A DNA stretch of 61,021 nucleotides from an uncultured Bacilli bacterium (GTDB taxonomy: Bacteria; Bacillota_I; Bacilli_A; RF39; UBA660). This document shows, in pieces, positions 1-61,021 of the stretch (position 1 is the stretch's first letter; each line of letters starts with the position of its first letter). The notes below the pieces were generated by a model. The model ran no database searches. It was not told where the DNA came from and saw only the letters and a list, made by a program, of their open reading frames with translations. Both the position numbers and the translations under genes were made by a program. The DNA is taken from positions 1 through 61,021 of the forward strand of contig CAKOQM010000002.1 of NCBI GenBank assembly GCA_934101275.1, in the 5' to 3' direction.

Positions 1-174
1 GGAAACAAGATTGCTGTAATTAAATTATTAAAAGAAATTACAGGATTAGGACTTGTTGAAGCTAAAGGTTTAGCTGACAATGGTGGAAATGTTAAAGAAA
101 ACGTTCCAACTGAAGAAGCTAACCAAATTAAAGCACAACTTGAAGAAGCTGGCGCTGAAGTAGAACTTGCTTAA
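1..174 (+). CDS. rplL: 50S ribosomal protein L7/L12, C-terminal part (gene begins left of the window)
   Basis: Frame 1 reads [57 protein letters not shown], then TAA at 172-174. This is the conserved L12 C-terminal domain. Confidence 0.9.
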
Positions 175-333
175 TTAAATTAAGAGGCTGAATGGAAATG
201 AATAATTTCTAGTTAGCTTCTTTTTTTTGAAAAATTAGTAGAAATAATAACTAAATTTGGGTAAATCACTCCTTTTTTATTTTTCTAAATAAGTTGTTTT
301 AAAGAAGAAAATACATTATAATATTTTCAAGGA

Positions 334-624
334 ATGAGGCATATTATGAAAATAAACGTCATTAATATATTAAAAATTGCGATAATAGTATTAGTTGTTT
401 TATGGATAGGACTACTTACTTTTGACTATTTTAAAGCTCAAAATAACCAAAAACCACTAATTTGTTTAAGTGAAAAAAATTTAGAATTATCTGATGGAAC
501 TTACTATGCATGCAATAGTTTTGGATATAAATATTATGAATATAAAGCTAAAAATGGCGAATCTGGTTATGGTTTTGGAGCTATTTTTGTTAAGAATGAT
601 TTAGAAAAGAAATTAGGTGTTTAG
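334..624 (+). CDS. small single-pass membrane protein, unknown function
   Basis: 96-aa ORF with an N-terminal hydrophobic helix (INILKIAIIVLVVLWIGLLTF) and a Gly/Tyr-rich soluble part. The next ORF starts 3 nt after its stop, which looks operon-like. Confidence 0.45.
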   Translation: MRHIMKINVINILKIAIIVLVVLWIGLLTFDYFKAQNNQKPLICLSEKNLELSDGTYYACNSFGYKYYEYKAKNGESGYGFGAIFVKNDLEKKLGV

Positions 625-626
625 AA

Positions 627-1034
627 ATGTATTTAAATAATAAAGGATGGGGCTTAAAAGAAATGATATTATTATCATGCGTTATTTTGGTAGCTGTTTT
701 TGTAGCGGCTATTATGATAAACAATCTTTATAAAGATTTAGATATGAATATAAATGGTAATAATACTTCAAATACATCTAATAGCAGTCAAAATAAAGAT
801 GAAAAATATGCAACAATAGAAAGAAATTTACTTAGTGCAGCTAGAAAATATGCTAGAGAAAATGAACTTGAAGATGAAGAAATTATTGATTCAGATACAT
901 TAATTGATGGAGGTTATCTTACTCTTTCAAAAATGACGAATGAAGATGATACTTGTGAAGGATATGTTACTAAGCAAAATTCATCTTATAAAGCCTATAT
1001 TAGTTGTGAATCATACGAAACGAAAGGCTATTAA
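627..1034 (+). CDS. small membrane-anchored protein with a prepilin-like N-terminus and a 2-Cys C-terminal domain
   Basis: N-terminus NNKG/WGLKE/MILLSCVILVAVFVAAI resembles a type IV prepilin signal: Gly, Glu at +5, then a hydrophobic helix. The C-terminus DDTCEGYV...YKAYISCESYETKGY is paralogous to the next ORF. Confidence 0.5.
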   Translation: MYLNNKGWGLKEMILLSCVILVAVFVAAIMINNLYKDLDMNINGNNTSNTSNSSQNKDEKYATIERNLLSAARKYARENELEDEEIIDSDTLIDGGYLTLSKMTNEDDTCEGYVTKQNSSYKAYISCESYETKGY

Positions 1035-1414
1035 TGACAAACATAAATTTACAAAGAATGCATAAAATAAGTATTATTTGGGGAATCATAATGATGCTTC
1101 TTGTTTTAGCTTTAACTCTTATTGCCATTTCATATAAAAAAGAAACCAAAGAATATAAAGCCTTTGAAACAAAATTAGAAGAAGCTACTAAAAATTATAT
1201 TGAAAAGGATGGCTTATACCCTGAAGAAGAAATGCATTTAACTCTCACAGAATTATTAAAACTGAATGTCATTGAAACTAACGTTGTTAAAGATAAGACT
1301 TGCCAAGGTTATGTAGATATTAAAAATGATGAACAATTTTTTGATTATGAAGCCTATATCAAATGTGGTAATTATGAAACGAAAAATTTAGATAAGAAAA
1401 AACTTGACGATTAA
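1034..1414 (+). CDS. small membrane-anchored protein, paralogue of 627-1034
   Basis: TM helix IIWGIIMMLLVLALTLIAI. The C-terminus DKTCQGYV...YEAYIKCGNYETKN repeats the C-x-GYV ... AYI-x-C-x-x-YETK pattern. Its start overlaps the previous stop. Confidence 0.5.
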   Translation: MTNINLQRMHKISIIWGIIMMLLVLALTLIAISYKKETKEYKAFETKLEEATKNYIEKDGLYPEEEMHLTLTELLKLNVIETNVVKDKTCQGYVDIKNDEQFFDYEAYIKCGNYETKNLDKKKLDD

Positions 1415-1451
1415 AAAGTTAAATGCTATCATATTTATGATTTTAAATTGT

Positions 1452-1476
1452 GGTTTTACTCCGGTAAAACCGTATT
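1452..1476 (+). terminator. hairpin, possible weak terminator upstream of rpsL
   Basis: GGTTTTAC (1452-1459), loop tccg, GTAAAACC (1464-1471), followed by gTATTT. The 8-bp stem is perfect but the U-tract is poor. Confidence 0.3.
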
Positions 1477-1527
1477 TAAAAATAAAATTGATACACCAGG
1501 ATGTGTGTAAATGGAAAGGAGAAAGTT

Positions 1528-1944
1528 ATGGCTACTATTAACCAACTCGTAAAAAAAGGTAGAGGTAAGAAAACAAGAAAAAGTAAAAGTCCAGTATTAA
1601 ATGTTGGATATAATACTCTTGAAAGAAAACAAACAAATACATCAAGTCCTCAAAAACGTGGTGTTTGTACTCGTGTAGGTACAAAAACTCCAAAGAAACC
1701 GAACTCAGCATTACGTAAATATGCTCGTGTAAGACTTTCAAACGGAAGAGAAGTTGATACTTATATTCCAGGTGAAGGACACAACTTACAAGAACATAGT
1801 GTTGTATTAGTACGTGGTGGACGTGTTAAAGACCTTATCGGTGTACGTTATCATGTAGTTCGTGGAACACTTGATACTCAAGGCGTTCAAAATCGTAAAC
1901 AAGGACGTAGTAAATATGGTACAAAAAGACCAAAAACAAAATAA
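1528..1944 (+). CDS. rpsL: 30S ribosomal protein S12
   Basis: [15 protein letters not shown]...[33 protein letters not shown]...[26 protein letters not shown] lies upstream of ATG 1528; the ORF-track start at 1501 is probably too early. Confidence 0.95.
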
Positions 1945-1962
1945 TAGAAGGAGGAAATAAAA

Positions 1963-2430
1963 ATGCGTAAAAGAAGAGCAGAAAAAAGAGACGTTTTACC
2001 AGATTCAATTTATAATTCTAAAGTTGTTACAAAATTAATCAACCAAATTATGCAAGATGGTAAAAAAGGTACAGCTCAAAATATTCTTTACGAAGCCTTT
2101 GATATTATTGAAGAAAAAACAGGACGTCCTGCAATCGAAGTATATCAAAGCGCTTTAGAAAACATTACTCCAGCATTAGAGGTTAAATCTCGCCGTGTTG
2201 GTGGAAGTAATTACCAAGTTCCAATTGAAGTTAGTGACGAAAGAGGACAAGCTTTAGCATTAAGATGGCTTGTTAATTACGCTAAAAATAGAAGCGGTAA
2301 AGGTATGGCTTATAAATTAGCTATGGAAATTATCGATGCTTCTAATGGCACTGGTGGTGCTGTTAAAAAACGTGAGGATACTCACAAAATGGCCGAAGCA
2401 AATAAAGCATTTGCTCATTATAGATGGTAG
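1963..2430 (+). CDS. rpsG: 30S ribosomal protein S7
   Basis: 155 aa. Carries the ...[18 protein letters not shown]...NKAFAHYRW signature, has RBS GAAGGAGG, and sits in the canonical position after rpsL. Confidence 0.97.
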
Positions 2431-2441
2431 GAGAGTGAACT

Positions 2442-4517
2442 ATGGCAAGAGATGTCTCAATTGACAAAGTAAGAAACCTTGGTATTATGGCTCACATTGA
2501 TGCCGGAAAAACAACATGTACAGAAAGAATCTTATTCCATACCGGTGTAACTCATAAAATTGGTGAAACACATGATGGTGAATCACAAATGGACTGGATG
2601 GATCAAGAAAAAGAAAGAGGTATCACAATTACTTCTGCTGCTACAACAGCTCATTGGAAAGGATACCGTTTCAATATCATCGATACTCCGGGCCACGTAG
2701 ACTTCACTGTTGAAGTTTCTCGTAGTTTACGTGTATTAGATGGTGCTGTATGTTTAATTGATGCCCAAGCTGGTGTCGAACCACAATCAGAAACTGTTTG
2801 GCGTCAAGCTAATGAATTTAAAGTTCCTCGTATGATTTTTGCTAATAAAATGGACAAAATGGGTGCCGACTTTGAATATTCATTAGGAACTATTAAAGAT
2901 CGTTTAGGCGTTGATACCAAACCAATCGAATGGCCTATCGGTGCTGAAAGTGACTTCAATGGAATCATTGATTTAGTTACAATGAAAGCATATCAATATG
3001 ATGGAAAACAAGATGAAAGTCCTGTTGAAATCGAAATTCCTGAAAACTTAAAAGACTTGGCAATGCAAAAACACAATGAGTTAATTGAAACTGTTGTTGA
3101 ATTTGACGATGCTATGATGGAAAAATATTTAAATGGTGAAGAACTTACTCTAGAAGAAATCAAACATTGTATCCGTATTGGTACACTTGAAAATAAATTC
3201 TTCCCAGTATTATGTGGTACAGCTTTAGGAAATATTGGTGTTAAATTATTGCTTGATGCTGTTATTGACTATTTACCTGCACCTACAGATATTGAAGCTA
3301 TTGATTGTACAGATTTAAAAACTGGCGAAGACGTTAAACGTCATCCTAGTGATTCTGAACCATTCACAGCTTTAGCATTTAAAATTATGACAGACCCATT
3401 CGTTGGACGTCTTGCATTCTTCCGTGTATATTCTGGAAAATTGACAAGTGGTTCTTATGTACTTAATAGTACAAAAGACGTTAAAGAAAGAATTGGACGT
3501 ATTTTACAAATGCATGCCAATACTCGTAAAGAAATTACAGAAGTTTACTGTGGTGAAATTGCTGCTGCTGTAGGTCTTAAAAATACAACAACAGCTGACA
3601 CATTATGTGATGAAAAAAATGCCGTTATCATGAAAGGTATGGAATTCCCATTACCAGTTATTGATGAAGCTATTGAACCAAAATCAAAAGCTGATCAAGA
3701 AAAAATGGCAATAGCTTTACAAAAATTAGCTGAAGAAGATCCAACATTTAAATATAAAACAGATGCAGAAACTGGTCAAACAATCATTAGCGGTATGGGT
3801 GAATTACACTTAGATATCCTAGTTGATCGTATGAGACGTGAATTTAACGTCGAAGCTAATATTGGTCGTCCTCAAGTTGCTTACCGTGAAACATTAACAC
3901 AAACTGCTGAATGTGAAGGTAAATATATTAAACAATCAGGTGGACGTGGACAATATGGTCATGTTTGGGTACGTTTTGAACCTAACAAAGACAAAGGTTA
4001 TGAATTTGTTGACGCTATCGTTGGTGGTGTTGTTCCTCGTGAATATATTCCAGTAACAGATAAAGGATTACAAGAAGCAATGGCTGGCGGTATTTTAGCT
4101 GGATATCCTATGGTTGATGTTAAAGCAACTTTATTTGATGGTTCTTACCATGATGTCGACTCATCAGAAATGGCTTTCAAAATTGCTGCTAGTATGGCTT
4201 TAAAAGAAGCTAAAAATAAATGTAAACCTGTCTTACTTGAACCTATTATGAAAGTAAGCGTTACTGTACCAGATGAATACATGGGTAATGTAATGGGTGA
4301 CTTAACAAGCCGTCGTGGTCGTCCTCTAGGACAAGAATCACGTGGTAATGCACTACAAATCACAGCAATGGTTCCTCTTGCAGAAATGTTTGGTTATGCC
4401 ACTACTTTACGTAGTAATACACAAGGTCGTGGAAACTTCGTTATGGAACTTGATCATTATGAAGAAGTACCAAAATCTATTTCTGAAGAAATCATTAAGA
4501 AAAATAGTGCTAACTAA
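2442..4517 (+). CDS. fusA: translation elongation factor G
   Basis: 691 aa. G1 motif [21 protein letters not shown], and position in the str operon. Confidence 0.97.
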
Positions 4518-4584
4518 AAATAATACTTGAATTTAATTCAAGCATTAGATAAAATAGAAGAGATGAAAGGAAGAAAAAAATATT

Positions 4585-5751
4585 ATGGCAAAAGAAAAAT
4601 TTGATCGTTCAAAAGTGCATGTTAATATTGGTACAATTGGTCACGTTGACCATGGTAAAACAACATTAACTGCTGCTATTACTAAATTATTTGGTAACTT
4701 TGTTGCATATGAAGATATCGACAAAGCTCCAGAAGAAAGAGAAAGAGGTATTACAATTAATACTTCTCACGTTGAGTATCAAACTGAAAAACGTCATTAT
4801 GCTCACGTAGACTGCCCAGGCCATGCTGACTATGTTAAAAACATGATTACTGGTGCTGCTCAAATGGATGGTGCTATCCTTGTAGTTTCTGCTGCAGATG
4901 GTCCTATGCCTCAAACAAGAGAACATATCTTATTATCTCGTCAAGTTGGCGTTCCTAAGATTGTTGTTTACATGAACAAATGTGATCAAGTAGATGATCC
5001 AGAATTATTAGACTTAGTAGAAATGGAAATTCGTGAGTTATTAGGCGAATATGGATATGACAGTGAATGTCCAGTAATCCGTGGTTCTGCATTAAAAGCT
5101 CTTGAAGGAGATCCTGAAGCTGAACAATCTATTCGTGATTTAATGGCTGCAGTTGATGAATATATTCCAGATCCAGTTCGTGATACAGATAAACCATTCT
5201 TAATGAGTATTGAAGATGTCTTCACTATTTCAGGACGTGGTACTGTTGTTACAGGACGTGTTGAACGTGGACAATTAAATCTAAATGATGAAGTTGAAAT
5301 CGTTGGATTAAAGGATACTAAGAAAACTGTTGTTACAGGTATTGAAATGTTTAGAAAATCACTTGACTTTGCTCAAGCTGGTGACAATGCTGGTGTATTA
5401 TTACGTGGTATTGCTCGTGAAGATGTTGAACGTGGACAAGTTCTTGCTAAACCAGGAAGTGTTACACCTCATCATAAATTCAAAGCTAGCGTTTACGTAT
5501 TAACTAAAGAAGAAGGCGGACGTCATACTCCATTCTTCTCAAATTACAGACCACAATTCTATTTCCGTACTACTGACGTAACTGGTGTTATCGAGTTACC
5601 AGAAGGTGTTGAAATGGTTATGCCTGGTGATAACGTAGATATGACTGTTGAATTAATTGCTCCAGTAGCATTAGAAAAAGGTACTAAATTCTCTATCCGT
5701 GAAGGTGGACGTACTGTTGGTGCCGGAGTTGTATCTGAAATCGTTGAATAA
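4585..5751 (+). CDS. tuf: translation elongation factor Tu
   Basis: 388 aa. [22 protein letters not shown], ...[10 protein letters not shown] at the C-terminus. Confidence 0.97.
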
Positions 5752-5764
5752 TACGACTTTAAAA

Positions 5765-5792
5765 AGTGCTGATGAATATCAGTGCTTTTTTT
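5765..5792 (+). terminator. rho-independent terminator of the str operon
   Basis: AGTGCTGAT (5765-5773), loop gaat, ATCAGTGCT (5778-5786). This is a 9-bp stem including 2 G-U pairs, followed by T6. Confidence 0.7.
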
Positions 5793-5861
5793 GTGATTTT
5801 AAAACTCTTTACAATTTAGACATTTGTGATATAATAAATTTCAACTAAAAGGGGTGATACC

Positions 5862-7133
5862 ATGAGCATAAGAGAATTAACTATCGATGAATTCAATGCT
5901 TTTGTTAGAAACAGTCCATTAGGAACACATTATCAAACTTTTAACTACGCTCTTTTGATGGGAGAAAACGGATATGAATACGAACTTATTGGGATGTATA
6001 ATGAATATAATCAATTAAAAGCCGCAAGTTTAATTCTTTTCAAAAATTTAAAAATGAATTACAAATATGGTTATGCACCTAAAGGTTTTATCTTAGATTA
6101 TTTTAACCAAGAAGTTGTAAATGAATTTGCTACACTTTTGAAAAGTTATTATAAAAAGAAAAAAGTAATTTTCATTAAAATTAATCCAGAGGTTGCCATT
6201 AGTGAAATTGACAAAGAAAATGGTTTGAAAACATATAATTGGAATTATGATATTTTACAAATTATGGAAGATGCTGGTTTTAAAAAATTAAAAGATAATC
6301 TATATTTTGAATCTATTTTGCCTCGTTTTAGTGCTGTTGTATCATTGAAAAATTATTGCATGGATAATGTTTCAAAAAATACTCGTAATAAAATAAGACG
6401 AGCACATCATAAAGGCCTTCATATTGAATTAGCAGAAAAATCAGGAATTGATATTTTACAAAAATTCATTAAAAATAAACGAACTATTAATGAATATTAT
6501 TATAAAGATTATTATAATGTATTTAAAAAAGATGATATGATTGATTTATTTTTAGTTAGTATTGATTCAGAAGAATTTTTAATGAATTCTAGATCTTTAT
6601 ATGAAAAAGAATTAGAAATAAATAATCGTTTAGTAAATTTACTAAATAGGGAAAATAATCAACGTAATTTAAATAAGAAAATGGATTCAGATCGAAAAAT
6701 ATTAAACTATAAGCAAGATGTGAAATTAGCAACCGAATTAAATACAAAGAAAGATAAGATATATATTGCTGGTGCTTTAGTTATTAAATATCAAAATCGT
6801 ATTCAAATTTTAATAAGTGGTTATGATAAAAAATATAAATCTTTTGATGCTAATTATTTTTTACATGATGAAATATTAAAGTATTACAAAAAAAATTATG
6901 ATTATGCTGAATTAAATGGCTTAACAGGAGATTTTTCTAAAGAAAATCCTTATTTAGGACTTAATGAATTTAAAATTGGTTTTAATCCCCGAATTTATGA
7001 ATATATTGGCGAATTTGATTTACCTCTTAATGAGAAAAAATATATGAAAATGCGTTCTAATGGAGAATTAGCTAAAATATTTAATAAACCAAATCAAAAA
7101 ATAAAAAAAGCAAAGGATGAAACTCATGATTAA
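5862..7133 (+). CDS. FemAB-family peptidoglycan interpeptide-bridge aminoacyltransferase
   Basis: 423 aa. Two acyltransferase-like halves (YGYAPKGF..., NTRNKIRRAHHKGL, ISGYDKKY...ANYFLHDEILKYYKKNYDYAELNGLTGDF...GLNEFKIGFNP) are split by a Lys/Asn-rich coiled-coil insert, as in FemA/FemX/MurM. Confidence 0.8.
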   Translation: MSIRELTIDEFNAFVRNSPLGTHYQTFNYALLMGENGYEYELIGMYNEYNQLKAASLILFKNLKMNYKYGYAPKGFILDYFNQEVVNEFATLLKSYYKKKKVIFIKINPEVAISEIDKENGLKTYNWNYDILQIMEDAGFKKLKDNLYFESILPRFSAVVSLKNYCMDNVSKNTRNKIRRAHHKGLHIELAEKSGIDILQKFIKNKRTINEYYYKDYYNVFKKDDMIDLFLVSIDSEEFLMNSRSLYEKELEINNRLVNLLNRENNQRNLNKKMDSDRKILNYKQDVKLATELNTKKDKIYIAGALVIKYQNRIQILISGYDKKYKSFDANYFLHDEILKYYKKNYDYAELNGLTGDFSKENPYLGLNEFKIGFNPRIYEYIGEFDLPLNEKKYMKMRSNGELAKIFNKPNQKIKKAKDETHD

Positions 7134-7806
7134 ACAAAAACAAAGTGGACAACTTATTATTATTTCAGGTACCACCTGTGCCGGTAAAGGAACGGTTGTA
7201 AAAGAACTTTTAAAGAGAAACGAAAATTTATCTTTATCTATTTCCTATACTTCTCGTCCTAAAAGAGAAGGCGAAATCGATGGTAAAGATTATTATTTTG
7301 TTAGTTCGGAAGAATTTGAACAAAAAATTGCTAATAATGACTTTTTAGAATATGCCAAAGTTCAATATGGTAAATATTATGGTACTCCAAAATCTGAAGT
7401 AAAAGAATTACTTGCCAAAGGTAAAGATGTTATTTTAGAAATTGACGTTCAAGGTGCTAAACAGATTAAAGAAATGTTTCCTGAAACGATTTTAATTTTC
7501 ATTATGGCGCCAAGTATGAGTGAGGTAAAAAGAAGAATTAAAGAACGTGGTAAAGAAAGTAATGAACAAATTATTGAACGTTTTAAAGTTGCTTATAATG
7601 AATTAAATGAAATTAATAAATATAATTATGTGGTTGTCAATGATGAAGTAGAAAACGCTGTTAGAAAAATTGAAGCCATTTTACTTAGTGAAAAATGTCG
7701 TGTTGACCGTATTGAAGAAATGGCTGTTGAAAATCAAGAAGAAATCATTCATGAATTTTTAATAGATAAAGAATTCAATAATACTCCTTTTCATATTGAT
7801 GAATAA
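7117..7806 (+). CDS. gmk: guanylate kinase
   Basis: P-loop SGTTCAGKGTV, SYTSRPKREGEIDGKDYYFVS, YGKYYGTP. The start is ambiguous (ATG at 7117 or 7126) and overlaps the previous gene. Confidence 0.9.
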   Translation: MKLMIKQKQSGQLIIISGTTCAGKGTVVKELLKRNENLSLSISYTSRPKREGEIDGKDYYFVSSEEFEQKIANNDFLEYAKVQYGKYYGTPKSEVKELLAKGKDVILEIDVQGAKQIKEMFPETILIFIMAPSMSEVKRRIKERGKESNEQIIERFKVAYNELNEINKYNYVVVNDEVENAVRKIEAILLSEKCRVDRIEEMAVENQEEIIHEFLIDKEFNNTPFHIDE

Positions 7807-7857
7807 AAATGCAAAAAAAGTTGTGATATGCTATAATAAGCTCAAGAAGGTGTTAAA

Positions 7858-8505
7858 ATGTATAATGATTTAGATGAAAAAAAAGAAAACAAACCAAAAT
7901 TTCAATTTTTAAGAAATATTTTTCGTAAAAGAACAAAGCGGTTAATGACAGATATTGATCGTTTGTTTAGCAAAATTATGTGGATGGATATTGCTTTATC
8001 TATTTGCTTAACGCTTGTAGGCCTTATCTTCTTGGTTTATCCTGATGTCAGTGTGACGGTTATAGGAATTATTTTCGGTTTATTAATTATTGTTTTAGGT
8101 AGTGTTTTAATCTATACTTACTTAAAACGTAGAGAAATTCCTTTATTTAGATTTAATTTGCTTTATGGTGTGTTAGGGATTGTTCTAGGATTTTTAACGC
8201 TTATTAATCCTTTTACATTTACTCAAATCATTACTATTTTTATTGGGATCTGTGTGTTATATATGGCTGTTATTAAGATTGATTTTGCTATACGTTTAAA
8301 ATTAATTGAAGAGAAAAGCTGGTTATTTTTAGTCCTAAGTGCTTTACTTGAGATCTTTATGGGTATATTAATACTTATTAATCCATTTAGTAATCTCGTT
8401 ATTACAGAACTTGCCGGAGCCTATTTTGTTTTATGTGGTATTTTAAATTGTACCGATGCTGTTTTAACTAAGAATCGTGCCATTGATTTCTTAGAAAACT
8501 TATAA
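7858..8505 (+). CDS. multi-pass membrane protein, DUF308/HdeD-like
   Basis: 215 aa with about 6 hydrophobic helices in repeated pairs and a basic N-terminal tail. The family call is tentative. Confidence 0.45.
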   Translation: MYNDLDEKKENKPKFQFLRNIFRKRTKRLMTDIDRLFSKIMWMDIALSICLTLVGLIFLVYPDVSVTVIGIIFGLLIIVLGSVLIYTYLKRREIPLFRFNLLYGVLGIVLGFLTLINPFTFTQIITIFIGICVLYMAVIKIDFAIRLKLIEEKSWLFLVLSALLEIFMGILILINPFSNLVITELAGAYFVLCGILNCTDAVLTKNRAIDFLENL

Positions 8506-8534
8506 AAAAAGTCCATTTGATTTGGACTTTTTTT
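8506..8534. terminator. bidirectional terminator between convergent genes
   Basis: AAAAA-GTCCA (8511-8515), loop tttgatt, TGGAC (8523-8527), then TTTTTTT. An A-run precedes and a T-run follows, so it could work on both strands. Confidence 0.55.
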
Positions 8535-11500
8535 ACATCTCGACAAGTTCTTTTCCTAGAATATTGTATAAATAAAGGTGAATAGGTTTATTTGTTTTGG
8601 AACTAATGTAGTTTTTATAACCATTTATTTGTTCAAGATAATGGGCATCTGTAATGTCATTTAGTTTATAATCCACAATATCAATGTAATCTTCATGTTC
8701 AATCATTAAGTCAATGATACCATGTTTTTCCTCGTTGTTTATTTCATAAATAAATTCGTACTCTTGGAAAAATAATGCTGTATCGGCATCTTTAAAAATA
8801 GGTTCTTGATATAAATGAATAGCTAGCTCACGAATAAAGGAATTGTCAATAAGCTCCGGTTGGAAATTTTTAAAATCAATACATTCAAACGTTTCATGAA
8901 CTTTAAGCCCAAGTTCTACATTTCTTTCTTCTTCTTTTGAAAGAAGTTCATTAATTTTTTTTGAAAATGAGTTTTGAACAATTTCTTCTTTATGAAAATG
9001 AAAAGGAATAAGGCTAATTTTCTCCGCATTTTTCTGAATTTCTTTCTTGTTTTCCTTAATTAATAAATAATCTTTAGATAAATTTAAATGACTTATATCT
9101 ATCTCTTTTTTGTAAAAATTAAGCGTTTTAGGAATAGAGTTTAACATGCTGGCAAAAGAGTCATATTTCTTACGGATGCTTTCATAAACGATGCCATCTT
9201 CTTTTAATTCTTCCGTTTCTTCACATTTAGGCAACAATAAAATCATTTTTTCTTTAGCCCTTGTTAAAGCAACATAAAAAAGCCTAATCTTTTCTGATAC
9301 ATCTTCACTTACCATTTTATTTTGAATGAGAAGCTTTAAAATGTTTTCTTTAATACCGTCTGTTCTGTCTGGAATAAAGATAGGTAAAGATGTATCATAA
9401 ATAATATTTCCTTTTAAATCCTCTTTACTAAAGGTCTTATATAAACCACAGAAATAACAAATAGGAAATTCAAGACCCTTTGATTTATGAATATTCATAA
9501 TTTTAACGGCATTTGAACTATTTGTTCCTGTATTAAATTTAATAAGTTCGTCCGATTCTAAAAGATCAGTTAAATAATCTTTAAAATCGTAAATATCATA
9601 GGAAAGTAAACTTAAGTTTTCAGAAATATTTAAAATGGTATGAAATCTAATTTCACTTTCTAAAACATTTCCTTTAATTCTTGTTTTACTATAAAAATCA
9701 AGAGAATTTAAAATTTGTTCCGTTAATTCTTTTAAAGAAAGATGATTTATATTTTGACTTAAGGGATACAATTTTTTCCATAGTAACGAATCATAAAAAG
9801 GTTTACCATTAAAATAATCAAAGATATCATTATCATTGGTTTCAAATAAATAACTTCTTAAGATACTTGTAAATGCATACTTAAAATCTCCTTGATAATT
9901 TTTATCTTTCATCGCGATTAAAAGGGTTAAAATATTTTTAAATAGATAAATATCGATATCTTCGTTTAATACTTCATCTTTATAAAGACAAAGGGGGATA
10001 CTAAAATATTCAAATATCTTTTTAGCTAAATTAAAAGACGAATTGCGGTCTAAAATTAAACAAAAATCATCAAACTGAGCCTCATGAAGCTCTTTTTTAT
10101 CTTTATCAAAAATTAAATACTTTTGCTTTATTTTGTCTTTTATATCTTGGGCAATCGCGAAAAATTCGAGTTCTTCTTTACTAAAATTTTTATCTTTTAA
10201 ATCATACTCTAGAATATTCATGTGATACTTTTGACTTGTTAATCCTTCTTCAATATATGAAGTGTTACCAAACACCATTTGATGAGAAACCGTATACTCG
10301 GCATTACCAATATCATTTGTCATGATAGGATTAAAAATCGTATTAATGTCATCTAATACTTCACTTCTAGAACGAAAGTTTTTTAATAAATCAATTTTAA
10401 TCCCATCTTTTTCTTCACTATATTTGTCATATTTGTTTTTGAAAATATACGGATTGGCATTTCTAAACCGGTAAATACTTTGTTTTATGTCACCTACCAT
10501 ATACACATTATGGTTGCTAATTAGGTTGATAAATTCTTCTTGAATGTCTGAGGTGTCTTGATATTCATCCACCATGATTTCTTTAAAAAAATATTTAAGT
10601 TCTTCTCTTATATTTTGATTATCTTTTAATATCTTTAAAGACATTTGGGCTATATCGTTAAAATCGTAACAATAAAAGGTATTTTTGTATTCTTCAAGTA
10701 GTTTAAAGAATTTTTCTAAAATCTCAAAGATAATTTCTAAATAGACTTTGGGTTTTTTGATATCATTAATTATTTCTTCTTCATATCCATAAGTACATAA
10801 TTTTTTTAAATCGTTTAAAATATCACTTATTTTCTTACGTGCTATTTTTGTTTCTTCTTCGCTATTACGCGGAGAACTGGGGATTTTAACATTATTTATC
10901 CTGGCCAACAATTCATCAAGGCTACTTTCTTCTTTTAAAATAGCTATGCTATCTAAAATTTTCTTTTCATAATCTTGTTCAAAATAATTACTTTGTAATT
11001 CAACTTCTAAAAATAAAGCTTCGATATTTTCTTTTAAAATATTTTTATAAAGTTCAATATACCCTTTTAGAGAATCTTCTTGATAATATTTTTCAAAATA
11101 AGACACCATATATTCATTTTTATCCGTACGAATTTCTAATTTATTGGCCAAAGAAAGAATGCTTTTTTTAAGATTTTTATCATCTTTAAAACAAAAATCT
11201 TTGATAAGTTTTATAAATTTAGGATTGTTATTTTCTTCATAATAAGCATCAAATATCTCATCTAAAATTTTCTTTTTTTGTAAGTTTAAAATAGAGCTAT
11301 CGGTTATCGTTAAATTTTTAGGTATGTTTAAAATATAATGATATTTTTTAACAATCGATAAAGCAAAACTATCAAATGTTGTGATATAAGAGGATTCTAG
11401 TAAATCAAGTTCTTCAGGCATATTAAGTTCTTTAATTTTCTTTTTAATTCTTTCTTTCATTTCTCCAGCAGCAGCGTTGGTAAAAGTTAAAATGAGCAGT

Positions 11501-11643
11501 TCATTAATATGAACGCCTTTTTTAATCTTTTCAACAACACGAGTAGATAAAACCGCGGTTTTACCCGAACCTGCCCCAGCGGAGACAATAATATTGGTAC
11601 CATCTTTATGAATGGCATTTAATTGTTCATTCGTCCAAGCCAT
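8533..11643 (-). CDS. addA: ATP-dependent helicase/nuclease subunit A (UvrD-like SF1 helicase with a C-terminal PD-(D/E)xK nuclease)
   Basis: 1036 aa. Walker A SAGAGSGKTAVL, MVDEYQDTS, and C-terminal nuclease motif GIIDLMIEHEDYIDIVDYKLN. Translationally overlaps addB. Confidence 0.85.
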   Translation of the reverse strand: MAWTNEQLNAIHKDGTNIIVSAGAGSGKTAVLSTRVVEKIKKGVHINELLILTFTNAAAGEMKERIKKKIKELNMPEELDLLESSYITTFDSFALSIVKKYHYILNIPKNLTITDSSILNLQKKKILDEIFDAYYEENNNPKFIKLIKDFCFKDDKNLKKSILSLANKLEIRTDKNEYMVSYFEKYYQEDSLKGYIELYKNILKENIEALFLEVELQSNYFEQDYEKKILDSIAILKEESSLDELLARINNVKIPSSPRNSEEETKIARKKISDILNDLKKLCTYGYEEEIINDIKKPKVYLEIIFEILEKFFKLLEEYKNTFYCYDFNDIAQMSLKILKDNQNIREELKYFFKEIMVDEYQDTSDIQEEFINLISNHNVYMVGDIKQSIYRFRNANPYIFKNKYDKYSEEKDGIKIDLLKNFRSRSEVLDDINTIFNPIMTNDIGNAEYTVSHQMVFGNTSYIEEGLTSQKYHMNILEYDLKDKNFSKEELEFFAIAQDIKDKIKQKYLIFDKDKKELHEAQFDDFCLILDRNSSFNLAKKIFEYFSIPLCLYKDEVLNEDIDIYLFKNILTLLIAMKDKNYQGDFKYAFTSILRSYLFETNDNDIFDYFNGKPFYDSLLWKKLYPLSQNINHLSLKELTEQILNSLDFYSKTRIKGNVLESEIRFHTILNISENLSLLSYDIYDFKDYLTDLLESDELIKFNTGTNSSNAVKIMNIHKSKGLEFPICYFCGLYKTFSKEDLKGNIIYDTSLPIFIPDRTDGIKENILKLLIQNKMVSEDVSEKIRLFYVALTRAKEKMILLLPKCEETEELKEDGIVYESIRKKYDSFASMLNSIPKTLNFYKKEIDISHLNLSKDYLLIKENKKEIQKNAEKISLIPFHFHKEEIVQNSFSKKINELLSKEEERNVELGLKVHETFECIDFKNFQPELIDNSFIRELAIHLYQEPIFKDADTALFFQEYEFIYEINNEEKHGIIDLMIEHEDYIDIVDYKLNDITDAHYLEQINGYKNYISSKTNKPIHLYLYNILGKELVEM

Positions 11644-13960
11644 TACTTTCCACCTCTTTCTTTAAAAATTTTTTATCCGAATTAATATATATTTTATCTT
11701 TGTCTTTGGTAAAACAAATATCTTTAAAAGGACAAAACTGACAGGATATATTTTCTTTATTATCTAAGATTTTTGGTTCAATTTTAAAGTCAGCATCTAT
11801 AACTTTCTTTACAGTATCCTTTATAAGATTATTGATAAGATTAAATAAAGTGTCCAAATCCTCTTGATTAAATACTTTGGTATAAGTATAAAAATTTCCA
11901 CTTTGAGTTGTTTTCATACTTTTTATTTGACAAGAATTAGGGTAGCTACTATCCACCATACCTAAGATATTAAGATTACTGGTTGAGTAGCCCACAGCTT
12001 TTAAGGCCTTTTTCTTTGTTATTTCATAATCTACTTTATTTTCACACTTTTGTTTATCAATAAACAAAGGTTGTAAGTAGAATCCTCCACAGGTGTAATC
12101 TTTAAAATTTTCATCCTTTTTTAAAAGATAAAGATAACAAGGAAGTTGTAAAGAAAAACCGTGTGGCATGATAGAGGCATCCAAAAAAGGCATACCGGAT
12201 TTATAATCAATAATTTTAAAAACTTTGTTTTCATCATTATAATATATGGCATCAATTTTACCATCAAAAGAAATATCTAACTTATCTTTTATAGAAAAGG
12301 TTATCTCTTTTTCAAATTCTTTTTCTTTTAGCTCCGTAAATTTTTCTCTTTCTTGTAAGAGATTTAAAGTGTTTCGAAATTCTTCTTTTAGGTTTCCTAA
12401 AATCATTTTTTCTTTCGGACTAAAATCGTAATCTTGGGTTATTTTTTCAAAAACATAGTCATAGTCAAACTCTTCTTCATCTTTTCTTTCTAATATTTTA
12501 TGAAAAATAGTACCAATGACAGTATTAAAGGTTTCTTCATAAGGGGATAACTTTAAAATATATTTTAAATAATAAGAAAAGGGACAGGCGAGAAAGTCTT
12601 TAATTTTGGTATAAGATAAGGTTATTTTATTTTTTAAAAATTTATAAAGTTTTTCTTTATCAATTTTTTGATATTCATTTTGATATGTTTGATAGGAAAT
12701 CAAATAATTAGAGCTGAGTTTAGTAAAAGTATCATCTACCGTGCCAAATTTTGTGAAATTATCCATTAATTTTCCTAGAATATACTCGTTGTATTCCGAA
12801 GAAATATTGTAACATAAAACACCTTCTTGAATTTTTAAATTTTCTAGTAATGATGAAGGATAAACCTCTTTTTTTAAGTTATTTCTTTTTAAAGTAAGGG
12901 TTAGATTAGGATAGCTTGTTAAAAAATCTGTCATGTACTTTTTTTCTCTTTTGTTTTTATCCGTCGCGGTATCAAAACCGATTTCTTTTTTTACAGCATC
13001 ATTAAAATAATCTTCATCTTTGTAAAACTTAGGGATTGAATCTGAATTACAAGAAAGAAAGAAAAGATAATCGTTTTCTTTAAACAGTTGATTTTTAAAA
13101 TTAACAATTTTAAGACCATTTTTATAAGTTGGAACTTTTAATGTCTTTCTTTTTAAATCTCTTTTTATAAATTCTTCTTTATTATTAAAGAGTAAATATT
13201 TATTTACTATAGTTACAATCTCATTATAAATATCCTTATCATCGGCATTTTTTAGTATTTCTGACGTTTTATTTAGGGATTCAGGAATTCCTAAAACCAA
13301 ATTTTTATAAAAATAACCGCCAATTCGTGTTTCAAATAAAGTGGTTTTAGCTGGCAAATTTAAAAGAACGTGCATCTGTTTGGCTACTCTTTTTAACGTA
13401 TCTAAATATTCTTCAGAAACATTTGTGACATAAATGTTTTGAGGTGAAATTCCTTTTTGTAAAAGTAAAATAATTTTTTCAAAAACAAAGGCAATTTCTT
13501 CTTCGATAGTATTTAGAATGTAAACTTTTGGCTCAAAAGTATTTTTGTTATTTGGTATAATCTCAATATGATAGCCCTTTAATAACTGTAATAGCTCTTT
13601 ACTACAAACATATTCATCTATTTTAAAAATCACATGTTTATATTTTTCTTTTTGGAGTCTATTTTCTGTTAAAAGATTATTTTCAATAAGTTTTTCTTTT
13701 AAATTTTTAAGATATATTCCCTTTTCATTATTTATTTTTTCTAAAGGAAATAAAATTATATTATCTAAGTATTTTTCGGCGACCTCTAGGATAACCTGTT
13801 CTTCACTTATAATAAAATCAAGTGCTTTTTCTGTGTAAGAATAAGGAAATGTTTGTAAGAATTCTTTGGGTGTATAAACTTTATAGGGTGTCAAAGATGA
13901 AACTTGTCCTAGATTGTATAATAAAGATTTTTTTGTATTGGTAATATATATTGTTTCCAT
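11627..13960 (-). CDS. addB: helicase/nuclease subunit B, short form (AddB/RexB-like)
   Basis: 777 aa. RecB-type nuclease motif DGKIDAIYY...KIIDYKSG, Cys cluster LACPFSYY ... CQFCPFKDIC (AddB-type Fe-S ligand pattern), and position directly upstream of addA. No Walker A is visible. Confidence 0.7.
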   Translation of the reverse strand: METIYITNTKKSLLYNLGQVSSLTPYKVYTPKEFLQTFPYSYTEKALDFIISEEQVILEVAEKYLDNIILFPLEKINNEKGIYLKNLKEKLIENNLLTENRLQKEKYKHVIFKIDEYVCSKELLQLLKGYHIEIIPNNKNTFEPKVYILNTIEEEIAFVFEKIILLLQKGISPQNIYVTNVSEEYLDTLKRVAKQMHVLLNLPAKTTLFETRIGGYFYKNLVLGIPESLNKTSEILKNADDKDIYNEIVTIVNKYLLFNNKEEFIKRDLKRKTLKVPTYKNGLKIVNFKNQLFKENDYLFFLSCNSDSIPKFYKDEDYFNDAVKKEIGFDTATDKNKREKKYMTDFLTSYPNLTLTLKRNNLKKEVYPSSLLENLKIQEGVLCYNISSEYNEYILGKLMDNFTKFGTVDDTFTKLSSNYLISYQTYQNEYQKIDKEKLYKFLKNKITLSYTKIKDFLACPFSYYLKYILKLSPYEETFNTVIGTIFHKILERKDEEEFDYDYVFEKITQDYDFSPKEKMILGNLKEEFRNTLNLLQEREKFTELKEKEFEKEITFSIKDKLDISFDGKIDAIYYNDENKVFKIIDYKSGMPFLDASIMPHGFSLQLPCYLYLLKKDENFKDYTCGGFYLQPLFIDKQKCENKVDYEITKKKALKAVGYSTSNLNILGMVDSSYPNSCQIKSMKTTQSGNFYTYTKVFNQEDLDTLFNLINNLIKDTVKKVIDADFKIEPKILDNKENISCQFCPFKDICFTKDKDKIYINSDKKFLKKEVESNGLDE

Positions 13961-14251
13961 GTTATTCCTACTTTCCCTTAAAAATTCAAACTATATTATT
14001 TTTTTGTGATTTTTATATTCTTAGGATATCAAGTATTTTCATTTTTGTCTATGTTCTAAAATTATTTTTTGTTTTGTTAAGTTTTTTGTTAAAAAGTGCG
14101 AAATGTGGATCATTATTTTAAATCACAATAGAAGTGTTAAATTCTTTAAAAATGAAATATAGACTTTAAACTATCAATCTGATACAATTGATAAAGATAG
14201 AAAGATAAAAAGATATTATCATAAAATTGATGTCTTTTGTAATATGGGAGT

Positions 14252-16276
14252 GTGAAATTAATGAGGGGAAAAAAGATGACCAAAGAGGGTCATCAAAAAA
14301 AGAAGATTCTTATAACGTTAGGAATTTTATTTGTCTTTTTAGGAACGATAGGTATCTCTTATGCCTATTGGATTTTGACTTATAGTCAAACAGGAGTAAA
14401 TAAAGTAGCGACTAGCTGTTTTAGTTTATCTTTATCAAATGAGAAAAATAATATAAATTTAACAAATGCCTATCCCATATTGGATGAAGAAGGTAAAAAA
14501 TTAACCCCTTATAGTTTTACTATAACGAATACTTGTGATCTATTTGCAAGTTACACAGTAAACTTAGAAATGTTAGATGGCAATACTATGCCGATCAAAT
14601 ACATTAATTCCATGTTAAATAATGAAAAAGTTACAAAATTAAGTGATTTAGAAGAAGGAAAAACAACAATAGATGGTTCTGTTTCCTCTAAAGTTTTAGC
14701 AAAAGGTGCCCTAGGTGCTGGTGATAGTGTAGAATATAACTTAAGATTATGGATGTCCGAAGATGTCACGATGGATGATACGGATGCAATGAATGCACTT
14801 TTTGTATCTAAAGTCATTGTTGTTGGTTCAGTAAGTAATTATAGTCCAACAGAGCAAGGTTATACGACTTTAGCCGATGCTATTTTAGCTAGTGAATATC
14901 AAACGACACCAGAAATATCAAAGGAAAAAATAGCTTCTAAACAAGCCGTTGATTTTAGTAAAACGGCACCTATTCTTATTTGGAATGAGAATAAAGGAAC
15001 AACTTTAAGTAATATCACCTCGACGATGCCACATCCTGATTTAGTAGCATTGAAAGATACGGACGCTCGTTTTAAAAATTTAACCAGTTCTTCTGTTTTA
15101 TTAAATATTGGAACGAGTTATACATTTAATTCAGAAACAGGAAAATATGACATTACCAATGTGAGTCAACTTGATCCAACAACTTTGACATATGGTGGTG
15201 ATACAAAATACTATTTTTGTAGTGCTGGGTATAATACCGGTTCGACGGATGTTATTAGTATGTGGAAGAATTCCACAAATTGTTCAACGATTTATGAACT
15301 GACAAGTGCCACTTATACAGATGGTTCTTCAAATGGTTCTGGTGGTACTTCCATTAAATGGCGTAGATATAATTTAAAAGGATATGCCATGAACCAGACA
15401 GAAAGAGAAAGTGATAAATCGGATAAAGGTCTTTATCAAATAGATGACGATAATGGTGTCAGTTATTATTATCGTGGATCAGTAAACAATAATTATGTAA
15501 AATATGCAGATGCTTATTGGCGGATTATAAGAATCAATGGCGATGGCAGTGTTAGGCTTTTATATGCCGGTACAAAAGCAAATGCTACGGGCACAGAAGT
15601 ATTTAATAAGTCAGGTGTAGCCTTTAATACAAAAAAATCTAATCCTGCGTATAACGGATTTATGTATGGTAATACTTTAAATGAAAGCTACGAAAAAACG
15701 GTAGCGAATGAACAAGATAGCAACATTAAGACCGTTTTAGATGATTGGTATAAAACCAATATTTCAGGAACGAAAAATGAATCAGTTGTTGTCGATGCAG
15801 GTTTTTGTAATGACAGAAGTTACTATTCAGGAAATGGCTATTCTGAAACAGGAACAAACACGACGTACAATGCCTATAAAAGATATTATCAAACCAAGGT
15901 ACCTACTTTAAAATGTGCTCAAACAAATGACTTATTTACCTTAAGTACGAGCGAAAAAGGAAATAAATCATTAACCTATCCTGTAGGTTTAATCACGGTT
16001 GATGAATTAATGCTTTCTGGTTTTGCAGATGGTTATATTAATAAATCAGCCTATACTTACAATACATATTCATATTGGACTTTGTCTCCGAGCTATTTCA
16101 CTGTTTTGGCACAGGCGGCGTATGGTTTCCTTTTGAGCAGTGCTGGTTACGCACACAGTGGCTATCACGTGACGAATGGCCTTGGTGTTCGTGCTGTCAT
16201 CAATCTTTCGGCTGATACTCAAATAAGTGGAGGAATAGGGACGGCAAATAGTCCTTTTGAAGTAAAGATAGATTAA
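14252..16276 (+). CDS. large membrane-anchored surface protein (paralogue family with 48891-51838)
   Basis: 674 aa. Basic N-terminus plus TM helix ILITLGILFVFLGTIGISYAYWIL. Core YYYRGSVNNNYVKYADAYWRIIRINGDGSVRLLYAG ... GLITVDELMLSG ... YWTLSPS ... GVRAVINLS is shared with the 430-aa ORF at 49021. The start is uncertain (GTG 14252, ATG 14261 or ATG 14275). Confidence 0.7.
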   Translation: MKLMRGKKMTKEGHQKKKILITLGILFVFLGTIGISYAYWILTYSQTGVNKVATSCFSLSLSNEKNNINLTNAYPILDEEGKKLTPYSFTITNTCDLFASYTVNLEMLDGNTMPIKYINSMLNNEKVTKLSDLEEGKTTIDGSVSSKVLAKGALGAGDSVEYNLRLWMSEDVTMDDTDAMNALFVSKVIVVGSVSNYSPTEQGYTTLADAILASEYQTTPEISKEKIASKQAVDFSKTAPILIWNENKGTTLSNITSTMPHPDLVALKDTDARFKNLTSSSVLLNIGTSYTFNSETGKYDITNVSQLDPTTLTYGGDTKYYFCSAGYNTGSTDVISMWKNSTNCSTIYELTSATYTDGSSNGSGGTSIKWRRYNLKGYAMNQTERESDKSDKGLYQIDDDNGVSYYYRGSVNNNYVKYADAYWRIIRINGDGSVRLLYAGTKANATGTEVFNKSGVAFNTKKSNPAYNGFMYGNTLNESYEKTVANEQDSNIKTVLDDWYKTNISGTKNESVVVDAGFCNDRSYYSGNGYSETGTNTTYNAYKRYYQTKVPTLKCAQTNDLFTLSTSEKGNKSLTYPVGLITVDELMLSGFADGYINKSAYTYNTYSYWTLSPSYFTVLAQAAYGFLLSSAGYAHSGYHVTNGLGVRAVINLSADTQISGGIGTANSPFEVKID

Positions 16277-16293
16277 TTAAAATAAATGTTAAA

Positions 16294-16317
16294 AGCGAGA
16301 AAAATCTCGTTTTTTTA
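16294..16317 (+). terminator. rho-independent terminator
   Basis: GCGAGA (16295-16300), loop aaaa, TCTCGT (16305-16310), then T7. Confidence 0.7.
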
Positions 16318-16331
16318 TATGTAATAATAGG

Positions 16332-16360
16332 TTGAGAGATGTGGATTAAAATGTTATAAT
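16332..16360 (+). promoter_or_regulatory. sigma-A type promoter, probably for cas9
   Basis: TTGAGA (16332-16337), 17-nt spacer, extended -10 TGtTATAAT (16352-16360). It sits about 145 nt upstream of the cas9 ATG. Confidence 0.55.
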
Positions 16361-16385
16361 CAGGCTAAGGATGGCAAAGAAGGTC

Positions 16386-16470
16386 AAAAAAAGCCGCTAA
16401 ACGGCGGTACAAAACATTCAAGGTAAAACCTTATTTTAACTTTCTATGTCATCTTAAATGGTATTAAGAC
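16386..16470 (-). ncRNA. tracrRNA: tracrRNA
   Basis: The minus strand reads GTCTTAATACCATTTAAGATGACATAGAAAGTTAAAATAAGGTTTTACCTTGAATGTTTTGTACCGCCGTTTAGCGGCTTTTTTT. Its 5' part is complementary to the CRISPR repeat, with a 2-nt bulge and a few G-U pairs or mismatches. AAGTTAAAATAAGG plus a short hairpin matches the SpCas9 tracrRNA nexus region. It ends in a GC hairpin followed by T7. Confidence 0.85.
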
Positions 16471-16476
16471 AATATA

Positions 16477-16505
16477 ATAATATCAAAGTTAGGAAGGGTA
16501 GTCAA
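16477..16505 (-). promoter_or_regulatory. tracrRNA promoter
   Basis: On the minus strand: TTGACT (16505-16500), 17-nt spacer, TATTAT (16482-16477). The predicted transcription start is about 16470, the first base of the anti-repeat. The -35 box overlaps the cas9 ATG. Confidence 0.5.
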
Positions 16506-19500
16506 TGAAAAATTACAACATAGGTCTGGATATAGGTACTACATCGGTTGGATGGGCTATTATAGATGACCAAACAAATGAGATAATGAAGAAAAAGAGA
16601 AAATCTTTATGGGGTGTACGGCTTTTCGATGAAGCCCAAACGGCTGAAGACAGAAGAAAAAAACGTGGGGTAAGACGCCGTTATGAAAGAAGAAGAGAAA
16701 GGATTCGCCTTTTACAAGAAGAATTTAAAGAAGAAATAAATAAGGTAGATAAAGATTTTTATCAAAAGTTAGCCGAAACAAAATATAATTTAGAAAAAGA
16801 TAAGATTAATAAAACTATTAAAATAAAAGTTGCGCCAACAAGCATTACCAAATTTGATGAAAATTATAAAACTATTTACCACCTAAGATATGATTTAATG
16901 AATAGTAAAGAGCAAAAAGATATTCGTCTTGTTTATTTAGCACTTCATCACATTATTAAGTACCGTGGTAATTTTAATTATGGTGGAAAAAGCTTTAATA
17001 CGGAAAGTATTGATATAACTTCTAAATTGGAAGAAGTTTTTGAAAATATTAGAAATTATTGTGATATTTTAGAAATTAATGAGGATAGTCTTGACGCGAT
17101 TAATTATCAAGAAATACTAAATTGTTTAAACGAGGAAACAAAAAATGATATTACTAAAAAATTAAAAGAATATTTTAAATCTAAAGAATTTCCCGTCAAT
17201 TTTGCCAATGAATTATCAAATGCTTTAGTAGGTAAAAAATTTAATGTTGGTAAGTTATTCAACATGGAACTTGATGAAAAATTAGAAATTAATTTTGAAA
17301 GTACGGATTACGAAGATAAGAGTGACAAAATTGAAAAGTTGTCAGATTATGCCATTGAGTTACTTGAGGAAGTCAAAGAATTATATGATGAAATTTCATT
17401 GAAGAAAATCTTTAAGAACAGTAAACAGATCTCTTTATCAGGATTAATGATTGAAAGATATGATATACATCAAAAAGATTTAGCACTTATAAAAGAAACT
17501 TTGAAACAAAATCGCGATATTTATAATAAGTTCTTTAAAACACGAAAAAATGATTCAAAAGCCTGTCTTTATGAACAGTATATTCATAACCATTTAACAG
17601 CTAATGATTTTTGTAAAGAATTAAACAACTGTTTAGAAAAAAACAATATGGTGATAGAAGATGCCGATTTTAATAGACGTCTTTTAAATGATGAAATTTT
17701 ACCCCGCATTACAAGCACGGAAAACGGGATATTTCCTTATGGTTTAAACAGACAAGAGCTTGTGAAAATTATTGAAAATCAAGGTGTATATTATCCCTTT
17801 TTATTGAACAAGATTGGCGAAGAATACAAAATTGTCAAACTATATGATTTTCGAATTCCTTATTATGTAGGTCCCCTTGTTTCGAGAAAAAAATCGGATA
17901 ATGCTTGGCTTATTCGTAGATCAGACGGTAAAATAACACCATATAATTTTGATGAAGTCATCGACAAAGAAAGAACGGCAGAAAAATTTATTCTGCGAAT
18001 GATTTCACATTGTACTTATTTGTTAGATGAATGTGCCTTACCTAATTGTTCTCTTTTGTATAATCGTTTTAAAGTTTTAAACGAACTAAAGCAAATTAGA
18101 ATAAACAATGGTTCTTATGCTGAAAAAATTCCAGTAGAACAACAAAATATAATTATAGAAAAACTATTTAAGCAAACAAGTGGCAGTATTACAGATAAGA
18201 AATTTCGGGAATTTTTACAAAATGAACTCGGTTATGATTTTTATTCAGATGAGTTAAAGATAACGGGCTATTCTGCTGATGGCAAGTTTGCCAACAATAT
18301 GCAATCTTATTATGATTTCTTTGGCGAAGATGGTATTTTTAAGGGAACAGATTATACGAAAGACGATGCCGAAGAAATTATAAGGTGGATAACTATTTTT
18401 GAAGATAAGGATATTCTAAAAAGAAAAGTTATAGATGCCTATCCCGAATTATCGAGTGCACAAGTTAAAAGTGTTTTGGCAAAAAAATATAAAGGATGGG
18501 GAAGATTATCTAAAAAGTTATTAGTTGGTTTAACAATAAAAGATAAAGAAACGAATTTACCTAAATCTATTATTGATTTAATGGCTGAAACGGATAAAAA
18601 CTTTATGCAAATTATAAATGATGACGAATATAAATTTGACCGGCTTATTGCTAAAGAAAATAAAGTGTCTGAACAAGAAGAATTATCTTATGATGTTGTT
18701 TCTAAACTAGCTACTTCACCGGCTAATAAAAGAGGTATTTATCAAGCCTTAAAAGTGGTTCAAGAACTTGTTCAATATATGGGCGATGCTCCTAAAAATA
18801 TTATGATTGAAATGGCCCGTGGTAATGAGAAGAAAGTAAGAAAAGATGACCGTAAGAAATACTTGCAAAATTTGTATGAGAAAATAAAGAAGGAGAATAA
18901 ATCTGTATATGCTTTATACTATAAAAATTTAGATTCTAAATTAAAAAAAGCAGAAAAAATTGATACAGATAAGTTGTTTTTATATTATCTACAAGAAGGC
19001 AAATGTCTGTATTGTATGAAACCTATTGAAATTGAGAAATTGGGCTTGAATGATAGTACTTACGAAATAGATCACATTTTGCCAAGGACACTTGTTAAAG
19101 ATAATTCATGGGATAATAGAGCATTAGTTTGCCGTGAATGTAATCAAAATAAGGGAGCGGATTTGGTTTTAAAGAGAGTAATCAGAGATAATTGTAATAC
19201 TTTCTGGAAACGTTTAAATGACAACAAATTGCTATCTAATAAAAAACTTTATCGATTGACTAGAAGAGAATATTCTGAAGAAGATATCAAAGGATTTATT
19301 AATAGACAGCTCGTTGAAACAAGACAAATAACAAAACATGTTGGTCATATTTTACAAAGTTACTATCCAGAAACAAATGTTGTTTATTATAAGGCAGATA
19401 TTTCTCATAGTTATAGAGAAAGATATAAACTATATAAATTTAGAGATTTAAATGATTACCATCATGCTCATGATGCTTATCTTGCTGCTGTCTTAGGTAA

Positions 19501-20548
19501 TTATCAGGAAAAATACATGCATTATAATTTGAATTATGGTCTTGTCAAAGAATTCAATGATAAATTAAAAGAAGATAAAGATTATCAAACATTATGTTCA
19601 GGAATTGTTGTAAATAGTTTAGATGAAAAATATCAAAATGATTTTGCTATAATTTCGCCTAATCTATGCAATTCAGAAACTGGAGAATTAATTTTTGACG
19701 CAAAAGCATTTAATGAACTTGTTGAAAATACCCTATATCGTAATGATATATTAGTTAGTAGAAAGTCTGAAATCAGAACAGGAGAATTTTATGATCAAAA
19801 TCCTTTAAAAAAGGGAAAAGGCAATATTTCTATAAATAAAAACATGCCAGCTAATATCTATGGTGGCTTCAGTAGCGTTAAGCCTTCTTATTTAGTTTTT
19901 GTAAAATATAATGATAAAACAAAATTGATTGGCATTCCAATATATATAGCCTGTGAAGAAAATAAAAATGCAAATATAAAAGCTATTTTTATAAAAGAGC
20001 ACTTGAAATTAAAGGATAATGACACTTTTGAAATAATAAAGGATAAAATTCCATTCGAAACATTAGTTTTACATAAAGAGCAAAAATGTTATATTAAAGG
20101 ATACAGTGTCGCCCATAAAAATTGTGAATTATCAAATGCATGTCAGTTGAAAATATCGAAGGCTTTTATGAAAAAATATAAAGAACTTTTAAGAAAGGTT
20201 TACAAGCGTAATTATGACAATATTACTTCAGAAGATATTCAGGCTGCTATTTCTTTTGTAAATTATTTGTTTAATTGCAAAAAAGATTATCCTTTATTTG
20301 AAGGAAAAATATCAGAACTTGAAATTAATCTTGATGTACAAAATATGTCTTTTGAGCAACTTGCTATTCTTATAAAAAAAGTATTATCAATATATAAATG
20401 TGTAAGTTCTACTGAAAATTTTAAAGATTTGAGCTATAACAAAGATATTGGTAGATTAGGTGATATTAATATAGCTAATCCAATTTTTATTTTTACTTCT
20501 GTAACAGGTTTATATCAAAAAGTAGTTGATTTTTCAGGTGATAAATGA
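16505..20548 (+). CDS. cas9: type II-A CRISPR-associated endonuclease Cas9
   Basis: 1347 aa. RuvC-I IGLDIGTTSVGWAII, Arg-rich bridge helix RRKKRGVRRRYERRRERI, HNH YEIDHILPRTL...DNRALVCRECNQNKG, RuvC-III DYHHAHDAYL. Confidence 0.97.
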   Translation: MKNYNIGLDIGTTSVGWAIIDDQTNEIMKKKRKSLWGVRLFDEAQTAEDRRKKRGVRRRYERRRERIRLLQEEFKEEINKVDKDFYQKLAETKYNLEKDKINKTIKIKVAPTSITKFDENYKTIYHLRYDLMNSKEQKDIRLVYLALHHIIKYRGNFNYGGKSFNTESIDITSKLEEVFENIRNYCDILEINEDSLDAINYQEILNCLNEETKNDITKKLKEYFKSKEFPVNFANELSNALVGKKFNVGKLFNMELDEKLEINFESTDYEDKSDKIEKLSDYAIELLEEVKELYDEISLKKIFKNSKQISLSGLMIERYDIHQKDLALIKETLKQNRDIYNKFFKTRKNDSKACLYEQYIHNHLTANDFCKELNNCLEKNNMVIEDADFNRRLLNDEILPRITSTENGIFPYGLNRQELVKIIENQGVYYPFLLNKIGEEYKIVKLYDFRIPYYVGPLVSRKKSDNAWLIRRSDGKITPYNFDEVIDKERTAEKFILRMISHCTYLLDECALPNCSLLYNRFKVLNELKQIRINNGSYAEKIPVEQQNIIIEKLFKQTSGSITDKKFREFLQNELGYDFYSDELKITGYSADGKFANNMQSYYDFFGEDGIFKGTDYTKDDAEEIIRWITIFEDKDILKRKVIDAYPELSSAQVKSVLAKKYKGWGRLSKKLLVGLTIKDKETNLPKSIIDLMAETDKNFMQIINDDEYKFDRLIAKENKVSEQEELSYDVVSKLATSPANKRGIYQALKVVQELVQYMGDAPKNIMIEMARGNEKKVRKDDRKKYLQNLYEKIKKENKSVYALYYKNLDSKLKKAEKIDTDKLFLYYLQEGKCLYCMKPIEIEKLGLNDSTYEIDHILPRTLVKDNSWDNRALVCRECNQNKGADLVLKRVIRDNCNTFWKRLNDNKLLSNKKLYRLTRREYSEEDIKGFINRQLVETRQITKHVGHILQSYYPETNVVYYKADISHSYRERYKLYKFRDLNDYHHAHDAYLAAVLGNYQEKYMHYNLNYGLVKEFNDKLKEDKDYQTLCSGIVVNSLDEKYQNDFAIISPNLCNSETGELIFDAKAFNELVENTLYRNDILVSRKSEIRTGEFYDQNPLKKGKGNISINKNMPANIYGGFSSVKPSYLVFVKYNDKTKLIGIPIYIACEENKNANIKAIFIKEHLKLKDNDTFEIIKDKIPFETLVLHKEQKCYIKGYSVAHKNCELSNACQLKISKAFMKKYKELLRKVYKRNYDNITSEDIQAAISFVNYLFNCKKDYPLFEGKISELEINLDVQNMSFEQLAILIKKVLSIYKCVSSTENFKDLSYNKDIGRLGDINIANPIFIFTSVTGLYQKVVDFSGDK

Positions 20549-21417
20549 GTTTTCGAACAGTAGTAATATCTAGACAATCTAAAATAAGTTATAAAAACAG
20601 ATATTTAGTAGTTAAAAGGGATAATGATGAAAAATATGTTCATTTATCGGAAATAGATACGATAGTGGTTGATTCTGTATCGGTATCTATTTCTGCCTAT
20701 CTTTTAAGAGAACTTGCTGACGCCAAAATTAATATCATTTTTTGCGATGAAAATCATAATCCTTTTGGTGAACTTAAGCCTTATTACTCAAGACATAATT
20801 CAAGCAAAATAATAAAGAAACAAATTAATTGGTCAGAGAAAAAGAAAAATGAATTATGGGCGAAAATTGTTAAAAATAAAATAACCAACCAAGCCTTGTT
20901 TTTAAAAAAACTTCATGATGACAAATACGAGTTAGTTTTAAGTTATGTTGATGAGGTAACAATAGGTGACAAAACTAATAGAGAGGGCCATGCAGCTAAA
21001 GTATACTTTAACTGTTTATTTGGTAAGAGTTTTTCTAGAGATGATAACAATGTAATAAATAGTGCTTTAAATTATGGCTATTCTGTTTTATTGTCAACTA
21101 TTAATAAAGAAGTTATTGTTAACGGGTTTTTAACTCAATTGGGAATTCATCACAAAAATGAATTTAATGAGTTTAATTTAAGCTGTGATTTAATGGAGCC
21201 GTTTCGAGTTATCATTGATAATTTTGTATATTATAACCAAGCTAGAGAATTTAATACAAACTATAAAATGGACATTATTAATATTTTCAATACAACATTT
21301 AAATACCAAAATAAGACTTATACTTTAAAAGATATATTAAGCATGTATGTTAAAAATACTTTAAATATTATGAATGGTGACGAAGAATATAGGGATTTTA
21401 TATATTATGAGGGATAG
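20545..21417 (+). CDS. cas1: CRISPR-associated endonuclease Cas1 (type II)
   Basis: 290 aa. FRTVVIS...KISYKNRYLVV, NREGHAAKVYF, NSALNYGYSVL...GIHH. Overlaps the cas9 stop. Confidence 0.95.
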   Translation: MSFRTVVISRQSKISYKNRYLVVKRDNDEKYVHLSEIDTIVVDSVSVSISAYLLRELADAKINIIFCDENHNPFGELKPYYSRHNSSKIIKKQINWSEKKKNELWAKIVKNKITNQALFLKKLHDDKYELVLSYVDEVTIGDKTNREGHAAKVYFNCLFGKSFSRDDNNVINSALNYGYSVLLSTINKEVIVNGFLTQLGIHHKNEFNEFNLSCDLMEPFRVIIDNFVYYNQAREFNTNYKMDIINIFNTTFKYQNKTYTLKDILSMYVKNTLNIMNGDEEYRDFIYYEG

Positions 21418-21727
21418 AGTTGTGCGGACAATAGTGTTTTTTGATTTACCAAATGTATATTCGAGTGATAAAAGAAATTATAATAAGTTTAGAAAATATC
21501 TTTTAAACGAAGGATTTATTATGATGCAAGAATCTGTATATTCAAAGTTAGTATTAAATAATAATCAATCTGATTTACTTATGAAACGTTTAAAAAAGAA
21601 TGCACCTAAGAAAGGCTTAATACAGGTTTTAACTATAACGGAACAGCAATATTCTAAAATCGAGTATATTATTGGTCAAGGCCAAAGTAAAATTGTAAAT
21701 AATGAAGATAGGTTGGTTATTTTATGA
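21407..21727 (+). CDS. cas2: CRISPR-associated endoribonuclease Cas2
   Basis: MRDRVVRTIVFFDLP...QESVYSK. Starting at the internal ATG 21407 gives 106 aa and an 11-nt overlap with cas1. The ORF-track start at 21374 is probably too early. Confidence 0.9.
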   Translation: MRDRVVRTIVFFDLPNVYSSDKRNYNKFRKYLLNEGFIMMQESVYSKLVLNNNQSDLLMKRLKKNAPKKGLIQVLTITEQQYSKIEYIIGQGQSKIVNNEDRLVIL

Positions 21728-22398
21728 ATTTAAATGTTAAATATTTTGATAATACGATAGTCTTTAATAAAGAATTTATTAATGTTTTAGAAATTGAAAA
21801 TAAAAAATATTTTTATCGATTTATTAAAGATTTGTATTATATTAGTTTTAGTAACATAACAGAGGATGCTCATTTTTTTGAAAATGAAAAAGAAATTAAT
21901 ATGTCAAATAAATTAAGAATATATGTTGATTTTTTTGACTTTCAATTTGATTCTAAGAAATATGTTAATGATATTTCTAAATATGTGTCAGCAAATATAA
22001 GTGATGATGATAAAAGTAGTCTTGTTGCTCTTTATAATAAAATGGTTAAACAGTATAGTAAAATTTTAAATGATGCTGAAATCCCTCTTAGGATAGAAAG
22101 TGAATTTAGTGTTGATAACTTAAATAAATTAATGAAAATATCCATTGATAATAAAGAAGACCTGCTTGATAATTTACTATTATTAATAGATTTAGAAAAA
22201 GCATTAAAATTAAACAATTTACTCATTTTTGTTAACTTGAAACAGTATTTATCTAAGGATGAATTAAGTGAATTATATAAGTATTCTATTTATAACGAAG
22301 TTATTATTTTTCTTATTGATTCTCAAAGTTACGGAGTATGCCTCAATTATGAAAAGAAGCATATTATTGATGAAAATTTGGATGAGTTTGTGTTATAA
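21724..22398 (+). CDS. csn2: CRISPR-associated protein Csn2 (type II-A marker)
   Basis: 224 aa. It is in the fourth cas position directly before the array, with the N-terminal ...NVLEIENKKYFYRFIKDLY pattern typical of Csn2. Overlaps the cas2 stop. Confidence 0.85.
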   Translation: MNLNVKYFDNTIVFNKEFINVLEIENKKYFYRFIKDLYYISFSNITEDAHFFENEKEINMSNKLRIYVDFFDFQFDSKKYVNDISKYVSANISDDDKSSLVALYNKMVKQYSKILNDAEIPLRIESEFSVDNLNKLMKISIDNKEDLLDNLLLLIDLEKALKLNNLLIFVNLKQYLSKDELSELYKYSIYNEVIIFLIDSQSYGVCLNYEKKHIIDENLDEFVL

Positions 22399-22470
22399 TT
22401 TAATCAGATGACATGAATACCATTTGGACTAATATTGTTCTATGGATATTAGGACACAGGATTAATTTGA
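22399..22470 (+). promoter_or_regulatory. CRISPR leader with candidate promoter
   Basis: 72 nt lie between the csn2 stop and the first repeat. Candidate promoter: TTGGAC (22424-22429), 17 nt, TATTAG (22447-22452). The leader ends ...ATTTGA immediately before the repeat G, resembling the type II-A leader-anchoring motif ATTTGAG. Confidence 0.5.
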
Positions 22471-24353
22471 GTTTTAGTTCTGTGTCATCCTAAATGGTAT
22501 TAAAACTCATCGGTTTACTCATAGAATCCACCTAGAGGTTTTAGTTCTGTGTCATCCTAAATGGTATTAAAACAATAATTGAAGAACAACCATATTGTCA
22601 ATTGTTTTAGTTCTGTGTCATCCTAAATGGTATTAAAACATTATTCTAAAATCACAACCTCCACAACCTGTTTTAGTTCTGTGTCATCCTAAATGGTATT
22701 AAAACCATTATTTTAGTGGTTTACATATGTGTAATGTTTTAGTTCTGTGTCATCCTAAATGGTATTAAAACAGTGATGTTTCTTTCTAAGATAGTATTTA
22801 TGTTTTAGTTCTGTGTCATCCTAAATGGTATTAAAACAAATCCTAATGCTATTGTAATCAAATATGGTTTTAGTTCTGTGTCATCCTAAATGGTATTAAA
22901 ACTGAGTTGGATAATAAAATAAATAAAGCTATGTTTTAGTTCTGTGTCATCCTAAATGGTATTAAAACTACTACAGGGCTACGATTCAAAGTATCATTGT
23001 TTTAGTTCTGTGTCATCCTAAATGGTATTAAAACTTATCCTTTCTAGCGTTTTACCCCTCGCCAGTTTTAGTTCTGTGTCATCCTAAATGGTATTAAAAC
23101 CCACTAAGTAATTGTACTTTAGAACCGTTAGTTTTAGTTCTGTGTCATCCTAAATGGTATTAAAACAAGAAAACGGCGTTATTAAGTATGGTTTTGGTTT
23201 TAGTTCTGTGTCATCCTAAATGGTATTAAAACATTATTCTAAAATCACAACCTCCACAACCTGTTTTAGTTCTGTGTCATCCTAAATGGTATTAAAACCA
23301 TTATTTTAGTGGTTTACATATGTGTAATGTTTTAGTTCTGTGTCATCCTAAATGGTATTAAAACAGTGATGTTTCTTTCTAAGATAGTATTTATGTTTTA
23401 GTTCTGTGTCATCCTAAATGGTATTAAAACAAATCCTAATGCTATTGTAATCAAATATGGTTTTAGTTCTGTGTCATCCTAAATGGTATTAAAACTGAGT
23501 TGGATAATAAAATAAATAAAGCTATGTTTTAGTTCTGTGTCATCCTAAATGGTATTAAAACTACTACAGGGCTACGATTCAAAGTATCATTGTTTTAGTT
23601 CTGTGTCATCCTAAATGGTATTAAAACTTATCCTTTCTAGCGTTTTACCCCTCGCCAGTTTTAGTTCTGTGTCATCCTAAATGGTATTAAAACCCACTAA
23701 GTAATTGTACTTTAGAACCGTTAGTTTTAGTTCTGTGTCATCCTAAATGGTATTAAAACCTGTGTTGCCTTCTTTGTCTTTTAAAACCAGTTTTAGTTCT
23801 GTGTCATCCTAAATGGTATTAAAACAATGGTATATAGTTTATCAATATTAGCATTGTTTTAGTTCTGTGTCATCCTAAATGGTATTAAAACAAAATTTGT
23901 CCGAGATGTAAAAAACCTTATGTTTTAGTTCTGTGTCATCCTAAATGGTATTAAAACGGCACTTTTATTGAAAGTTTTGAGGAATTTGTTTTAGTTCTGT
24001 GTCATCCTAAATGGTATTAAAACTATCGTTTTCGTAAAAGTATAGGTCGCCGTGTTTTAGTTCTGTGTCATCCTAAATGGTATTAAAACTAAGGGAGCAA
24101 TTATAATTAAAATGGAAAAGTTTTAGTTCTGTGTCATCCTAAATGGTATTAAAACACCAATCATTGAAGAACAATTAAGACTTTTGTTTTAGTTCTGTGT
24201 CATCCTAAATGGTATTAAAACACCGGAAATTATACAGTTTGTTATGGATTTGTTTTAGTTCTGTGTCATCCTAAATGGTATTAAAACTATCGACTTTTAA
24301 AGTTCCAGTTCCTTCTAGTTTTAGTTCTGTGTCATCTCAAATGGTATTGACTC
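22471..24353 (+). CRISPR. type II-A CRISPR array, 29 repeats and 28 spacers (20 unique)
   Basis: 36-nt repeat GTTTTAGTTCTGTGTCATCCTAAATGGTATTAAAAC with 29-31-nt spacers. The final repeat (24318-24353, GTTTTAGTTCTGTGTCATCTCAAATGGTATTGACTC) has 5 substitutions, which fits the leader-distal end. Confidence 0.98.
22640..23723 (+). repeat. intra-array tandem duplication of eight spacer-repeat units
   Basis: Spacers 3-10 (22640-23130) recur identically as spacers 12-19 (23233-23723), offset by 593 nt. Only spacer 11 (23167-23196, AAGAAAACGGCGTTATTAAGTATGGTTTTG) is unique between the two copies. Confidence 0.95.
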
Positions 24354-24474
24354 CCAGTGTTAATTGTATTTATAACTTAGCAAGTTAGAGAAATACAGTG
24401 CATTCAAAAAGCACCACAAAATAGAAATTTTTTCTACACTGCGGTACCTTTAAATGATATGAAAAAAGTAGTCA

Positions 24475-24717
24475 TTATTTCTGACTACTCTTGCCTGTAC
24501 TTTCTGTCGCATTATAGTTATATCTTTTGTTTATTTTTTCTGACTCTCTTTCAAACATTTCTTTGCATTCTTCATCTGTTATCTTCTCAGTAACTTTTAT
24601 ACAATGTATTAGTGTTTTAAGAGCTTCAATTTCCTCTTCTCTTGTCATGGTAAATTCGCCACACTTTTCAAATTTAAGTTCTTCTTTTAATAAAAATTTT
24701 TGTCTTTCTGTCATCAT
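24475..24717 (-). CDS. small acidic hypothetical protein
   Basis: An 80-aa version starts MMTERQKF... after a strong RBS (GGGAGGAAAGG); the ORF-track start at 24741 lacks an RBS. It lies downstream of, and co-oriented with, the ATPase gene. Confidence 0.45.
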   Translation of the reverse strand: MMTERQKFLLKEELKFEKCGEFTMTREEEIEALKTLIHCIKVTEKITDEECKEMFERESEKINKRYNYNATESTGKSSQK

Positions 24718-24756
24718 ATTACCTTTCCTCCCATAGTACATGAAATATACAATGCT

Positions 24757-25944
24757 TTAAATTTTTCTTTTTAGTAACCAATAAATGATATTTTCATGAA
24801 TAATATTATCTGTTGAGTAATTATTTCGATCCATTGATAAAATATATTTGGGACAATCATCTGTTATCTTTTGTAATGTGTTTATTTTTTTTTGAGAATT
24901 TTCAGCTTGGGAAAGTAAAAATTCAACTTGAATGTACATTTTTTCACCATATTTACTGGCTACAAAATCAATGGTTTCATTTTGAATCATACCGGTTATA
25001 ACATCGTATCCAAAAATAATAAGTTCGTTATAAACAATATTTTTTAAAAGGGCTACATAGTTAGTCTTTTTTTGTTTATTAAAAATGGTGTTGAGACCTA
25101 AATCACTTAAATAATAACGATTTCTTCTTTGTAAAGTCTTATTTCTTTCAATATCGTAAGTTGGTACTTTAATAAGAAATTGAACTTCTTCCGCATATTT
25201 TAAACATTCATAAATAGTTTTAGAAGAAATAGCAATGTTCTTTTCCTTAAAGAAATTTATGATTTCAGTGGCAGAAAACATTTGGCTGGTGTTTGCAATT
25301 AAATAATCTAAAACAGTTAAAAGTAAATTAATGTCTTTGATAGAATTTTTTTTAATAATTTCGTCAAAGATAATAGCTTCAAAGGTATCTTTTAAATAGG
25401 TTTCTATTTCTTCTTTATTTTGAAGTTTAAATTTATGAGGTAAACCTCCCCATAAAAGATAGGTGTTAAATTCTTGTTCTATTAATTGTTTATTAGTGGT
25501 TTGTTTTAGATTAATGATTTCATTAAAAGATATGGCTTCAATATTAAAAAGATGAATATATGGTTGTAAATCAGTCAAAAGTTTATCTATCAATTCATTT
25601 TTTACGGAAGTTGTAACAAAAATAGATAAAACGTTAGTTTTTAAAAAATCTTTTAAAACATTGACACTATTAGAAATGTTTTGAATTTCATCAATGAAAA
25701 GATAATATGTGTTTTCATCTTTGATATTTTTAAAAACTTCTTCTTTTAAGTCAAAATTAGAACTTACTTTTTCCGTATCAATGTAAATAAGATGACTTTT
25801 GTCAATGTTTTGACAGAGTAATTCCTCTTTAATAAGTTTTAGTAAAGTAGATTTTCCACATCTTTTTAAGCCTTTTAACATTTTAATGTCAATAAAATGA
25901 TAAAAAGTACGAATTTGATTTAAATAAATTTCTCTTGGTAACAT
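24757..25944 (-). CDS. AAA-family ATPase with DUF4143-type C-terminal domain
   Basis: 395 aa. Walker A GLKRCGKSTLL, Walker B YLFIDEIQ, and a C-terminal ...IDFVASKYGEKMYIQVEF region resembling the restriction-endonuclease-like DUF4143 domain. Confidence 0.75.
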   Translation of the reverse strand: MLPREIYLNQIRTFYHFIDIKMLKGLKRCGKSTLLKLIKEELLCQNIDKSHLIYIDTEKVSSNFDLKEEVFKNIKDENTYYLFIDEIQNISNSVNVLKDFLKTNVLSIFVTTSVKNELIDKLLTDLQPYIHLFNIEAISFNEIINLKQTTNKQLIEQEFNTYLLWGGLPHKFKLQNKEEIETYLKDTFEAIIFDEIIKKNSIKDINLLLTVLDYLIANTSQMFSATEIINFFKEKNIAISSKTIYECLKYAEEVQFLIKVPTYDIERNKTLQRRNRYYLSDLGLNTIFNKQKKTNYVALLKNIVYNELIIFGYDVITGMIQNETIDFVASKYGEKMYIQVEFLLSQAENSQKKINTLQKITDDCPKYILSMDRNNYSTDNIIHENIIYWLLKRKI

Positions 25945-26565
25945 AATTATCCTCCATTCTTACCTTAATGATAGCATACATAGAAGTAAAAATTCAATTA
26001 GTTTTCTTGAAAGAAAAAAGTTTATTATTTATTAAAAGATGATGTTATAAAAATTGTACGATTATATTTTTTAAGATGGCGAATAGAAGAATATTTTAGA
26101 GCAAAAAAGCAAATATATGATTTTGAAAATATAAGACTTAGGACATTAAAAGGGGTGAATAATTTTAATTTATTTTTAACGATATATTTAGGACATATTA
26201 ATCAGTTGGCAGAAGAAATAAATTCAAAATTATTAAATATCAAAATAATTGAAGAAAGCAAATCATTGCGTGGAAAAGTCATAATATGGATGAATCAATT
26301 TGCAAGAGAAATTAAAAATATTTTAGCTTTTACTCATAAAGGAATAAAAGAATTCAAAAAAATAGAAACAGGATTGAAGCATAGGCAATTACAGTTAAAA
26401 CTTTAAATGCTTAACTAATTTAGGATTTTAAAAAGAACATCATGGATGTTCTGCTTTAGCATGCTTAAATTTATAAAAAAGAATAATAAAACTCCAGAAT
26501 TACAGAATTGTACAAAAACTAAGTATTCTATTTGGTAAAATACCGAAACTCAAATTCATCCATAG

Positions 26566-26595
26566 TTGCGAACAAAGTTTTTGTTGTGATATACT
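26566..26595 (+). promoter_or_regulatory. candidate prfB promoter
   Basis: TTGCGA (26566-26571), 18-nt spacer, TATACT (26590-26595). It is 29 nt upstream of the prfB ATG. Confidence 0.35.
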
Positions 26596-26623
26596 AAAAA
26601 TAGCTAAAGAAAGAGGAAATGCT

Positions 26624-27710
26624 ATGAATCGAAATGAAATCAAAGATAGTTTACTTGGTTTACAAGCTAAAATAGATACTATTGGGAGGTCTCTTTGACT
26701 TAGAGGAAAAAGAAAAAACAATATTTGCTTTAAAAGAAGAAACGACAAAAGAAGATTTCTGGCAAGATATTAATCACGCTAATGAAATAAATAAGAATAT
26801 TGCTAGATTAGAAAAAATAGTTTCTCTTGTTAAAACTATCAAAGAAGAGGTTAATGATACTTTAGAGTTAGTCGAATTAATGACAGATGAAGAACTTTCT
26901 AGTATTGATTTAGAATCAATGACCGAAAAAGTAAGTGAACTTGAGATAGATACTCTTTTAGGTGGCGAATATGATGATTTACCATGCTACTTAGAAATTC
27001 ACCCTGGAGCTGGGGGAACCGAATCTTGTGATTGGGCTTCTATGCTTCTTCGGATGTATGAAATGTTTTGCGAAAAAAATAATTTCCATTATGAAGTAAT
27101 TGAAGAACAAAAAGGAGAAGAAGCGGGTCTTAAAAGTGCTACGATTAAAATAACAGGTGACTATGCTTATGGCTACTTAAAAAATGAAAGTGGTGTACAT
27201 CGTCTTGTCCGTATTTCTCCTTTTGATTCAGGAGGTCGGAGACACACTTCTTTTGCTTCTGTAAGCGTTATTCCAGAATATAACAAAGATATTGATATTG
27301 AGATTAAAGAAAGTGATTTAAAAATAGATGTTTATCATTCAAGTGGGGCTGGAGGACAAAGTGTTAATACTTCTAATTCAGCGGTTCGTATTACCCATTT
27401 GCCCACTAAGACAGTTGTAACGTGTCAAAATGAACGTAGCCAATTAAAAAATAAAGAACAAGCTTTAAAAATTTTGAAAAGTAAATTATATCAAAAAGAA
27501 AGATTAAGATTAGAACAAGAAAAGAATAACTTGAAGGGAACTATTTCTGCTATTGATTTTGGAAGTCAAATTAGAAACTATGTTTTAGAGCCATATAAAT
27601 TAATTAAAGATTTAAGAAGCGGCTATGAAACAAGTAATGTCGACAAAGTGTTAAATGGGGATATTTTACCTATTTTAGAATCTTTATTGAGGGTACAAAA
27701 TGAAAACTAA
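26624..27710 (+). CDS. prfB: peptide chain release factor 2, expressed through a programmed +1 frameshift: join(26624..26695,26697..27710)
   Basis: Frame 0 reads MNRNEIKDSLLGLQAKIDTIGRSL then TGA (26696-26698). The +1 frame continues DLEEKEKT... and carries SPF (RISPFDSGGRRHTSF) and GGQ (SGAGGQSVN). Confidence 0.95.
26684..26699 (+). promoter_or_regulatory. RF2 autoregulatory frameshift site
   Basis: GGGAGG tct CTT TGA C. This is an internal Shine-Dalgarno-like element 3 nt before the slippery CUU and the in-frame UGA followed by C, which is the canonical prfB motif. Confidence 0.9.
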
Positions 27711-28554
27711 CTTAAAAAGATATAGTCATATTGTTATAGGTATATTTTTGGTATCTTTTGCATTTAATCTTTTTCTATCCCCTTATGATTTTGTTACTGG
27801 TGGTGTAAGCGGTTTAAGTATTATCATAAGACACTTTATTCCTCTTAATGAAAGTCTTTTTATGATTTTATGTAATGCTTTATTACTTATTTTAAGTTAT
27901 TTTCTTCTAGGAAAAGAAAAAACAAAGAATACTTTAGTGGGTTCTTTGTTGTTTCCTATAGCTGTTTATTTAACCAAAAATATCTCAAAATATCTTATTA
28001 TTACGATTGATCCTTTATTAATCGCCATAATAGGCGGTGTTTTAAGTGGTTATGGTTACGGTCTTATTTTTCAAAATAACTACACGACAGGTGGTACCGA
28101 TATATTAAATCAAATAATGGAAAAATATTTTCATATGCCTATGGGGAAATCCATTTTAATTGTTGATGGTTTTATTGTCTTATTAGGTGGCTTTACATTT
28201 GGCTTTACCAAACTAATTTACTCTTTGATTTCTCTTTACTTTATGAGTTATTACTCTAATAATTTAACTTTAGGTATTAATAAAAATAAAGTGCTTTATA
28301 TTAGCAGTAAAAAAATAAATGATATAAAAAAATATTTGTTTTCTTGCGGCTATGATGTTACTTTGATTAATAGTGCTGGTGCTTTTACCAAAAAAGAAAA
28401 AGAACTTTTAATGTGTTCACTTCCTAATCTTTCTTATCATAAAGTAAAAGAAGTTTTAAAGGAAATAGATAAAGATGTTTTCATTGTTGTTACTAGTGCC
28501 TATGAACAAAAAAATGCCAATCGTGAAATCAATAAATTAACACTTGGGATATAA
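27700..28554 (+). CDS. YitT-family membrane protein (DUF161 repeats plus DUF2179)
   Basis: 284 aa. TGGVSGLSIII and TTGGTDIL motifs inside hydrophobic repeats, with a soluble C-terminal domain. Confidence 0.75.
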   Translation: MKTNLKRYSHIVIGIFLVSFAFNLFLSPYDFVTGGVSGLSIIIRHFIPLNESLFMILCNALLLILSYFLLGKEKTKNTLVGSLLFPIAVYLTKNISKYLIITIDPLLIAIIGGVLSGYGYGLIFQNNYTTGGTDILNQIMEKYFHMPMGKSILIVDGFIVLLGGFTFGFTKLIYSLISLYFMSYYSNNLTLGINKNKVLYISSKKINDIKKYLFSCGYDVTLINSAGAFTKKEKELLMCSLPNLSYHKVKEVLKEIDKDVFIVVTSAYEQKNANREINKLTLGI

Positions 28555-28621
28555 GAGTGCTAAAATGAGTTGCAAAAAGCATATAAATAAAGTACAATAA
28601 TAATGTTTTTTAAGGAGAATT

Positions 28622-29947
28622 ATGGAAGAAGAAAAAAAATTTATTGAAAAATATATCATAGGAGATACCCCTTGTGTCCTTGCTTTATCAGGAGGGCCAG
28701 ATTCCATGTGCCTTTTAAATTTACTTTATTCTTTACATAAAAATGTTATCTGTGTTCATATTAATCATAAAACAAGAAAGGAATGCGAAGAAGAATATGC
28801 TTTTGTGAAAAATTATTTACAAAAATTAAATATTCCTCTTGTTTATTATGAGATAGATTCTTATGAAAAAGGTAAATTTACGGAAAGTGAAGCAAGACAA
28901 ATTAGATATAAAAAATTCTTAGAAGTCTGTCATGAATATCATGCCAATATCTTATTAACAGCGCATCACGCGGATGATTTAACAGAAACGATTTTAATGC
29001 GTCTTTTAAGAGGAAGTTCCTTAAAAGGATATGCTGGCATTAAACAAGTGTCTTTTTATGAAGATGTTACTCTTTTAAGACCTCTTTTAACAAGAAATAA
29101 AAAAGAAATATATGGTTATTTAAAAAAACAAAATATTCCTTTTGTTCATGATAAATCAAATGATAGTAATGATTACATTAGAAATCGTTTGCGGCATGAA
29201 ATTTTACCTTTACTTGAAAGAGAAAATCCTTATTATTATCAAAAATTCTTAAGTTTTAGTGAACTTTTACAAGAAAAAACAAATCTTATTGATGAAGAAA
29301 TAAGTAAGGTTAAAAAAGATGTTTTGGTAAATAATAAAATAGATATTCTACGTTTTAAAAATTATTCTAAAGCGATGCAAAATGCTTTTTGTGAAGACTA
29401 TTTATATCAAATTTATCAAGAAAACATTACTAAATTAACGAAGAAACATCTCAATATTTTTATGAATCTATTGTTAGGAAAAAAAGAAAATGCTTATTAT
29501 GAATTTCCTATGGATTATTTATTTATCAAAAATGAAGGTTATACTTTTTTAAAAAAGAAAGAAATAATCAAACCATTTTGTTATCTTTTAGAAGACTATT
29601 TAGTTTTAGAGGATAAAAGCATCGTAGAGAAAAAGAAAGAATACACGGCGAAAAGCAACTATGAAATCCATTTAAATTCTAAGGATATCACATTACCTTT
29701 GTATATTAAGAGTCGGGAAAATGGCATGAAAATGGAAGTTAAAAATTTAAATGGAACACGAAAAATAAACGATATTTTAATTGATAATAAACTAACGAAA
29801 GAAGAAAAAAATAAAGTGCCTATTTTGGTAGATAGCGTAGGTAAAGTTCTTTGGGTTTTAGGAATAAAAAAATCTAAATATGACATCGACAAAGGTAAAA
29901 GTTATGATATAATATACAAGTATAAAAAGAAAGAGGAAGAAAAATAA
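28622..29947 (+). CDS. tilS: tRNA(Ile)-lysidine synthetase
   Basis: 441 aa. PP-loop VLALSGGPDSMCL, TAHHADDLTETILMRLLRGS. It lies directly upstream of ftsH, with ATAATGA stop/start overlap. Confidence 0.9.
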   Translation: MEEEKKFIEKYIIGDTPCVLALSGGPDSMCLLNLLYSLHKNVICVHINHKTRKECEEEYAFVKNYLQKLNIPLVYYEIDSYEKGKFTESEARQIRYKKFLEVCHEYHANILLTAHHADDLTETILMRLLRGSSLKGYAGIKQVSFYEDVTLLRPLLTRNKKEIYGYLKKQNIPFVHDKSNDSNDYIRNRLRHEILPLLERENPYYYQKFLSFSELLQEKTNLIDEEISKVKKDVLVNNKIDILRFKNYSKAMQNAFCEDYLYQIYQENITKLTKKHLNIFMNLLLGKKENAYYEFPMDYLFIKNEGYTFLKKKEIIKPFCYLLEDYLVLEDKSIVEKKKEYTAKSNYEIHLNSKDITLPLYIKSRENGMKMEVKNLNGTRKINDILIDNKLTKEEKNKVPILVDSVGKVLWVLGIKKSKYDIDKGKSYDIIYKYKKKEEEK

Positions 29948-31941
29948 TGAAAAGAAATAATCAAAATACAATAAAAAATTTATTTCCTTATCTTATTTTA
30001 GTGGTTGTTATTTTTGCCGTATTAAGTTTCTTAAACTTAGGCGGTACAATAACACATGAAATTACAACAGGTGAATTAATTAAGGAAATGGGTAATAAAA
30101 ATGTCACTGAAATTACGATTACTCCTAGTAGCGAAGAAAGTGTTTACTATGTAGAAGGTAAATTAAGTAACTATAAAGATTCTGAAAAGTTTAAAGCTAC
30201 TATTGTAGAAGCTGAAGTAGAAAACATTACAAAGTATGCCGAATCAAATAATCTTAAAGTTTATGAAACGAATCCAGATCCAGGTTCTATTTCATGGATT
30301 TACATTTTAGTAAATGTGGTTCCTTTAGTTGTTTTAGTTGGTGCTTCTTACTTTATCTTTATTAAAATGGCTAATAGTAATAAAGGAAGTATGGATTTTG
30401 GTAAGAGTCGCGCTAAATTATCTGCAGATGGCGGAAAAGTTCGTTTCAAAGACGTTGCAGGTTTAAAAGAAGAAAAAGAAGAAGTAGCCGAACTTATTGA
30501 CTTCTTAAAAAATCCTAAAAAATTCCAAAAATTAGGGGCTCGTATTCCTAAAGGTGTTTTACTTGTAGGTCCTCCAGGAACTGGTAAAACTTTACTTGCT
30601 AAAGCCGTAGCTGGTGAGGCTAATGTACCATTTTACTTTATAAGTGGTTCTGATTTCGTTGAATTATTTGTTGGTGTTGGAGCAAGCCGTGTTCGTGATA
30701 TGTTTAAAGAAGCCAAAAGAAATGCTCCATGTCTAATCTTTATTGATGAAATCGATGCTGTAGGGCGTCAAAGAGGTTCTGGTATCGGTGGTGGACATGA
30801 TGAAAGAGAACAAACTTTAAACCAATTACTTACTGAAATGGATGGTTTTGGTGCTAATGAAGGTATCATTATCATTGCTGCAACTAATAGACCAGACGTT
30901 TTGGACCCTGCTTTATTAAGACCAGGACGTTTCGATAGACAAGTTACTGTAAACCTTCCCGATACAGAAGAACGAGAAGCAATATTAAAAGTTCATGCTC
31001 AAAATAAAATTTTAGCGCCTTCTGTTAACTTAAAGAGTATTTCTCAAAGAACATCAGGTTTTTCTGGTGCAGACTTAGAGAACCTAATGAATGAGGCTGC
31101 TTTACTTGCCGTACGTAAAAATGAAGATGCGATTACTTTAAAAGATATTGATGAAGCAACCGACCGTGTATTAATGGGTCCTGCTAAAACAAGTCGTAAA
31201 GTAAGTGATGACATTAAATGGTTAACCGCAGTTCATGAATCAGGTCATGCCGTATTAGGCTTAAAATTAAAAGATGCGATGGAAGTTCAAAAAATCACTA
31301 TTGTACCACGTGGTATGGCGGGTGGTTATACCGCTTATACCCCAAAAGAAGATAATATTACAAGATATACGAAAAATGAAATGATTGCCATGATTACAAG
31401 TAGTTTAGGTGGTCGTGCTGCCGAAGAATTATTCTTAGGGGATGTCACAACAGGAGCTAGCGATGACTTTAAACGTTCAACGAATCTTGCTCGTAGTATG
31501 GTTACTGAATATGGTATGAGTGATCTAGGCCCAATTCGCTATGAACAAAATACTAGTGAAAATGTTTTCTTAGGTAGAGATTATAACAAAACAAAGAACT
31601 ATTCTGATCAAGTAGCTTTAGAAATTGATAAAGAAGTTCAAAAAATCATTACCAAATGTTATGATAATGCGAAGAAAATTCTCGAAGAAAATAAAGACTT
31701 AGTCATGCTTCTTTCTCATACCTTAATTGAAAAAGAAACGATTACCAAAGAACAAATTGATGAATTAGTTAGAACAGGTAAAATCGAAGATGAAGAATTT
31801 GATATTAGTGATGAACCTACTTTAACAAAACTACGTGAAGAAGCCAAATCATTAAAAATCAAAGGTTATTCAAAAATGAGTAAAGAAGAACTTGAAGAAA
31901 AAATTAAAGAAAAAGAACAAGAGACGGAACAAAAAGATTAG
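29947..31941 (+). CDS. ftsH: ATP-dependent zinc metalloprotease FtsH
   Basis: 664 aa. Two TM segments, Walker [24 protein letters not shown] region, and zinc site HESGHAV. Confidence 0.97.
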
Positions 31942-31954
31942 TTTCGTCTTTTTT
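31923..31954 (+). terminator. ftsH terminator
   Basis: GACGGAAC (31923-31930) pairs with GTTTCGTC (31941-31948), giving 8 bp with one G-U. The stop codon sits in the loop, and T6 follows. Confidence 0.6.
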
Positions 31955-31997
31955 CATGTAAAATTTATTCTAATTAACAACCGTCTGGAAAATATTT

Positions 31998-32162
31998 CTA
32001 TTCTTTTTTTTCATCTTTTTTCATTTTTTCAATTTTATTTTCTAGTTGTCTTACATAATTATTAGCATGCGATAAGGCATTAGATACTCTTTTGAGTTCA
32101 CTTTTTAATTTTCTATTTTCTTCTCTTAATTTAAAATTTTGTTTTATTAAATCACTTGTCAT
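31998..32162 (-). CDS. possible 54-aa coiled-coil peptide (below ORF-track cutoff)
   Basis: The minus strand reads MTSDLIKQNFKLREENRKLKSELKRVSNALSHANNYVRQLENKIEKMKKDEKKE*. It has a heptad-like charge pattern but only a weak RBS, and it is divergent from the RT gene. Confidence 0.25.
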   Translation of the reverse strand: MTSDLIKQNFKLREENRKLKSELKRVSNALSHANNYVRQLENKIEKMKKDEKKE

Positions 32163-32288
32163 ATACTTCAATCTTTCTTTGCTATACTAAGCATTATCCT
32201 TTGTTTTAATGATAATTGCAATATTTTTATGTTCTTTTCATAAAATCTGTGAACAGTAACCTAAATGTAAAAAGAAAGCCGAAAAATG

Positions 32289-32297
32289 TGATACAAT
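32289..32297 (+). promoter_or_regulatory. extended -10 promoter candidate upstream of the RT
   Basis: TGaTACAAT, with a weak -35. It would start a transcript at about 32304. Confidence 0.35.
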
Positions 32298-32310
32298 GTA
32301 AATAATTTAG

Positions 32311-32339
32311 ATATCATTAAAATTTATGATATTTTTTTT
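32311..32339 (+). other. hairpin plus U-tract immediately 5' of the RT ribosome-binding site
   Basis: ATATCAT (32311-32317), 8-nt loop, ATGATAT (32326-32332), T7 (32333-32339). RBS GAGGTG follows 10 nt later. It could be an attenuator, an ncRNA 3' end, or part of an ncRNA. Confidence 0.35.
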
Positions 32340-32358
32340 AGAAGATTGAGGTGTTTTT

Positions 32359-33867
32359 ATGAGATTAGTAACAAGTATGAGTGCAGCAAAAGCAAAAGAA
32401 TTTTTTTTAAAATCTGAAAGTTATTTTAGTTTTGATTTACCTATATATTTTGATTTTGAATCAATTCTTCAATTATCAGATTCGTTAATCATGGGTAAAA
32501 ATTTTATGAATACAATAGTAAAAAGTAGAGCCGATGCTCCTGAAAAAAAAGAAAATGTTGATTATTTTATAATACATAATAAGGATGGAAAATATGCATG
32601 GAGACCGTTTGAATTAATTCACCCAATACTATATGTAAAACTAGTTAATGATATATGTGAATCTAAGAATTGGAGTGAAATTAAAAAAAGATTAAAAGAG
32701 TTACATTCTAATCCAAATATTATTTGTTGTAGCATGCCAGGTGAATCTAAAAGTAAAAAAACAGATAAAAAAGAAAATATTTTACGATGGTGGAATGAAT
32801 ATGAACAAAGAAGTATCTCAACATCCTTAGAATATTCATTAATGGCAAATACCGATATATCAAATTGTTATCCATCAATATACACCCATTCAATATCATG
32901 GGCATTACATACTAAATCAATCTCCAAAGCTACCAAAGGTGATTTATCATACATTGGTAATTTGATAGATAAAGATATTGTAAATATGAGATACGGGCAA
33001 ACAAACGGAATTCCTCAAGGAAGTATTTTAATGGACTTTGTTGCTGAAATTGTTTTAGGATATTGTGATGAATTACTTACAGAAAAATTAAATAACTTAA
33101 ATATAAAAGATTATAAAATTTTAAGATATAGAGATGACTACAGAATATTTTGTAATAATAGTTTTGAGTTGGAATTAATTTTAAAGAGCTTATCAGAAGT
33201 ATTAATTGAATTGAATTTTAAATTAAATACTGCAAAAACATACTCAACAAAAGATATAGTAATAAAATCTGTAAAAGATGATAAAATTAGCAGATTCATT
33301 AATCAGAATAGTTTTGAAAAATTAACTTTACAAAAACAATTGTTTTTGATAAACAAATTCAGTAAAGAATATCCTAATAGTGGCAGTCTAATTGTCTTAT
33401 TGAATGATGTTTTTAAAGAAAAAATAGAGAAAATGAAAAAAAGGCCAAACAGTTATGAACAAGTTATAAGTATTGTTATTGACATAATGTACAATAATCC
33501 AAGAACATATCCAATATGTGTAGCAATATTAAGCCATATTTTTAAATTTTTTGATAAAACAAAAATTGAAAAATATATAGATTTAATTATCAATAAGTTT
33601 AAGTCATTAACAAATACTATTTATTTAGAAATATGGTTACAACGATTAACTATTCCAATTGATAGAAATAAAAAATATTCTAGTGGAAGTATATGCGAAA
33701 AACTCTATAATAAATCAATGAATATTTGGAATTCAGAATGGTTAAGAGAGAATATTAGAAGACAATTTGATGAAAATTTAATTATCAATGAGCATGAAAT
33801 TGCAAAAATGCTATTATATTTATCACGCACAGAAGTGGATGCTTTTTCTATTGGATACGATATATAA
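32359..33867 (+). CDS. stand-alone reverse transcriptase of the Abi/UG (defence-associated, DRT-like) type
   Basis: 502 aa. TDISNCYPSIYTHS (motif A), NGIPQGSILMDFVAEIVL (motif B region), RYRDDYRIF (YxDD box at 33127-33138). It has an N-terminal extension of about 160 aa and a helical C-terminal region of about 200 aa. No intron maturase/endonuclease, retron or DGR hallmarks are visible. Confidence 0.85.
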   Translation: MRLVTSMSAAKAKEFFLKSESYFSFDLPIYFDFESILQLSDSLIMGKNFMNTIVKSRADAPEKKENVDYFIIHNKDGKYAWRPFELIHPILYVKLVNDICESKNWSEIKKRLKELHSNPNIICCSMPGESKSKKTDKKENILRWWNEYEQRSISTSLEYSLMANTDISNCYPSIYTHSISWALHTKSISKATKGDLSYIGNLIDKDIVNMRYGQTNGIPQGSILMDFVAEIVLGYCDELLTEKLNNLNIKDYKILRYRDDYRIFCNNSFELELILKSLSEVLIELNFKLNTAKTYSTKDIVIKSVKDDKISRFINQNSFEKLTLQKQLFLINKFSKEYPNSGSLIVLLNDVFKEKIEKMKKRPNSYEQVISIVIDIMYNNPRTYPICVAILSHIFKFFDKTKIEKYIDLIINKFKSLTNTIYLEIWLQRLTIPIDRNKKYSSGSICEKLYNKSMNIWNSEWLRENIRRQFDENLIINEHEIAKMLLYLSRTEVDAFSIGYDI

Positions 33868-33882
33868 AAAATACGCTGTATC

Positions 33883-34761
33883 CTAGATTGTTAGGGGTGA
33901 AAAATTATAGTCAGAGTAGCCATTACTAAAATCAATACCAGAAGTGTTATCATAAATATTATTAGAATAAGTAGAACAAACATTTATGACAGATTTCTTC
34001 ATCATAGTTAAAGGTTGATCTAATATTTCAACTGTATAATTAATCAATTTTTGAAAACAAAACCAATCTAAATAATGTTGTAAATGTTTAGTGGAAACAC
34101 CTTTAAAATGAGATAAAAAAGTTGCTGATTCGGAATGCAATGAATTTATATTTTCAAGATTATAACCATTGTTATTAACGTGAGTCCATGATTTTATTTG
34201 TTCTAAATTTATATTATTTTCTTTAGCAAATTTTTCATAAGAAGACTTACAATCTGTAATAAGACAATTTATCTTTTTTGCTTTATCTTTAAAAATACTT
34301 TTTACCTGTTCTGATGTTATTGGTCCAGTACCAGCAATTTCTAAAAAGCAATTGTCACATTCATCTATTGCTGAAGCAATACATACTTGGCGATTACTTA
34401 TACCTCTCTTTGAGCCACCTTTAGAAGACCGAGGTTTTGAAAATCTCGGCATATTTTTTGTTTTCTTTCCTTTTAAATTAATAGATTTTCTTATTATTGA
34501 AATACTATTTAAAACCTTGTGTTTTAATAAAAAAACTGTGTTTTTGTTACAATTCATTTTCGCTGCTGTCTTTTTGATAGAAAACTTATCATTCATGCAT
34601 TCAAAAAATATTAAAATTTGATTATATTTTAGCTTAGTATGTGAAAGAGGCATACTGGTACATGAACTAAATTTTTTTGAACAATCCTTGCAATAGTAGG
34701 TTTGAACTTTGTTTTTATCATGTCCGTTTTTAATAATATTGTTAGATTTACAGCGGCACAT
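33883..34761 (-). CDS. IS1595-family (ISXO2-like) DDE transposase, probably 5'-truncated IS remnant
   Basis: 292 aa. N-terminal zinc-ribbon remnant ...KSNNIIKNGHDKNKVQTYYCKDCSKKF. DDE region: ...ASAIDECDNCFLEI, CLITDCKSSYEKFA, ENINSLHSESATFLSHFKGVSTKHLQHYLDWFCF. There is no upstream UTR or inverted repeat, because the ATG abuts the ImmA fragment. Confidence 0.7.
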   Translation of the reverse strand: MCRCKSNNIIKNGHDKNKVQTYYCKDCSKKFSSCTSMPLSHTKLKYNQILIFFECMNDKFSIKKTAAKMNCNKNTVFLLKHKVLNSISIIRKSINLKGKKTKNMPRFSKPRSSKGGSKRGISNRQVCIASAIDECDNCFLEIAGTGPITSEQVKSIFKDKAKKINCLITDCKSSYEKFAKENNINLEQIKSWTHVNNNGYNLENINSLHSESATFLSHFKGVSTKHLQHYLDWFCFQKLINYTVEILDQPLTMMKKSVINVCSTYSNNIYDNTSGIDFSNGYSDYNFSPLTI

Positions 34762-34965
34762 GAGTTAGGTCATATATTATTGCATACAGGAATTAAAGCC
34801 AATAATTTTTTATGTCCAATATCTGGTACAAAGAATGATATCGAAAAAGAAGCATACTCTTTTGCATCTAATTTACTTATGCCAATGGCTGAATTAAATA
34901 AAAGAGTCGACTTATATCAAGATGAAAATGGAAAAGTGGGATTGGATGAATGTTTACAACATTAA
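34744..34965 (+). pseudogene. ImmA/IrrE-family zinc metallopeptidase, N-terminally truncated fragment
   Basis: RFTAAHELGHILLH (HExxH) ... EKEAYSFASNLLMPMAEL matches the ImmA/IrrE (COG2856) core. Sequence upstream of about 34744 is the antisense of the transposase gene, so the N-terminal part of the gene is missing. Confidence 0.6.
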
Positions 34966-35016
34966 CATATAAATTCTTGTTAATTATTTTTTATAATTCG
35001 CTAAAATAAAGATGCT

Positions 35017-35367
35017 ATGTTATACTATCTATATAACCTAGGAAGTGATTATGTGAAAGAACTTGAAGAAAAAATAGTTAAGTTTGCTAAGGATAGGGAT
35101 TGGTTACAATTTAATACGCCAGAAAACTTGGCTAAATCGATTTCTATTGAAGCTGGCGAGCTCCTTGAATGTTTTCAATGGAACAATAATTATGATAAAA
35201 ATGAATTAAAGTATGAAATAGCTGATGTGCTTAATTATTGTATTCTGCTTTGTCATCAGATAGGCGTTGACCCTAAAGAAATAGTTTTAGAAAAAATGGA
35301 TATTAGCGCTCAAAAATATCCTATTGAAAAAGCAAAAGGTAAGAGTACAAAATACGATAAATTATAG
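35017..35367 (+). CDS. MazG-like nucleotide pyrophosphohydrolase (small all-alpha type)
   Basis: FAKDRDWLQFNTPENLAKSISIEAGELLECFQW...EIADVLNYCILL. The likely true start is GTG 35053 (MKELEEKI..., RBS AGGAAG), giving 104 aa. Confidence 0.8.
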   Translation: MLYYLYNLGSDYVKELEEKIVKFAKDRDWLQFNTPENLAKSISIEAGELLECFQWNNNYDKNELKYEIADVLNYCILLCHQIGVDPKEIVLEKMDISAQKYPIEKAKGKSTKYDKL

Positions 35368-35406
35368 AAAGTTTAACGTTTGAATAATGGTTTGTAGGTG
35401 AAGTAA

Positions 35407-37287
35407 ATGTTAGTTTATGAAGGAATAAAATCTGAATTTATGGATGATGTTGACTTAGGGATTATTGCAGATAAAATTAGAAATAAATATATAGAAGTTA
35501 TTAAAAGAAAACCTAGTATTCCCGAATTTGACTCTTGGAAAAATTCTTTACAATATATGAGAGGAGTTCTAAGTGATAACGAGATACCAAATAACAGTGG
35601 TATTGCCATAGAATACAATATACCTCCTACTGGTTGTAGAATTGATTTTATGATGTCAGGTTATAATAAAGAAAAGTCTAATATAATTATTATTGAATTG
35701 AAACAGTGGAGTGTTGCTAAAGAAGTAGATGAAGTTGATGGCATCTATAAAGTAAATACTTATACAGGACATAGTTTAAGAGATGTTGTTCATCCGTCAT
35801 ATCAAGCTATGACATATGCTAATCTAATAAAAGATTATAATGAACTAGTACAACAAAAAAATATAAATGTAATACCTTGTGCCTATCTGCATAATTACTA
35901 CTTTGAGGATGATGACACATTACTTTCTGGTCATTACAAAGAATATATAGACAATGCTCCTTTGTTTGGTCATAATGATGTGGTTAAATTAAGAAACTTT
36001 ATAAAAAAATACATATTAGAAGGTGACGACGGCAACTTACTTTATGAAATTGAAAGTGGAAAAATAAGACCATCAAAAATGTTGCAGGATTCTTTAAGCG
36101 ACATGCTAAAAGGTAATAAAGAATTTTACATGATTGATAATCAGAAAATAATTTATGAATATGCCATTAGAAATGCCATTGATACTATTTCTAAAAATAA
36201 GAAAAGCGTTATGATTATAAGAGGTGGTCCTGGAACTGGAAAATCTGTGTTGGCTATCAACCTTCTTGTTGAATTAAATAATAGAAATATGACATGCTTT
36301 TATGTAACTAAAAATATGGCTCCTAGAAATGTTTATTCAACTAAATTACGAGGAAATTTCACAAAAACATATATCAATCATTTATTTCAAGGCTCCGGTA
36401 ATTTTATAGATGCTGAAAAAAATGAATTAGATTGTTTAATAGTTGATGAAGCACATAGATTAACTGAAAAGTCAGGCAGTTATCAAAACAAAGGCGAAAA
36501 TCAAGTTAAAGAGATTATTAATGCCTCAAGATTTTCTGTATTTTTTCTTGACGAAGACCAAAGGGTAACTTTAAGAGATATTGGTAGTGAAGACTTAATT
36601 AAAAAATATGCTAATGAACTCGGGGCAGGTATATACTTATTTGAATTAGATAGTCAGTTTCGTTGCAATGGTTCGGATGGTTACTTAGCCTGGCTTGATA
36701 GGATTTTAGAAATCAGAGATACAGCTAATCTTGATATAGATGGTTTTGATTATGATTTTAGAGTACTTGATGATCCAAATGAATTAAGAAAATTGATTGA
36801 AGAAAAAAATCGTCTTAATAATAAATCACGCATTGTTGCAGGTTACTGTTGGGAATGGCCAAAAGGAAGTTCTAGAAATAATACAAATTATCATGAAATA
36901 CAAATTTCTGAGAAAAATTTTGAAATGAGTTGGAATTTAGAGGCTGGTGAGTCTTTTGCAATAGGTTCTACATCTGTTAATGAGGTAGGATGTATTCATA
37001 CCGTTCAAGGATTGGAATTTGATTATATTGGTGTCATAATTGGGAACGATATGAGATATGAAAATGAACATGTTGTGACAGATTACAGAAAAAGAGCTAA
37101 AAGTGACAGTTCATTAAAAGGCATAAATAAAATAGCCAAAGAACAGGGTCAAGAAACAGCAGATGAAATTGCTGGAAAAATCATAAAAAATACGTATAGA
37201 ACATTAATGACCCGCGGATTAAAAGGATGTTATGTTTATTGTACTGATGAAAAATTAAGTGAATATATAAAGAAAAATATAAAGTAG
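35407..37287 (+). CDS. DUF2075-type nuclease-helicase (Nhi-like: PD-(D/E)xK domain plus SF1 ATPase)
   Basis: 626 aa. GCRIDFMMSG...IIIIELKQW (D...ExK), Walker A RGGPGTGKSVLA, Walker B LIVDEAHRL, C-terminal IHTVQGLEFDYIGVIIG and YRTLMTRGLKGCYVYC. Confidence 0.75.
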   Translation: MLVYEGIKSEFMDDVDLGIIADKIRNKYIEVIKRKPSIPEFDSWKNSLQYMRGVLSDNEIPNNSGIAIEYNIPPTGCRIDFMMSGYNKEKSNIIIIELKQWSVAKEVDEVDGIYKVNTYTGHSLRDVVHPSYQAMTYANLIKDYNELVQQKNINVIPCAYLHNYYFEDDDTLLSGHYKEYIDNAPLFGHNDVVKLRNFIKKYILEGDDGNLLYEIESGKIRPSKMLQDSLSDMLKGNKEFYMIDNQKIIYEYAIRNAIDTISKNKKSVMIIRGGPGTGKSVLAINLLVELNNRNMTCFYVTKNMAPRNVYSTKLRGNFTKTYINHLFQGSGNFIDAEKNELDCLIVDEAHRLTEKSGSYQNKGENQVKEIINASRFSVFFLDEDQRVTLRDIGSEDLIKKYANELGAGIYLFELDSQFRCNGSDGYLAWLDRILEIRDTANLDIDGFDYDFRVLDDPNELRKLIEEKNRLNNKSRIVAGYCWEWPKGSSRNNTNYHEIQISEKNFEMSWNLEAGESFAIGSTSVNEVGCIHTVQGLEFDYIGVIIGNDMRYENEHVVTDYRKRAKSDSSLKGINKIAKEQGQETADEIAGKIIKNTYRTLMTRGLKGCYVYCTDEKLSEYIKKNIK

Positions 37288-37321
37288 CTTTTGAGAGCAT
37301 TTATGATGGGAATGGTAGTTT

Positions 37322-38893
37322 ATGAAAATGTCTGAGGAAATAAAAGATTTTGGTAAAGAATATGTTTATGAACAATATACGAGAATTGTAGAAGATTTTA
37401 AGGAATATGAGAAGATAACAAAGACGAAAATGTTAGAGGCCATTTATAAAGTTTATGAGGATTCTTATAATATTATTGATATTTGTACAACAAGAGAACT
37501 AAAATTTTTAAAAATGACATTAGATTATATGGTAAATCATCATGATGATTCATCAAAACAAATGCTATTTTCTGATAAATATAATTGGGAAAGGAATATT
37601 CTAAGAGATAAATTTTTGCTTTATCGTTCTTTTGATGATGATATTAGTATTCCTGAAGAAATAGTAGATAAAGTAAAGGAAGCTTTAAAAAAGGTTAAGT
37701 GGGCTGACCAAAAGAAAATAGATGATATCAATGAATTTTTAGTAAGTTATTGTAAAATGCAAGGTTCAGCCTTTTTGCCATCTGTTTGTCAAATTGGTTC
37801 GGTTGTCACAGGGGCAAAAGAAGAATCATTATGGCAACACATGTTAAATAATAAATTATTTAATTATTATGTTTTCCTTCGTTTACAAGAAGTCGAAGAC
37901 TTAAAAGAACCAATGCCTGTTGCTATCTTTAATGACTTTTTTGATATTGCAGATGACTTAGATGAACAAAGAAAAAAACAAGGTCTTGCTGGTAATATAA
38001 ATATTGACTCGAAAAAATTTAAAACAATGTTTTATAATGATTTTGATATTTATAATCCTAAAATCAAAAAATTTCTAAAAGAGTTACGTGATTTATCTTT
38101 TTGTTGGCCATCAGTCATTAAGCCAATTAGAGATTATGCTATGCTTAATCTTGAAAGAGATTCTTTAAAAGAGCTTATAAAAAGTGTTCCTGCTTTAAAC
38201 AATATAGATTTAACTAAATTTTTTAAAATCTTAGATGAAGCGATGGACGAGATGCCATCTGGGGCTTTAAATGGCTGTACCCCTAATGAAGCTAAACAGA
38301 TTAAAGTGCGAGAATTAAAAAATAGAATGAATAAAGAAGAAAGATATGTTGAGCAAAAAAATGCCTGTTTATCTAAAAAAGATGTCGACTTATTTTATAA
38401 AATCTATTTTACTTTATTAGAATTTACGAACGAAAAATATAAGATAAATCCTCATCTTAAACTTTATAATCAAAAAGCCATCAATCCAGCTGAAATGGAA
38501 GATGTTATAAATAAATATTGGGAGAATAAGGAATTTATAACGACAGAATTTTGTCTAGCTAATCCTTATAAATTTAATAAGGAAGAGTTAAGTTTAACCA
38601 GTGAATTTAAAAAAGGTATTAGAAGAATGTTTATTATTTGTCGTTATGAAGAAGAATACACGGCTTTATTAACCGAAGAAAAAGTTTATATGATAAAGGG
38701 CTTAAATGTTAATATTGATGAAATTATTCCTTATGATGAACTACCTTATGCGGTTACAACATCAATTATTCCTTTTAAAGGTAATTTAGTTTACGATAGT
38801 TTGTTTTTTGGCACTGACATAAAATTAGGCGTAGGCTTTGAGGAAATGATTGATAAAGAGTATGAACAAACAATGAAATATTATCACTTGTAA
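37322..38893 (+). CDS. 523-aa hypothetical protein, no recognisable motif
   Basis: A long uninterrupted ORF, co-oriented 34 nt after the helicase gene and followed by a strong terminator. No P-loop, nuclease or TM signature was seen. Confidence 0.6.
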   Translation: MKMSEEIKDFGKEYVYEQYTRIVEDFKEYEKITKTKMLEAIYKVYEDSYNIIDICTTRELKFLKMTLDYMVNHHDDSSKQMLFSDKYNWERNILRDKFLLYRSFDDDISIPEEIVDKVKEALKKVKWADQKKIDDINEFLVSYCKMQGSAFLPSVCQIGSVVTGAKEESLWQHMLNNKLFNYYVFLRLQEVEDLKEPMPVAIFNDFFDIADDLDEQRKKQGLAGNINIDSKKFKTMFYNDFDIYNPKIKKFLKELRDLSFCWPSVIKPIRDYAMLNLERDSLKELIKSVPALNNIDLTKFFKILDEAMDEMPSGALNGCTPNEAKQIKVRELKNRMNKEERYVEQKNACLSKKDVDLFYKIYFTLLEFTNEKYKINPHLKLYNQKAINPAEMEDVINKYWENKEFITTEFCLANPYKFNKEELSLTSEFKKGIRRMFIICRYEEEYTALLTEEKVYMIKGLNVNIDEIIPYDELPYAVTTSIIPFKGNLVYDSLFFGTDIKLGVGFEEMIDKEYEQTMKYYHL

Positions 38894-38985
38894 TTATTTA
38901 TGATAAAAATAAGAATAGTTTAGAATTGAAATTAAAGAAAAGGCTGAATAATTAATAATACGGGATTAATAACCATTATGAATTT

Positions 38986-39010
38986 GCTTTCGTAAAAAGA
39001 AAGCTTTTTT
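38986..39010 (+). terminator. rho-independent terminator closing the island operon
   Basis: GCTTTC (38986-38991), loop gtaaaaa, GAAAGC (38999-39004), then T6. Confidence 0.7.
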
Positions 39011-39085
39011 CTTTTATAAAATATTAAAGACAAAAGAAAGTAATTATGTTAAAATGTTTGTAGATGTAAATTAAAGGGTGGTAAT

Positions 39086-39871
39086 ATGGCAAAAGTTATT
39101 TCATTAGTAAACCAAAAAGGCGGTGTTGGAAAGACAACAACAAGTATTAATTTAGCGGCTGCTTTAGGCAAAGAAGGAAAAAAGACACTTTTAATAGATT
39201 TGGACCCTCAAGGAAATGCTTCCAATGGTCTTGGCTTAAATAATAATGATTTTGAGCATGATATCTATGATGTTATTACAGGTGCTTGCAACATAAAAGA
39301 AGCTATCATTAAAACAAAATTTAAAAATTTATCCATTATTCCAGCAACTATCAATTTAGCGGGTGTGGATGTCGAATTTATTAGGAAAATGTATGAAGAT
39401 ACAACATTCCATCAAAATGAACAATTAAGAATGTGTCTGGAAGAAATCAAAGATAAATATGATTATATCATTATTGATTGTCAACCATCACTAGGAACCA
39501 CGGCGATGAATGCTTTAGTCGCGAGTGATTCTGTCATCATTCCTGTTCAATGCGAATACTATGCTCTTGAAGGTATTACACAACTTTTAAATTCTATTAT
39601 AATGGTCCAAAATAAAATGAATCCTAATTTACGAATTGAAGGTGTTTTACTAACCATGCTAGATGGAAGAACAAACATTGGCTTAGAAGTTATTGAGGAA
39701 GTACGTAAATGCTTTAAATCCAAAGTATTTAATACGATTATTCCAAGACTTGTGCGTTTGGTAGAAGCTCCAAGTCATGGTAAACCTATCAGTGATTATG
39801 ACCCAACGAGCCGAGCTACTTTAGCTTATCAAAATTTAGCAAAGGAAGTGATTAGTCGAAATGGAGACTAA
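39086..39871 (+). CDS. parA: chromosome-partitioning ATPase ParA/Soj
   Basis: 261 aa. Deviant Walker A NQKGGVGKTTT, DLDPQGN, IIIDCQPSLG. Confidence 0.92.
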   Translation: MAKVISLVNQKGGVGKTTTSINLAAALGKEGKKTLLIDLDPQGNASNGLGLNNNDFEHDIYDVITGACNIKEAIIKTKFKNLSIIPATINLAGVDVEFIRKMYEDTTFHQNEQLRMCLEEIKDKYDYIIIDCQPSLGTTAMNALVASDSVIIPVQCEYYALEGITQLLNSIIMVQNKMNPNLRIEGVLLTMLDGRTNIGLEVIEEVRKCFKSKVFNTIIPRLVRLVEAPSHGKPISDYDPTSRATLAYQNLAKEVISRNGD

Positions 39872-40754
39872 GAGAAAAGCCTTAGGAAAAGGACTTGAGC
39901 AATTATTTTCAAATGAAGTCATTAATTTTGAAAACTTTGAAAAAAACACCATTGCTGAAGCAGAACAAAAAAGTACAGTTGGTGAAATTAAAGTAAGTGA
40001 AATAAGAAGTAATCCTTACCAACCTCGTAAAACTTTTAATGAAGAAACCTTAAATGAGCTTGCCGCGTCTATTAAAGAACATGGGGTCATTGAACCTATT
40101 ATTGTCAAAAAAGCGATTAAAGGTTATGAACTTGTTGCTGGTGAAAGAAGACTTAAAGCGGCTAAAATAGCAGGATTAGAAACCATTCCAGCCGTTGTGA
40201 GAGATTTTAATGACCAAGAAATGATGGAAATTGCTCTTTTAGAAAATATTCAAAGAGAAGATTTAAATCCTATAGATGAAGCGACGGCTTATCAAAAAAT
40301 TATTGAACTTGGTGGTTTTACGCAAGAAGAATTTGCCGAAAAATTCGGTAAAAGTAGAAGCCATGTTACTAATATGTTAGGGTTATTATCTTTACCTTCT
40401 TTAGTTAAAATATATGTTCAAGAAGGTCATTTATCTATGGGGCATGCAAGAGCTTTAAGTAAATTAACGGATGAAGAAAAAATAAATGAACTCGCTAATA
40501 AAGTGATTAAAGAAAACTTAAGCGTTCGGGCTTTAGAACAACTTTTAAATGAGGAACAACTACCTAAAAAACAAGAACAAGAAAAACAAAAAGAACCTAA
40601 AAATATTCGTAACTCTATTTACGAAAGAATGATGCGTGAAAAAGTTGGTACAAAAGTACGTATCAATACAAAAAAAATTGAAATTCCATATGATTCCCCT
40701 AAAGATTTAGAAAGAATCTTGGAAATACTAGGTATTAGAATTGAGGGATTATAA
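39861..40754 (+). CDS. parB: chromosome-partitioning protein ParB/Spo0J
   Basis: 297 aa. NPYQPRK, VAGERRLKAAKIAG, an HTH region, and overlap with parA. Confidence 0.92.
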   Translation: METKRKALGKGLEQLFSNEVINFENFEKNTIAEAEQKSTVGEIKVSEIRSNPYQPRKTFNEETLNELAASIKEHGVIEPIIVKKAIKGYELVAGERRLKAAKIAGLETIPAVVRDFNDQEMMEIALLENIQREDLNPIDEATAYQKIIELGGFTQEEFAEKFGKSRSHVTNMLGLLSLPSLVKIYVQEGHLSMGHARALSKLTDEEKINELANKVIKENLSVRALEQLLNEEQLPKKQEQEKQKEPKNIRNSIYERMMREKVGTKVRINTKKIEIPYDSPKDLERILEILGIRIEGL

Positions 40755-41563
40755 TGGAACGTATCTTTCAGTTTTTTTTCCAAAGAAAAATTGTTTTACC
40801 TATTTTAATTATTGTTTCCACATCCCTTTTAATTAAAGTGGGAAGAGCTATTATTAACCGTTTATTTACGCGTGGTAAAGGTAGTTTCGAAGCCAAAAGA
40901 AGAACCACTATTATCGAACTTATAACCAAAATTAGTACTTTCTTTATTTGTGCTATCGCGGTGATGATGATTTTAGATATTTATGGTGTTGATACAAAAG
41001 GTATTTTGGCCTCTTTAGGAATTGCTGGTGTTGTTTTAGGTCTGGCTCTTCAAGATACGGTCCAAGACCTTATGAGTGGAATTTATATTATTTTAGATAA
41101 TTACTATGTAATAGGAGATTATATACGAATTAATAATTTCTTAGGCGAAGTTATTGAAGTCACTTTAAAAAGCACAAAAATAAAAGGTGCCAATGGTGAA
41201 GTTTATATTTTTGCCAATCGTAATGTCAACGCTGTTGTGAATTTATCCCAACAACGCGCCGGCCTTGCTATTAAAATTCCGACGGCTTATGAAGAAACTA
41301 CGGAAAAAGTGGAAGAAGCTTTAAAAGAAGTTGTTGAAAAAAGTAAACAAATTTCCGGTGTTTTTAAAGATAGTAAATACTTAGGAATTGATTCTTTTGG
41401 TGATTCTGCCATAAATTATGCTATAATGATATACTGTAAGTCAAATGACCAGTGGAGCGTTAAAAGAGAAGTTCATAAATTGGTCAAAGAAATATATGAG
41501 GAAAAGAATATAAAGATTCCTTATAATCAGATTGAGGTGCATAATGGAAAAGAAATCATATAA
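40754..41563 (+). CDS. small-conductance mechanosensitive channel (MscS family)
   Basis: 269 aa. Three TM helices followed by LMSGIYIILDNYYVIGDYIRINNFLGEVIEVTLKSTKIK, the beta-domain motif. Confidence 0.85.
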   Translation: MERIFQFFFQRKIVLPILIIVSTSLLIKVGRAIINRLFTRGKGSFEAKRRTTIIELITKISTFFICAIAVMMILDIYGVDTKGILASLGIAGVVLGLALQDTVQDLMSGIYIILDNYYVIGDYIRINNFLGEVIEVTLKSTKIKGANGEVYIFANRNVNAVVNLSQQRAGLAIKIPTAYEETTEKVEEALKEVVEKSKQISGVFKDSKYLGIDSFGDSAINYAIMIYCKSNDQWSVKREVHKLVKEIYEEKNIKIPYNQIEVHNGKEII

Positions 41564-41741
41564 GCTAAATGATCATGTCATCATGAAAAAGCCCCATGCT
41601 TGTAAAACTAACGATTGGGTAATTACAAGAGTAGGAGTTGATATTAAACTCAAATGTTTTCATTGTCAAAGAGAAATCATGATGGACCGTTTAGAATTTG
41701 AAAGAAAATTAAAAAAAGTGATAGGTGATAACGGTGAATAG
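41544..41741 (+). CDS. DUF951-family small protein
   Basis: MEKKSYKLNDHVIMKKPHACKTNDWVITRVGVDIKLKCFHCQREIMMDRLEFERKLKKV. RBS GAGGTG lies before ATG 41544. Confidence 0.75.
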   Translation: MEKKSYKLNDHVIMKKPHACKTNDWVITRVGVDIKLKCFHCQREIMMDRLEFERKLKKVIGDNGE

Positions 41742-43272
41742 TAAAAAAACAAAAATAAGTTTACACCCTATTATGACCTTTCTTATTTTAACCTGTGTGA
41801 TAGTAATTTTAAGTGGTGTGTTATACTTACTGGATTTTAGTCAAACACTTTATACCATTAACGGAACAACCTTAGAATATTCCATGAGTACCGTGACGGT
41901 TCAAAATTTGTTTAGTTTTGAAGGACTTAAATATATCTTCTCTTCAACGGTTTCAAATTTTGTTTCTTTCGCCCCTTTAAGTACGTTAATTATTGTCTTA
42001 ATTGGTTTTGGTGTCATGGAAAAAAGTGGCTTTTTAAAAACCGCGATTACGGCTTTAACAAAAAAAATGAAACGTAATACTGTAACATTTATTTTGATTT
42101 TTCTAAGTATTATCGTGAGTATTTTTGGGGATTTATCTTATATCGTTTTATTACCTTTAAGCGCTTTGGTCTTTAAATATGGTAAAAGAAATCCTTTAAT
42201 AGGCGTTGTTGCTTCTTTTGCCGGCCTTACCTGTGGTCAAGGCTTGTCTGTAATATTTACGAGTGTCGATAGTTCTTTACTAAGTCTTTCTCTTACAAGT
42301 GCAAGAGTGATTGATATGGGATATCGTATGGCTTCTATTAGTGCTATCTTTATTATGGCTGTGGCTGTTTTTGTGCTCACGTATGTTCTTACGATGCTAA
42401 CTGAGAAAAAAGTGGCTCCAAAGTTAAATAAATATGAAGTTGCTGAGGTTTTAGAAGAAGATGAAGGTATTCTTACGAAAAGAGAATTACGAGGCCTTGT
42501 TTTCTCTTTATTTGCCGGGGCGATTTATATTCTTATTTTCATTTATAACATTATCCCAGGTCTTCCTTTATCTGGTAAGCTTTTAGATAATAGCCAAGTT
42601 TTATATGTTGATAAGTTATTTAGTTATAACTCTTTCTTCTCTAATGGATTTGTCTTTATCGTAACTATTTTCTTTGTTATCCTAGGTTTATTTTATGGCC
42701 TTGGAGCTCGTACTATTAAAAATCATCAAGATTTTGTGGATACCCTTGGCCATTCTTTAGATAACATTGGTAAAACTTTAGTCTTAATATTTTTTGCTTC
42801 TTTGTTTATAAGCTTATTTAAATATACCAATATTGGCACTATTTTGGTTGCTTTCTTAGCTAATTTATTTTCTAAGACAGGCTTCCAAGGATTACCACTT
42901 ATTATCATGCTTTTCTTAGTAAGTTCTGTAGCAACGATTTTTATTCCTAATTCGGTAACAAAATGGACTATTTTATCCCCTGTTGTTATTCCAGTTTTTA
43001 TGAATGCCGGCATGACACCTGAATTTAGTCAAATTATTTTCCGTTTTGGGGAAAGTATGACAATGGGTCTTACTCCTTTAATGGCTTACTTTGTTATTTA
43101 TTTAGCTATTTTAAATGATTATTGTAAGAAAGAAAACTCTATTGGCATTACAGATTCTTTAAAACTCCAAGTGCCTTATGCTATAGTAACAGGATTAATT
43201 TTACTATGTATTTTAATTTTATGGTATGTCATCGGTTTACCGACAGGTATTAATGGTGCGACTATTTTATAA
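41725..43272 (+). CDS. AbgT-family (aminobenzoyl-glutamate type) transporter
   Basis: 515 aa, a polytopic membrane protein with a family-like pattern (…GMTPEFSQIIFRFGESMT…). GTG start; 41725 and 41734 are both possible. Confidence 0.75.
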   Translation: MITVNSKKTKISLHPIMTFLILTCVIVILSGVLYLLDFSQTLYTINGTTLEYSMSTVTVQNLFSFEGLKYIFSSTVSNFVSFAPLSTLIIVLIGFGVMEKSGFLKTAITALTKKMKRNTVTFILIFLSIIVSIFGDLSYIVLLPLSALVFKYGKRNPLIGVVASFAGLTCGQGLSVIFTSVDSSLLSLSLTSARVIDMGYRMASISAIFIMAVAVFVLTYVLTMLTEKKVAPKLNKYEVAEVLEEDEGILTKRELRGLVFSLFAGAIYILIFIYNIIPGLPLSGKLLDNSQVLYVDKLFSYNSFFSNGFVFIVTIFFVILGLFYGLGARTIKNHQDFVDTLGHSLDNIGKTLVLIFFASLFISLFKYTNIGTILVAFLANLFSKTGFQGLPLIIMLFLVSSVATIFIPNSVTKWTILSPVVIPVFMNAGMTPEFSQIIFRFGESMTMGLTPLMAYFVIYLAILNDYCKKENSIGITDSLKLQVPYAIVTGLILLCILILWYVIGLPTGINGATIL

Positions 43273-43275
43273 TGC

Positions 43276-43311
43276 AAAACTGCTTAAGTTGAAAGAACGG
43301 GGCAGTTTTTT
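43276..43311 (+). terminator. terminator after the transporter gene
   Basis: AAAACTGC (43276-43283) pairs with GCAGTTTT (43302-43309), with an 18-nt loop and a run of T. Confidence 0.45.
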
Positions 43312-43392
43312 AAATTTCCTGCAAATAAGCTTTAAAAATAAACATTTAATTGATATAATTTAAGACGTGTAAACACGTAAAGGAGTGAGATT

Positions 43393-44493
43393 ATGGCTTT
43401 AAAAGCAGGTATTGTTGGTTTGCCTAATGTGGGTAAGTCGACGTTATTTAATGCCATTACAAAAAAACATATTTTAGCCGCGAATTATCCATTTGCCACT
43501 ATTGAACCTAATGTGGGTGTTGTTACGGTTCCTGATTCTAGACTATCTTTTTTAGAAGATATGTATGTTCCTAAAAGTACGGTGCCAACCTCTTTTGAAT
43601 TTACCGATATCGCGGGCCTTGTCAAAGGGGCTTCTAAAGGTGAAGGCTTAGGCAATAAATTTCTATCCCATATTAGAGAAGTCGATGCCATTGTGGAAGT
43701 GGTTCGTTGTTTTGAAGATGAAAACATAATTCACGTATCAGGAAAAATTAGCCCAATTGATGACATTGAAATTATTAATGTAGAGCTTGTCCTAGCGGAT
43801 TTGGAAATTGCCCAGAATAGATTAGACAAAATAGCCAAAAAAGCCCAAACAACAAAAGAAAAGGACGTCGTTTTAGAGTATGAAACCTTACGTAAATGTG
43901 TAGAAGCTCTTATGCAAAACAAACCCATTCGTTCTTTAGATTTAAATGAAGATGAAAAGTTAATTATCAAAAACTTTAGTTTTATAACAGCTAAGCCGAT
44001 TATTTACGTTGCCAATGTTAAAGAAGATGACATTGTTTTAGGCGATAATGACTACTCTAAACAAGTTAAGGAATATGCTTCAAAAGAGGGTTCTGGCGTC
44101 ATTGTTATGTGCGCGGAGTTAGAAAGTCAAATGGCTGAACTAGAAGAAAGTGACAAAAAAGAATTTTTAAAAGAATTAGGAATTTCTTCAAGTGGTTTAG
44201 ATAAACTTATTTTTGCTACTTATGATTTACTTGGTTTACAAACATTTTTTACAGTAGGACCAGATGAATGCCGGGCTTGGACATTTAAAAAAGGAATGAC
44301 AGCAAAATCATGTGCGGGTCTTATTCATTCTGATATCGAAAGAGGCTTTATTAAAGCTGAAATTATGAAATACAGTGATTTAGAGGCCCTAGGCAGTGCC
44401 AAAGAAGTTCAAGAAGCCGGGAAATTATATTTAGAAGGTAAAGATTACCTTATGCAAGACGGCGATATTGCTTATTTTAGATTTAATGTATAG
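43393..44493 (+). CDS. ychF: redox-regulated ATPase YchF
   Basis: 366 aa. GLPNVGKSTLFNA, DIAGLVKGAS, and a C-terminal TGS-like region with DGDIAYFRFNV. Confidence 0.95.
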   Translation: MALKAGIVGLPNVGKSTLFNAITKKHILAANYPFATIEPNVGVVTVPDSRLSFLEDMYVPKSTVPTSFEFTDIAGLVKGASKGEGLGNKFLSHIREVDAIVEVVRCFEDENIIHVSGKISPIDDIEIINVELVLADLEIAQNRLDKIAKKAQTTKEKDVVLEYETLRKCVEALMQNKPIRSLDLNEDEKLIIKNFSFITAKPIIYVANVKEDDIVLGDNDYSKQVKEYASKEGSGVIVMCAELESQMAELEESDKKEFLKELGISSSGLDKLIFATYDLLGLQTFFTVGPDECRAWTFKKGMTAKSCAGLIHSDIERGFIKAEIMKYSDLEALGSAKEVQEAGKLYLEGKDYLMQDGDIAYFRFNV

Positions 44494-44528
44494 TTTTCTT
44501 TAAAGAAAACTATATTTGCGGTATGTAA

Positions 44529-44551
44529 AGGAGAACGTCAGTTCTCTTTTT
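44529..44551 (+). terminator. ychF terminator
   Basis: GAGAAC (44531-44536), loop gtca, GTTCTC (44541-44546), then T5. Confidence 0.6.
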
Positions 44552-44590
44552 ATAAAAAATAGATCTTTTTAAAAAGTCTATTTTAGATTA

Positions 44591-44965
44591 CTATACATTT
44601 TCTTTTAGTTTTAAAATTTCTTCTTCAGATAGATTCGTGATACTTATTATGTCATTTATAGGGATATTTCTTATCTCGATGCGTCCTTCTTTTTTGCCAA
44701 TATCAATACCCGCAGCTAAACCTGCCGCATTCGCTTTTTTAAGCTCGGTATTATGATACTTTGATTCATCTTCTTCTTTGGTCATATAACTAAAGAATTC
44801 TGGGTCTTCATTTACTTTTCTAACTTCATTCATAAATTTAATCACCTTTCTATCTCTTGGTAACTTAGCCAAGTCTTCTTCATTTAAATCAAGCATAATT
44901 AAATACTTGAATTTATCAATGTTTACTTCGTCTTTAGCATACCAATAATTTAAGACTTTGTCCAT
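44591..44965 (-). CDS. hypothetical protein; the C-terminus resembles the tail of Rpn/YhgA-type (transposase_31) proteins, so it may be a gene remnant
   Basis: 124 aa. ...AAGLAAGIDIGKKEGRIEI...ISITNLSEEEILKLK resembles the repeated-helix C-terminus of that family. No nuclease core is present. Confidence 0.35.
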   Translation of the reverse strand: MDKVLNYWYAKDEVNIDKFKYLIMLDLNEEDLAKLPRDRKVIKFMNEVRKVNEDPEFFSYMTKEEDESKYHNTELKKANAAGLAAGIDIGKKEGRIEIRNIPINDIISITNLSEEEILKLKENV

Positions 44966-45070
44966 ATTCCATTCGACAATTTCATGTCTTTGACCTGAGG
45001 GTTATTTTATTTTTATTGAGTAAAAAAATAGGCCATGATATAATTAAAACATGAAGGAGGAATTTTAATT

Positions 45071-45721
45071 ATGGATAAACAAGCCGTGTTATCTAAGGTA
45101 TTTATGTGGATGTTCATAGGCCTTTTGGTTACTTTTTTAACCGGATACGTTGTTTCATTAAATCCTACTATGCTTTTAAGCATTTTTGGAGACGCTGGCT
45201 ATTTTGTTTGTGTTATTGTAGAACTTGTTCTTGTTATTTTCTTATCCACACATATTAGCAAAATGAGTCCAGCAACCGCGAAAGTAAGTTTTTTACTTTA
45301 TTCGTTTGTAACAGGTTTAACTTTTGCTAGTATCTTTGTTGTCTATGAACTTACGAGTATTATTTATGTATTTTTAATTACAGCCTTAGTTTTTGGTCTT
45401 TTTGCTTTCATTGGAGCAACAACAAAAATGGATTTAACGAAAATGGGAACGTATTTACTTATGGCACTAGTAAGTGTTCTTATTTGTCTTTTAATTAATA
45501 TGTTTATTAAAAGTTCATCATTTTCACTTATTATTTCCATTATATCTGTTTTGATATTCATTGGTTATACATCATACGATGTTCAAAAAGTATTAAGGCT
45601 TTATGACAATAATGTTTTACCAGAAGAAAATTTAGCTATTTATGGAGCACTTGAACTTTATTTAGACTTTATTAATATTTTTCTTGAATTACTAAAATTC
45701 TTTGGTAGGGACAAAGATTAA
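45071..45721 (+). CDS. Bax inhibitor-1/YccA-family membrane protein
   Basis: 216 aa with 7 hydrophobic helices and the ...FIGYTSYDVQKV... motif. Confidence 0.85.
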   Translation: MDKQAVLSKVFMWMFIGLLVTFLTGYVVSLNPTMLLSIFGDAGYFVCVIVELVLVIFLSTHISKMSPATAKVSFLLYSFVTGLTFASIFVVYELTSIIYVFLITALVFGLFAFIGATTKMDLTKMGTYLLMALVSVLICLLINMFIKSSSFSLIISIISVLIFIGYTSYDVQKVLRLYDNNVLPEENLAIYGALELYLDFINIFLELLKFFGRDKD

Positions 45722-45763
45722 AAAGATGGTTTTCATCTTTTTTTTCATAGAATAGGTGGTACA

Positions 45764-46453
45764 ATGAAAGTTATATTTTTTATGTGGCATGTCGTTTTAG
45801 CAATAGAAAGTATTTTGCTTATGAAGCAAAGATTTCGTAAAAAAGGCACTTTGTTATTAGGGATGAACACTATACTTACTGTTTATCATATCTTCTTTTT
45901 CAAAAATATTTCTAACATGATTTTGGATGTAAAAGATATTTTAAATCATACGTTTTTTACAGGTTTTCTTTTTGTTTTATATAATACTATAGTGATATTT
46001 TATGTTACTTATCTTTTATATTCTTTGAAAAACAGAAGAAGGTTAAAGAAAAGTTTATCTTTTTTAATTTATTTAATCGAAGCTATATTAATCCTTTATT
46101 TTATTTTACTTCTTTTTCAGAATCAGGCTATTTATCTTTATTTTGTAATTTTTCTATGGAGTTTGTATTTTTTTATAAAAAAATTTTTGGAAACAAACAA
46201 AAGTATTTATATCGGTATTTTCCTACTTTTCTTTGTTCTTGGAAGTTATACTTTTTTCACTTATACAGGTGCAGCTCGTTTTTCTATTGCTTTACAAGGA
46301 TATGTAAAAGAAGCATATGAAACCGGGTTAGAAGAACTAAATTTCTTGCAGGAAAAAAATATTCGCAAGTACAGTCCTATTCAAAATATTGATGAAAACA
46401 TAAATATTATTGAAGTAAGAAAATATATCTTGCTTAAAGTTGGTAGAGTTTAA
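45764..46453 (+). CDS. polytopic membrane protein, unknown function
   Basis: 229 aa with 5-6 hydrophobic helices. No family was recognised. Confidence 0.45.
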   Translation: MKVIFFMWHVVLAIESILLMKQRFRKKGTLLLGMNTILTVYHIFFFKNISNMILDVKDILNHTFFTGFLFVLYNTIVIFYVTYLLYSLKNRRRLKKSLSFLIYLIEAILILYFILLLFQNQAIYLYFVIFLWSLYFFIKKFLETNKSIYIGIFLLFFVLGSYTFFTYTGAARFSIALQGYVKEAYETGLEELNFLQEKNIRKYSPIQNIDENINIIEVRKYILLKVGRV

Positions 46454-46504
46454 TTTGCAATTTTTAACGATTTTGATATAATAATTTCTAAGAAAAACGA
46501 AAGT

Positions 46505-47410
46505 GTGGTGGGGTTTATGCAAACAATAAAAACAAGGACAATTATGACGAAATCAGACCAAGGTAATCGATGGTTTGGCATAGATTACCATATGAATTTG
46601 TATAAAGGTTGCAATATGGGGTGTATTTATTGTGACTCAAGATGTGAAGCCTATCACATAGATGACTTTGATCAAGTAAAAATAAAAGAAAATGCCCTTG
46701 AAATACTAGAGGAAGAACTTAAAAGTAAAAAAATGAAAGGTGTTGTTTCTTTTGGTTCCTTATCGGATCCTTACAATCCTTTAGAAGAAGAGTTAGAATT
46801 AACCAGAAATGCTTTAAAACTTATTTTAAAATATGGTTTTGGTGTTTCAATTGATACAAAAAGTGATCTTATTTTAAGAGATATTGATTTACTTAAAGAA
46901 ATTGAAAAGAAAAATAGTGTTATTATAAAAATTTCGATTACAACGTTTGATGATGAACTTGCCAGGAAGATAGAACCTCGAGTAATAAGTTCAACAAAAC
47001 GTTTTGAAGTTGTCCAAAAATTAAGTGAAAGTGGACTGTATACAGGTGTACTTATGACCCCGGTCTTACCTTTTTTAACGGATACCGAAGAAAATGTTTT
47101 AAAAATGATTGAGAAAACCAAAAATGCGGGGGCGAAATTCTTATATAGTCGCATGGGAATGAACTTGAAAACAAATCAAAAAAACTTTTACTATAATGCC
47201 TTAGATATTTTATATCCAGGGTTAAAAGAGGATTATATAGCGGTTTATGGTAACCGAACAATATGTAATACTCTTCAATATCGACATTTAATGGAGCTAT
47301 ATTTAAAACGTTGTAGTGAAGCCCATTTACTTACGGATATGGATATGATTATTGAAGAATATAAAAAAGAAGTTCCTCAAAATGAACAAATGAGTTTATT
47401 TGATTGGTAA
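46505..47410 (+). CDS. radical SAM protein, SPL/SplB-like (COG1533 type)
   Basis: YKGCNMGCIYCDSR (CxxxCxxC) near the N-terminus; about 300 aa. ATG 46517 is an alternative start. Confidence 0.8.
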   Translation: MVGFMQTIKTRTIMTKSDQGNRWFGIDYHMNLYKGCNMGCIYCDSRCEAYHIDDFDQVKIKENALEILEEELKSKKMKGVVSFGSLSDPYNPLEEELELTRNALKLILKYGFGVSIDTKSDLILRDIDLLKEIEKKNSVIIKISITTFDDELARKIEPRVISSTKRFEVVQKLSESGLYTGVLMTPVLPFLTDTEENVLKMIEKTKNAGAKFLYSRMGMNLKTNQKNFYYNALDILYPGLKEDYIAVYGNRTICNTLQYRHLMELYLKRCSEAHLLTDMDMIIEEYKKEVPQNEQMSLFDW

Positions 47411-47476
47411 TTATTACAAGTACCCTTTGGGTATTTTTTTTGTGTATTAACTCATAATAATCTTGAGGTGAAAAAA

Positions 47477-47659
47477 ATGAGTGAAAAAAATTTATTGTAT
47501 ATTGAAGATGCATTAGCCCATCTGGAATATTTTAAAAGACATTTGTGTATTAATGAAGAATGTTTAAGTGAGAATAAAGAAGTTTCTCTTTTAAAGAAAT
47601 TTGCAAAAAAAACAGATCGTTTATATGGCAATTTCTATGATTTATTGAAAGGAGATTAA
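47477..47659 (+). CDS. small hypothetical protein
   Basis: 60 aa from ATG 47477, with RBS GAGG 8 nt upstream. It is adjacent to the CotF-like ORF. Confidence 0.4.
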   Translation: MSEKNLLYIEDALAHLEYFKRHLCINEECLSENKEVSLLKKFAKKTDRLYGNFYDLLKGD

Positions 47660-47662
47660 TAT

Positions 47663-47923
47663 ATGGATAATAAAACGATGTTAGAAGGTATTCTATGGGA
47701 TTTAAAATGCTTAGGAGATTTATTTTTGCACGGAACGATTGAATCGGCAGATAATAAAGTTCTTCATAATACATTTTTTGATGGTTTAAATTCTGTTTTG
47801 GAAATGCAAGATAATTTATATACTTTAATGAGCGAAGAACAAATGTATAAAACGTCAACCGTTTCGAATACTAAAATAAATAATGTTCGTTCCAAATTTA
47901 ATGAAAATTTAGAAGAAGCGTAA
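47663..47923 (+). CDS. Coat F (CotF)-like small helical protein
   Basis: LEGILWDLKCLGDLFLHGTIESADNKVLHNTFFDGLNSVLEMQDNLYTLMSEEQMYK follows the Coat_F helical pattern. Confidence 0.55.
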   Translation: MDNKTMLEGILWDLKCLGDLFLHGTIESADNKVLHNTFFDGLNSVLEMQDNLYTLMSEEQMYKTSTVSNTKINNVRSKFNENLEEA

Positions 47924-47983
47924 TTTCTTCTTTTTTTCACATTTCTAACAAATTTTATCTTTAGAATAGATATTGGTGATGCT

Positions 47984-48115
47984 ATGAAAGGTAATATAAA
48001 AAGTTTTCTTGTTTGTCTTGTTTCTTTATTAGCCATTTCATGTGTATTTATCCTTATGGTTATTAGTTTAAAAGAAGATATCAAACAAAATAATATAACA
48101 ATTTCTACAACTTAA
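47984..48115 (+). CDS. possible 43-aa hydrophobic peptide (below ORF-track cutoff)
   Basis: MKGNIKSFLVCLVSLLAISCVFILMVISLKEDIKQNNITISTT*. It has one TM helix, and a terminator follows. Confidence 0.3.
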   Translation: MKGNIKSFLVCLVSLLAISCVFILMVISLKEDIKQNNITISTT

Positions 48116-48123
48116 TAAAGAAA

Positions 48124-48153
48124 GGACTATCCAAATAGAGATAATCCTTTTTT
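48124..48153. terminator. terminator between convergent genes
   Basis: GGACTATC (48124-48131) pairs with GATAATCC (48140-48147) with one mismatch, followed by T6. An A-rich tract lies upstream. Confidence 0.5.
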
Positions 48154-48703
48154 AAATTTTAAAATCATTTATTTCAATATCTGTCATATCTTTACCATCA
48201 AAAAATGGTTTTGATTTTATTTTATGTATTTTAGCAATGATATTATTAGGAAATTTACGAATGTAGGCATTAAGAATGTTCATTTTTTTATTGTAATAAG
48301 AAATGCCAGCCGTTAATTTTTCATCAATATCTTTAAAATCTTGCATAATTTCTTTCATATTTTCATTTTTGTTAAGTTCGGAGTTGTCATTATATAAATT
48401 TTCAATAATATTTTCGGCTTGTTTTAATTTTCTTTCAAAATCAAAATTACTAATCGCCTCATCTTTATCAATAATATAGTCTTTTAAATAATCTTTTTTG
48501 GTATTTAAGTTATTTTTAATCACGTCATCGGCTCTTCTTACAATATCGTATTTTTTTCTTAAATCTTCATCAATTAAACATTCTACGTGTTCTATTTTTG
48601 TTTTTCCAAATTGTAAACGATTGTATATATTTATATAAAAAATAGCGAGAAAACATAATAAAGCAAGAATTAATAAAACAATCATCCAAAGTTCCATACA
48701 CAT
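48152..48703 (-). CDS. LemA-family membrane protein
   Basis: 183 aa. N-terminal TM helix, YNRLQ..., and C-terminal YYNKKMNILNAYIRKFPNNIIAKI, the LemA signature region. Confidence 0.85.
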   Translation of the reverse strand: MCMELWMIVLLILALLCFLAIFYINIYNRLQFGKTKIEHVECLIDEDLRKKYDIVRRADDVIKNNLNTKKDYLKDYIIDKDEAISNFDFERKLKQAENIIENLYNDNSELNKNENMKEIMQDFKDIDEKLTAGISYYNKKMNILNAYIRKFPNNIIAKIHKIKSKPFFDGKDMTDIEINDFKI

Positions 48704-48890
48704 CTCCTACCTTTGACAACATTTTAACATGTCTTTTTTTAGATGTAAATTAATGAAGCTCAAAAATATAAATTATTAGTATTTTCACGTTTTAAAAAAG
48801 CTGTAATGGCGCGATGATAATTACTATTTTTAATATTGTTAAAGTGATAAAAATAGGGTAAAATCAAGATAGTAGAAAAGAGGTAAGAAA

Positions 48891-50313
48891 ATGAAACAAA
48901 CATTTTCGAATAATAGAAGAAGAACCTCAAAACCGAAAATATGTTCGGGGGGGGGGTTCTTCTTATAAATTAGGTAAATATAAAGAAGAAAAGGAAAGAA
49001 AAAAACTCTTATATTTATTCTTGAACATATTTTTGTTAATTCTAACAGTTAGTTATTTTTATAAGAGCTATGCTTTATATGAAGAAAAGAAAAACTTTGA
49101 TGCTATTAATGGGACGGTAGAAGATCCTGGTGACATCTATTTTGCCTACTATGTTGATGGGCAAATATCAAGAACGATGCCCGATCAAAACACAGGTTAT
49201 ACTTTAGATGAAGAAAAATCAAACTGTAATAATGGTGTAACCTTATCATTTGACCATAGCACGTGGGAAGCTAAAGAAATTTATACGAATTACAATACAT
49301 CGACAAATACAAGAACAAAATGTACTTTATATTTCAATAAAACTTCAAAAACAATCTCAACAGTTTTAGGTAATTTAGAAGTAAACTCTTATACACCTGA
49401 TTTTACAAAGTCAGCGTGTGATGATGATAGTTGTGAATCGCATGAAAAAGGAATCTATGAAACCACGGATTATGATGGTAATCCTACTTACTACTACAGA
49501 GGCTCTGTGGAAAACAATTATGTGAAATTTGCAGGATACTATTGGCGCATTATTCGCATTAACAGTAATGGATCCATTCGAATGATTTATGATGGAACAG
49601 TAGCCCATGATAACGGAGAGGTATCAACCGATCGTCAATATGGTACAAGTGCTTTTAATTCTAATGCAAATAATAATATGTATCTAGGTTATATGTATAC
49701 TTCTGGTGCAGCACATGGCCTAGGCACCTCCTCTGTTATAAAAGTAGCAAATGACCAATTTTATACGGATAAACTTTCAAGCTATGCTTCAAAAATAGAT
49801 ACCACAGTAGGTTTCTGTGGAGATCGATCTACCTTAATTTTACAAAATGGCGTGGGTACTGGAACCGTTGTTACTTATAATAAAGGTTATTTAAGATTGG
49901 AAGAAAGTACACCAACCTTAACGTGTGAAAATGAGTTGGATTATTATACCGTGTCATCATCTTCATTAGGTAATAAAGCTTTAACACATTCCATAGGACT
50001 GATTAGTCTGGATGAGGTCTTACTAGCCGGTCATGGCGGCGGAGTGTTTGATGGAAAATATAATCATCAAAAGACAAATTCAAAAAGTTATTTAATAACA
50101 GGTGGTCCATTTTGGACGTTGACCCCAACGGGTGGTTATAATCCATATGGTTATTACGGTTGGTCAGCTATTATGTTACTTGTAACTAATAGTGGAACAA
50201 TAACAGACTCAAGTGCAAGTTACGTATATGGTCTACGTCCTGTTATTAATATTCGTTCGGATGTTACTGTTACAGGTAGTGGTACCAAAACAGATCCTTA
50301 TATTATTAATTAA
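48891..50313 (+). CDS. membrane-anchored surface protein, paralogue of 14252-16276; out of frame at the G10 tract as sequenced (ORF-track part is 49021-50313)
   Basis: ATG 48891 reads MKQTFSNNRRRTSKPKICSGGGFFL*, with the stop at 48966. Removing one G would fuse it to ...SSYKLGKYKEEKERKKLLYLFLNIFLLILTVSYFY..., which gives a basic tail, a full TM helix and the 430-aa body with YYYRGSVENNYVKFAGYYWRIIRINSNGSIRMIYDGT and GLRPVINI. Confidence 0.7.
48947..48956 (+). repeat. G10 homopolymer inside the 5' coding region of a surface-protein gene
   Basis: cGGGGGGGGGGtt, ten consecutive G in a very AT-rich genome. It lies 56 nt downstream of an ATG with a good RBS (AAGAGG). Confidence 0.95.
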
Positions 50314-50376
50314 ATGTCTTAAAAAAATATCCAAAATTCCTCATTCTATGTTAGGATAAAATTAGTAAAAATAGAA

Positions 50377-51838
50377 ATGGGGGAAGCTGATTTAACAACA
50401 CCTTGGTATTCCTATGCAGATAAAAAATGGGCCAATGTTGTTATTTTACAAAATAGTTATGATGCTTTAACTTCCGAAGGTAAAATTGTTGGAGCGAATC
50501 CAGAAAAAAATGACAAATATTCGAATTTAAGCGCTATTGATGTTTATCAAACGGTCCTTTATAATCGAACGTTATCTGATGAAGAAATCAAAGCTAATAT
50601 GAGTGATACTATCAAAGTAACCAATAGTGAAGGGCTTTTATCTTATGTGGATTTTACAAACAAAAAAGATTATGAAGATAATGAAGTAATTCCTGAAGAT
50701 ATCATTGAGTCTTATTTTGTTTGGATACCCAAATATCGTTATAAGTTATGGGATTTAGGTAATTATGGTAGTTTAACAGGACTTGATACAACAAAAGTTC
50801 ATACGATTGATGTTTTATTTGGGGATTATAATACTTCTGATGAAAATAAAAAAGAATGTACCACCCCAATGAAAAGTGGTGCAAGAGAAAACTGCAAAGT
50901 TGGAGATTATATGACGCATCCATCATTTTTAAGTATTCCAAGTACCGGTTTTTGGGTAGGCAAGTTTGAAACAGGGGTAAAAGGTAGTACAACAACATTA
51001 ACCGATTTAGATGTATCAAAGATAGCCATTAAATCGAATACATATGGTCTTATAAGTAATTTAGCTGTAGCTCATTTAAATGCTTATAATTACAAACGTT
51101 CTTTAGATAGTCATGTCATGAAAAATACAGAGTGGGGGAGCTATCGCTTATCTTAGTCATTCATCTTATGGAAGTGCTTCTAATATTCGCATAAATAATA
51201 ATTCGAGTTCCAAAACGGGATATGCGTCTAATAATGAACCAACTTGTGGTTATACTGGTCAAAGCGATAGTTGTAATACGTATTGTAATGATGGTACATG
51301 CAACAGCCCTTATAATACAAGTACCGGTTATCTTGCAAGTACAACAGGTAATATTTATGGGGTTTATGATATGAGTGGCATGTCGACAAAAGTTATGGGA
51401 ATCATATTAGATCCAAATGGTCAACCTTATAGTGGGTCTAGCGCTTCTTATAACTTCGGCTTTAACGGATTATTTGGTTCTCCAAAGTTTGGTAGTGATG
51501 ATGGTTCTATAACAGAACTTACAACGGATATTTCATATCCTGATGAAAAATACTATGACGCTTATATCTACAATAAAGCTCGCCATGATTATAGAATGCG
51601 TATTTTAGGGGATGCGATGGGAGAAATGGGACCATACGTGTGGCAATTATGGGGTGGAAATTTTGGCACAGCCGTGACCTCTTGGTATGGTGATTTAATG
51701 GATCAAAACATTGCGACTTATCCAATTATCGATCGTGGTTATAGTTGTACTGGCGGAACTTTTTCAGGAATTTTTGCTCTGCAAAGTGGTTATGGCAGAG
51801 GATCGTTTTTTAAATTAATTTTAACTCCAACCGTTTAA
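50377..51838 (+). pseudogene. surface-protein family member, frameshifted and lacking an N-terminal anchor
   Basis: ORF 50377-51156 ends ...NTEWGSYRLS*. The adjacent frame, open from 51122, reads ...GAIAYLSHSSYGS...GNIYGVYDMSGMST and continues into ORF 51371-51838. The switch falls at a G5 run (51134-51138). No signal peptide or TM helix is seen at the N-terminus. Confidence 0.6.
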
Positions 51839-51954
51839 ATAAAGGCTTTCAAAGGCCTTTTTTTCATAATATGTCGGAATTTGACAAACGATTTTTTCGT
51901 AAAAAAAAAGGAAATCACCGATTTTTTTTGAATATATAAGTAGGAGGAAAAATT

Positions 51955-54642
51955 ATGAAAAGAATTTTTAAGTTTGTCGTAGCTTTAATGTTGTTTTCAT
52001 TAACACAAGTTAAAGCTATTGCATTTTCGTCTTCTTACATAGGCAGTTATCATTATGTTGAAGACTCGGGAAGGTGGGGTGATTTTGAAATTTTTTATCG
52101 ACAAGACAATCACAAAATCGCCTATTGTATCCAACCAGGTGTAAATAAGACGACAGAAAATTATGAAGAATATAAAGGGTTAGATGAAGAAGAATTAGCA
52201 CTAAAGGTGGGCTTAACAAAAGAAAAATTGGAAGAAATAAGTTTGTATGCTTATTATGGTTATGGTTATACGGGACATTACAGTGATGAGTGGTATATTG
52301 CCACACAAGCATTAATATGGAATGCTTTAGGTCATTCTTATAGTTTTACGTCTCAAAATAATCCAAGTAATCCATGGGCTTATAAAATTGATGTTCCAGA
52401 CATCATTAAAACAAATATGGATAGTATTTTACGTTTGGTTCAAAATCACAAAAAGATTCCGTCAAACATAGATAACAAACATTTTGAGTTAAGTTATAAA
52501 ACTCCTTATGTTATTACTGATCCAAGTTTAGTAGATTATAAACTTGATGAAGAAAATCCAGATGTTGTTTTAGACGGTGATACGTTAACAATTACGCCTC
52601 ATGAAAAAGGCCTAAAAAAAGTATCTTTAACACTTAAAAGAAAATATAATTTCTATTTAGAAGGAATTATTGTTTATCATCATGATACGGGACAAGATTT
52701 AATGCAACCAGGTAATGTAAGAAGTACATTTAGCCTCACTTATGAAAGTTATGCAGGTTCTTTAAAACTTCATAAATATGATGAAGAAACCAAATCTTGT
52801 CAAAGTATCGGGAAAAGAAATTTAGATGGCGCTTTATATGGTGTATATAAAGAAGATGGCTTATTGTTTGAAAATCTCGTTATTGAAAATTGTGAAGCGT
52901 CTTTAGATAATATTCCCATTGGTAAATATTATATACAAGAAATAAAAGCACCTTACGGTTATCTTTTAGATGATCAAAAATACTTTTTTGAAATGACAAA
53001 AGATAATATACAAACGCCTTATGAAATAACAGTTTATGATAAAGTTAAAAAAACACTACTTAAAATTAATAAAAAGTATTTAGCTTATCATAATATTTTG
53101 TTAAATGAAGAAGAGGCAACATTCAAAATTTATAGTAATACAACGCATGAAGAAATCGGAGAAATTAGCACGGATAGTTTAGGTAATGCAAGTATTGAAC
53201 TTCCTTATGATACGTATACTTTAGTACAAGTCAAAGGGAAAGAAAATTATAATTTTACACCGAATGAAACAATTACCGTGGATGATCTTACTCAAGATGA
53301 GGTAAATCTTTATTTGGTAAACCATCCTAATTATGGATCATTAAAAATAAAAAAATATGATGAAGATTCTAAAACGTGTTCTTCCTTTGGGACGTCTTCT
53401 TTAGAAGGAGCTATTTATGGACTTTACCTTCCAGATGGCACTTTAGTTGAAGAAATTACCCTTCATAATTGTGAAGCAAATGTGGATAACCTTATTTTAG
53501 GAAATTATTATCTTCAAGAAATAAAATCACCTTATGGTTATGAACTTGATTTAGAAAAGCATTATGTTACGTTAAATAAAGAGACTTTAGAAATTACGCT
53601 TTACGATAAAAGAAAAGAAGTATCTTTGAAAATCAAAAAGCAATATCATTATGATACAGATAATTATTTTAATGAAGAAAAGGCCGTTTTTAAAATTTAT
53701 GATAAGTTAACCAATACGCTTGTTAAGACGCTTACCACAGATGAAAGTGGGGAGGCTTCTGTAACACTTTGGTATGGCAAGTATATTATCAAACAAGTCA
53801 AAGGTTTAGCTAATTATGAATTTATTTCCGATGAAGAATTTGAAATTAATGATGATACCCCAGAGCTTTCTAAAACTTTTATCAATGAACCTTTTAAAAG
53901 AAGAATTCATTTAGTTAAAGTTACGAAAGGTACTCATAAAAGAATTTACTTAGATAATATTGCTTTTAAAATTTATGATGTAGAAAGGAAAAAATATATT
54001 TGTGAAAATGAGGATTGTCTTTATGAAACAAATCTTTTTGGAGAGTTTATGACAGGTTACTTATTTCCATCTACTTATGTTATTGAAGAAGTAAAAAAGA
54101 AAAATGATAATCTTCTTTATAATCCTTTGAAAATAGAAGTGAAAATTGGTGAAGAAAGTGATGAAATTACTTTGGTTTTTTTTGAAAATGAAGTGGTTAC
54201 TGGAAAAGTCATTGTGAATAAAACTAACGAAACGGGTGAGGCTTTAGAAGGGGTTTTATTTGGTCTTTATGCAAAAGAAGACATTTATGATGTGAATAAA
54301 AAAATTATTTATCGTCAAGGTGAATTCATTAGTAAAGGTTATACCAATGAGCAAGGTCAAATTATTTTTGAAAATTTGCCTCTAGGTTCTTATTTGGTTA
54401 AAGAATTAGAAACCTTAGAAGGATATTTATTATCTGAAGAAGAATATGATGTGGAACTTTTATATCAAGATGAAGACACACCCGTTATTTTAAAGGAACT
54501 TTCTCTTATCAATATACTCGTTCCTAATACGAAGAAAGAATCTCTTTTACCTTTAGTACTTTTCCTTGGTTTAAGTTTAAAAGGATGGATGGTTTTCTAT
54601 GCGAAAAAAAAGCATTCTTTTGTTACTTCTCTTAATAAGTAG
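51955..54642 (+). CDS. cell-wall-sorted adhesin: thioester (TQxA) domain plus repeated SpaA/Cna-B-type domains
   Basis: Signal peptide MKRIFKFVVALMLFSLTQVKA. Thioester-domain pair IAYCIQPG (Cys) and YIATQALIW (Gln). Duplicated module GSLK(L/I)(H/K)KYDE(E/D)(T/S)K(S/T)C...YY(I/L)QEIK(A/S)PYGY at 52756-53334 and 53335-53860. C-terminal sorting signal LVPNTK, a hydrophobic helix, then AKKKH. Confidence 0.8.
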   Translation: MKRIFKFVVALMLFSLTQVKAIAFSSSYIGSYHYVEDSGRWGDFEIFYRQDNHKIAYCIQPGVNKTTENYEEYKGLDEEELALKVGLTKEKLEEISLYAYYGYGYTGHYSDEWYIATQALIWNALGHSYSFTSQNNPSNPWAYKIDVPDIIKTNMDSILRLVQNHKKIPSNIDNKHFELSYKTPYVITDPSLVDYKLDEENPDVVLDGDTLTITPHEKGLKKVSLTLKRKYNFYLEGIIVYHHDTGQDLMQPGNVRSTFSLTYESYAGSLKLHKYDEETKSCQSIGKRNLDGALYGVYKEDGLLFENLVIENCEASLDNIPIGKYYIQEIKAPYGYLLDDQKYFFEMTKDNIQTPYEITVYDKVKKTLLKINKKYLAYHNILLNEEEATFKIYSNTTHEEIGEISTDSLGNASIELPYDTYTLVQVKGKENYNFTPNETITVDDLTQDEVNLYLVNHPNYGSLKIKKYDEDSKTCSSFGTSSLEGAIYGLYLPDGTLVEEITLHNCEANVDNLILGNYYLQEIKSPYGYELDLEKHYVTLNKETLEITLYDKRKEVSLKIKKQYHYDTDNYFNEEKAVFKIYDKLTNTLVKTLTTDESGEASVTLWYGKYIIKQVKGLANYEFISDEEFEINDDTPELSKTFINEPFKRRIHLVKVTKGTHKRIYLDNIAFKIYDVERKKYICENEDCLYETNLFGEFMTGYLFPSTYVIEEVKKKNDNLLYNPLKIEVKIGEESDEITLVFFENEVVTGKVIVNKTNETGEALEGVLFGLYAKEDIYDVNKKIIYRQGEFISKGYTNEQGQIIFENLPLGSYLVKELETLEGYLLSEEEYDVELLYQDEDTPVILKELSLINILVPNTKKESLLPLVLFLGLSLKGWMVFYAKKKHSFVTSLNK

Positions 54643-55141
54643 TTTCTTCTTTTTCTCTTTGAAAAAAGCAAGTAGAGTAACAAATATTTTATCTTCACCT
54701 TTTTCTTTTGATCAATATGCTTTTATAACTCATGAAAAACGAAAAAAAGCGTCTTTAATAGGTATTCTTGAAATATCTAAGTTAAATCTTCATCAAAACC
54801 TATATGAGAAGGATTCTAAAGAAAATAATGTTGATAAAAATGTCACTCTTTTAACGGATATGTGTCTTTTAAAGGAGGATTGTACGCTTGTCTTGGCCGC
54901 GCATTCTGGCTCAAGTGCTATCGCGTATTTTAAAAATTTGGATAAACTAACCATCGGTGATGAAGCTATGTTGCATTATCAAAATAAAACGTACCTTTTT
55001 GAACTTTTTTCTACGGAGAAAGTTTCAAAAAACGGTCAACTTATTCTAAAAAAAGAAAAAGGAAAATATTTACTCTTAACAACGTGTGATAAACAAGATG
55101 AAACTAAGCAAGACGTGTATTACTTCTATTTAAAGGATTAA
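54599..55141 (+). CDS. sortase-family transpeptidase
   Basis: 180 aa. N-terminal TM helix, His motif LVLAAHSG, Cys motif LLLTTCD. Overlaps the 3' end of the adhesin gene. Confidence 0.75.
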   Translation: MRKKSILLLLLLISSFFFFSLKKASRVTNILSSPFSFDQYAFITHEKRKKASLIGILEISKLNLHQNLYEKDSKENNVDKNVTLLTDMCLLKEDCTLVLAAHSGSSAIAYFKNLDKLTIGDEAMLHYQNKTYLFELFSTEKVSKNGQLILKKEKGKYLLLTTCDKQDETKQDVYYFYLKD

Positions 55142-55144
55142 AAA

Positions 55145-55172
55145 AACACTTAATTTTTAGAAGTGTTTTTTT
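55145..55172 (+). terminator. terminator after the sortase gene
   Basis: AACACTT (55145-55151), 9-nt loop, AAGTGTT (55161-55167), then a run of T. Confidence 0.7.
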
Positions 55173-55210
55173 ATGCCAATCTTCATAAGGATCAAAATTA
55201 TGTTCTTTTC

Positions 55211-55375
55211 CTATTTTATATGATTTTCTCTGGCTACTTTAACGGCTTCGCAGCCATTATTTGAAGTTATACTTGCTCCTTTTGTTACCATGAAAACAGG
55301 TAAGTCATATTTCTGGGCTAGTTTTTTAACCTCGTTACAAAACAATCTAGCCTTTTCCAAATCTTTTTTGTTCAT
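55211..55375 (-). CDS. 54-aa ORF translationally coupled to fhs (below ORF-track cutoff)
   Basis: MNKKDLEKARLFCNEVKKLAQKYDLPVFMVTKGASITSNNGCEAVKVARENHIK*. Its ATG overlaps the fhs stop (TAATG). Confidence 0.35.
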   Translation of the reverse strand: MNKKDLEKARLFCNEVKKLAQKYDLPVFMVTKGASITSNNGCEAVKVARENHIK

Positions 55376-56973
55376 TATGTAATTCCTCCTATTTGTAAGT
55401 TATTATCTATCGTCATCAAAAGGGCATTTGGATTCTTAGGTAGACCTGGCATATCAACAATATTACCTAGGAAAACGATAATAAAACCGGCCCCATTTTT
55501 TAGTTCAATATTGCAAACGTTTATCGTATAATCCGTTGGATTTCCTAATTTTGTTTTATCATCACTGAAAGAGTATTGGGTTTTGGCTATACATATGGGT
55601 AGTTTATCTAAGTTTAATTCGGTTAATTTTTTGATTTTTAAAAGAGCTTCATCAGTATATACAATGTTTTTGGCATGATAAATTTCTTGACATATCGTTT
55701 CTATTTTCTTTGTTAAAGGACTATTTAAATCATAAAGAAAATGAAAATCTTTTTCTTTTTCTGTTAAAGCGATGATTTTTTTAGCCACTTCACTAGCGCC
55801 TTTACTTCCTTCTTCATAGGCTTTTGATATTTCAAAAGGCATTTGTTTTTTTTCTAGAAAGTCTTTAATAAATTGAATTTCTTCAAGAGTATCTTCTCTA
55901 AAATGATTTAAAACAACTAAAATATGGGAAGTAAACTTTTTTAGGTTATTGATATGGGCTTCTAAATTTACAATGCCTTTTTTTAAGTAATCTAAAGAAG
56001 GTGTGGTAATTTCTTCTTTAGGGCATAAACCGTTATGTTTTAAGGCTCTTAAAGTGACATTTAAAATGACTAAATCGGGAGCTATATTATGTCTACAGAC
56101 AATATCAAAAAACTTTTCAGCTCCTAAATCAGCCCCAAAACCAGCTTCAGTGATAACGTAATCCTGCAAAGAAAGGGCCATTTTTAAAGAAATGAGTGAA
56201 CTACAACCATGAGCAATATTTGCAAAAGGTCCTCCGTGAACGATGACTGGATTATTTTCTAAACTTTGAACTAAATTCGGTTTTAAGGCGTCTTTAAGTA
56301 AAATAGCCAGACTATCTACACATTTTAAATCACGAGCAAAAATAGGCTTTTTATCATAGGTGTATCCAACTAAAATATCTCCTAATCGTTTTTTTAAATC
56401 ATCCAAATTTTCTGTTAAACATAAGATAGCCATAATTTCACTTGCCGCGGTAATGGTAAATTTTTCTTCACGATTATTTAATTTTACGTGCCGTAAGGCC
56501 CGGTCGTTCACATCTAAACAACGATGAAAACAAATACTTTGAGGATCGATATTAAGTTTATTTCCTTGAAAAATATGATTATCAATTAAAGAACATAAAA
56601 GATTGTTTGCTGAAGTTATTGCGTGCATATCGCCTGTAAAATGAAGATTAATATCTTCGCTTGGAATAATTTGTGATTTTCCCCCACCAGTAGCGCCACC
56701 TTTTATCCCAAAAACCGGTCCCATGGAAGGTTCTCTTAAAACGGCTATACTTTCTTTTCCAAGATGTCTTAAGGCATCATTTATTCCTATTGCTAGTGTT
56801 GTTTTTCCTTCTCCATAAGGAGTTGGATGAATAGATGTTACTAAGATAAGTTTACCTTTCATTTTTTCTGGGATATTTACGGGATTTATTTTTGCTTTAA
56901 AATGTCCAAAACATTCTAAATTTTCATTGTTAATCTTTATTTTTTGCACGACTTCTGTTATTTTTTCTATCAT
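55375..56973 (-). CDS. fhs: formate--tetrahydrofolate ligase
   Basis: 532 aa. ...VTSIHPTPYGEGKTT..., GGATGGG and family-wide collinearity. Confidence 0.95.
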   Translation of the reverse strand: MIEKITEVVQKIKINNENLECFGHFKAKINPVNIPEKMKGKLILVTSIHPTPYGEGKTTLAIGINDALRHLGKESIAVLREPSMGPVFGIKGGATGGGKSQIIPSEDINLHFTGDMHAITSANNLLCSLIDNHIFQGNKLNIDPQSICFHRCLDVNDRALRHVKLNNREEKFTITAASEIMAILCLTENLDDLKKRLGDILVGYTYDKKPIFARDLKCVDSLAILLKDALKPNLVQSLENNPVIVHGGPFANIAHGCSSLISLKMALSLQDYVITEAGFGADLGAEKFFDIVCRHNIAPDLVILNVTLRALKHNGLCPKEEITTPSLDYLKKGIVNLEAHINNLKKFTSHILVVLNHFREDTLEEIQFIKDFLEKKQMPFEISKAYEEGSKGASEVAKKIIALTEKEKDFHFLYDLNSPLTKKIETICQEIYHAKNIVYTDEALLKIKKLTELNLDKLPICIAKTQYSFSDDKTKLGNPTDYTINVCNIELKNGAGFIIVFLGNIVDMPGLPKNPNALLMTIDNNLQIGGIT

Positions 56974-57427
56974 AATTCATTGCCTCCATCATTAAATATA
57001 ATTATATGATCATTTTATCATATTTATTTTTGCTTTCAACTTAAACTTGATAATCATGGCTTTTTGAGGTAATGTATTAACCATAAACAAAAAGGGGAAT
57101 TTTGATATATATTTTATAATATTTATTGAAATTTTAATGCTTAAATTGTGTACATACATGCCAATTTGCAAGTGTGTTTCTAAATTGACATAATTATTTT
57201 AATTTTATAAATACTTTAGCATAAAATTTAGTGTTTTAAAATTCGAACTATAAACGGTTCGAGTTTCAATCAATCTGGTGTTGACGACGTAGAAGTCTAC
57301 AACTTTATTAACGAATTTAATATCATTTTAACGCATATATAATATTTTTTCCACTTTCAACCATAACAATTGCTATCATTTTCACTAATTATTCATAATA
57401 TTCGGTCACTATATATTTTTAAACAAG

Positions 57428-57451
57428 AAAAAACGAACTATTTCTAGTTCG
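57428..57451 (-). terminator. minus-strand terminator-like hairpin
   Basis: On the minus strand: CGAACTA, loop gaaa, TAGTTCG, then TTTTTTCTTGTTT. Confidence 0.5.
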
Positions 57452-57550
57452 GATAAATCTTTAATGGTGCCAGTCGTATGCAGGTCTAACAACAACTAAG
57501 CAAAAAGACGATAGTAAGCAATAAACTTACTAACTAGATATATAATATCA

Positions 57551-57579
57551 CAAATAAAAAGAAATGGAAAGTCCATTTC
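57551..57579 (-). terminator. terminator of the 246-aa ORF
   Basis: On the minus strand: GAAATGG, loop acttt, CCATTTC, then TTTTTATTT. It lies 4 nt after the stop codon. Confidence 0.6.
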
Positions 57580-57582
57580 AAA

Positions 57583-58323
57583 TTATCTTTTTATAGGATT
57601 TGTCATTTTATCATTATTCAATTTTGTTTCAACACATAATTTCAAAATTTCAGGAGATACAACTTCTAAGGTATTTTGAATTAAAGGATTTTTTTCACGT
57701 ATATATTCAAAATCAACAGAAGTATCATCTTCTATATATGTAGCGTTAGTTCCATTTTCAATATACATATCAAATGTATTTTGAATAAATTGATTATTTA
57801 CAACAGAATAATTATCTGAATAATATACTTGAGTTTGAATTTTACCAGGTGCAATAACTAATCCAGCAGATTTTTCATTCTCATAAATATTTAAGCACAT
57901 TTTTTCAAATTGTTCTTTATCATCATAAAAAAAGTGCAAAGATGTTGTCCCATGACTTATCTTTTTGTATTTTTTATCACTTTCTCCATAATGTTCAACA
58001 TATGTACCATTTGGATCTTCAATATATTCTCTATCATATTTAACTAGTTCATTTATTCTAAAAAGACCATTTTGTTCATCATGACTAATATTTAATCTAT
58101 ATGATTTTTTTTCGCCCGAAACAAAAAAACTAAAAGCACTAAACAATTCTTTAATATTAGATGTACTTATTGATTCAATAGAATCGTATCTTTTTTTATA
58201 GTGTGTTTCCATTTTAGTATTATTATCATTATCAATAAAATAAACTTCTTGTCCTTCTATCTTCATACAGATTCCAAAATTTGTTAATAATTCATTTACT
58301 TTTTCTATATTCATATATTTCAA
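57583..58323 (-). CDS. 246-aa hypothetical protein (cargo of the mobilisable element)
   Basis: A long ORF with its own terminator, co-oriented with the relaxase gene. No motif was recognised. Confidence 0.5.
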   Translation of the reverse strand: MKYMNIEKVNELLTNFGICMKIEGQEVYFIDNDNNTKMETHYKKRYDSIESISTSNIKELFSAFSFFVSGEKKSYRLNISHDEQNGLFRINELVKYDREYIEDPNGTYVEHYGESDKKYKKISHGTTSLHFFYDDKEQFEKMCLNIYENEKSAGLVIAPGKIQTQVYYSDNYSVVNNQFIQNTFDMYIENGTNATYIEDDTSVDFEYIREKNPLIQNTLEVVSPEILKLCVETKLNNDKMTNPIKR

Positions 58324-58385
58324 CTCCCATCTATAGTTAATTATAGCACATAATTATAAAATATTATTTATTTTTTACAATAATT

Positions 58386-59774
58386 TTACATTCCTATATC
58401 AAAATCATCTTCTTGTTCTTTTTTTTCTTCAATTTCAACTTTCTTGATAATTGGTTTCATATGAATTTTATTATAATCATTAGTTGATAAGAAATCTTTA
58501 TTTCTTAAATCATCTACAATATCATTATAAATATCTTTATCTTTATTTCCAAATAGTCCAGATACTTTATTTCTTAAGTAATTAACTAACTTGTCAAATT
58601 TTTCTCTCCATTGTCTTAATTTATCTTCTAAAACCCAATTCTTTTTTTCTAATTCATTTATTTTATGTCTAGCACTTTCTAACAAAGAATCTTTTTCATC
58701 TAATTCTTCTTGTAATTCTTTATTTATATGTTCTAATTTATTTATTCTTCTATGATTATTAGTTAAGTCGTTTTTTATTTCTTTTAAAGATACTTGATAA
58801 GTAGTTAAGGATTTAACATCTTTATTATTTGTTTCTATATCTTCAATATATTTAATTATCTTATCTTTATTTTCATTTGATAAAAGAACATTATTCTTAT
58901 TTAATGGTAGTTGTTTTAAATTATTTATTATTTCTTTAATATCTTTTGATTCTTCATTAAGTTTATCAGTTTTATCATTAACTTTTTTTATCTTCTTTTG
59001 TTGTTTGTAATAATTACTTTTTAAAACCTCATAATTCTTCATTTGATCAGATCTATAATCACGATTTCTTCCAGATTCTTTTTCTTTTAATTCCATATCA
59101 ATATTATAAACTTTATTAAATTTATCAATACAATATTCTCTCATTCTATCTTGTATTTCTACTAATGAATCTTTTGTAAATACATCTGATTTACCAACTT
59201 GTTTTGATAAACCTGTTTTGCAATTATCTTTAAAAGGAACTCCAACAATATGCATATGTGGTGAATGCTCATCAAAGTGAATTGTAGCATTAGCTACTTT
59301 AAAAGTAGGAACTAACTTTTCTAAATCATTTACTTGCGATTTAAATACATCCACCATTTTATATTTTTCTTCTTTTGTTTTATCTTCCCAATAAAACATA
59401 TCTCCAAGTTCAATAATTATTTCAACAGCTAGATCATGTTTATTATCATTTGCTATTTTATTAAAATAACTATCTATTTTTCTATCATCACGAGTTTGCT
59501 TATTATTATAATTAATTCGTGCTTCATCAAATAATTCAATATATAAATCTTTTGTATCCTGAACTATATCATTACTTCCTTTAATAGTATAAATAAGTTC
59601 TTGATTATGTTCATATACTCGTAAGTTATGATGATTTACTTTTGATAATTGTATTCCATTTTGAATAGCATTATTATTAAAATTAGTAGGTTTATCTTTA
59701 GCTAATTGTTTTGCCTTAGTAGTTTTATTTTTATCATTACCAATATGGAATGAATAAGATAGATTTTCGTCCAT
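58386..59774 (-). CDS. mob: MOBV-family (Pre/Mob) relaxase
   Basis: HNLR (motif I) and IHFDEHSPHMHIVGVP (the HxDE...PHxH motif III), followed by a long Lys/Glu coiled-coil tail. The likely start is ATG 59774, after RBS GGGGG; the ORF-track start at 59819 is probably too early. Confidence 0.85.
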   Translation of the reverse strand: MDENLSYSFHIGNDKNKTTKAKQLAKDKPTNFNNNAIQNGIQLSKVNHHNLRVYEHNQELIYTIKGSNDIVQDTKDLYIELFDEARINYNNKQTRDDRKIDSYFNKIANDNKHDLAVEIIIELGDMFYWEDKTKEEKYKMVDVFKSQVNDLEKLVPTFKVANATIHFDEHSPHMHIVGVPFKDNCKTGLSKQVGKSDVFTKDSLVEIQDRMREYCIDKFNKVYNIDMELKEKESGRNRDYRSDQMKNYEVLKSNYYKQQKKIKKVNDKTDKLNEESKDIKEIINNLKQLPLNKNNVLLSNENKDKIIKYIEDIETNNKDVKSLTTYQVSLKEIKNDLTNNHRRINKLEHINKELQEELDEKDSLLESARHKINELEKKNWVLEDKLRQWREKFDKLVNYLRNKVSGLFGNKDKDIYNDIVDDLRNKDFLSTNDYNKIHMKPIIKKVEIEEKKEQEDDFDIGM

Positions 59775-59793
59775 ATATACCCCCTGAAACTGT

Positions 59794-59854
59794 ATCTTGT
59801 AAGCATTGACAAGATTCATAACTCCCTAGACATCTTGTCATTCTAACAAGATGT
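59794..59854. promoter_or_regulatory. candidate oriT: two related hairpins upstream of mob
   Basis: ATCTTGT-N8-ACAAGAT (59794-59815) and ACATCTTGT-N7-ACAAGATGT (59830-59854) share the same core. Confidence 0.4.
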
Positions 59855-60032
59855 GGGAGCTAAGGACACCTTAGAATCCGTTTTATCTTACTTCAGTAAT
59901 AACTAAAACTTCGTAATAGTTAAAACTTTCGTAAGATATTGATACAATAACAAATACTATTTATTATTGTATCTTTTGAACAAACTTTTACCACTTTCAT
60001 GAGTAAACTCACAAAAACGTGTTCGTTTTTTA

Positions 60033-61021
60033 TTAAGCAAATGTTTCTTTGAACATTTCCTTAAGTTCTTTTTTATAATCGATTGCTAGTCCAATAATAA
60101 ATTTCGCATATTCTTCAGTATAGTATTCTTTTACTTTATCTAGATTGATTGTTATTACACCTAGTTTTAATTTATTTTGTTTTAATGCTTTTGTATCTTT
60201 TAAAAGAATTAGTCTTATTATTTCTTCAGTTTCTTCTGCATTAAAACAAGCATCATTTTTTTCACCATCATAATATGTTTCATAGTAATTTAAATCACAA
60301 TCAGTATAATCACTCATATATTTCTTTAACTTTTCAAAATATTTCTTTGCTTTATCTAATGTTCTTTCTTCACTATTCATAACTATATGATTTCCTTTAT
60401 CGTCTGTAAATAAAGCAAGTGATAATGGAGTTTTACATTCTTTATGATATTTAACTTCATCACTTAAATATGAATTTAATATATCAATATTCTTAAATAT
60501 ATAATTATCTCCATTTCTTTCTAATTCAATATTATCAATATAACGAGATATTATCTTTTGTTTTTCTTTTCTTGATAACATAAACCAATTAGACATTAAA
60601 TTTAAATAATTACTAGGATTAGTCATTAAATCTATTTTTTGTTTATCTTCAAATATTATTAAATCATCTACTGTGAATGATAAACTTTCATATTGTTTTT
60701 GTTCTTTAATCATTTTTTCTAATTCTAGTTTTCTATAATCAATATGTTTTATCTCTTTATCAAAGTCTTCTAATTTCATTACATCTTTTATATATGCAGT
60801 TTTTATCCTATCCATCTGTTTATCTAATTCTTTTAATTCATTCGTATAATCCTTTGTATGATTATCTAATTTTGATTTAATAAATGGTGTATAGTAATCA
60901 TTTAATAGTTCTTCTTGTCTTTGTAATAATATCCAAGCATCTAGTAATAAATCTTCTATTTTTTCTTCACTATAATATGTTTTACAATGTTCACATTTAT
61001 AGTAATAATATTTTTTACCAC
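60033..61021 (-). CDS. C-terminal part of a probable large serine recombinase (5' end lies beyond the window)
   Basis: The frame stays open to the window edge. It reads GKKYYYYKCEHCKTYYSEEKIEDLL... (zinc-ribbon-like Y-x-C-x-x-C), followed by a coiled coil (...NELKELDKQMDRIKTAYIKDVMKLEDFDKEI...). The catalytic domain is not in the window. Confidence 0.5.
   Translation of the reverse strand, partial: GKKYYYYKCEHCKTYYSEEKIEDLLLDAWILLQRQEELLNDYYTPFIKSKLDNHTKDYTNELKELDKQMDRIKTAYIKDVMKLEDFDKEIKHIDYRKLELEKMIKEQKQYESLSFTVDDLIIFEDKQKIDLMTNPSNYLNLMSNWFMLSRKEKQKIISRYIDNIELERNGDNYIFKNIDILNSYLSDEVKYHKECKTPLSLALFTDDKGNHIVMNSEERTLDKAKKYFEKLKKYMSDYTDCDLNYYETYYDGEKNDACFNAEETEEIIRLILLKDTKALKQNKLKLGVITINLDKVKEYYTEEYAKFIIGLAIDYKKELKEMFKETFA

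Follow-up and report, generated by a model that had tools for sequence, protein, structure and literature searches.

An intact Abi-P2-family polymerase gene with a hairpin in its leader, from an uncultured gut Bacilli bacterium

Background

The question raised by this locus is whether a lone reverse transcriptase (RT)-like gene, preceded by a hairpin and a run of U residues, works with an RNA partner or is complete by itself. The window, by which we mean the whole stretch of 61,021 nucleotides analysed here, comes from an uncultured low-GC gut Bacilli/RF39-like bacterium. A first-pass annotation described the gene as a possible RT plus non-coding RNA (ncRNA) module of unassigned class. We believe instead that it is very probably an intact and quite ordinary member of the Abi-P2 family (AbiP2, a Class 1 UG/Abi RT), that is, a protein-primed, untemplated polymerase, and that the hairpin in its leader is there for expression control and is not an RNA partner.

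Abi-P2 gives E. coli resistance to T5 through abortive infection. The purified enzyme contains no nucleic acid, makes DNA with no template and forms a trimeric (or hexameric) assembly (PMC9508834). [quoted passage not shown] The first-pass annotation had itself named Abi-P2 as protein-primed and template-independent.

Family assignment

The 502-aa ORF reported at 32359-33867 on the forward strand is borne out by the ORF listing, and the RT motifs lie where they had been placed: TDISNCYPSIYTHS with Asp166 at 32854-32856, NGIPQGSILMDFVAEIVL, and RYRDDYRIF with YRDD at 33127-33138. The features of the gene are these:

32359..33867, + strand: Abi-P2-family polymerase gene, 502 aa plus stop codon (ORF listing, PADLOC AbiP2, PDB 7R08, Foldseek)
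32446..32448, + strand: codon of Tyr30, the predicted priming tyrosine, in DLPIYFDF (alignment to Abi-P2 Tyr61, in ELPAYINF)
32854..32856, + strand: codon of Asp166, the motif A catalytic aspartate, in TDISNCYPSIYTH (sequence; the D166 column is invariant)
33127..33138, + strand: Y257-R-D259-D260, motif C (YRDD), active site (sequence; four invariant columns)
33256..33864, + strand: all-helical C-terminal domain (approximately residues 300-502), corresponding to the alpha-Rep/HEAT-like lobe in Class 1 UG/Abi RTs (AlphaFold model, 7R08 superposition, PMC9508834, PMC12783706)

Several lines of evidence place the protein in one family. The PADLOC model for AbiP2 (PDLC03744) matches residues 2-497 along profile positions 5-484 of 489, with 620.8 bits and an E of 4.4e-187, and the next-best classes, Drt6 and UG14, score about 170 bits, which is 450 bits lower. 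The best match by sequence among solved structures is PDB 7R08, the Abi-P2 of E. coli prophage P2-EC30 (phmmer E 3e-78, residues 2-463). The founding members P2-EC30 (orf570), P2-EC58 (orf544) and pro147 show 33.8-35.5% identity over 92-99% of the query (tblastn, E 1e-71 to 1e-73). An AlphaFold model of the 502-aa protein (pLDDT 91.3, pTM 0.91) predicts the bilobal fold, with an RT-like palm/fingers lobe and a C-terminal helical lobe; the C-terminal helices are predicted from residue 300 to about 431, followed by short ones at the C-terminus, all at pLDDT > 90. Foldseek aligns this model to the whole chain of 7R08 with a TM of 0.86/0.89 and an rmsd of 2.7 A over about 519 alignment columns; for DRT6, DRT4 and AbiK the TM is at most 0.62.

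The class is thus assignable as Abi-P2 by profile, by sequence match to a solved structure, by predicted fold and by priming residue. The first-pass annotation had itself named assignment to an already characterised DRT class with identical architecture as a result that would count against its reading, and Abi-P2 is such a class. What it said about the general type of the protein holds up: the gene encodes an Abi/UG-type defence RT that stands alone, its C-terminal region is helical, and it belongs with neither the retron RTs nor those of group II introns.

The residues that matter for catalysis and priming are conserved. Tyr30, D166, Y257, R258, D259 and D260 are all invariant in an alignment of 34 homologues that reaches down to 45% identity, and all 80 invariant residues of this 34-sequence family alignment are present in the 502-aa protein, as they must be by construction. 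Tyr30 pairs with Tyr61 of 7R08, the P2-EC30 Abi-P2, in which the Y61F variant is inactive (PMC9508834). Tyr46 of Abi-P2, dispensable there, aligns with Phe15, and Tyr257 corresponds in the alignment to Tyr282 of Abi-P2, whose counterpart in AbiK, Tyr245, contacts DNA. The supposed N-terminal extension of about 160 aa is no additional domain: it lines up with the N-terminal part of Abi-P2, where the priming tyrosine sits, a part described as a fingers-region loop (PMC9508834, PMC12783706).

Proposed activity

By homology with the P2-EC30 enzyme, the protein would form trimers or perhaps hexamers, joined by way of its C-terminal helical lobe, and the hydroxyl of Tyr30 would serve as the primer. 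The D166/D259/D260 site would then polymerise single-stranded DNA covalently bound to the enzyme itself, using no RNA or DNA template. Activity and oligomeric state are extrapolated here because identity to the characterised enzyme is only about 34%. Phage defence may work as in the related DRT4, where the self-made single-stranded DNA would build up on infection and lead to abortive infection.

Genomic setting and mobility

The gene sits in a chromosomal island between ftsH and parA, in the order ftsH, RT, an IS1595-family transposase gene, a MazG-like gene, a helicase, an unassigned 523-aa ORF and parA. It had been noted that there is no co-oriented effector, and this is correct: the next gene is the transposase gene, which lies 16 nt past the RT stop codon on the opposite strand. 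The identical protein is encoded by 5 contigs, drawn from no fewer than four independent assemblies. Relatives occur in at least 597 species genomes with neighbours differing each time. The neighbours also differ at each of the approximately 15 loci of the sub-clade to which the window gene belongs, so there is no conserved partner gene. The genes flanking these relatives are often defence genes (R-M, Mrr, PLD-helicase, Abi_2). Genes for an XRE-type HTH protein (HTH_3) and an M78 peptidase-Fic protein lie 3' of the RT in only 4 of the roughly 15 loci, namely L085, L086 and L001/L173. The window locus is partly decayed, with the HTH gene gone and an M78-Fic remnant only; the RT is intact.

Comparison by blastn sets the limits of what is shared. 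The unit common to the window and its closest relative, L085 (96.6% nucleotide identity), is:

32261..33873, + strand: promoter, leader and RT (blastn breakpoints)

Similarity ends on the 5' side at 32261 for L085, 32289 for L086, 32287 for L088, 32302 for L002, 32270 for L003 and 32358-32359 for L001 and L089. On the 3' side it ends at 33861-33873 in six of seven relatives, and at 33802 in L003. The 417-nt spacer between ftsH and the RT, searched by blastn against 84 loci, matched identical contigs only, and its 5' 300 nt are unique to this genome. These breakpoints suggest that what moves is a compact cassette, the gene together with an extended -10 promoter of its own. The ftsH gene upstream has its own terminator, so the RT needs a promoter of its own.

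The window gene does not lie in the hypervariable location of a P2-like prophage, a historical trait that does not define the wider family. AbiP2 is a stand-alone system that is mobile across different MGEs (PMC9226505), so a location outside P2 does not exclude membership. The IMG/VR scan gave only one distant relative (L178, 35% identity) and none from the window's sub-clade; scans for extra sub-clade members gave 3 useful loci from metagenomes and 0 from IMG/VR. A look-up of identical FtsH proteins for a strain without the island returned the same arrangement only, so the insertion boundaries were not set in this way. A search for inverted repeats at the IS ends gave no convincing terminal repeats, and the 61-kb window holds no second copy of the IS.

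The leader

Three elements stand between the start of the shared segment and the gene:

32289..32297, + strand: predicted extended -10 promoter box TGaTACAAT (conserved as TGnTAtAaT in relatives)
32309..32339, + strand: leader stem-loop of 9 bp (32309-32317 with 32326-32334) with an 8-nt loop, running into the T-run 32333-32339 (MFE fold, pairing in relatives)
32348..32353, + strand: ribosome-binding site GAGGTG, 5 nt 5' of the ATG (sequence; SD-like purine-rich counterparts in relatives)

The first-pass annotation had picked out these elements, and the sequence confirms the extended -10 box TGaTACAAT at 32289-32297, ATATCAT-N8-ATGATAT followed by T7 at 32311-32339, and GAGGTG at 32348-32353; the distance from the T-run to the ribosome-binding site is 8 nt, not 10 nt. 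Its broader picture of a structured upstream region does not survive, as 32220-32358 folds like its shuffles (z = 0.0). An imperfect hairpin proposed at about 32190-32220 is no stronger than chance would give (z = -1.3) and falls beyond the segment common to relatives, and a homologue search with the divergent 54-aa ORF found nothing.

The layout of -10 box, hairpin, U-run and ribosome-binding site is conserved among the aligned sub-clade leaders. TGnTAtAaT is present in 7 of the 8, and L003 has TATAAT without the TG. The palindrome occurs once in the 61-kb window where 0 occurrences are expected, and the hairpin with its T7 is weak there (-6.4 kcal/mol, z = -1.7 against shuffles). Its pairing is kept in 94% of cells across 8 relatives, the variation being G.U only, with one AU-to-GC compensatory change; with 8 sequences the covariation is suggestive, a level reached by 43 of 500 shuffles. 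L170, L092 and L089 have unrelated hairpins and U-runs in the same position. A hairpin of this kind is found in about 11 of 15 sub-clade leaders and is absent from four equally close relatives, L001/L173 (at 76%), L171 (at 72%), L174 (at 70%) and L179 (at 60%), as it is from the E. coli phage pro147. Across the whole family, 78 distinct leaders were scanned over 110 nt upstream; 15 have a hairpin with a T-run where 9.4 would be expected, which does not make it a feature of the family. A consensus terminator scan did not call the leader hairpin, because its stem has too few G-C pairs.

An element present in about 11 of 15 leaders and missing from four equally close relatives is most likely an expression-control element. 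The first-pass annotation had offered three options for the hairpin and U-tract, the 3' end of an ncRNA, an attenuator or a homopolymer template, and of these we favour the attenuator. Acting as a leaky intrinsic terminator or as a 5' stem-loop, the hairpin would determine how much of a potentially toxic polymerase is made. Regulation of Abi-P2 expression is not dealt with in PMC9508834, PMC12783706 or PMC9226505.

Alternative explanations

The same symmetry could be read at the level of DNA. The palindrome GATATCAT-N-ATGATATC would then be an operator for a dimeric repressor, for example an HTH_3 protein, and the RT would be repressed until infection. A near-perfect inverted repeat directly 3' of the -10 box, just past the predicted transcription start, is well placed for this, and XRE-type HTH and M78 peptidase-Fic genes do follow the RT in L085, L086 and L001/L173, with the M78-Fic remnant in the window. 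However, wherever the stem departs from symmetry (9 cells, spread over 5 positions) the mismatch on the + strand is G.T and never A.C, which fits RNA pairing and not a DNA half-site. The spacing of the half-sites ranges from 3 to 9 nt, and L170, L092 and L089 have unrelated stems in the palindrome's place. Nor do palindrome and HTH gene occur together: L001/L173 have the HTH gene without the palindrome, L002 and L003 have the palindrome with no HTH gene within 6 kb, and in the window the HTH gene is gone. We consider an operator unlikely and reject it on the co-occurrence and on the G.T-only mismatches.

It might also be argued that the gene is a non-functional relic with no present role, left in a decaying island disrupted by an IS. 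The transposase gene 16 nt after the stop codon and the deletion or truncation of the HTH and M78-Fic genes are what such decay would look like. Against this, the ORF is full length with all 80 family-invariant residues, the AlphaFold model is confident throughout, the predicted promoter, leader and ribosome-binding site are intact, and the identical protein recurs across at least four independent assemblies (5 contigs). We find a relic very unlikely.

The reading that the locus first invited, an RT with a dedicated ncRNA in the manner of DRT2, DRT3 or DRT9, takes the hairpin and U-tract as the 3' end of that ncRNA or as a poly-U template. It has some points in its favour. A hairpin followed by T5-T8 is conserved 5' of the RT in part of the sub-clade, mismatches that are G.U only point to an RNA-level element on the + strand, and DRT9 uses its ncRNA for protein-primed synthesis. 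Nevertheless the protein is an Abi-P2, of untemplated Class 1, and purified Abi-P2 is free of nucleic acid. Similarity to relatives begins only 57-98 nt before the ATG and ends at most 6 nt past the stop codon, so there is no room for an ncRNA of the DRT2/DRT9 type. The 200-400 nt upstream are not conserved among homologues, an outcome that the first-pass annotation had itself listed as counting against its reading; only the last 57-98 nt are shared, and those in part of the sub-clade. L001/L173, L171, L174 and L179 are equally close and do without the hairpin, as does pro147, the leader is no more structured than its shuffles, and an Rfam scan of 31000-35500 gave no match even at E up to 1. 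The protein comparisons agree: the Drt2 and Drt9 models are absent among the best 25 of 36 PADLOC matches, Drt3b reaches 125 bits where AbiP2 has 621, and Foldseek gives a TM of about 0.33 with the structures of DRT2 and DRT9. We regard a dedicated ncRNA partner as highly improbable.

A smaller RNA is conceivable. The predicted transcription start lies about 5 nt before the hairpin, so any terminated product would be about 35 nt long, a further point against the ncRNA reading. This hairpin-U8 transcript could be a dedicated small RNA to which the polymerase binds, or which it copies, for instance with the U-run templating or seeding dA (cf. DRT9), or, in a milder version, the hairpin could be a conditional attenuator that is read through on infection. 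We give these ideas only a slight chance. If the first were true, a 'template-independent' Class 1 enzyme would be RNA-assisted; if the second were, RT expression would be coupled to phage infection.

A retron or group II intron RT can be dismissed almost entirely and is rejected on curated cut-offs and fold: beyond the shared generic RVT_1 domain, the NCBIfam matches are weak and sub-threshold (51 bits for group II RT/maturase TIGR04416 against a cut-off of 300, 28.5 bits for retron St85 against 235), Rfam finds no intron or msr/msd RNA, and the Foldseek TM to retron and group II RTs is at most 0.35 (group II about 0.31) against 0.86 for Abi-P2.

Significance

The value of this work lies mainly in annotation, as the gene can be confidently labelled AbiP2. 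It adds an example from low-GC gut Bacilli to a family whose characterised members all come from E. coli prophages. The gene also appears to move between defence islands with no more than its promoter and leader, and several sub-clade members have a weak terminator-like hairpin between promoter and ribosome-binding site. If this hairpin is an attenuator, it would be a simple way of holding a self-priming, potentially toxic DNA polymerase at a low level.

Comparison with known systems

DRT2 (UG2) and DRT9 (UG28) resemble the window system in being defence RTs of the UG/Abi lineage with non-coding sequence 5' of the RT, and DRT9 is also protein-primed. These Class 2 systems depend on an ncRNA 5' of the RT that is sizeable, conserved and strongly expressed (PMC9226505), whereas here 57-98 nt are shared, the element is optional and without an Rfam match, and the TM is about 0.33.

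DRT4 (UG15) and DRT6 (UG12) are closer, being single-gene Class 1 defence RTs and the next-best matches by profile and fold. DRT4 makes random single-stranded DNA without a template and acts by abortive infection (PMC12783706). Both differ from the window protein in profile score (at most 170 bits) and fold (TM about 0.6), and the NCBIfam Drt4 model gives 118 bits against a cut-off of 450. DRT4 primes from the palm residue Tyr125, whereas Abi-P2 primes from a tyrosine in a fingers loop (PMC12783706).

AbiK of Lactococcus lactis (PDB 7R06/7R07) and AbiA are like Abi-P2 in being Class 1 enzymes with protein-primed untemplated synthesis, RT and helical lobes and trimer-based oligomers (PMC9508834, PMC12783706). 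They are, however, much more distant from the window protein, with 107 bits for AbiK in PADLOC against 621 for AbiP2 and a TM of at most 0.57. The helical domains show no homology in sequence, Tyr44 is the priming residue of AbiK, and AbiA has a HEPN domain.

The closest system is Abi-P2 itself (P2-EC30 orf570, P2-EC58, pro147; PDB 7R08). The differences from the E. coli proteins are an identity of only about 34%, a low-GC gut Bacilli host in place of E. coli, a chromosomal island between ftsH and parA in place of a P2 prophage, and a promoter-proximal hairpin with U-run that the E. coli phage copy is without. Yet by profile, sequence and predicted fold they are the same family. The lengths are similar (502 aa here, 546 aa for full-length P2-EC30 Abi-P2), and the bilobal architecture, the priming tyrosine (Tyr61 there, Tyr30 here), YRDD and motif A correspond. 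Like E. coli Abi-P2, this is a stand-alone single gene in variable or mobile DNA.

The gene belongs to the Abi-P2 family

The RT gene encodes a member of the Abi-P2 family, and four independent lines agree on this: profile, solved structure by sequence, founding genes and predicted fold. The open reading frame and RT motifs reported in the first-pass annotation are real and lie where it put them, including the motif NGIPQGSILMDFVAEIVL.

32359-33867, +, RT ORF, 502 aa (ORF listing of the window)
32854-32856, +, motif A Asp166 (read from the sequence)
33127-33138, +, YRDD motif (read from the sequence)

The PADLOC AbiP2 model matches at E 4.4e-187 and 621 bits, with residues 2-497 on profile positions 5-484 of 489, against about 170 bits for the runner-up classes Drt6, UG14 and Drt4. 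AbiP2 is the label that standard defence annotators would give this protein. In Pfam RVT_1 is the sole match, and the NCBIfam Drt4, Drt3b, group II RT and retron RT models all score far under their curated cut-offs. The top sequence match among solved structures is 7R08 (E 3e-78, residues 2-463), which is Abi-P2 from the E. coli prophage EC30 (PMC9508834). By tblastn against phage records, P2-EC30, P2-EC58 and pro147 show 34-35% identity over 92-99% of the RT. Modelling with AlphaFold from 34 homologues gives a confident, bilobal structure (pLDDT 91.3, pTM 0.91). Its superposition on 7R08 yields TM 0.86/0.89 and rmsd 2.7 A, compared with TM of about 0.6 for DRT6, DRT4 and AbiK and about 0.3 for retron, group II, DRT2 and DRT9 RTs. 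Placing the gene in the Abi/UG clade was correct, and so was ruling out a retron or group II RT, as the sub-cut-off NCBIfam scores and the low TM bear out. The label "unassigned class" does not hold, since the protein falls in a characterised class of the same architecture.

Figiel et al. found Abi-P2 Y61F unable to polymerise DNA while Y46F behaved as wild-type (PMC9508834). When the RT is aligned to 7R08, Tyr61 (ELPAYINF) corresponds to Tyr30 (DLPIYFDF) and Tyr46 to Phe15. Tyr30, Asp166 and Y257-R-D-D260 are invariant across the 34 aligned homologues, down to 45% identity, and by sequence comparison the active site and priming tyrosine are intact. The roughly 160 aa first described as an N-terminal extension are instead the N-terminal section of the RT-like lobe and bear the priming loop, because Tyr30 aligns with Tyr61. 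At the C-terminal end, the region rich in Leu, Ile and Lys is the helical (alpha-Rep) lobe that Class 1 UG/Abi enzymes typically have.

By analogy with the family (PMC9508834, PMC12783706), the protein would form trimers or hexamers through its helical lobe, and Tyr30 would prime template-independent synthesis of ssDNA held in a channel between the lobes. Phage attack would then lead to abortive infection. For how DNA synthesis might be linked to defence in Abi-P2, the nearest worked example is DRT4. In the DRT4 model, self-made ssDNA turns toxic once a phage DNA-binding protein shields it from the exonucleases of the host (PMC12783706).

Distribution and genomic context

The family is abundant: a search at E <= 1e-10 matches 5063 clusters, and relatives are encoded in at least 597 species genomes spread over many phyla, plus one archaeal MAG. 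Five contigs, drawn from four or more metagenome assemblies, carry the identical protein, with the same context wherever flanks are present. Among named genomes the closest are uncultured Bacilli, 'Bacillales' and Mycoplasma sp. CAG:877-like gut MAGs.

The RT cassette, stand-alone in organisation, recurs in defence islands. The set of flanking genes changes from locus to locus across about 15 sub-clade members (58-96% identity), often with defence genes among them: DNA methylase with MutH-like nuclease, Mrr, PLD-helicase, AAA_13, Abi_2 and DUF6339. Loci of close RT relatives give examples.

L171 778-3576 and L172 1-3923, DNA methylase and MutH-like nuclease pair (two different contigs)
L170 5714-8896 and L088 1593-2525, AspBHI/Mrr-type enzyme, PLD-helicase and Abi_2 gene

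Such changing neighbours agree with PMC9226505, where AbiP2 is described as a multi-domain protein that stands alone and is 'highly mobile across different MGEs'. In the P2-like Escherichia phage pro147 (L177, NC_028896.1 22149-28627) the Abi-P2 gene adjoins a divergent retron Ec48 (RT and membrane effector), so one prophage variable region holds two RT-based defence systems.

The window's own neighbourhood includes the following.

16505-24353, type II-A CRISPR-Cas locus elsewhere in the window: cas9-sized ORF, 1347 aa (16505-20548); cas1 (20545-21417); cas2; csn2 (21724-22398); array of 66-nt period (about 22538-24353)
31915-31955, strong hairpin over the ftsH stop codon (-14.9 kcal/mol, z = -4.5; A-rich 5' side, U-run on the 3' side)
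31998-32171, -, Lys/Glu-rich small ORF, 54/57 aa, between ftsH and RT
33883-34761, -, IS1595-family transposase gene (NCBIfam 105 bits), 16 nt past the RT stop codon
34744-34957, +, M78 peptidase-Fic remnant, 214 nt of a 449-aa gene (96% nt identity to L085)
35017-35367, +, MazG-like gene
35407-37287, +, Schlafen group 3/DUF2075 helicase (Pfam 346 bits; weak PADLOC AbiO/Nhi/PDC-S41 matches)
37322-38893, +, 523-aa ORF without a family match
39086-40754, parA and parB homologues, directly after the island

The partition genes follow the island directly, so the variable region lies between them and ftsH. An XRE-type HTH gene and the M78-Fic gene come after the RT in L085, L086 and L001/L173; the window lacks the HTH gene as well as the Fic part and the first 74 codons of M78-Fic. 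The IS1595-family element has no clear terminal repeats and no second copy in the window. The co-oriented MazG-like gene, helicase and 523-aa ORF (35017-38893) may be a second defence module in the island.

The hairpin at the end of ftsH is probably its terminator and could act in both directions. With ftsH having its own strong terminator, the RT is a separate transcription unit. The small ORF was called by metagenome gene finders, yielded no homologue in a search of 5.8 billion proteins, lies outside the RT cassette and is probably spurious or strain-specific.

The leader hairpin

32289-32297, +, extended -10 box TGaTACAAT
32311-32339, +, inverted repeat ATATCAT-N8-ATGATAT, then T7
32348-32353, +, RBS GAGGTG

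All three elements are present as first described, except that the gap from T-run to RBS is 8 nt rather than 10 nt. The 61-kb window contains a single copy of the palindrome, where zero are expected. Taken together, the upstream region does not deserve the word 'structured': the predicted fold of 32220-32358 is no more stable than those of dinucleotide shuffles (z = 0.0), the 'imperfect hairpin' at about 32190-32220 is at chance level (z = -1.3), and even the hairpin ahead of the T-run is weak in the window (-6.4 kcal/mol, z = -1.7). Rfam has no match in the region.

Start of blastn similarity to 31000-35500 in seven close relatives (nt identity)
L085 (96.6%), 32261
L086 (88%), 32289
L088 (85%), 32287
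L002 (77%), 32302
L003 (71.5%), 32270
L001, L089 (78%), ATG (32358-32359)

In 6/7 the match runs out at 33861-33873, at or a few bases from the stop codon; in L003 it stops at 33802. From these breakpoints at most 57-98 nt upstream moves together with the RT. This shared unit does not include the 'imperfect hairpin', the small ORF or the U-rich tract at 31998-32045.

Eight leaders (window, L085, L086, L088, L090, L002/L091, L172, L003) align with a common layout: an extended -10 TGnTAtAaT (without TG in L003), about 12 nt, a 9-bp stem, a T-run and the RBS. The stem consensus is (A)GATATCAT / ATGATAT(Y)(T), and pairing is kept in 94% of stem cells. At five positions the only variation is to G.U (9 cells, none of them A.C), while one pair switches from AU to GC. 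The covariation score is equalled by 43/500 shuffles, so it is only suggestive. L170, L092 and L089 have a hairpin of unrelated sequence with a U-run in the same position after a -10-like box (z = -2.8, -5.1 and -2.5). Four equally close relatives (L001/L173, L171, L174, L179) have no leader hairpin, nor does the pro147 copy, and the family at large shows hardly any enrichment of the feature (15/78 leaders, 9.4 expected).

Transcription is predicted to start about 7 nt past the -10 box, roughly 5 nt ahead of the stem, so the element would be a promoter-proximal stem-loop with a U-tail. The element is most simply read as a leaky intrinsic terminator, or as a stem-loop that stabilises the 5' end, and would set how much is made of a self-priming and potentially toxic polymerase. 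Of the earlier options for the hairpin and U-tract, the attenuator is the one the evidence favours. In L172, L002 and L090, where a co-oriented upstream gene ends 77-91 nt ahead of the RT start codon, the hairpin would terminate that gene as well. It is less likely that the palindrome is a DNA operator: its mismatches are G.T only, the half-site spacing varies, and its presence among relatives does not match that of the HTH gene found after the RT in some of them. That the leader is an RNA cofactor or template, the RT(+ncRNA) idea of the first-pass annotation, is unsupported and very unlikely given an untemplated enzyme class, a purified Abi-P2 carrying no nucleic acid (PMC9508834), a tiny conserved upstream stretch and close relatives that manage without the hairpin.

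Comparison with E. coli Abi-P2

The window RT has the same architecture as the characterised Abi-P2 class. It differs from the studied E. coli enzymes in sequence (about 34% identity), in its low-GC gut host, in its location in a chromosomal island between ftsH and parA rather than a P2 prophage, and in its optional leader hairpin. These differences leave the kind of system unchanged: it is the already-known Abi-P2.

Follow-up and report, generated by a model that had tools for sequence, protein, structure and literature searches.

A MazG-type pyrophosphatase and a DUF2075 nuclease-helicase form a candidate two-gene anti-phage module in an uncultured Bacilli bacterium

Introduction

Nhi, from Staphylococcus epidermidis (SERP2475), and SG141, a verified Nhi-like protein from Bacillus cereus, are defence nuclease-helicases in which a PD-(D/E)xK-type motif at the N terminus precedes a DUF2075 helicase domain of superfamily 1 (SF1). 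Layered defence is exemplified by the PrrC/EcoprrI paradigm, where a second-line effector is embedded in a restriction-modification (R-M) operon. SauUSI, a type IV restriction enzyme of PLD-helicase-DUF3427 architecture, is modification-dependent (PMC6765204). Closest in gene content are two 'Pyrophosphatase' candidates, SG192 (from Bacillus firmus) and SG193, in supplementary file 11 of Millman et al. 2022 (bioRxiv 10.1101/2022.05.11.491447). In that file SG192 has an 'x' in place of the 'v' given to verified systems, which means that no protection against the phage panel of that study was recorded, and SG193 is marked 'Cloning failed'.

Here we analyse a locus within a 61,021-nt stretch of DNA from an uncultured Bacilli bacterium (contig CAKOQM010000002.1; hereafter the window). 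An earlier note, made from the sequence alone, had proposed that a MazG-type pyrophosphohydrolase, an Nhi-like nuclease-helicase and a 523-aa ORFan together form a three-gene defence operon. We find that the first two genes travel together across bacteria and archaea and that the third is a neighbour.

Results

The locus comprises three open reading frames (ORFs) on the + strand (35017..35367, 116 aa; 35407..37287, 626 aa; 37322..38893, 523 aa, hereafter P523), with gaps of 39 nt between MazG and helicase and 34 nt between helicase and P523. The transcription unit ends at an intrinsic terminator (38986..39013, + strand) made of a stem at 38986-39004 and a T-run, and the + strand from 35000 to 38986 showed no terminator-like site. 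This layout of three co-oriented ORFs before one terminator was as the earlier note had described it, and the sequence motifs that it had named (MazG type, the RIDFMMSG...ELKQW region, GGPGTGKS and DEAH) are all present where it had placed them. Short gaps and shared orientation nevertheless carry little weight, because they are the background state in this genome: among the 24 ORFs that reach 150 aa between 26.6 and 55.1 kb, 22 are on the + strand.

The region upstream of the pair (34966..35052, + strand), as read from its sequence, contains an extended -10-like TGTTATACT at ~35019-35027 and an AGGAAG ribosome-binding site, and is a probable promoter. Homology between the window and locus L007, which is from the same species and has the same pair but other upstream cargo, starts at ~34954-34980. 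The GTG at 35053 (104 aa) is the more likely start of the MazG-like gene than the ATG at 35017 (116 aa), because the ribosome-binding site precedes it and homologues are 104-109 aa long.

The protein read from this start (35053..35367, + strand) is a MazG-like all-alpha NTP pyrophosphohydrolase resembling DCTPP1/RS21-C6, in agreement with the all-alpha MazG-type enzyme of 104-116 aa recognized earlier. A profile search matched it to PF12643 (E=2.4e-18; 66.6 bits against a curated cut-off of 27), and it also matches the archaeal homologue PDB 4qgp (6.7e-18) and, end to end, mouse and human DCTPP1 (~1e-15). Alignment with 4qgp and DCTPP1 shows that all four acidic metal ligands, ExxE...ExxD (EAGELLE, EIADV), and the FQW motif are kept. 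DCTPP1 is a house-cleaning enzyme that prefers modified dCTP. Its biochemistry, and the similarity of the window enzyme to DCTPP1/RS21-C6, suggest that the window enzyme may share a preference for 5-modified dCTP.

The 626-aa protein combines an N-terminal domain bearing a PD-(D/E)xK-type nuclease motif (E69, D80, E97-x-K99; 35407..36180, + strand) with an SF1-type DUF2075/Schlafen (SLFN) group 3 helicase domain (36202..37287, + strand). The helicase domain matches the full PF09848 profile (E=3.7e-103, residues 266-614), includes Walker A GGPGTGKS and Walker B VDEAH, and has a C-terminal tail that fits the family consensus, so the ORF appears intact. Among homologues with as little as 20% identity, the N-terminal domain always keeps E69, E97 and K99 and almost always D80; in a set of 62 sequences, D80, E97 and K99 do not vary. 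An AF2 model (pLDDT 86) places these residues within an alpha-beta-beta-beta-alpha-beta order. Foldseek gave no significant match to this domain (best E=0.054; MspJI 0.46), and a profile search against PDB sequences gave no match. The nuclease assignment is thus a prediction from motif and modelled topology. No modified-base reader domain (SRA, PUA/EVE, DUF3427, McrB_N or similar) was detected in the 626-aa protein with Pfam.

The Nhi-like architecture proposed in the earlier note is retained in outline, as the protein has a DUF2075 domain and is colinear with SG141 over the nuclease motif and Walker A/B (22% identity, pairwise E=1e-6). Membership of the Nhi family, as a full-length relationship, was rejected on that low identity and on the PADLOC Nhi profile, which matches residues 256-421 only (E=1.1e-13); PADLOC matches to Nhi and AbiO are both weak and confined to the P-loop region. 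By sequence, the window helicase is best regarded as a remote relative of the Nhi-like protein, outside that family.

Of 42 distinct helicase contexts, 39 have a MazG gene no more than three genes away. It occupies position -1 in 17 of them, -2 in 19, -3 in 1 and +1 in 1; the MazG of L121, recovered by tblastn, brings the total to 39. Genes of the pair loci are spaced by 0-39 nt. The association persists down to ~25% helicase identity, across bacterial phyla and archaea and despite intervening genes, and the pair also occurs on haloarchaeal, Bacteroidota, Halomonas and Bacillus-group plasmids. All four phage-collection records matching the helicase have a MazG match nearby, with order or orientation differing in some. 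As a control, we searched ~1 Mb of unrelated P523 loci, where MazG occurred solely where the helicase was present. The helicase can exist without MazG, because three contexts (L164, L174 and L175) and some of the distant plasmid homologues (found in Methanosphaera, Hymenobacter and Streptomyces) lack it. The MazG-helicase link drawn in the earlier note therefore extends, through 39 of 42 contexts, to several phyla, and we conclude that MazG is functionally linked to the nuclease-motif DUF2075 helicase and that the two make up a real unit. The pair is patchily distributed, and the best 120 matches, out of at least 8,000, share 78-83% identity; this combination of patchiness and high conservation is typical of horizontally moving defence genes.

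The window pair appears orthologous to that of SG192, as judged by 53% helicase identity over the 402 aligned residues available and 45% identity between the pyrophosphatases. In SG193, which is less closely related (25% identity), the two genes stand in the opposite order. The earlier note had regarded the link between the two proteins as undescribed. Both candidates had in fact already been picked, and SG192 cloned; what stands is that they were published without mechanism, name or distribution.

In 19 of the 42 contexts one gene is wedged between MazG and helicase, with spacing of 0-17 nt, and this slot is empty in the window copy. Slot genes encode AbiU2-HEPN, DUF4145, AIPR, HNH, Mrr-like and other proteins; HEPN families of the AbiU2 and DUF4145 types have been reported within R-M operons (PMC3710099). 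On a Priestia plasmid a gene for McrB_N, a 5mC reader, overlaps the start of the MazG gene, and DUF3883 is seen in a Streptomyces context. Neighbours of the pair elsewhere include SauUSI-like PLD-DEAD-DUF3427 and NUDIX pairs (in 14-16 of the fetched loci), Fic, AbiEi-like and serine-recombinase-like genes and, by sequence inspection, a Dcm-like methyltransferase. Dcm-like genes are variable neighbours in these other loci. No match to a methyltransferase family was found among the island genes of the window.

In the window, the pair sits in a strain-variable defence hot spot that runs from the ftsH terminator to the P523 ribosome-binding site (~31962..37283), as delimited by blastn and MAFFT comparison with L057 and L007. 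It contains an AbiP2 reverse transcriptase, an IS1595 transposase, an ImmA fragment, MazG and the helicase. The AbiP2-type defence-associated reverse transcriptase (32359..33867, + strand; PADLOC AbiP2 E=4.4e-187 over its full length; RVT_1) is a separate system. The sister-strain locus L057, in which FtsH and ParA are each 99% identical to those of the window, has an Abi_2 gene at the hot-spot position instead. The defence-island setting anticipated in the earlier note is therefore borne out, by AbiP2 upstream and Abi_2 at the same spot. Hitch-hiking could alternatively account for such neighbours.

P523 (37322..38893, + strand) matches nothing in Pfam, NCBIfam, PHROG or PADLOC. It is not the ORFan it was taken for, as its large uncharacterized family includes at least 317 close homologues, 79 genome loci and 1,657 clusters at 50% identity. 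Five distant relatives (P0347, P0356, P0357, P0386 and P0389) carry PF02810 just ahead of the region aligned to P523 residues 332-512. A SEC-C identity was rejected for P523 itself, where the Cys-rich zinc-binding motif is absent and a cysteine-free DEMPSGALNGCTPNE stands at that position.

Gene neighbourhoods separate P523 from the pair. Its neighbours are hypervariable in ~80 other genomes, and among 85 P523 loci MazG and helicase occur only in L007 and in L009, where the pair is downstream of P523 and non-adjacent. Conversely, P523 directly follows the helicase in only the window and L007 among 95 helicase loci, and was found in none of the 92 other helicase loci in which it was sought. L057 has the order ftsH-Abi_2-P523-parA, without MazG or helicase, and becomes homologous to the window again from the helicase stop codon onwards (blastn, MAFFT). 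P523 is thus a conserved flank of the variable hot spot. The three-gene cassette, and the co-occurrence on which it depended, do not survive these comparisons: 83 of the 85 P523 loci lack the pair, and in L057 P523 stands beside parA without it. We conclude that P523 is an unrelated neighbour and not part of the module, though it is probably co-transcribed with the pair here.

Discussion

We consider it probable that MazG and the helicase constitute a two-gene, restriction-like anti-phage or anti-mobile-element unit with a dNTP pyrophosphatase partner, to which P523 is external. The nuclease-helicase would translocate on and cut foreign DNA, as Nhi-type enzymes do, and the pyrophosphatase would work on the nucleotide pool, where its most likely substrates are non-canonical (5-modified) dCTP-type nucleotides. 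Such hydrolysis might prevent modified bases from entering host DNA, so that the nuclease spares self, or it might destroy a phage's supply of modified dNTPs. The modified-base reading is hinted at solely by context, namely McrB_N in Priestia, DUF3883 in Streptomyces and the SauUSI-like neighbours. Additionally, the HEPN, Abi and nuclease genes that fill the slot in about half of the loci suggest that the pair also hosts second-line effectors, and one may speculate, by analogy, that the pair guards the slot gene. P523 in the window strain may be merely read through from the pair's promoter.

A broader form of this idea, which we regard as doubtful, would make MazG-[slot]-DUF2075 a restriction platform that lacks a methyltransferase and is widespread in bacteria and archaea. 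Here DCTPP1-like policing of modified dNTPs would define self for a modification-sensitive nuclease-helicase, or would starve phages that build hypermodified DNA, and interchangeable HEPN, HNH, AIPR and Mrr-like effectors would be guarded between the two genes in the manner of PrrC.

Other readings of the locus fit the evidence less well. It is very improbable that MazG, helicase and P523 are one defence system. The 34-nt gap before P523 and the terminator solely after it would fit such a system, and the gene after the helicase is tightly spaced in some other loci, so that variable downstream partners are conceivable. However, tight spacing and co-orientation are the norm in this genome, and the near-complete separation of P523 from the pair, including its persistence by parA in L057, means that the gene neighbourhoods already largely refute this proposal. 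A nucleotide-depletion abortive defence, in which the pyrophosphatase drains canonical dCTP or dNTPs on infection and the helicase is the sensor or switch, would resemble the dCTP deaminase and dGTPase defences, which drain nucleotide pools. The MazG fold hydrolyses (d)NTPs, an ATPase partner could supply regulation, and the DefensePredictor paper lists MazG among its predicted, unvalidated defence domains. We nevertheless think depletion unlikely, as the 104-aa enzyme lacks a regulatory domain, its closest characterized relatives, the DCTPP1 enzymes, prefer modified dCTP, and the conserved E69, D80, E97 and K99 favour a DNA-cutting effector over a pure sensor.

The single-gene nature of Nhi and SG141 invites the view that the helicase acts alone, with MazG a dispensable accessory or an antitoxin-like self-protection that tempers toxicity, at which the cloning failure of SG193 could hint. 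The absence of MazG from three contexts and several distant homologues also favours this view. Dispensability is hard to square with a pairing kept to ~25% identity, across phyla and archaea and despite insertions, and we judge this account distinctly unlikely. It is quite improbable that the pair serves DNA repair or maintenance on mobile elements, with one enzyme cleansing the nucleotide pool and the helicase-nuclease acting in repair. DCTPP1-type and MutT-type proteins are classical house-cleaning enzymes, SG192 has no recorded protection, and serine recombinases and integrases are frequent neighbours of the pair. Against a non-defence role stand the Abi, HEPN, HNH and Mrr-type genes inside the operon, the defence-gene neighbours, the position in a strain-variable hot spot, occupied by Abi_2 in a sister strain, and a pair that is patchy yet highly conserved.

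If the MazG-helicase pair does function in immunity, it would tie nucleotide-pool sanitation directly to a DNA-targeting effector, a link that, to our knowledge, is found in no characterized single-gene Nhi-type system. Humans have counterparts of both DCTPP1-type enzymes and Schlafen-type helicase domains, and such a unit would place these in a bacterial setting as well. The interchangeable slot within the operon would offer a practical way to search for new effectors. The sole published negative test used a limited phage panel, and the modified-base idea gives a concrete reason to retest. Additionally, P523, as a bystander, carries a warning for annotation: in compact Bacillota genomes, genes that follow one another closely on one strand do not necessarily form a system.

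In comparison with known systems, the window pair shares with SG192 and SG193 a ~100-aa MazG-type pyrophosphatase beside a DUF2075 protein of ~620-640 aa. These candidates were published solely in a supplementary table, and their listing does not mention the variable slot or the archaeal and Bacteroidota spread. The window enzyme belongs to the all-alpha MazG fold family of DCTPP1/RS21-C6 and 4qgp, with the same ligands and FQW, and differs from the stand-alone eukaryotic DCTPP1 in that its gene shares a mobile operon with that of a nuclease-helicase. As in the PrrC/EcoprrI arrangement, single HEPN, Abi or nuclease genes are tightly inserted between core genes, but the pair's operon has no methyltransferase or specificity subunit. 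SauUSI with NUDIX likewise places a nuclease-helicase beside a small NTP pyrophosphohydrolase; its PLD, SF2 and NUDIX folds all differ from those of the MazG-DUF2075 pair, and it has a DUF3427 reader domain of a kind not found in the DUF2075 protein. Finally, the domain order of Nhi and SG141 recurs in the 626-aa protein, and whereas both of those are single-gene systems, genomic evidence (39 of 42 contexts) shows the window subfamily to be nearly always paired with a pyrophosphatase.

Results

The MazG-like pyrophosphohydrolase and the 626-aa DUF2075 helicase form a genuine two-gene unit, and the 523-aa protein encoded after them (P523) is no ORFan and does not act as a partner to the two. 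All three genes lie on the + strand: ORF1 at 35017/35053..35367 (PF12643, MazG-like, E=2.4e-18), ORF2 at 35407..37287 (PF09848, DUF2075 / Schlafen group 3 helicase, E=3.7e-103, residues 266-614) and ORF3, encoding P523, at 37322..38893, with no family match. They are separated by spacers of 39 nt and 34 nt and followed by a terminator-like hairpin at 38986-39004 (+ strand) with a T-run directly after it; no other terminator-like site was found on that strand from 35000 to 38986. The earlier note, which read these genes as a three-gene defence operon, had described the ORFs, the gaps and the single closing terminator as we find them, and the HMM searches that it proposed matched both families; its observation is confirmed and its interpretation supported in part. 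Between window positions 26.6 and 55.1 kb there are 24 ORFs of 150 aa or more, and as 22 of them lie on the + strand, co-orientation and short spacers are uninformative here. ORF1 homologues are 104-109 aa long and an AGGAAG site stands 5' of the in-frame GTG at 35053, and thus the 104-aa form starting at this GTG is the likely product.

The helicase family is very large and conserved (E<=1e-10 in 8,000 of 8,000 scored candidates; the best 120 of at least 8,000 homologues are 78-100% identical). We compiled 42 distinct contexts from context look-ups of three homologues and a metagenome scan (80 loci), including only intact helicase genes with at least 1.5 kb upstream. MazG accompanies the helicase in 39 of these: it lies immediately upstream in 17, two genes upstream in 19, three genes upstream in one and immediately downstream in one, and in a further comparison contig (L121) it was detected by tblastn though missed in ORF calling. 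Three contexts lack it (L164, L174 and L175). Spacers in the module are 0-39 nt, with a single exception of 127 nt, and the gene 3' of the helicase is different in nearly every context. The linkage proposed earlier stands for MazG and the helicase, and falls for P523 as a third member.

Plasmid homologues 25-54% identical to the helicase keep the MazG association. MazG lies upstream of the helicase on plasmids of the haloarchaeon Halalkalicoccus, of Priestia and of Marivirga, and downstream on a Halomonas plasmid; on a Bacillus thuringiensis plasmid the order is NTP pyrophosphohydrolase, HNH, DUF2075. All four phage-collection records matching the helicase have a MazG match nearby, with order or orientation differing in some, and a viral_contigs scan gave no close helicase relatives. 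MazG was undetected beside helicase homologues on Methanosphaera, Hymenobacter and Streptomyces plasmids. On the Hymenobacter canadensis plasmid NZ_CP114769.1 (L179, 4001-7987), where no MazG was detected, a DNA methyltransferase gene and a DUF4747 gene are followed by two DUF2075 paralogues in tandem, which share 47% and 27% identity with the window N-domain.

P523, previously called an ORFan, has at least 317 homologues by word-indexed search (those listed are 52-94% identical and ~520 aa long), and an exhaustive profile search recovered 1,657 representative clusters, defined at 50% identity, at E<=1e-3 and 850 at E<=1e-10. A one-genome-per-species scan returned 79 loci, most of them in "uncultured Bacilli" MAGs from the gut, with Traorella massiliensis in addition; together with six metagenome loci they gave a context set of 85. 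By tblastn, the window MazG and helicase were detected in only two of the 85: L007, from the same species as the window, where P523 is 94% identical and the gene arrangement is the same, and L009, where the pair lies downstream of P523 and is non-adjacent. P523 homologues were absent from all 92 other helicase loci, so the three genes do not co-occur as a cassette, and P523 was unmatched in the phage and plasmid collections. Clustering of all neighbours in the P523 loci showed hypervariable flanking genes, including AbiEii, HipA-like proteins, AAA_14/DUF4143 ATPases, a SWIM protein and DUF6429, among others. The juxtaposition of P523 and the module is incidental, and P523 is probably transcribed by read-through from the module promoter in this strain. 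Common neighbours are DUF6429, a SAM-like 142-aa protein and the SWIM protein, found together in 21 of the 85 loci (L001-L085).

Scans of P523 against Pfam, NCBIfam, PHROG(s) and PADLOC gave zero matches, as did its profile against PDB sequences. The AF2 model is of very high confidence (pLDDT 93.8, pTM 0.84) and consists largely of helices, together with beta-hairpins and a beta-rich domain at the C-terminus; Foldseek against PDB and BFVD returned nothing significant, with partial weak likeness to winged-helix regulators and small barrels. An invariant motif, DEMPSGxLNGxTPN, aligns where distant family members have a SEC-C zinc motif. Our guess is a nucleic-acid binding or adaptor role.

Comparison with a sister strain (contig L057), whose FtsH and ParA are each 99% identical to those of the window, places the pair in strain-variable DNA. 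Nucleotide homology between the two runs through the ftsH terminator to window ~31961 and restarts at ~37283, at the helicase stop codon and P523 ribosome-binding site. In L057 this interval has an Abi_2 (AbiD/F-like) gene together with a 127-aa ORF, which we read by eye, with no Pfam hit, as an HsdS fragment. In the window it holds an AbiP2-type reverse transcriptase, an IS1595 transposase and a truncated ImmA/M78 peptidase in addition to MazG and the helicase, and in L007 MazG and the helicase are preceded by a 343-aa multi-pass membrane protein. Given this differing cargo, the stretch 31962-37283 of the window is a defence hot spot that varies between strains, with P523 in the conserved right flank beside parAB. 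The spans are ~31962-37283 in the window, 5994-7938 in L057 and 60-1141 in L007: three contigs, three different cargos. The C-terminal tail of the helicase agrees with the family consensus, and thus the junction falls at the stop codon, outside the ORF. A helicase 3' end chimeric with flank DNA, considered because blastn homology to L057 begins at 37248, was rejected, as the tail is consensus and true homology begins only with the stop codon.

At the left end of the hot spot, the full-length AbiP2-type defence-associated reverse transcriptase (32359-33867, + strand; PADLOC AbiP2 E=4.4e-187, RVT_1) is a separate single-gene system. The IS1595-family transposase ORF (33883-34761, - strand) starts exactly inside the HExxH codons of the truncated ImmA/IrrE (M78) peptidase ORF (34702-34965, + strand), and the overlapping pair (33883-34965) leaves no space for an IS terminal repeat. 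It resembles the junction of a deletion or rearrangement in which both elements were truncated. We rejected the ImmA/M78 fragment as an original module regulator, as L007 has the module without it.

A variable single gene occupies the position between MazG and helicase in 19 contexts, with gaps of ~0-17 nt on either side; this slot is empty in the window copy. Occupants are mutually unrelated and include AbiU2-type HEPN, DUF4145, AIPR, AAA_15/21 ATPase and HNH proteins, several membrane or unknown proteins and, by sequence inspection, an Mrr-like endonuclease. Slot-occupied loci are L086, L100-L103, L106, L108, L109, L111, L115-L119, L124, L131, L133, L171, L009 and L185. A survey of His-Me finger proteins independently notes an HNH group encoded beside MazG genes (PMC5714182).

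Additionally, SauUSI-like PLDc-DEAD-Helicase_C-DUF3427 proteins recur directly beside the MazG-DUF2075 pair, mostly with an adjoining small NUDIX gene (L086-L090, 2185-5321; L095-L097; L101, L110, L119, L131, L141). This makes a second pairing of nuclease-helicase and NTP pyrophosphatase, built from other folds than MazG-DUF2075, and we found no discussion of it in the literature examined. On the Priestia aryabhattai plasmid NZ_CP083270.1 (L181, 2548-5866), a gene for a 355-aa McrB_N (5mC-reading) protein overlaps the MazG gene start by 4 nt and DUF2075 follows, with a mutT gene and a restriction endonuclease just upstream. Here the module may exist in a three-gene form that reads modification.

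Alignments of the window MazG run end to end both for the archaeal pyrophosphatase 4qgp (6.7e-18) and for DCTPP1/RS21-C6 of mouse and human (~1e-15), and the acidic residues of ExxE...ExxD are kept along with the FQW motif. DCTPP1 prefers 5-modified dCTPs, and sequence likeness offers a similar specificity of the window MazG as a lead. The helicase sequence had no hit in PDB; its N-domain (residues 1-260) had no Pfam or PDB sequence match, and the N-domain profile gave only noise against PDB. E69, E97 and K99 show no variation in an alignment reaching down to 20% identity, where D80 is almost invariant; in a 62-sequence set the invariant residues are D80, E97 and K99, with E69 close to invariant. 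In the AF2 N-domain model (pLDDT 86), E69/D80/E97/K99 lie on a core of alpha-beta-beta-beta-alpha-beta order, the arrangement that a PD-(D/E)xK fold would show. Foldseek found no significant match to this model, and thus a PD-(D/E)xK nuclease fold is likely but unconfirmed.

Discussion

We consider it reasonably probable that MazG and the helicase together make up a defence unit to which P523 does not belong. The operon lies on mobile islands and has no methyltransferase; it would act as a first-line defence of the restriction type, built on a translocating nuclease-helicase. R-M operons also host embedded Abi/HEPN genes, as the module does in its slot; in a HEPN survey, AbiU2 and DUF4145 are among the families listed from R-M operons, and the PrrC/EcoprrI paradigm is set out (PMC3710099). 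In the absence of a methyltransferase, self and non-self would have to be told apart either by DNA modification (type IV logic) or by DNA structure (Nhi logic).

Three features make us lean towards a link with modified nucleotides: a DCTPP1-like protein is the dedicated partner, a McrB_N reader gene is joined to the operon in Priestia, and SauUSI-like and NUDIX pairs recur as neighbours. The pyrophosphatase might keep modified dCTP analogues from entering host DNA, or it might destroy the phage's modified dNTP pool. We hold this modified-nucleotide version, as part of the defence reading, only tentatively. The rivals to our reading are that the pair depletes dNTPs, that the helicase works alone and MazG modulates it, and that the pair has a maintenance role outside defence. 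MazG is there in nearly all contexts and missing from a few. The cross-phylum pairing and the embedded slot raise the interest of the module, and the bystander third gene and an earlier negative test lower it.

That test concerns "SG192 Pyrophosphatase" of Bacillus firmus, a 98-aa pyrophosphatase with a 643-aa DUF2075 protein, listed in the supplement of Millman et al. 2022 with an "x" in the column that reads "v" for verified systems, the Nhi-like SG141 among them; for "SG193 Pyrophosphatase" (B. thuringiensis) the entry is "Cloning failed". The window helicase and MazG are 53% and 45% identical to the SG192 proteins. Given this orthology, the pair has already been chosen as a defence candidate, with one test without recorded protection. 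In the literature searched we found no paper naming DUF2075 together with MazG or a pyrophosphohydrolase, nor Nhi-like with MazG, so the earlier note was right that the link is undescribed in that sense, but the supplement already lists the pair. A modularity-network preprint leaves DUF2075/MazG domains unmentioned, and recent "bacterial Schlafen" papers were rejected as a prior description, their subject being the Schlafen nuclease domain and not this helicase. Xu and colleagues (PMC6765204) noted that DUF2075 NTPases adjoin DUF3427-DUF3883 modification-dependent nucleases and suggested joint testing.

The likeness to Nhi that the earlier note pointed to is a remote kinship only: the window helicase matches the PADLOC Nhi/AbiO models at ~1e-14 in the P-loop region only, and it is colinear with the verified Nhi-like SG141 (B. 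cereus) at 22% identity (E=1e-6). The two-gene module, a putative defence unit, is a variant of the Nhi-like kind that others have already shortlisted.

Follow-up and report, generated by a model that had tools for sequence, protein, structure and literature searches.

A ten-guanine tract in the 5' coding region of a predicted surface protein gene from an uncultured gut Bacilli bacterium: a probable OFF-state allele of a phase-variable gene

Introduction

Phase variation driven by homopolymers is classical knowledge as far as a few cultured pathogens are concerned, and almost nothing was found in the literature about it in abundant uncultured human-gut commensals. The locus described here raises the question of its occurrence in such a commensal. 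The window, i.e. the whole stretch of 61,021 nucleotides that was analysed, belongs to an uncultured Bacilli bacterium and carries a run of ten G (G10) near the 5' end of a gene whose product is predicted to be exposed at the cell surface. As sequenced, this run separates a well-served start codon from a long open reading frame. Does the tract correspond to one state of a genetic switch, to a dead gene, to a recoding site or to an error of sequencing? The data presented below indicate that the gene is probably an OFF-state allele of a simple-sequence contingency gene undergoing slipped-strand phase variation, as the original prediction had proposed.

Start codons, tract and reading frames

The G10 tract occupies positions 48947–48956 of the + strand, 56 nt past the ATG at 48891. 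This ATG is served by a Shine-Dalgarno sequence, AAGAGG (48878–48883, +), which lies 7 nt upstream and is kept in all window-type loci. The leader frame that it opens (48891–48968, +) comprises, as sequenced, 25 codons, MKQTFSNNRRRTSKPKICSGGGFFL, followed by a TAA stop codon (48966–48968). Re-reading of the sequence confirmed this arrangement of start, tract and stop, which the original prediction had described.

The body frame, shifted by +1 relative to the leader frame, is open from 48895 to 50313 and includes a body of 430 codons. Its first ATG, GTG or TTG is the TTG at 49021 (codon L44), inside the hydrophobic segment LLYLFLNIFLLILTVSYFY; a frame scan confirmed that it is the only canonical start available to the body as sequenced, as had been claimed. 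Computed removal of one G or addition of two G puts leader and body in a single ORF of 473 or 474 aa, and the G10 sequence gives 25 aa. The product of 473 aa initially expected from both G9 and G12 is thus the one obtained from G9, that of G12 being one residue longer.

A second ATG, overlooked in the original prediction, is found in a third frame at 48941–48943 (+), where the sequence ATGTTC abuts the tract. It has no RBS, and a tract of G8 or G11 would bring it in frame with the body. As the two upstream ATGs are in different frames, two of the three classes of tract length give a fused ORF, and strong, weak and off states could result from this arrangement. In two loci carrying a related allele (L166 and L168, see below), an extra T past the tract brings the ATG 48941 in frame and the gene caller chose it (455 aa, MFGGGVSSYKL...); the call made in L166 suggests that this start may be used.

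The tract is the longest G or C run of the window, all the others being at most 5 nt long (GC content 28.6%). A run of ten G was found in none of 100 dinucleotide-preserving shuffles of the window and the number of such runs expected from composition is about 5e-4; the claim that it would not arise by chance in DNA so rich in A and T was therefore borne out. A homopolymer of at least about 7–8 units that lies far above compositional expectation is regarded as a hypermutable repeat, and the G10 tract is of this kind.

A promoter-like sequence, TTGTTA-17 nt-TAAAAT (48836–48864, +), lies 27 nt upstream of the ATG 48891 and has 9 of 12 consensus matches. Such sites are not above their chance number in this AT-rich region, and the one at 48836–48864 is backed by its position alone. 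No tract is present in the promoter of the window gene itself.

In the ON form, the first 19 codons of the leader become part of an N-terminal basic tail. After the tract, the body-frame codons SSYKLGKYKEEKERKK (48958–49005, +) encode a predicted cytoplasmic basic tail that is homologous to the N-terminus of most members of the family (MKLEKYK...). Both the leader frame and the frame encoding the tail and the transmembrane (TM) segment are open in all relatives, and all the indels observed among their leaders are multiples of 3.

An inverted repeat, AAGAAGAACCTC ... GGGGTTCTTCTT, with an inner CCGAA/TTCGG stem, extends across the tract (48917–48964, +; MFE -34.8 kcal/mol, z = -5.3). The corresponding hairpin is present in close relatives, weaker in the L002 locus and absent from the L017 locus, and no covariation was detected in it among the relatives compared. 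It may have arisen as a consequence of the codons used. An Rfam scan of positions 48650–49150 retrieved no known RNA element.

The use of genetic code 4 was considered and rejected: the stop codons are TAA (32), TAG (9) and TGA (2), and code 11 gives a high density of long ORFs. No TGA codon is involved in either frame boundary at the tract.

Predicted product, gene family and host

The fused protein has a single hydrophobic segment, LLYLFLNIFLLILTVSYFY (49006–49062, +; residues 39–57; Kyte-Doolittle value of 2.07 over 19 aa), which would act as a signal anchor. Its N-terminal tail contains 13 K/R for 3 D/E, and an acidic stretch is found past the TM segment. This is the signature of a signal anchor with a single TM helix and an N-in/C-out orientation. 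Hydropathy and charge counts thus agree with the basic tail and complete TM helix that had been attributed to the fused protein. The likeness to the paralogue located at 14252 holds in part: the N-terminus has the same organization, a basic tail followed by a TM segment, but otherwise only the C-terminal ~290 aa are shared, with 33% identity.

The predicted extracytoplasmic domain (~415 aa, 49063–50313 including the stop codon, +) contains six Cys, five of which are invariant in A1. Sequence-profile searches of Pfam, NCBIfam and PDB with the protein gave no match, and AlphaFold2 models reached a pLDDT of 41 for the whole body with 47 homologues and 41.5 for the C-terminal domain with two subfamilies. 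The label of surface protein is therefore a prediction drawn from topology and hypervariability. Exact look-up of the products of the 430-aa and 426-aa ORFs of the window, and of its 183-aa LemA ORF, found none on record.

More than 2000 homologues of the body are found in public metagenomes, the few named ones being labelled 'Candidatus Ventrenecus sp.'. The family is expanded in GTDB species representatives, with 7 to 14 or more copies per MAG (from Hadza and other human-gut 'uncultured Bacilli'), and some of these MAGs have been deposited as 'Tenericutes' or 'Mycoplasma sp. CAG:776'. The window also encodes Cas9 and Cas1 along with a CRISPR array, an adhesin with SpaA and thioester domains, and a sortase. 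The presence of sortase and pilin genes indicates a low-GC Gram-positive host, presumably possessing a cell wall.

A typical member of the family has 449–454 aa and begins with MKLEKYK... or MVKIMELKKYK.... The sequence SSYKLGKYKEE encoded by the body frame of the window aligns with this N-terminus, and a TAT codon (48964–48966) is found where relatives have an ATG. This replacement of the ancestral ATG in the window-type subfamily implies that expression depends on an upstream ATG located across the tract.

The gene that follows (50377–51838, +) is, according to comparison with its homologues, a decayed relative of the Laminin_G_3 genes that follow a sister locus described below. It is devoid of leader, TM segment and tract, carries an internal deletion and shows a +1 frameshift at a G5 run (51134–51138), where the homologue of the L001 locus has G4. 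As the gene is truncated and internally deleted, this frameshift fits gene decay.

The positional locus in other samples

The locus occupying the same position was retrieved from five other samples by means of the neighbouring LemA gene (181-aa call). L167 (ERZ27287257), an independent contig from a MEGAHIT-style short-read metagenome assembly, carries the same allele as the window with a G10 tract; an ungapped alignment of the two spans 4651 bp at 99.96% identity and shows two mismatches. Another allele, in which the extra T mentioned above comes after the G10 tract, is present in L166 and L168. A third allele, found in L002/L165, has an interrupted tract, GGGAGGAGGG, with the same length and OFF frame as G10; in L002, this tract cannot slip. 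The L169 contig (SRR29134025) stops before the tract. The samples with this locus also include ERZ27287342, Hadza ERZ4561940 and ERZ4567755. No in-frame G9 was seen at this position in the five other samples, one of which (L169) does not reach the tract. An exact gapped-pattern scan of JGI metagenomes for window-type flanks yielded 0 matches.

The comparison of the window with L002 reveals a sharp contrast between the gene and its surroundings. The 3.7 kb located upstream are 97.6–100% identical per bin of 250 bp and the flanks are 98–100% identical, whereas identity falls to 70–89% from the 5' end of the gene exactly to its stop codon. A gene with such a divergence inside such flanks can be considered a hot spot of allelic variation within an otherwise conserved region. 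Its hypervariability fits what would be expected of an exposed, selected or recombining protein.

A natural ON/OFF pair at a sister locus

Related alleles carrying G10 are found in other contexts in L001, L003, L083, L084 and L017. A further locus, L004, has lost the entire region from leader to TM segment. The closest sister locus is represented by two contigs from different studies, L001 (Hadza, ERZ4561940) and L082 (ERZ27287192). Their alignment of 7532 bp contains 3 substitutions and a single indel, located at the tract itself. L001 has G10 and is OFF, with a 430-aa call; L082 has G9 and is ON, encoding 473 aa. The corresponding proteins, P0001 (430 aa, called from a TTG) and P0121 (473 aa, starting with MKQTFSNNRRRASKPKICSGGGSSYKL...), belong to one 90% cluster and the body of the ON form is identical to that of its OFF partner. 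A comparison of tract lengths between strains had been suggested by the original prediction; at the sister locus, the difference between G10 and G9 indeed toggles the frame.

At the sister locus, the gene that comes next codes for a Laminin_G_3 protein of 704 aa. It possesses a separate 5' tract within the region encoding the signal or TM segment. L001 and L082 have G9 at this second tract, which is the OFF state, and L083, 99.6% identical, is ON with G10. ON/OFF polymorphism of tract length between near-identical strains thus affects two genes of the sister locus. Furthermore, L084 is a chimera with the leader of the second gene, then G10, then a post-tract sequence of the type found in the first gene, a structure that points to recombination at the tracts or in their immediate vicinity.

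Poly-G tracts across the family

The survey included 164 fetched loci and the window, i.e. 916 kb. It revealed 68 distinct G runs of at least 8 nt, for 0.6 expected from composition, and no C run of this size (0.03 expected). The coding strand of the neighbouring gene always carries the G. Members of the family have 5' tracts of 8 to 12 nt, in both ON and OFF states.

Three types of location were observed. The first one (31 tracts) is the promoter spacer; the majority correspond to cTTGACAgtc-G10-12-tatctgtTATAAT and a few have other flanks. These tracts lie between TTGACA-like and TATAAT hexamers. A promoter-spacer switch calls for ON variants with a spacer of 16–18 nt; the spacers observed range from 18 to 22 nt, those of 20–22 nt being common (20 nt is the mode), with only 4 of the 31 at 18–19 nt and none at 17 nt. 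The second type (23 tracts of G8 to G11) is the 5' coding region. At least four unrelated leaders are involved, MKQTFSNN...KICS-Gn, MKQKYV-Gn-LLNKHNSLKLQKFKE, MKNSGKSRFSVNH-Gn and the leader of the Laminin_G_3 gene. The third type (12 tracts), found in distant MAGs, is located inside a short ORF, which is followed by a terminator-like hairpin in the loci inspected (L056, L062, L069 and L071).

Among the 23 coding tracts, 5 are ON and 18 are OFF, which does not differ significantly from the one third in frame expected at random (P = 0.17). Removal of one unit would restore the ON frame in 13 of the 18 OFF alleles and addition of one unit in the other 5. G10 is the modal length of both coding tracts (14 of 23) and promoter tracts (20 of 31), with the consequence that most sampled alleles are OFF. 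This mode could reflect a mutational bias.

A slipped-strand switch as the probable explanation

The following sequence of events would account for these observations. Transcription would probably begin from the TTGTTA/TAAAAT promoter-like site, and ribosomes would load at the AAGAGG sequence and the ATG 48891. With G10, translation would terminate after 25 codons and, as no RBS-served start would be left for the body, the gene would give no product. Slipped-strand mispairing during replication would lead to the gain or loss of G and hence to a change of frame. With G9 or G12, the leader would be fused to the body, giving a type-II membrane protein (473 or 474 aa) whose cytoplasmic tail is basic and includes 3–4 Gly, followed by one TM helix and a variable, Cys-containing ectodomain of ~415 aa. 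With G8 or G11, only the ATG 48941, devoid of RBS, would be in frame and could provide a weak state. The ON state would thus be one deletion or two insertions away from the allele of the window.

The same would apply to the family as a whole, in which homologous bodies are preceded by a poly-G located either in a 5' coding leader or in a promoter spacer. As many members each lie behind such a tract, a clone could vary stochastically which ones it displays. We infer that switching within populations is frequent and reversible, that the proteins are exposed at the surface and that an agent such as host immunity or phages selects for their variation. The prediction of an OFF-state phase variant has therefore been reinforced by the frame toggle between L001 and L082, the recurrence of tracts in the family and the finding of G10 in an independent assembly.

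Other explanations have to be weighed. The gene could be locked off, i.e. its tract would once have switched and the present allele would be a pseudogene decaying like its neighbour. The lack of any ON form at this position in the 5 other samples, the interrupted, non-slippery and out-of-frame tract of L002, the loss of the region from leader to TM segment in L004 and the evident decay of the adjacent gene would all suit such a history. However, no interruption affects the 430-codon body of the window, the bodies are intact in every OFF relative, the tract of the window is an uninterrupted G10, and the leader and tail frames have remained open with only 3n indels. In addition, the ON sister P0121 has a body identical to that of P0001, which is OFF. 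This makes a locked-off gene an unlikely explanation.

Recoding is a quite unlikely one. G10 would then be the working state, and slippage of the RNA polymerase or +1 ribosomal frameshifting would be the main route to the full-length protein. Under this hypothesis, the G-rich stretch would be seen as an internal stimulator resembling a Shine-Dalgarno sequence and followed 3 codons later by a stop, as is the case in prfB. The prevalence of G10, the same -1 correction needed by most OFF alleles, the preservation of the offset in L002, where GGGAGGAGGG holds a perfect GGAGG, and the stable hairpin across the site could be read in this way. Nevertheless, four alleles (L082, L043, L100 and L104) are in frame at G9 and five others (L017, L045, L106, L110 and L001:1699) need a +1 correction. 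As corrections in both directions exist, there is no constant offset such as a programmed frameshift requires, and a prfB-like +1 frameshift, which supposes a conserved offset, was rejected. Furthermore, UUA-UAA offers no evident slippery codon in the P site, L017 is devoid of the hairpin, which shows no covariation, and many of the -1 cases are paralogues of shared ancestry. Low-level slippage is possible as a leak superimposed on phase variation.

An error of sequencing or assembly, the true tract being G9 and the gene intact, had been mentioned as the alternative in the original prediction. Homopolymers are indeed error-prone, and a second frameshift affects a G run 2.2 kb downstream, at the G5 of the neighbouring gene. 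Yet this gene is truncated and internally deleted, so that its frameshift fits decay. Moreover, the short-read assembly of L167 has the same allele with G10 and 0 gaps over 4651 bp, G10 also occurs in five assemblies of related alleles (L001, L003, L083, L084 and L017), and the interrupted tract of L002 has an equal length and frame offset. A one-off error is therefore very unlikely.

Lastly, it is scarcely credible that the 25-codon ORF encodes a regulatory leader peptide in its own right and that the body is translated from the TTG 49021, the form of 430 aa that gene callers annotate (P0001, P0004), since no Shine-Dalgarno sequence is found within 20 nt upstream of this TTG, initiation there would trim the sole TM segment to 13 hydrophobic residues and lose the basic tail, the 21 body-frame codons that precede it are homologous to the N-termini of the family and open in all relatives, and the fused 473-aa form exists.

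Beyond this gene, slipped-strand switching may extend to a lineage-wide 'phasome' in Ventrenecus-like gut Bacilli, in which dozens of poly-G switches would control a hypervariable membrane-anchored family. Recombination at the tracts or close to them, as in the L084 chimera, would redistribute interchangeable modules among homologous bodies, and the strand polarity and modal G10 would derive from a strand-specific process (transcription-linked or RNA-level slippage) acting besides replication slippage. We put forward this broader proposal, taken as a whole, tentatively, as one that could well prove wrong. The modules concerned are the poly-G of promoter spacers, those of at least three unrelated leader peptides, and the combination of a short ORF with a terminator-like structure.

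Implications

If these tracts switch as those of Campylobacter or Neisseria do, each cell line would show a stochastic subset of a large and fast-evolving repertoire of surface proteins. This would have a bearing on the evasion of immunity (IgA) and phages in the gut, and on the tracking of strains in metagenomes. Annotation is also concerned, as gene callers give OFF alleles as N-terminally truncated proteins of 426 to 430 aa, or split them. A single tract of this kind is ordinary biology; a family-wide system in an uncultured gut commensal, for which public metagenomes hold natural ON/OFF pairs, merits a short study.

Comparison with known phase-variable systems

The closest parallels are found in Campylobacter jejuni, which is also AT-rich and gut-associated, lacks G runs of 8–11 nt elsewhere and carries many tracts per genome, mostly intragenic (PMC3401435, PMC4965091). 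The resemblance includes a modal length of about 9–10, a spread of one or two units and ON/OFF control by frameshift. In C. jejuni, the mode is G9, G8 tracts mainly undergo insertions and G11 tracts mainly deletions, and the mode has been attributed to this mutational pattern (PMC3401435). However, the host considered here is a Gram-positive, sortase-bearing, uncultured member of the Bacilli. Whereas the switches of C. jejuni mainly affect glycan-modifying enzymes, those described here would control one expanded membrane-anchored family; all tracts are made of G on the coding strand and many lie in promoter spacers. Tracts at 28 loci of C. jejuni have been followed by fluorescent fragment-length (GeneScan-type) analysis (PMC4965091).

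[quoted passage not shown] The window gene resembles pilC in that its tract is located in the coding region of an N-terminal leader, a position in which extra Gly residues are harmless, and other members of the family resemble opc and porA in that their tract lies between the -35 and -10 hexamers. The proteins and phylum are nevertheless unrelated, and the common spacers are here of 20–22 nt.

The variable surface families of Mycoplasma include the Vlp of M. hyorhinis, with a promoter poly-A, and the Vaa of M. hominis, with an intragenic poly-A (PMC4534519). These low-GC relatives of the Bacilli also have multigene, membrane-anchored variable families in which each gene possesses its own homopolymer switch. 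By contrast, the tracts are here poly-G instead of poly-A, the anchor is a TM segment and not a lipoprotein signal, there is no sequence kinship, and a cell wall is presumed.

The lic1-type loci of Haemophilus influenzae have several start codons in different frames, associated with a tetranucleotide repeat. The window gene recalls this arrangement by its two ATGs in different frames, one with an RBS (48891) and the other without (48941).

Literature searches retrieved no paper dealing with phase variation in either this lineage or this protein family. The mechanism proposed here is a known one, the ordinary slipped-strand switch; what is new is the lineage, the protein family and the occurrence of several switch modules on homologous bodies.

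Allelic variation and probable recombination at the variable gene

The window was compared with L002, the same chromosomal locus from another sample (window 45036–50398 against L002 1739–7098). Identity is 97.6–100% per 250-bp bin as far as ~48786 and is only 70–89% across the variable gene. The sharpness of the boundary between this gene and the conserved upstream part indicates that the variable gene alone has undergone gene conversion or been replaced by another allele. The tract of this gene lies within an inverted repeat (window 48917–48964) that spans the G10 run, has arms AAGAAGAACCTC and GGGGTTCTTCTT and an inner stem CCGAA/TTCGG, and shows an RNA folding z-score of -5.3; its conservation is limited to close relatives. 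In L004 (region 400–450), a related locus encoding the family protein P0064, a clean deletion that starts just 3' of the RBS and ends in the middle of the TM-coding region has removed the ATG, leader, tract and tail.

The sister locus carries a second poly-G tract, located inside the signal/TM coding region of the neighbour gene (L001:1699, L082:2080, L083:1693 and L084:2568). This tract is G10 in L083, i.e. ON, and G9 in L001 and L082, i.e. OFF. L084 carries a chimera in which the leader of the neighbour gene is joined to sequence that follows the tract in the first gene, a structure that suggests recombination at the tracts.

The decayed downstream gene and other regions of the window

The variable gene is followed by a decayed Laminin_G_3-related gene (window 50377–51838), whose relatives are the Laminin_G_3 genes located downstream in the sister locus (L082 2142–4256 and 4915–6324). 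It is devoid of the leader, TM and poly-G part, lacks an internal segment of ~100 aa and is split by a +1 frameshift at a G run (G5 at 51134–51138), where the window reads TGGGGGAGC versus TGGGGAGC in L001, whose protein is ...NTEWGAIAYL... at this point. The frameshift is due either to decay of the gene or to a homopolymer error.

Further downstream lie a SpaA/thioester adhesin gene (51955–54642) and a sortase gene (54599–55141). Shortly before the adhesin gene's RBS, A9 and T8 runs surround a 12-nt core (51901–51929) and may form a hairpin.

The window also harbours a type II CRISPR array (22470–24382) downstream of cas9 (16505–20548), cas1 (20545–21417) and an ORF located between cas1 and the array (21724–22398). 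In the array a 36-nt repeat, GTTTTAGTTCTGTGTCATCCTAAATGGTATTAAAAC, occurs 29 times, and the spacers are 30 nt long. Nine repeat-spacer units at 22603–23195, the ninth only partial, are repeated at 23196–23788; spacers 1–8 are identical between the two copies and the ninth differs.

Tract positions in the family and in more distant genomes

In most family members, the tract is preceded by TTGACA and followed by an extended -10 (TGTTATAAT), with the layout cTTGACAgtc-G10/11/12-tatctgtTATAAT. Such promoter-type tracts are found in L005 (for example at L005:2949), L006, L008, L010, L014, L015, L017, L020–L023, L027, L031, L038, L088 and L098. The spacer is 20–22 nt long, and none of the cTTGACAgtc-type tracts of these loci has a spacer of 17–18 nt. 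One promoter-type copy has an interrupted tract, GGCGGGGGG.

In more distant gut MAGs (L056, L059, L062, L069, L071, L075 and L132–L146), a G9–G11 tract is included in a short ORF served by an RBS, roughly 0.5–1.3 kb upstream of the homologous domain. A terminator-like hairpin follows this ORF in the loci inspected (L056, L062, L069 and L071). The short-ORF arrangement looks like a different switch module, possibly attenuator-like.
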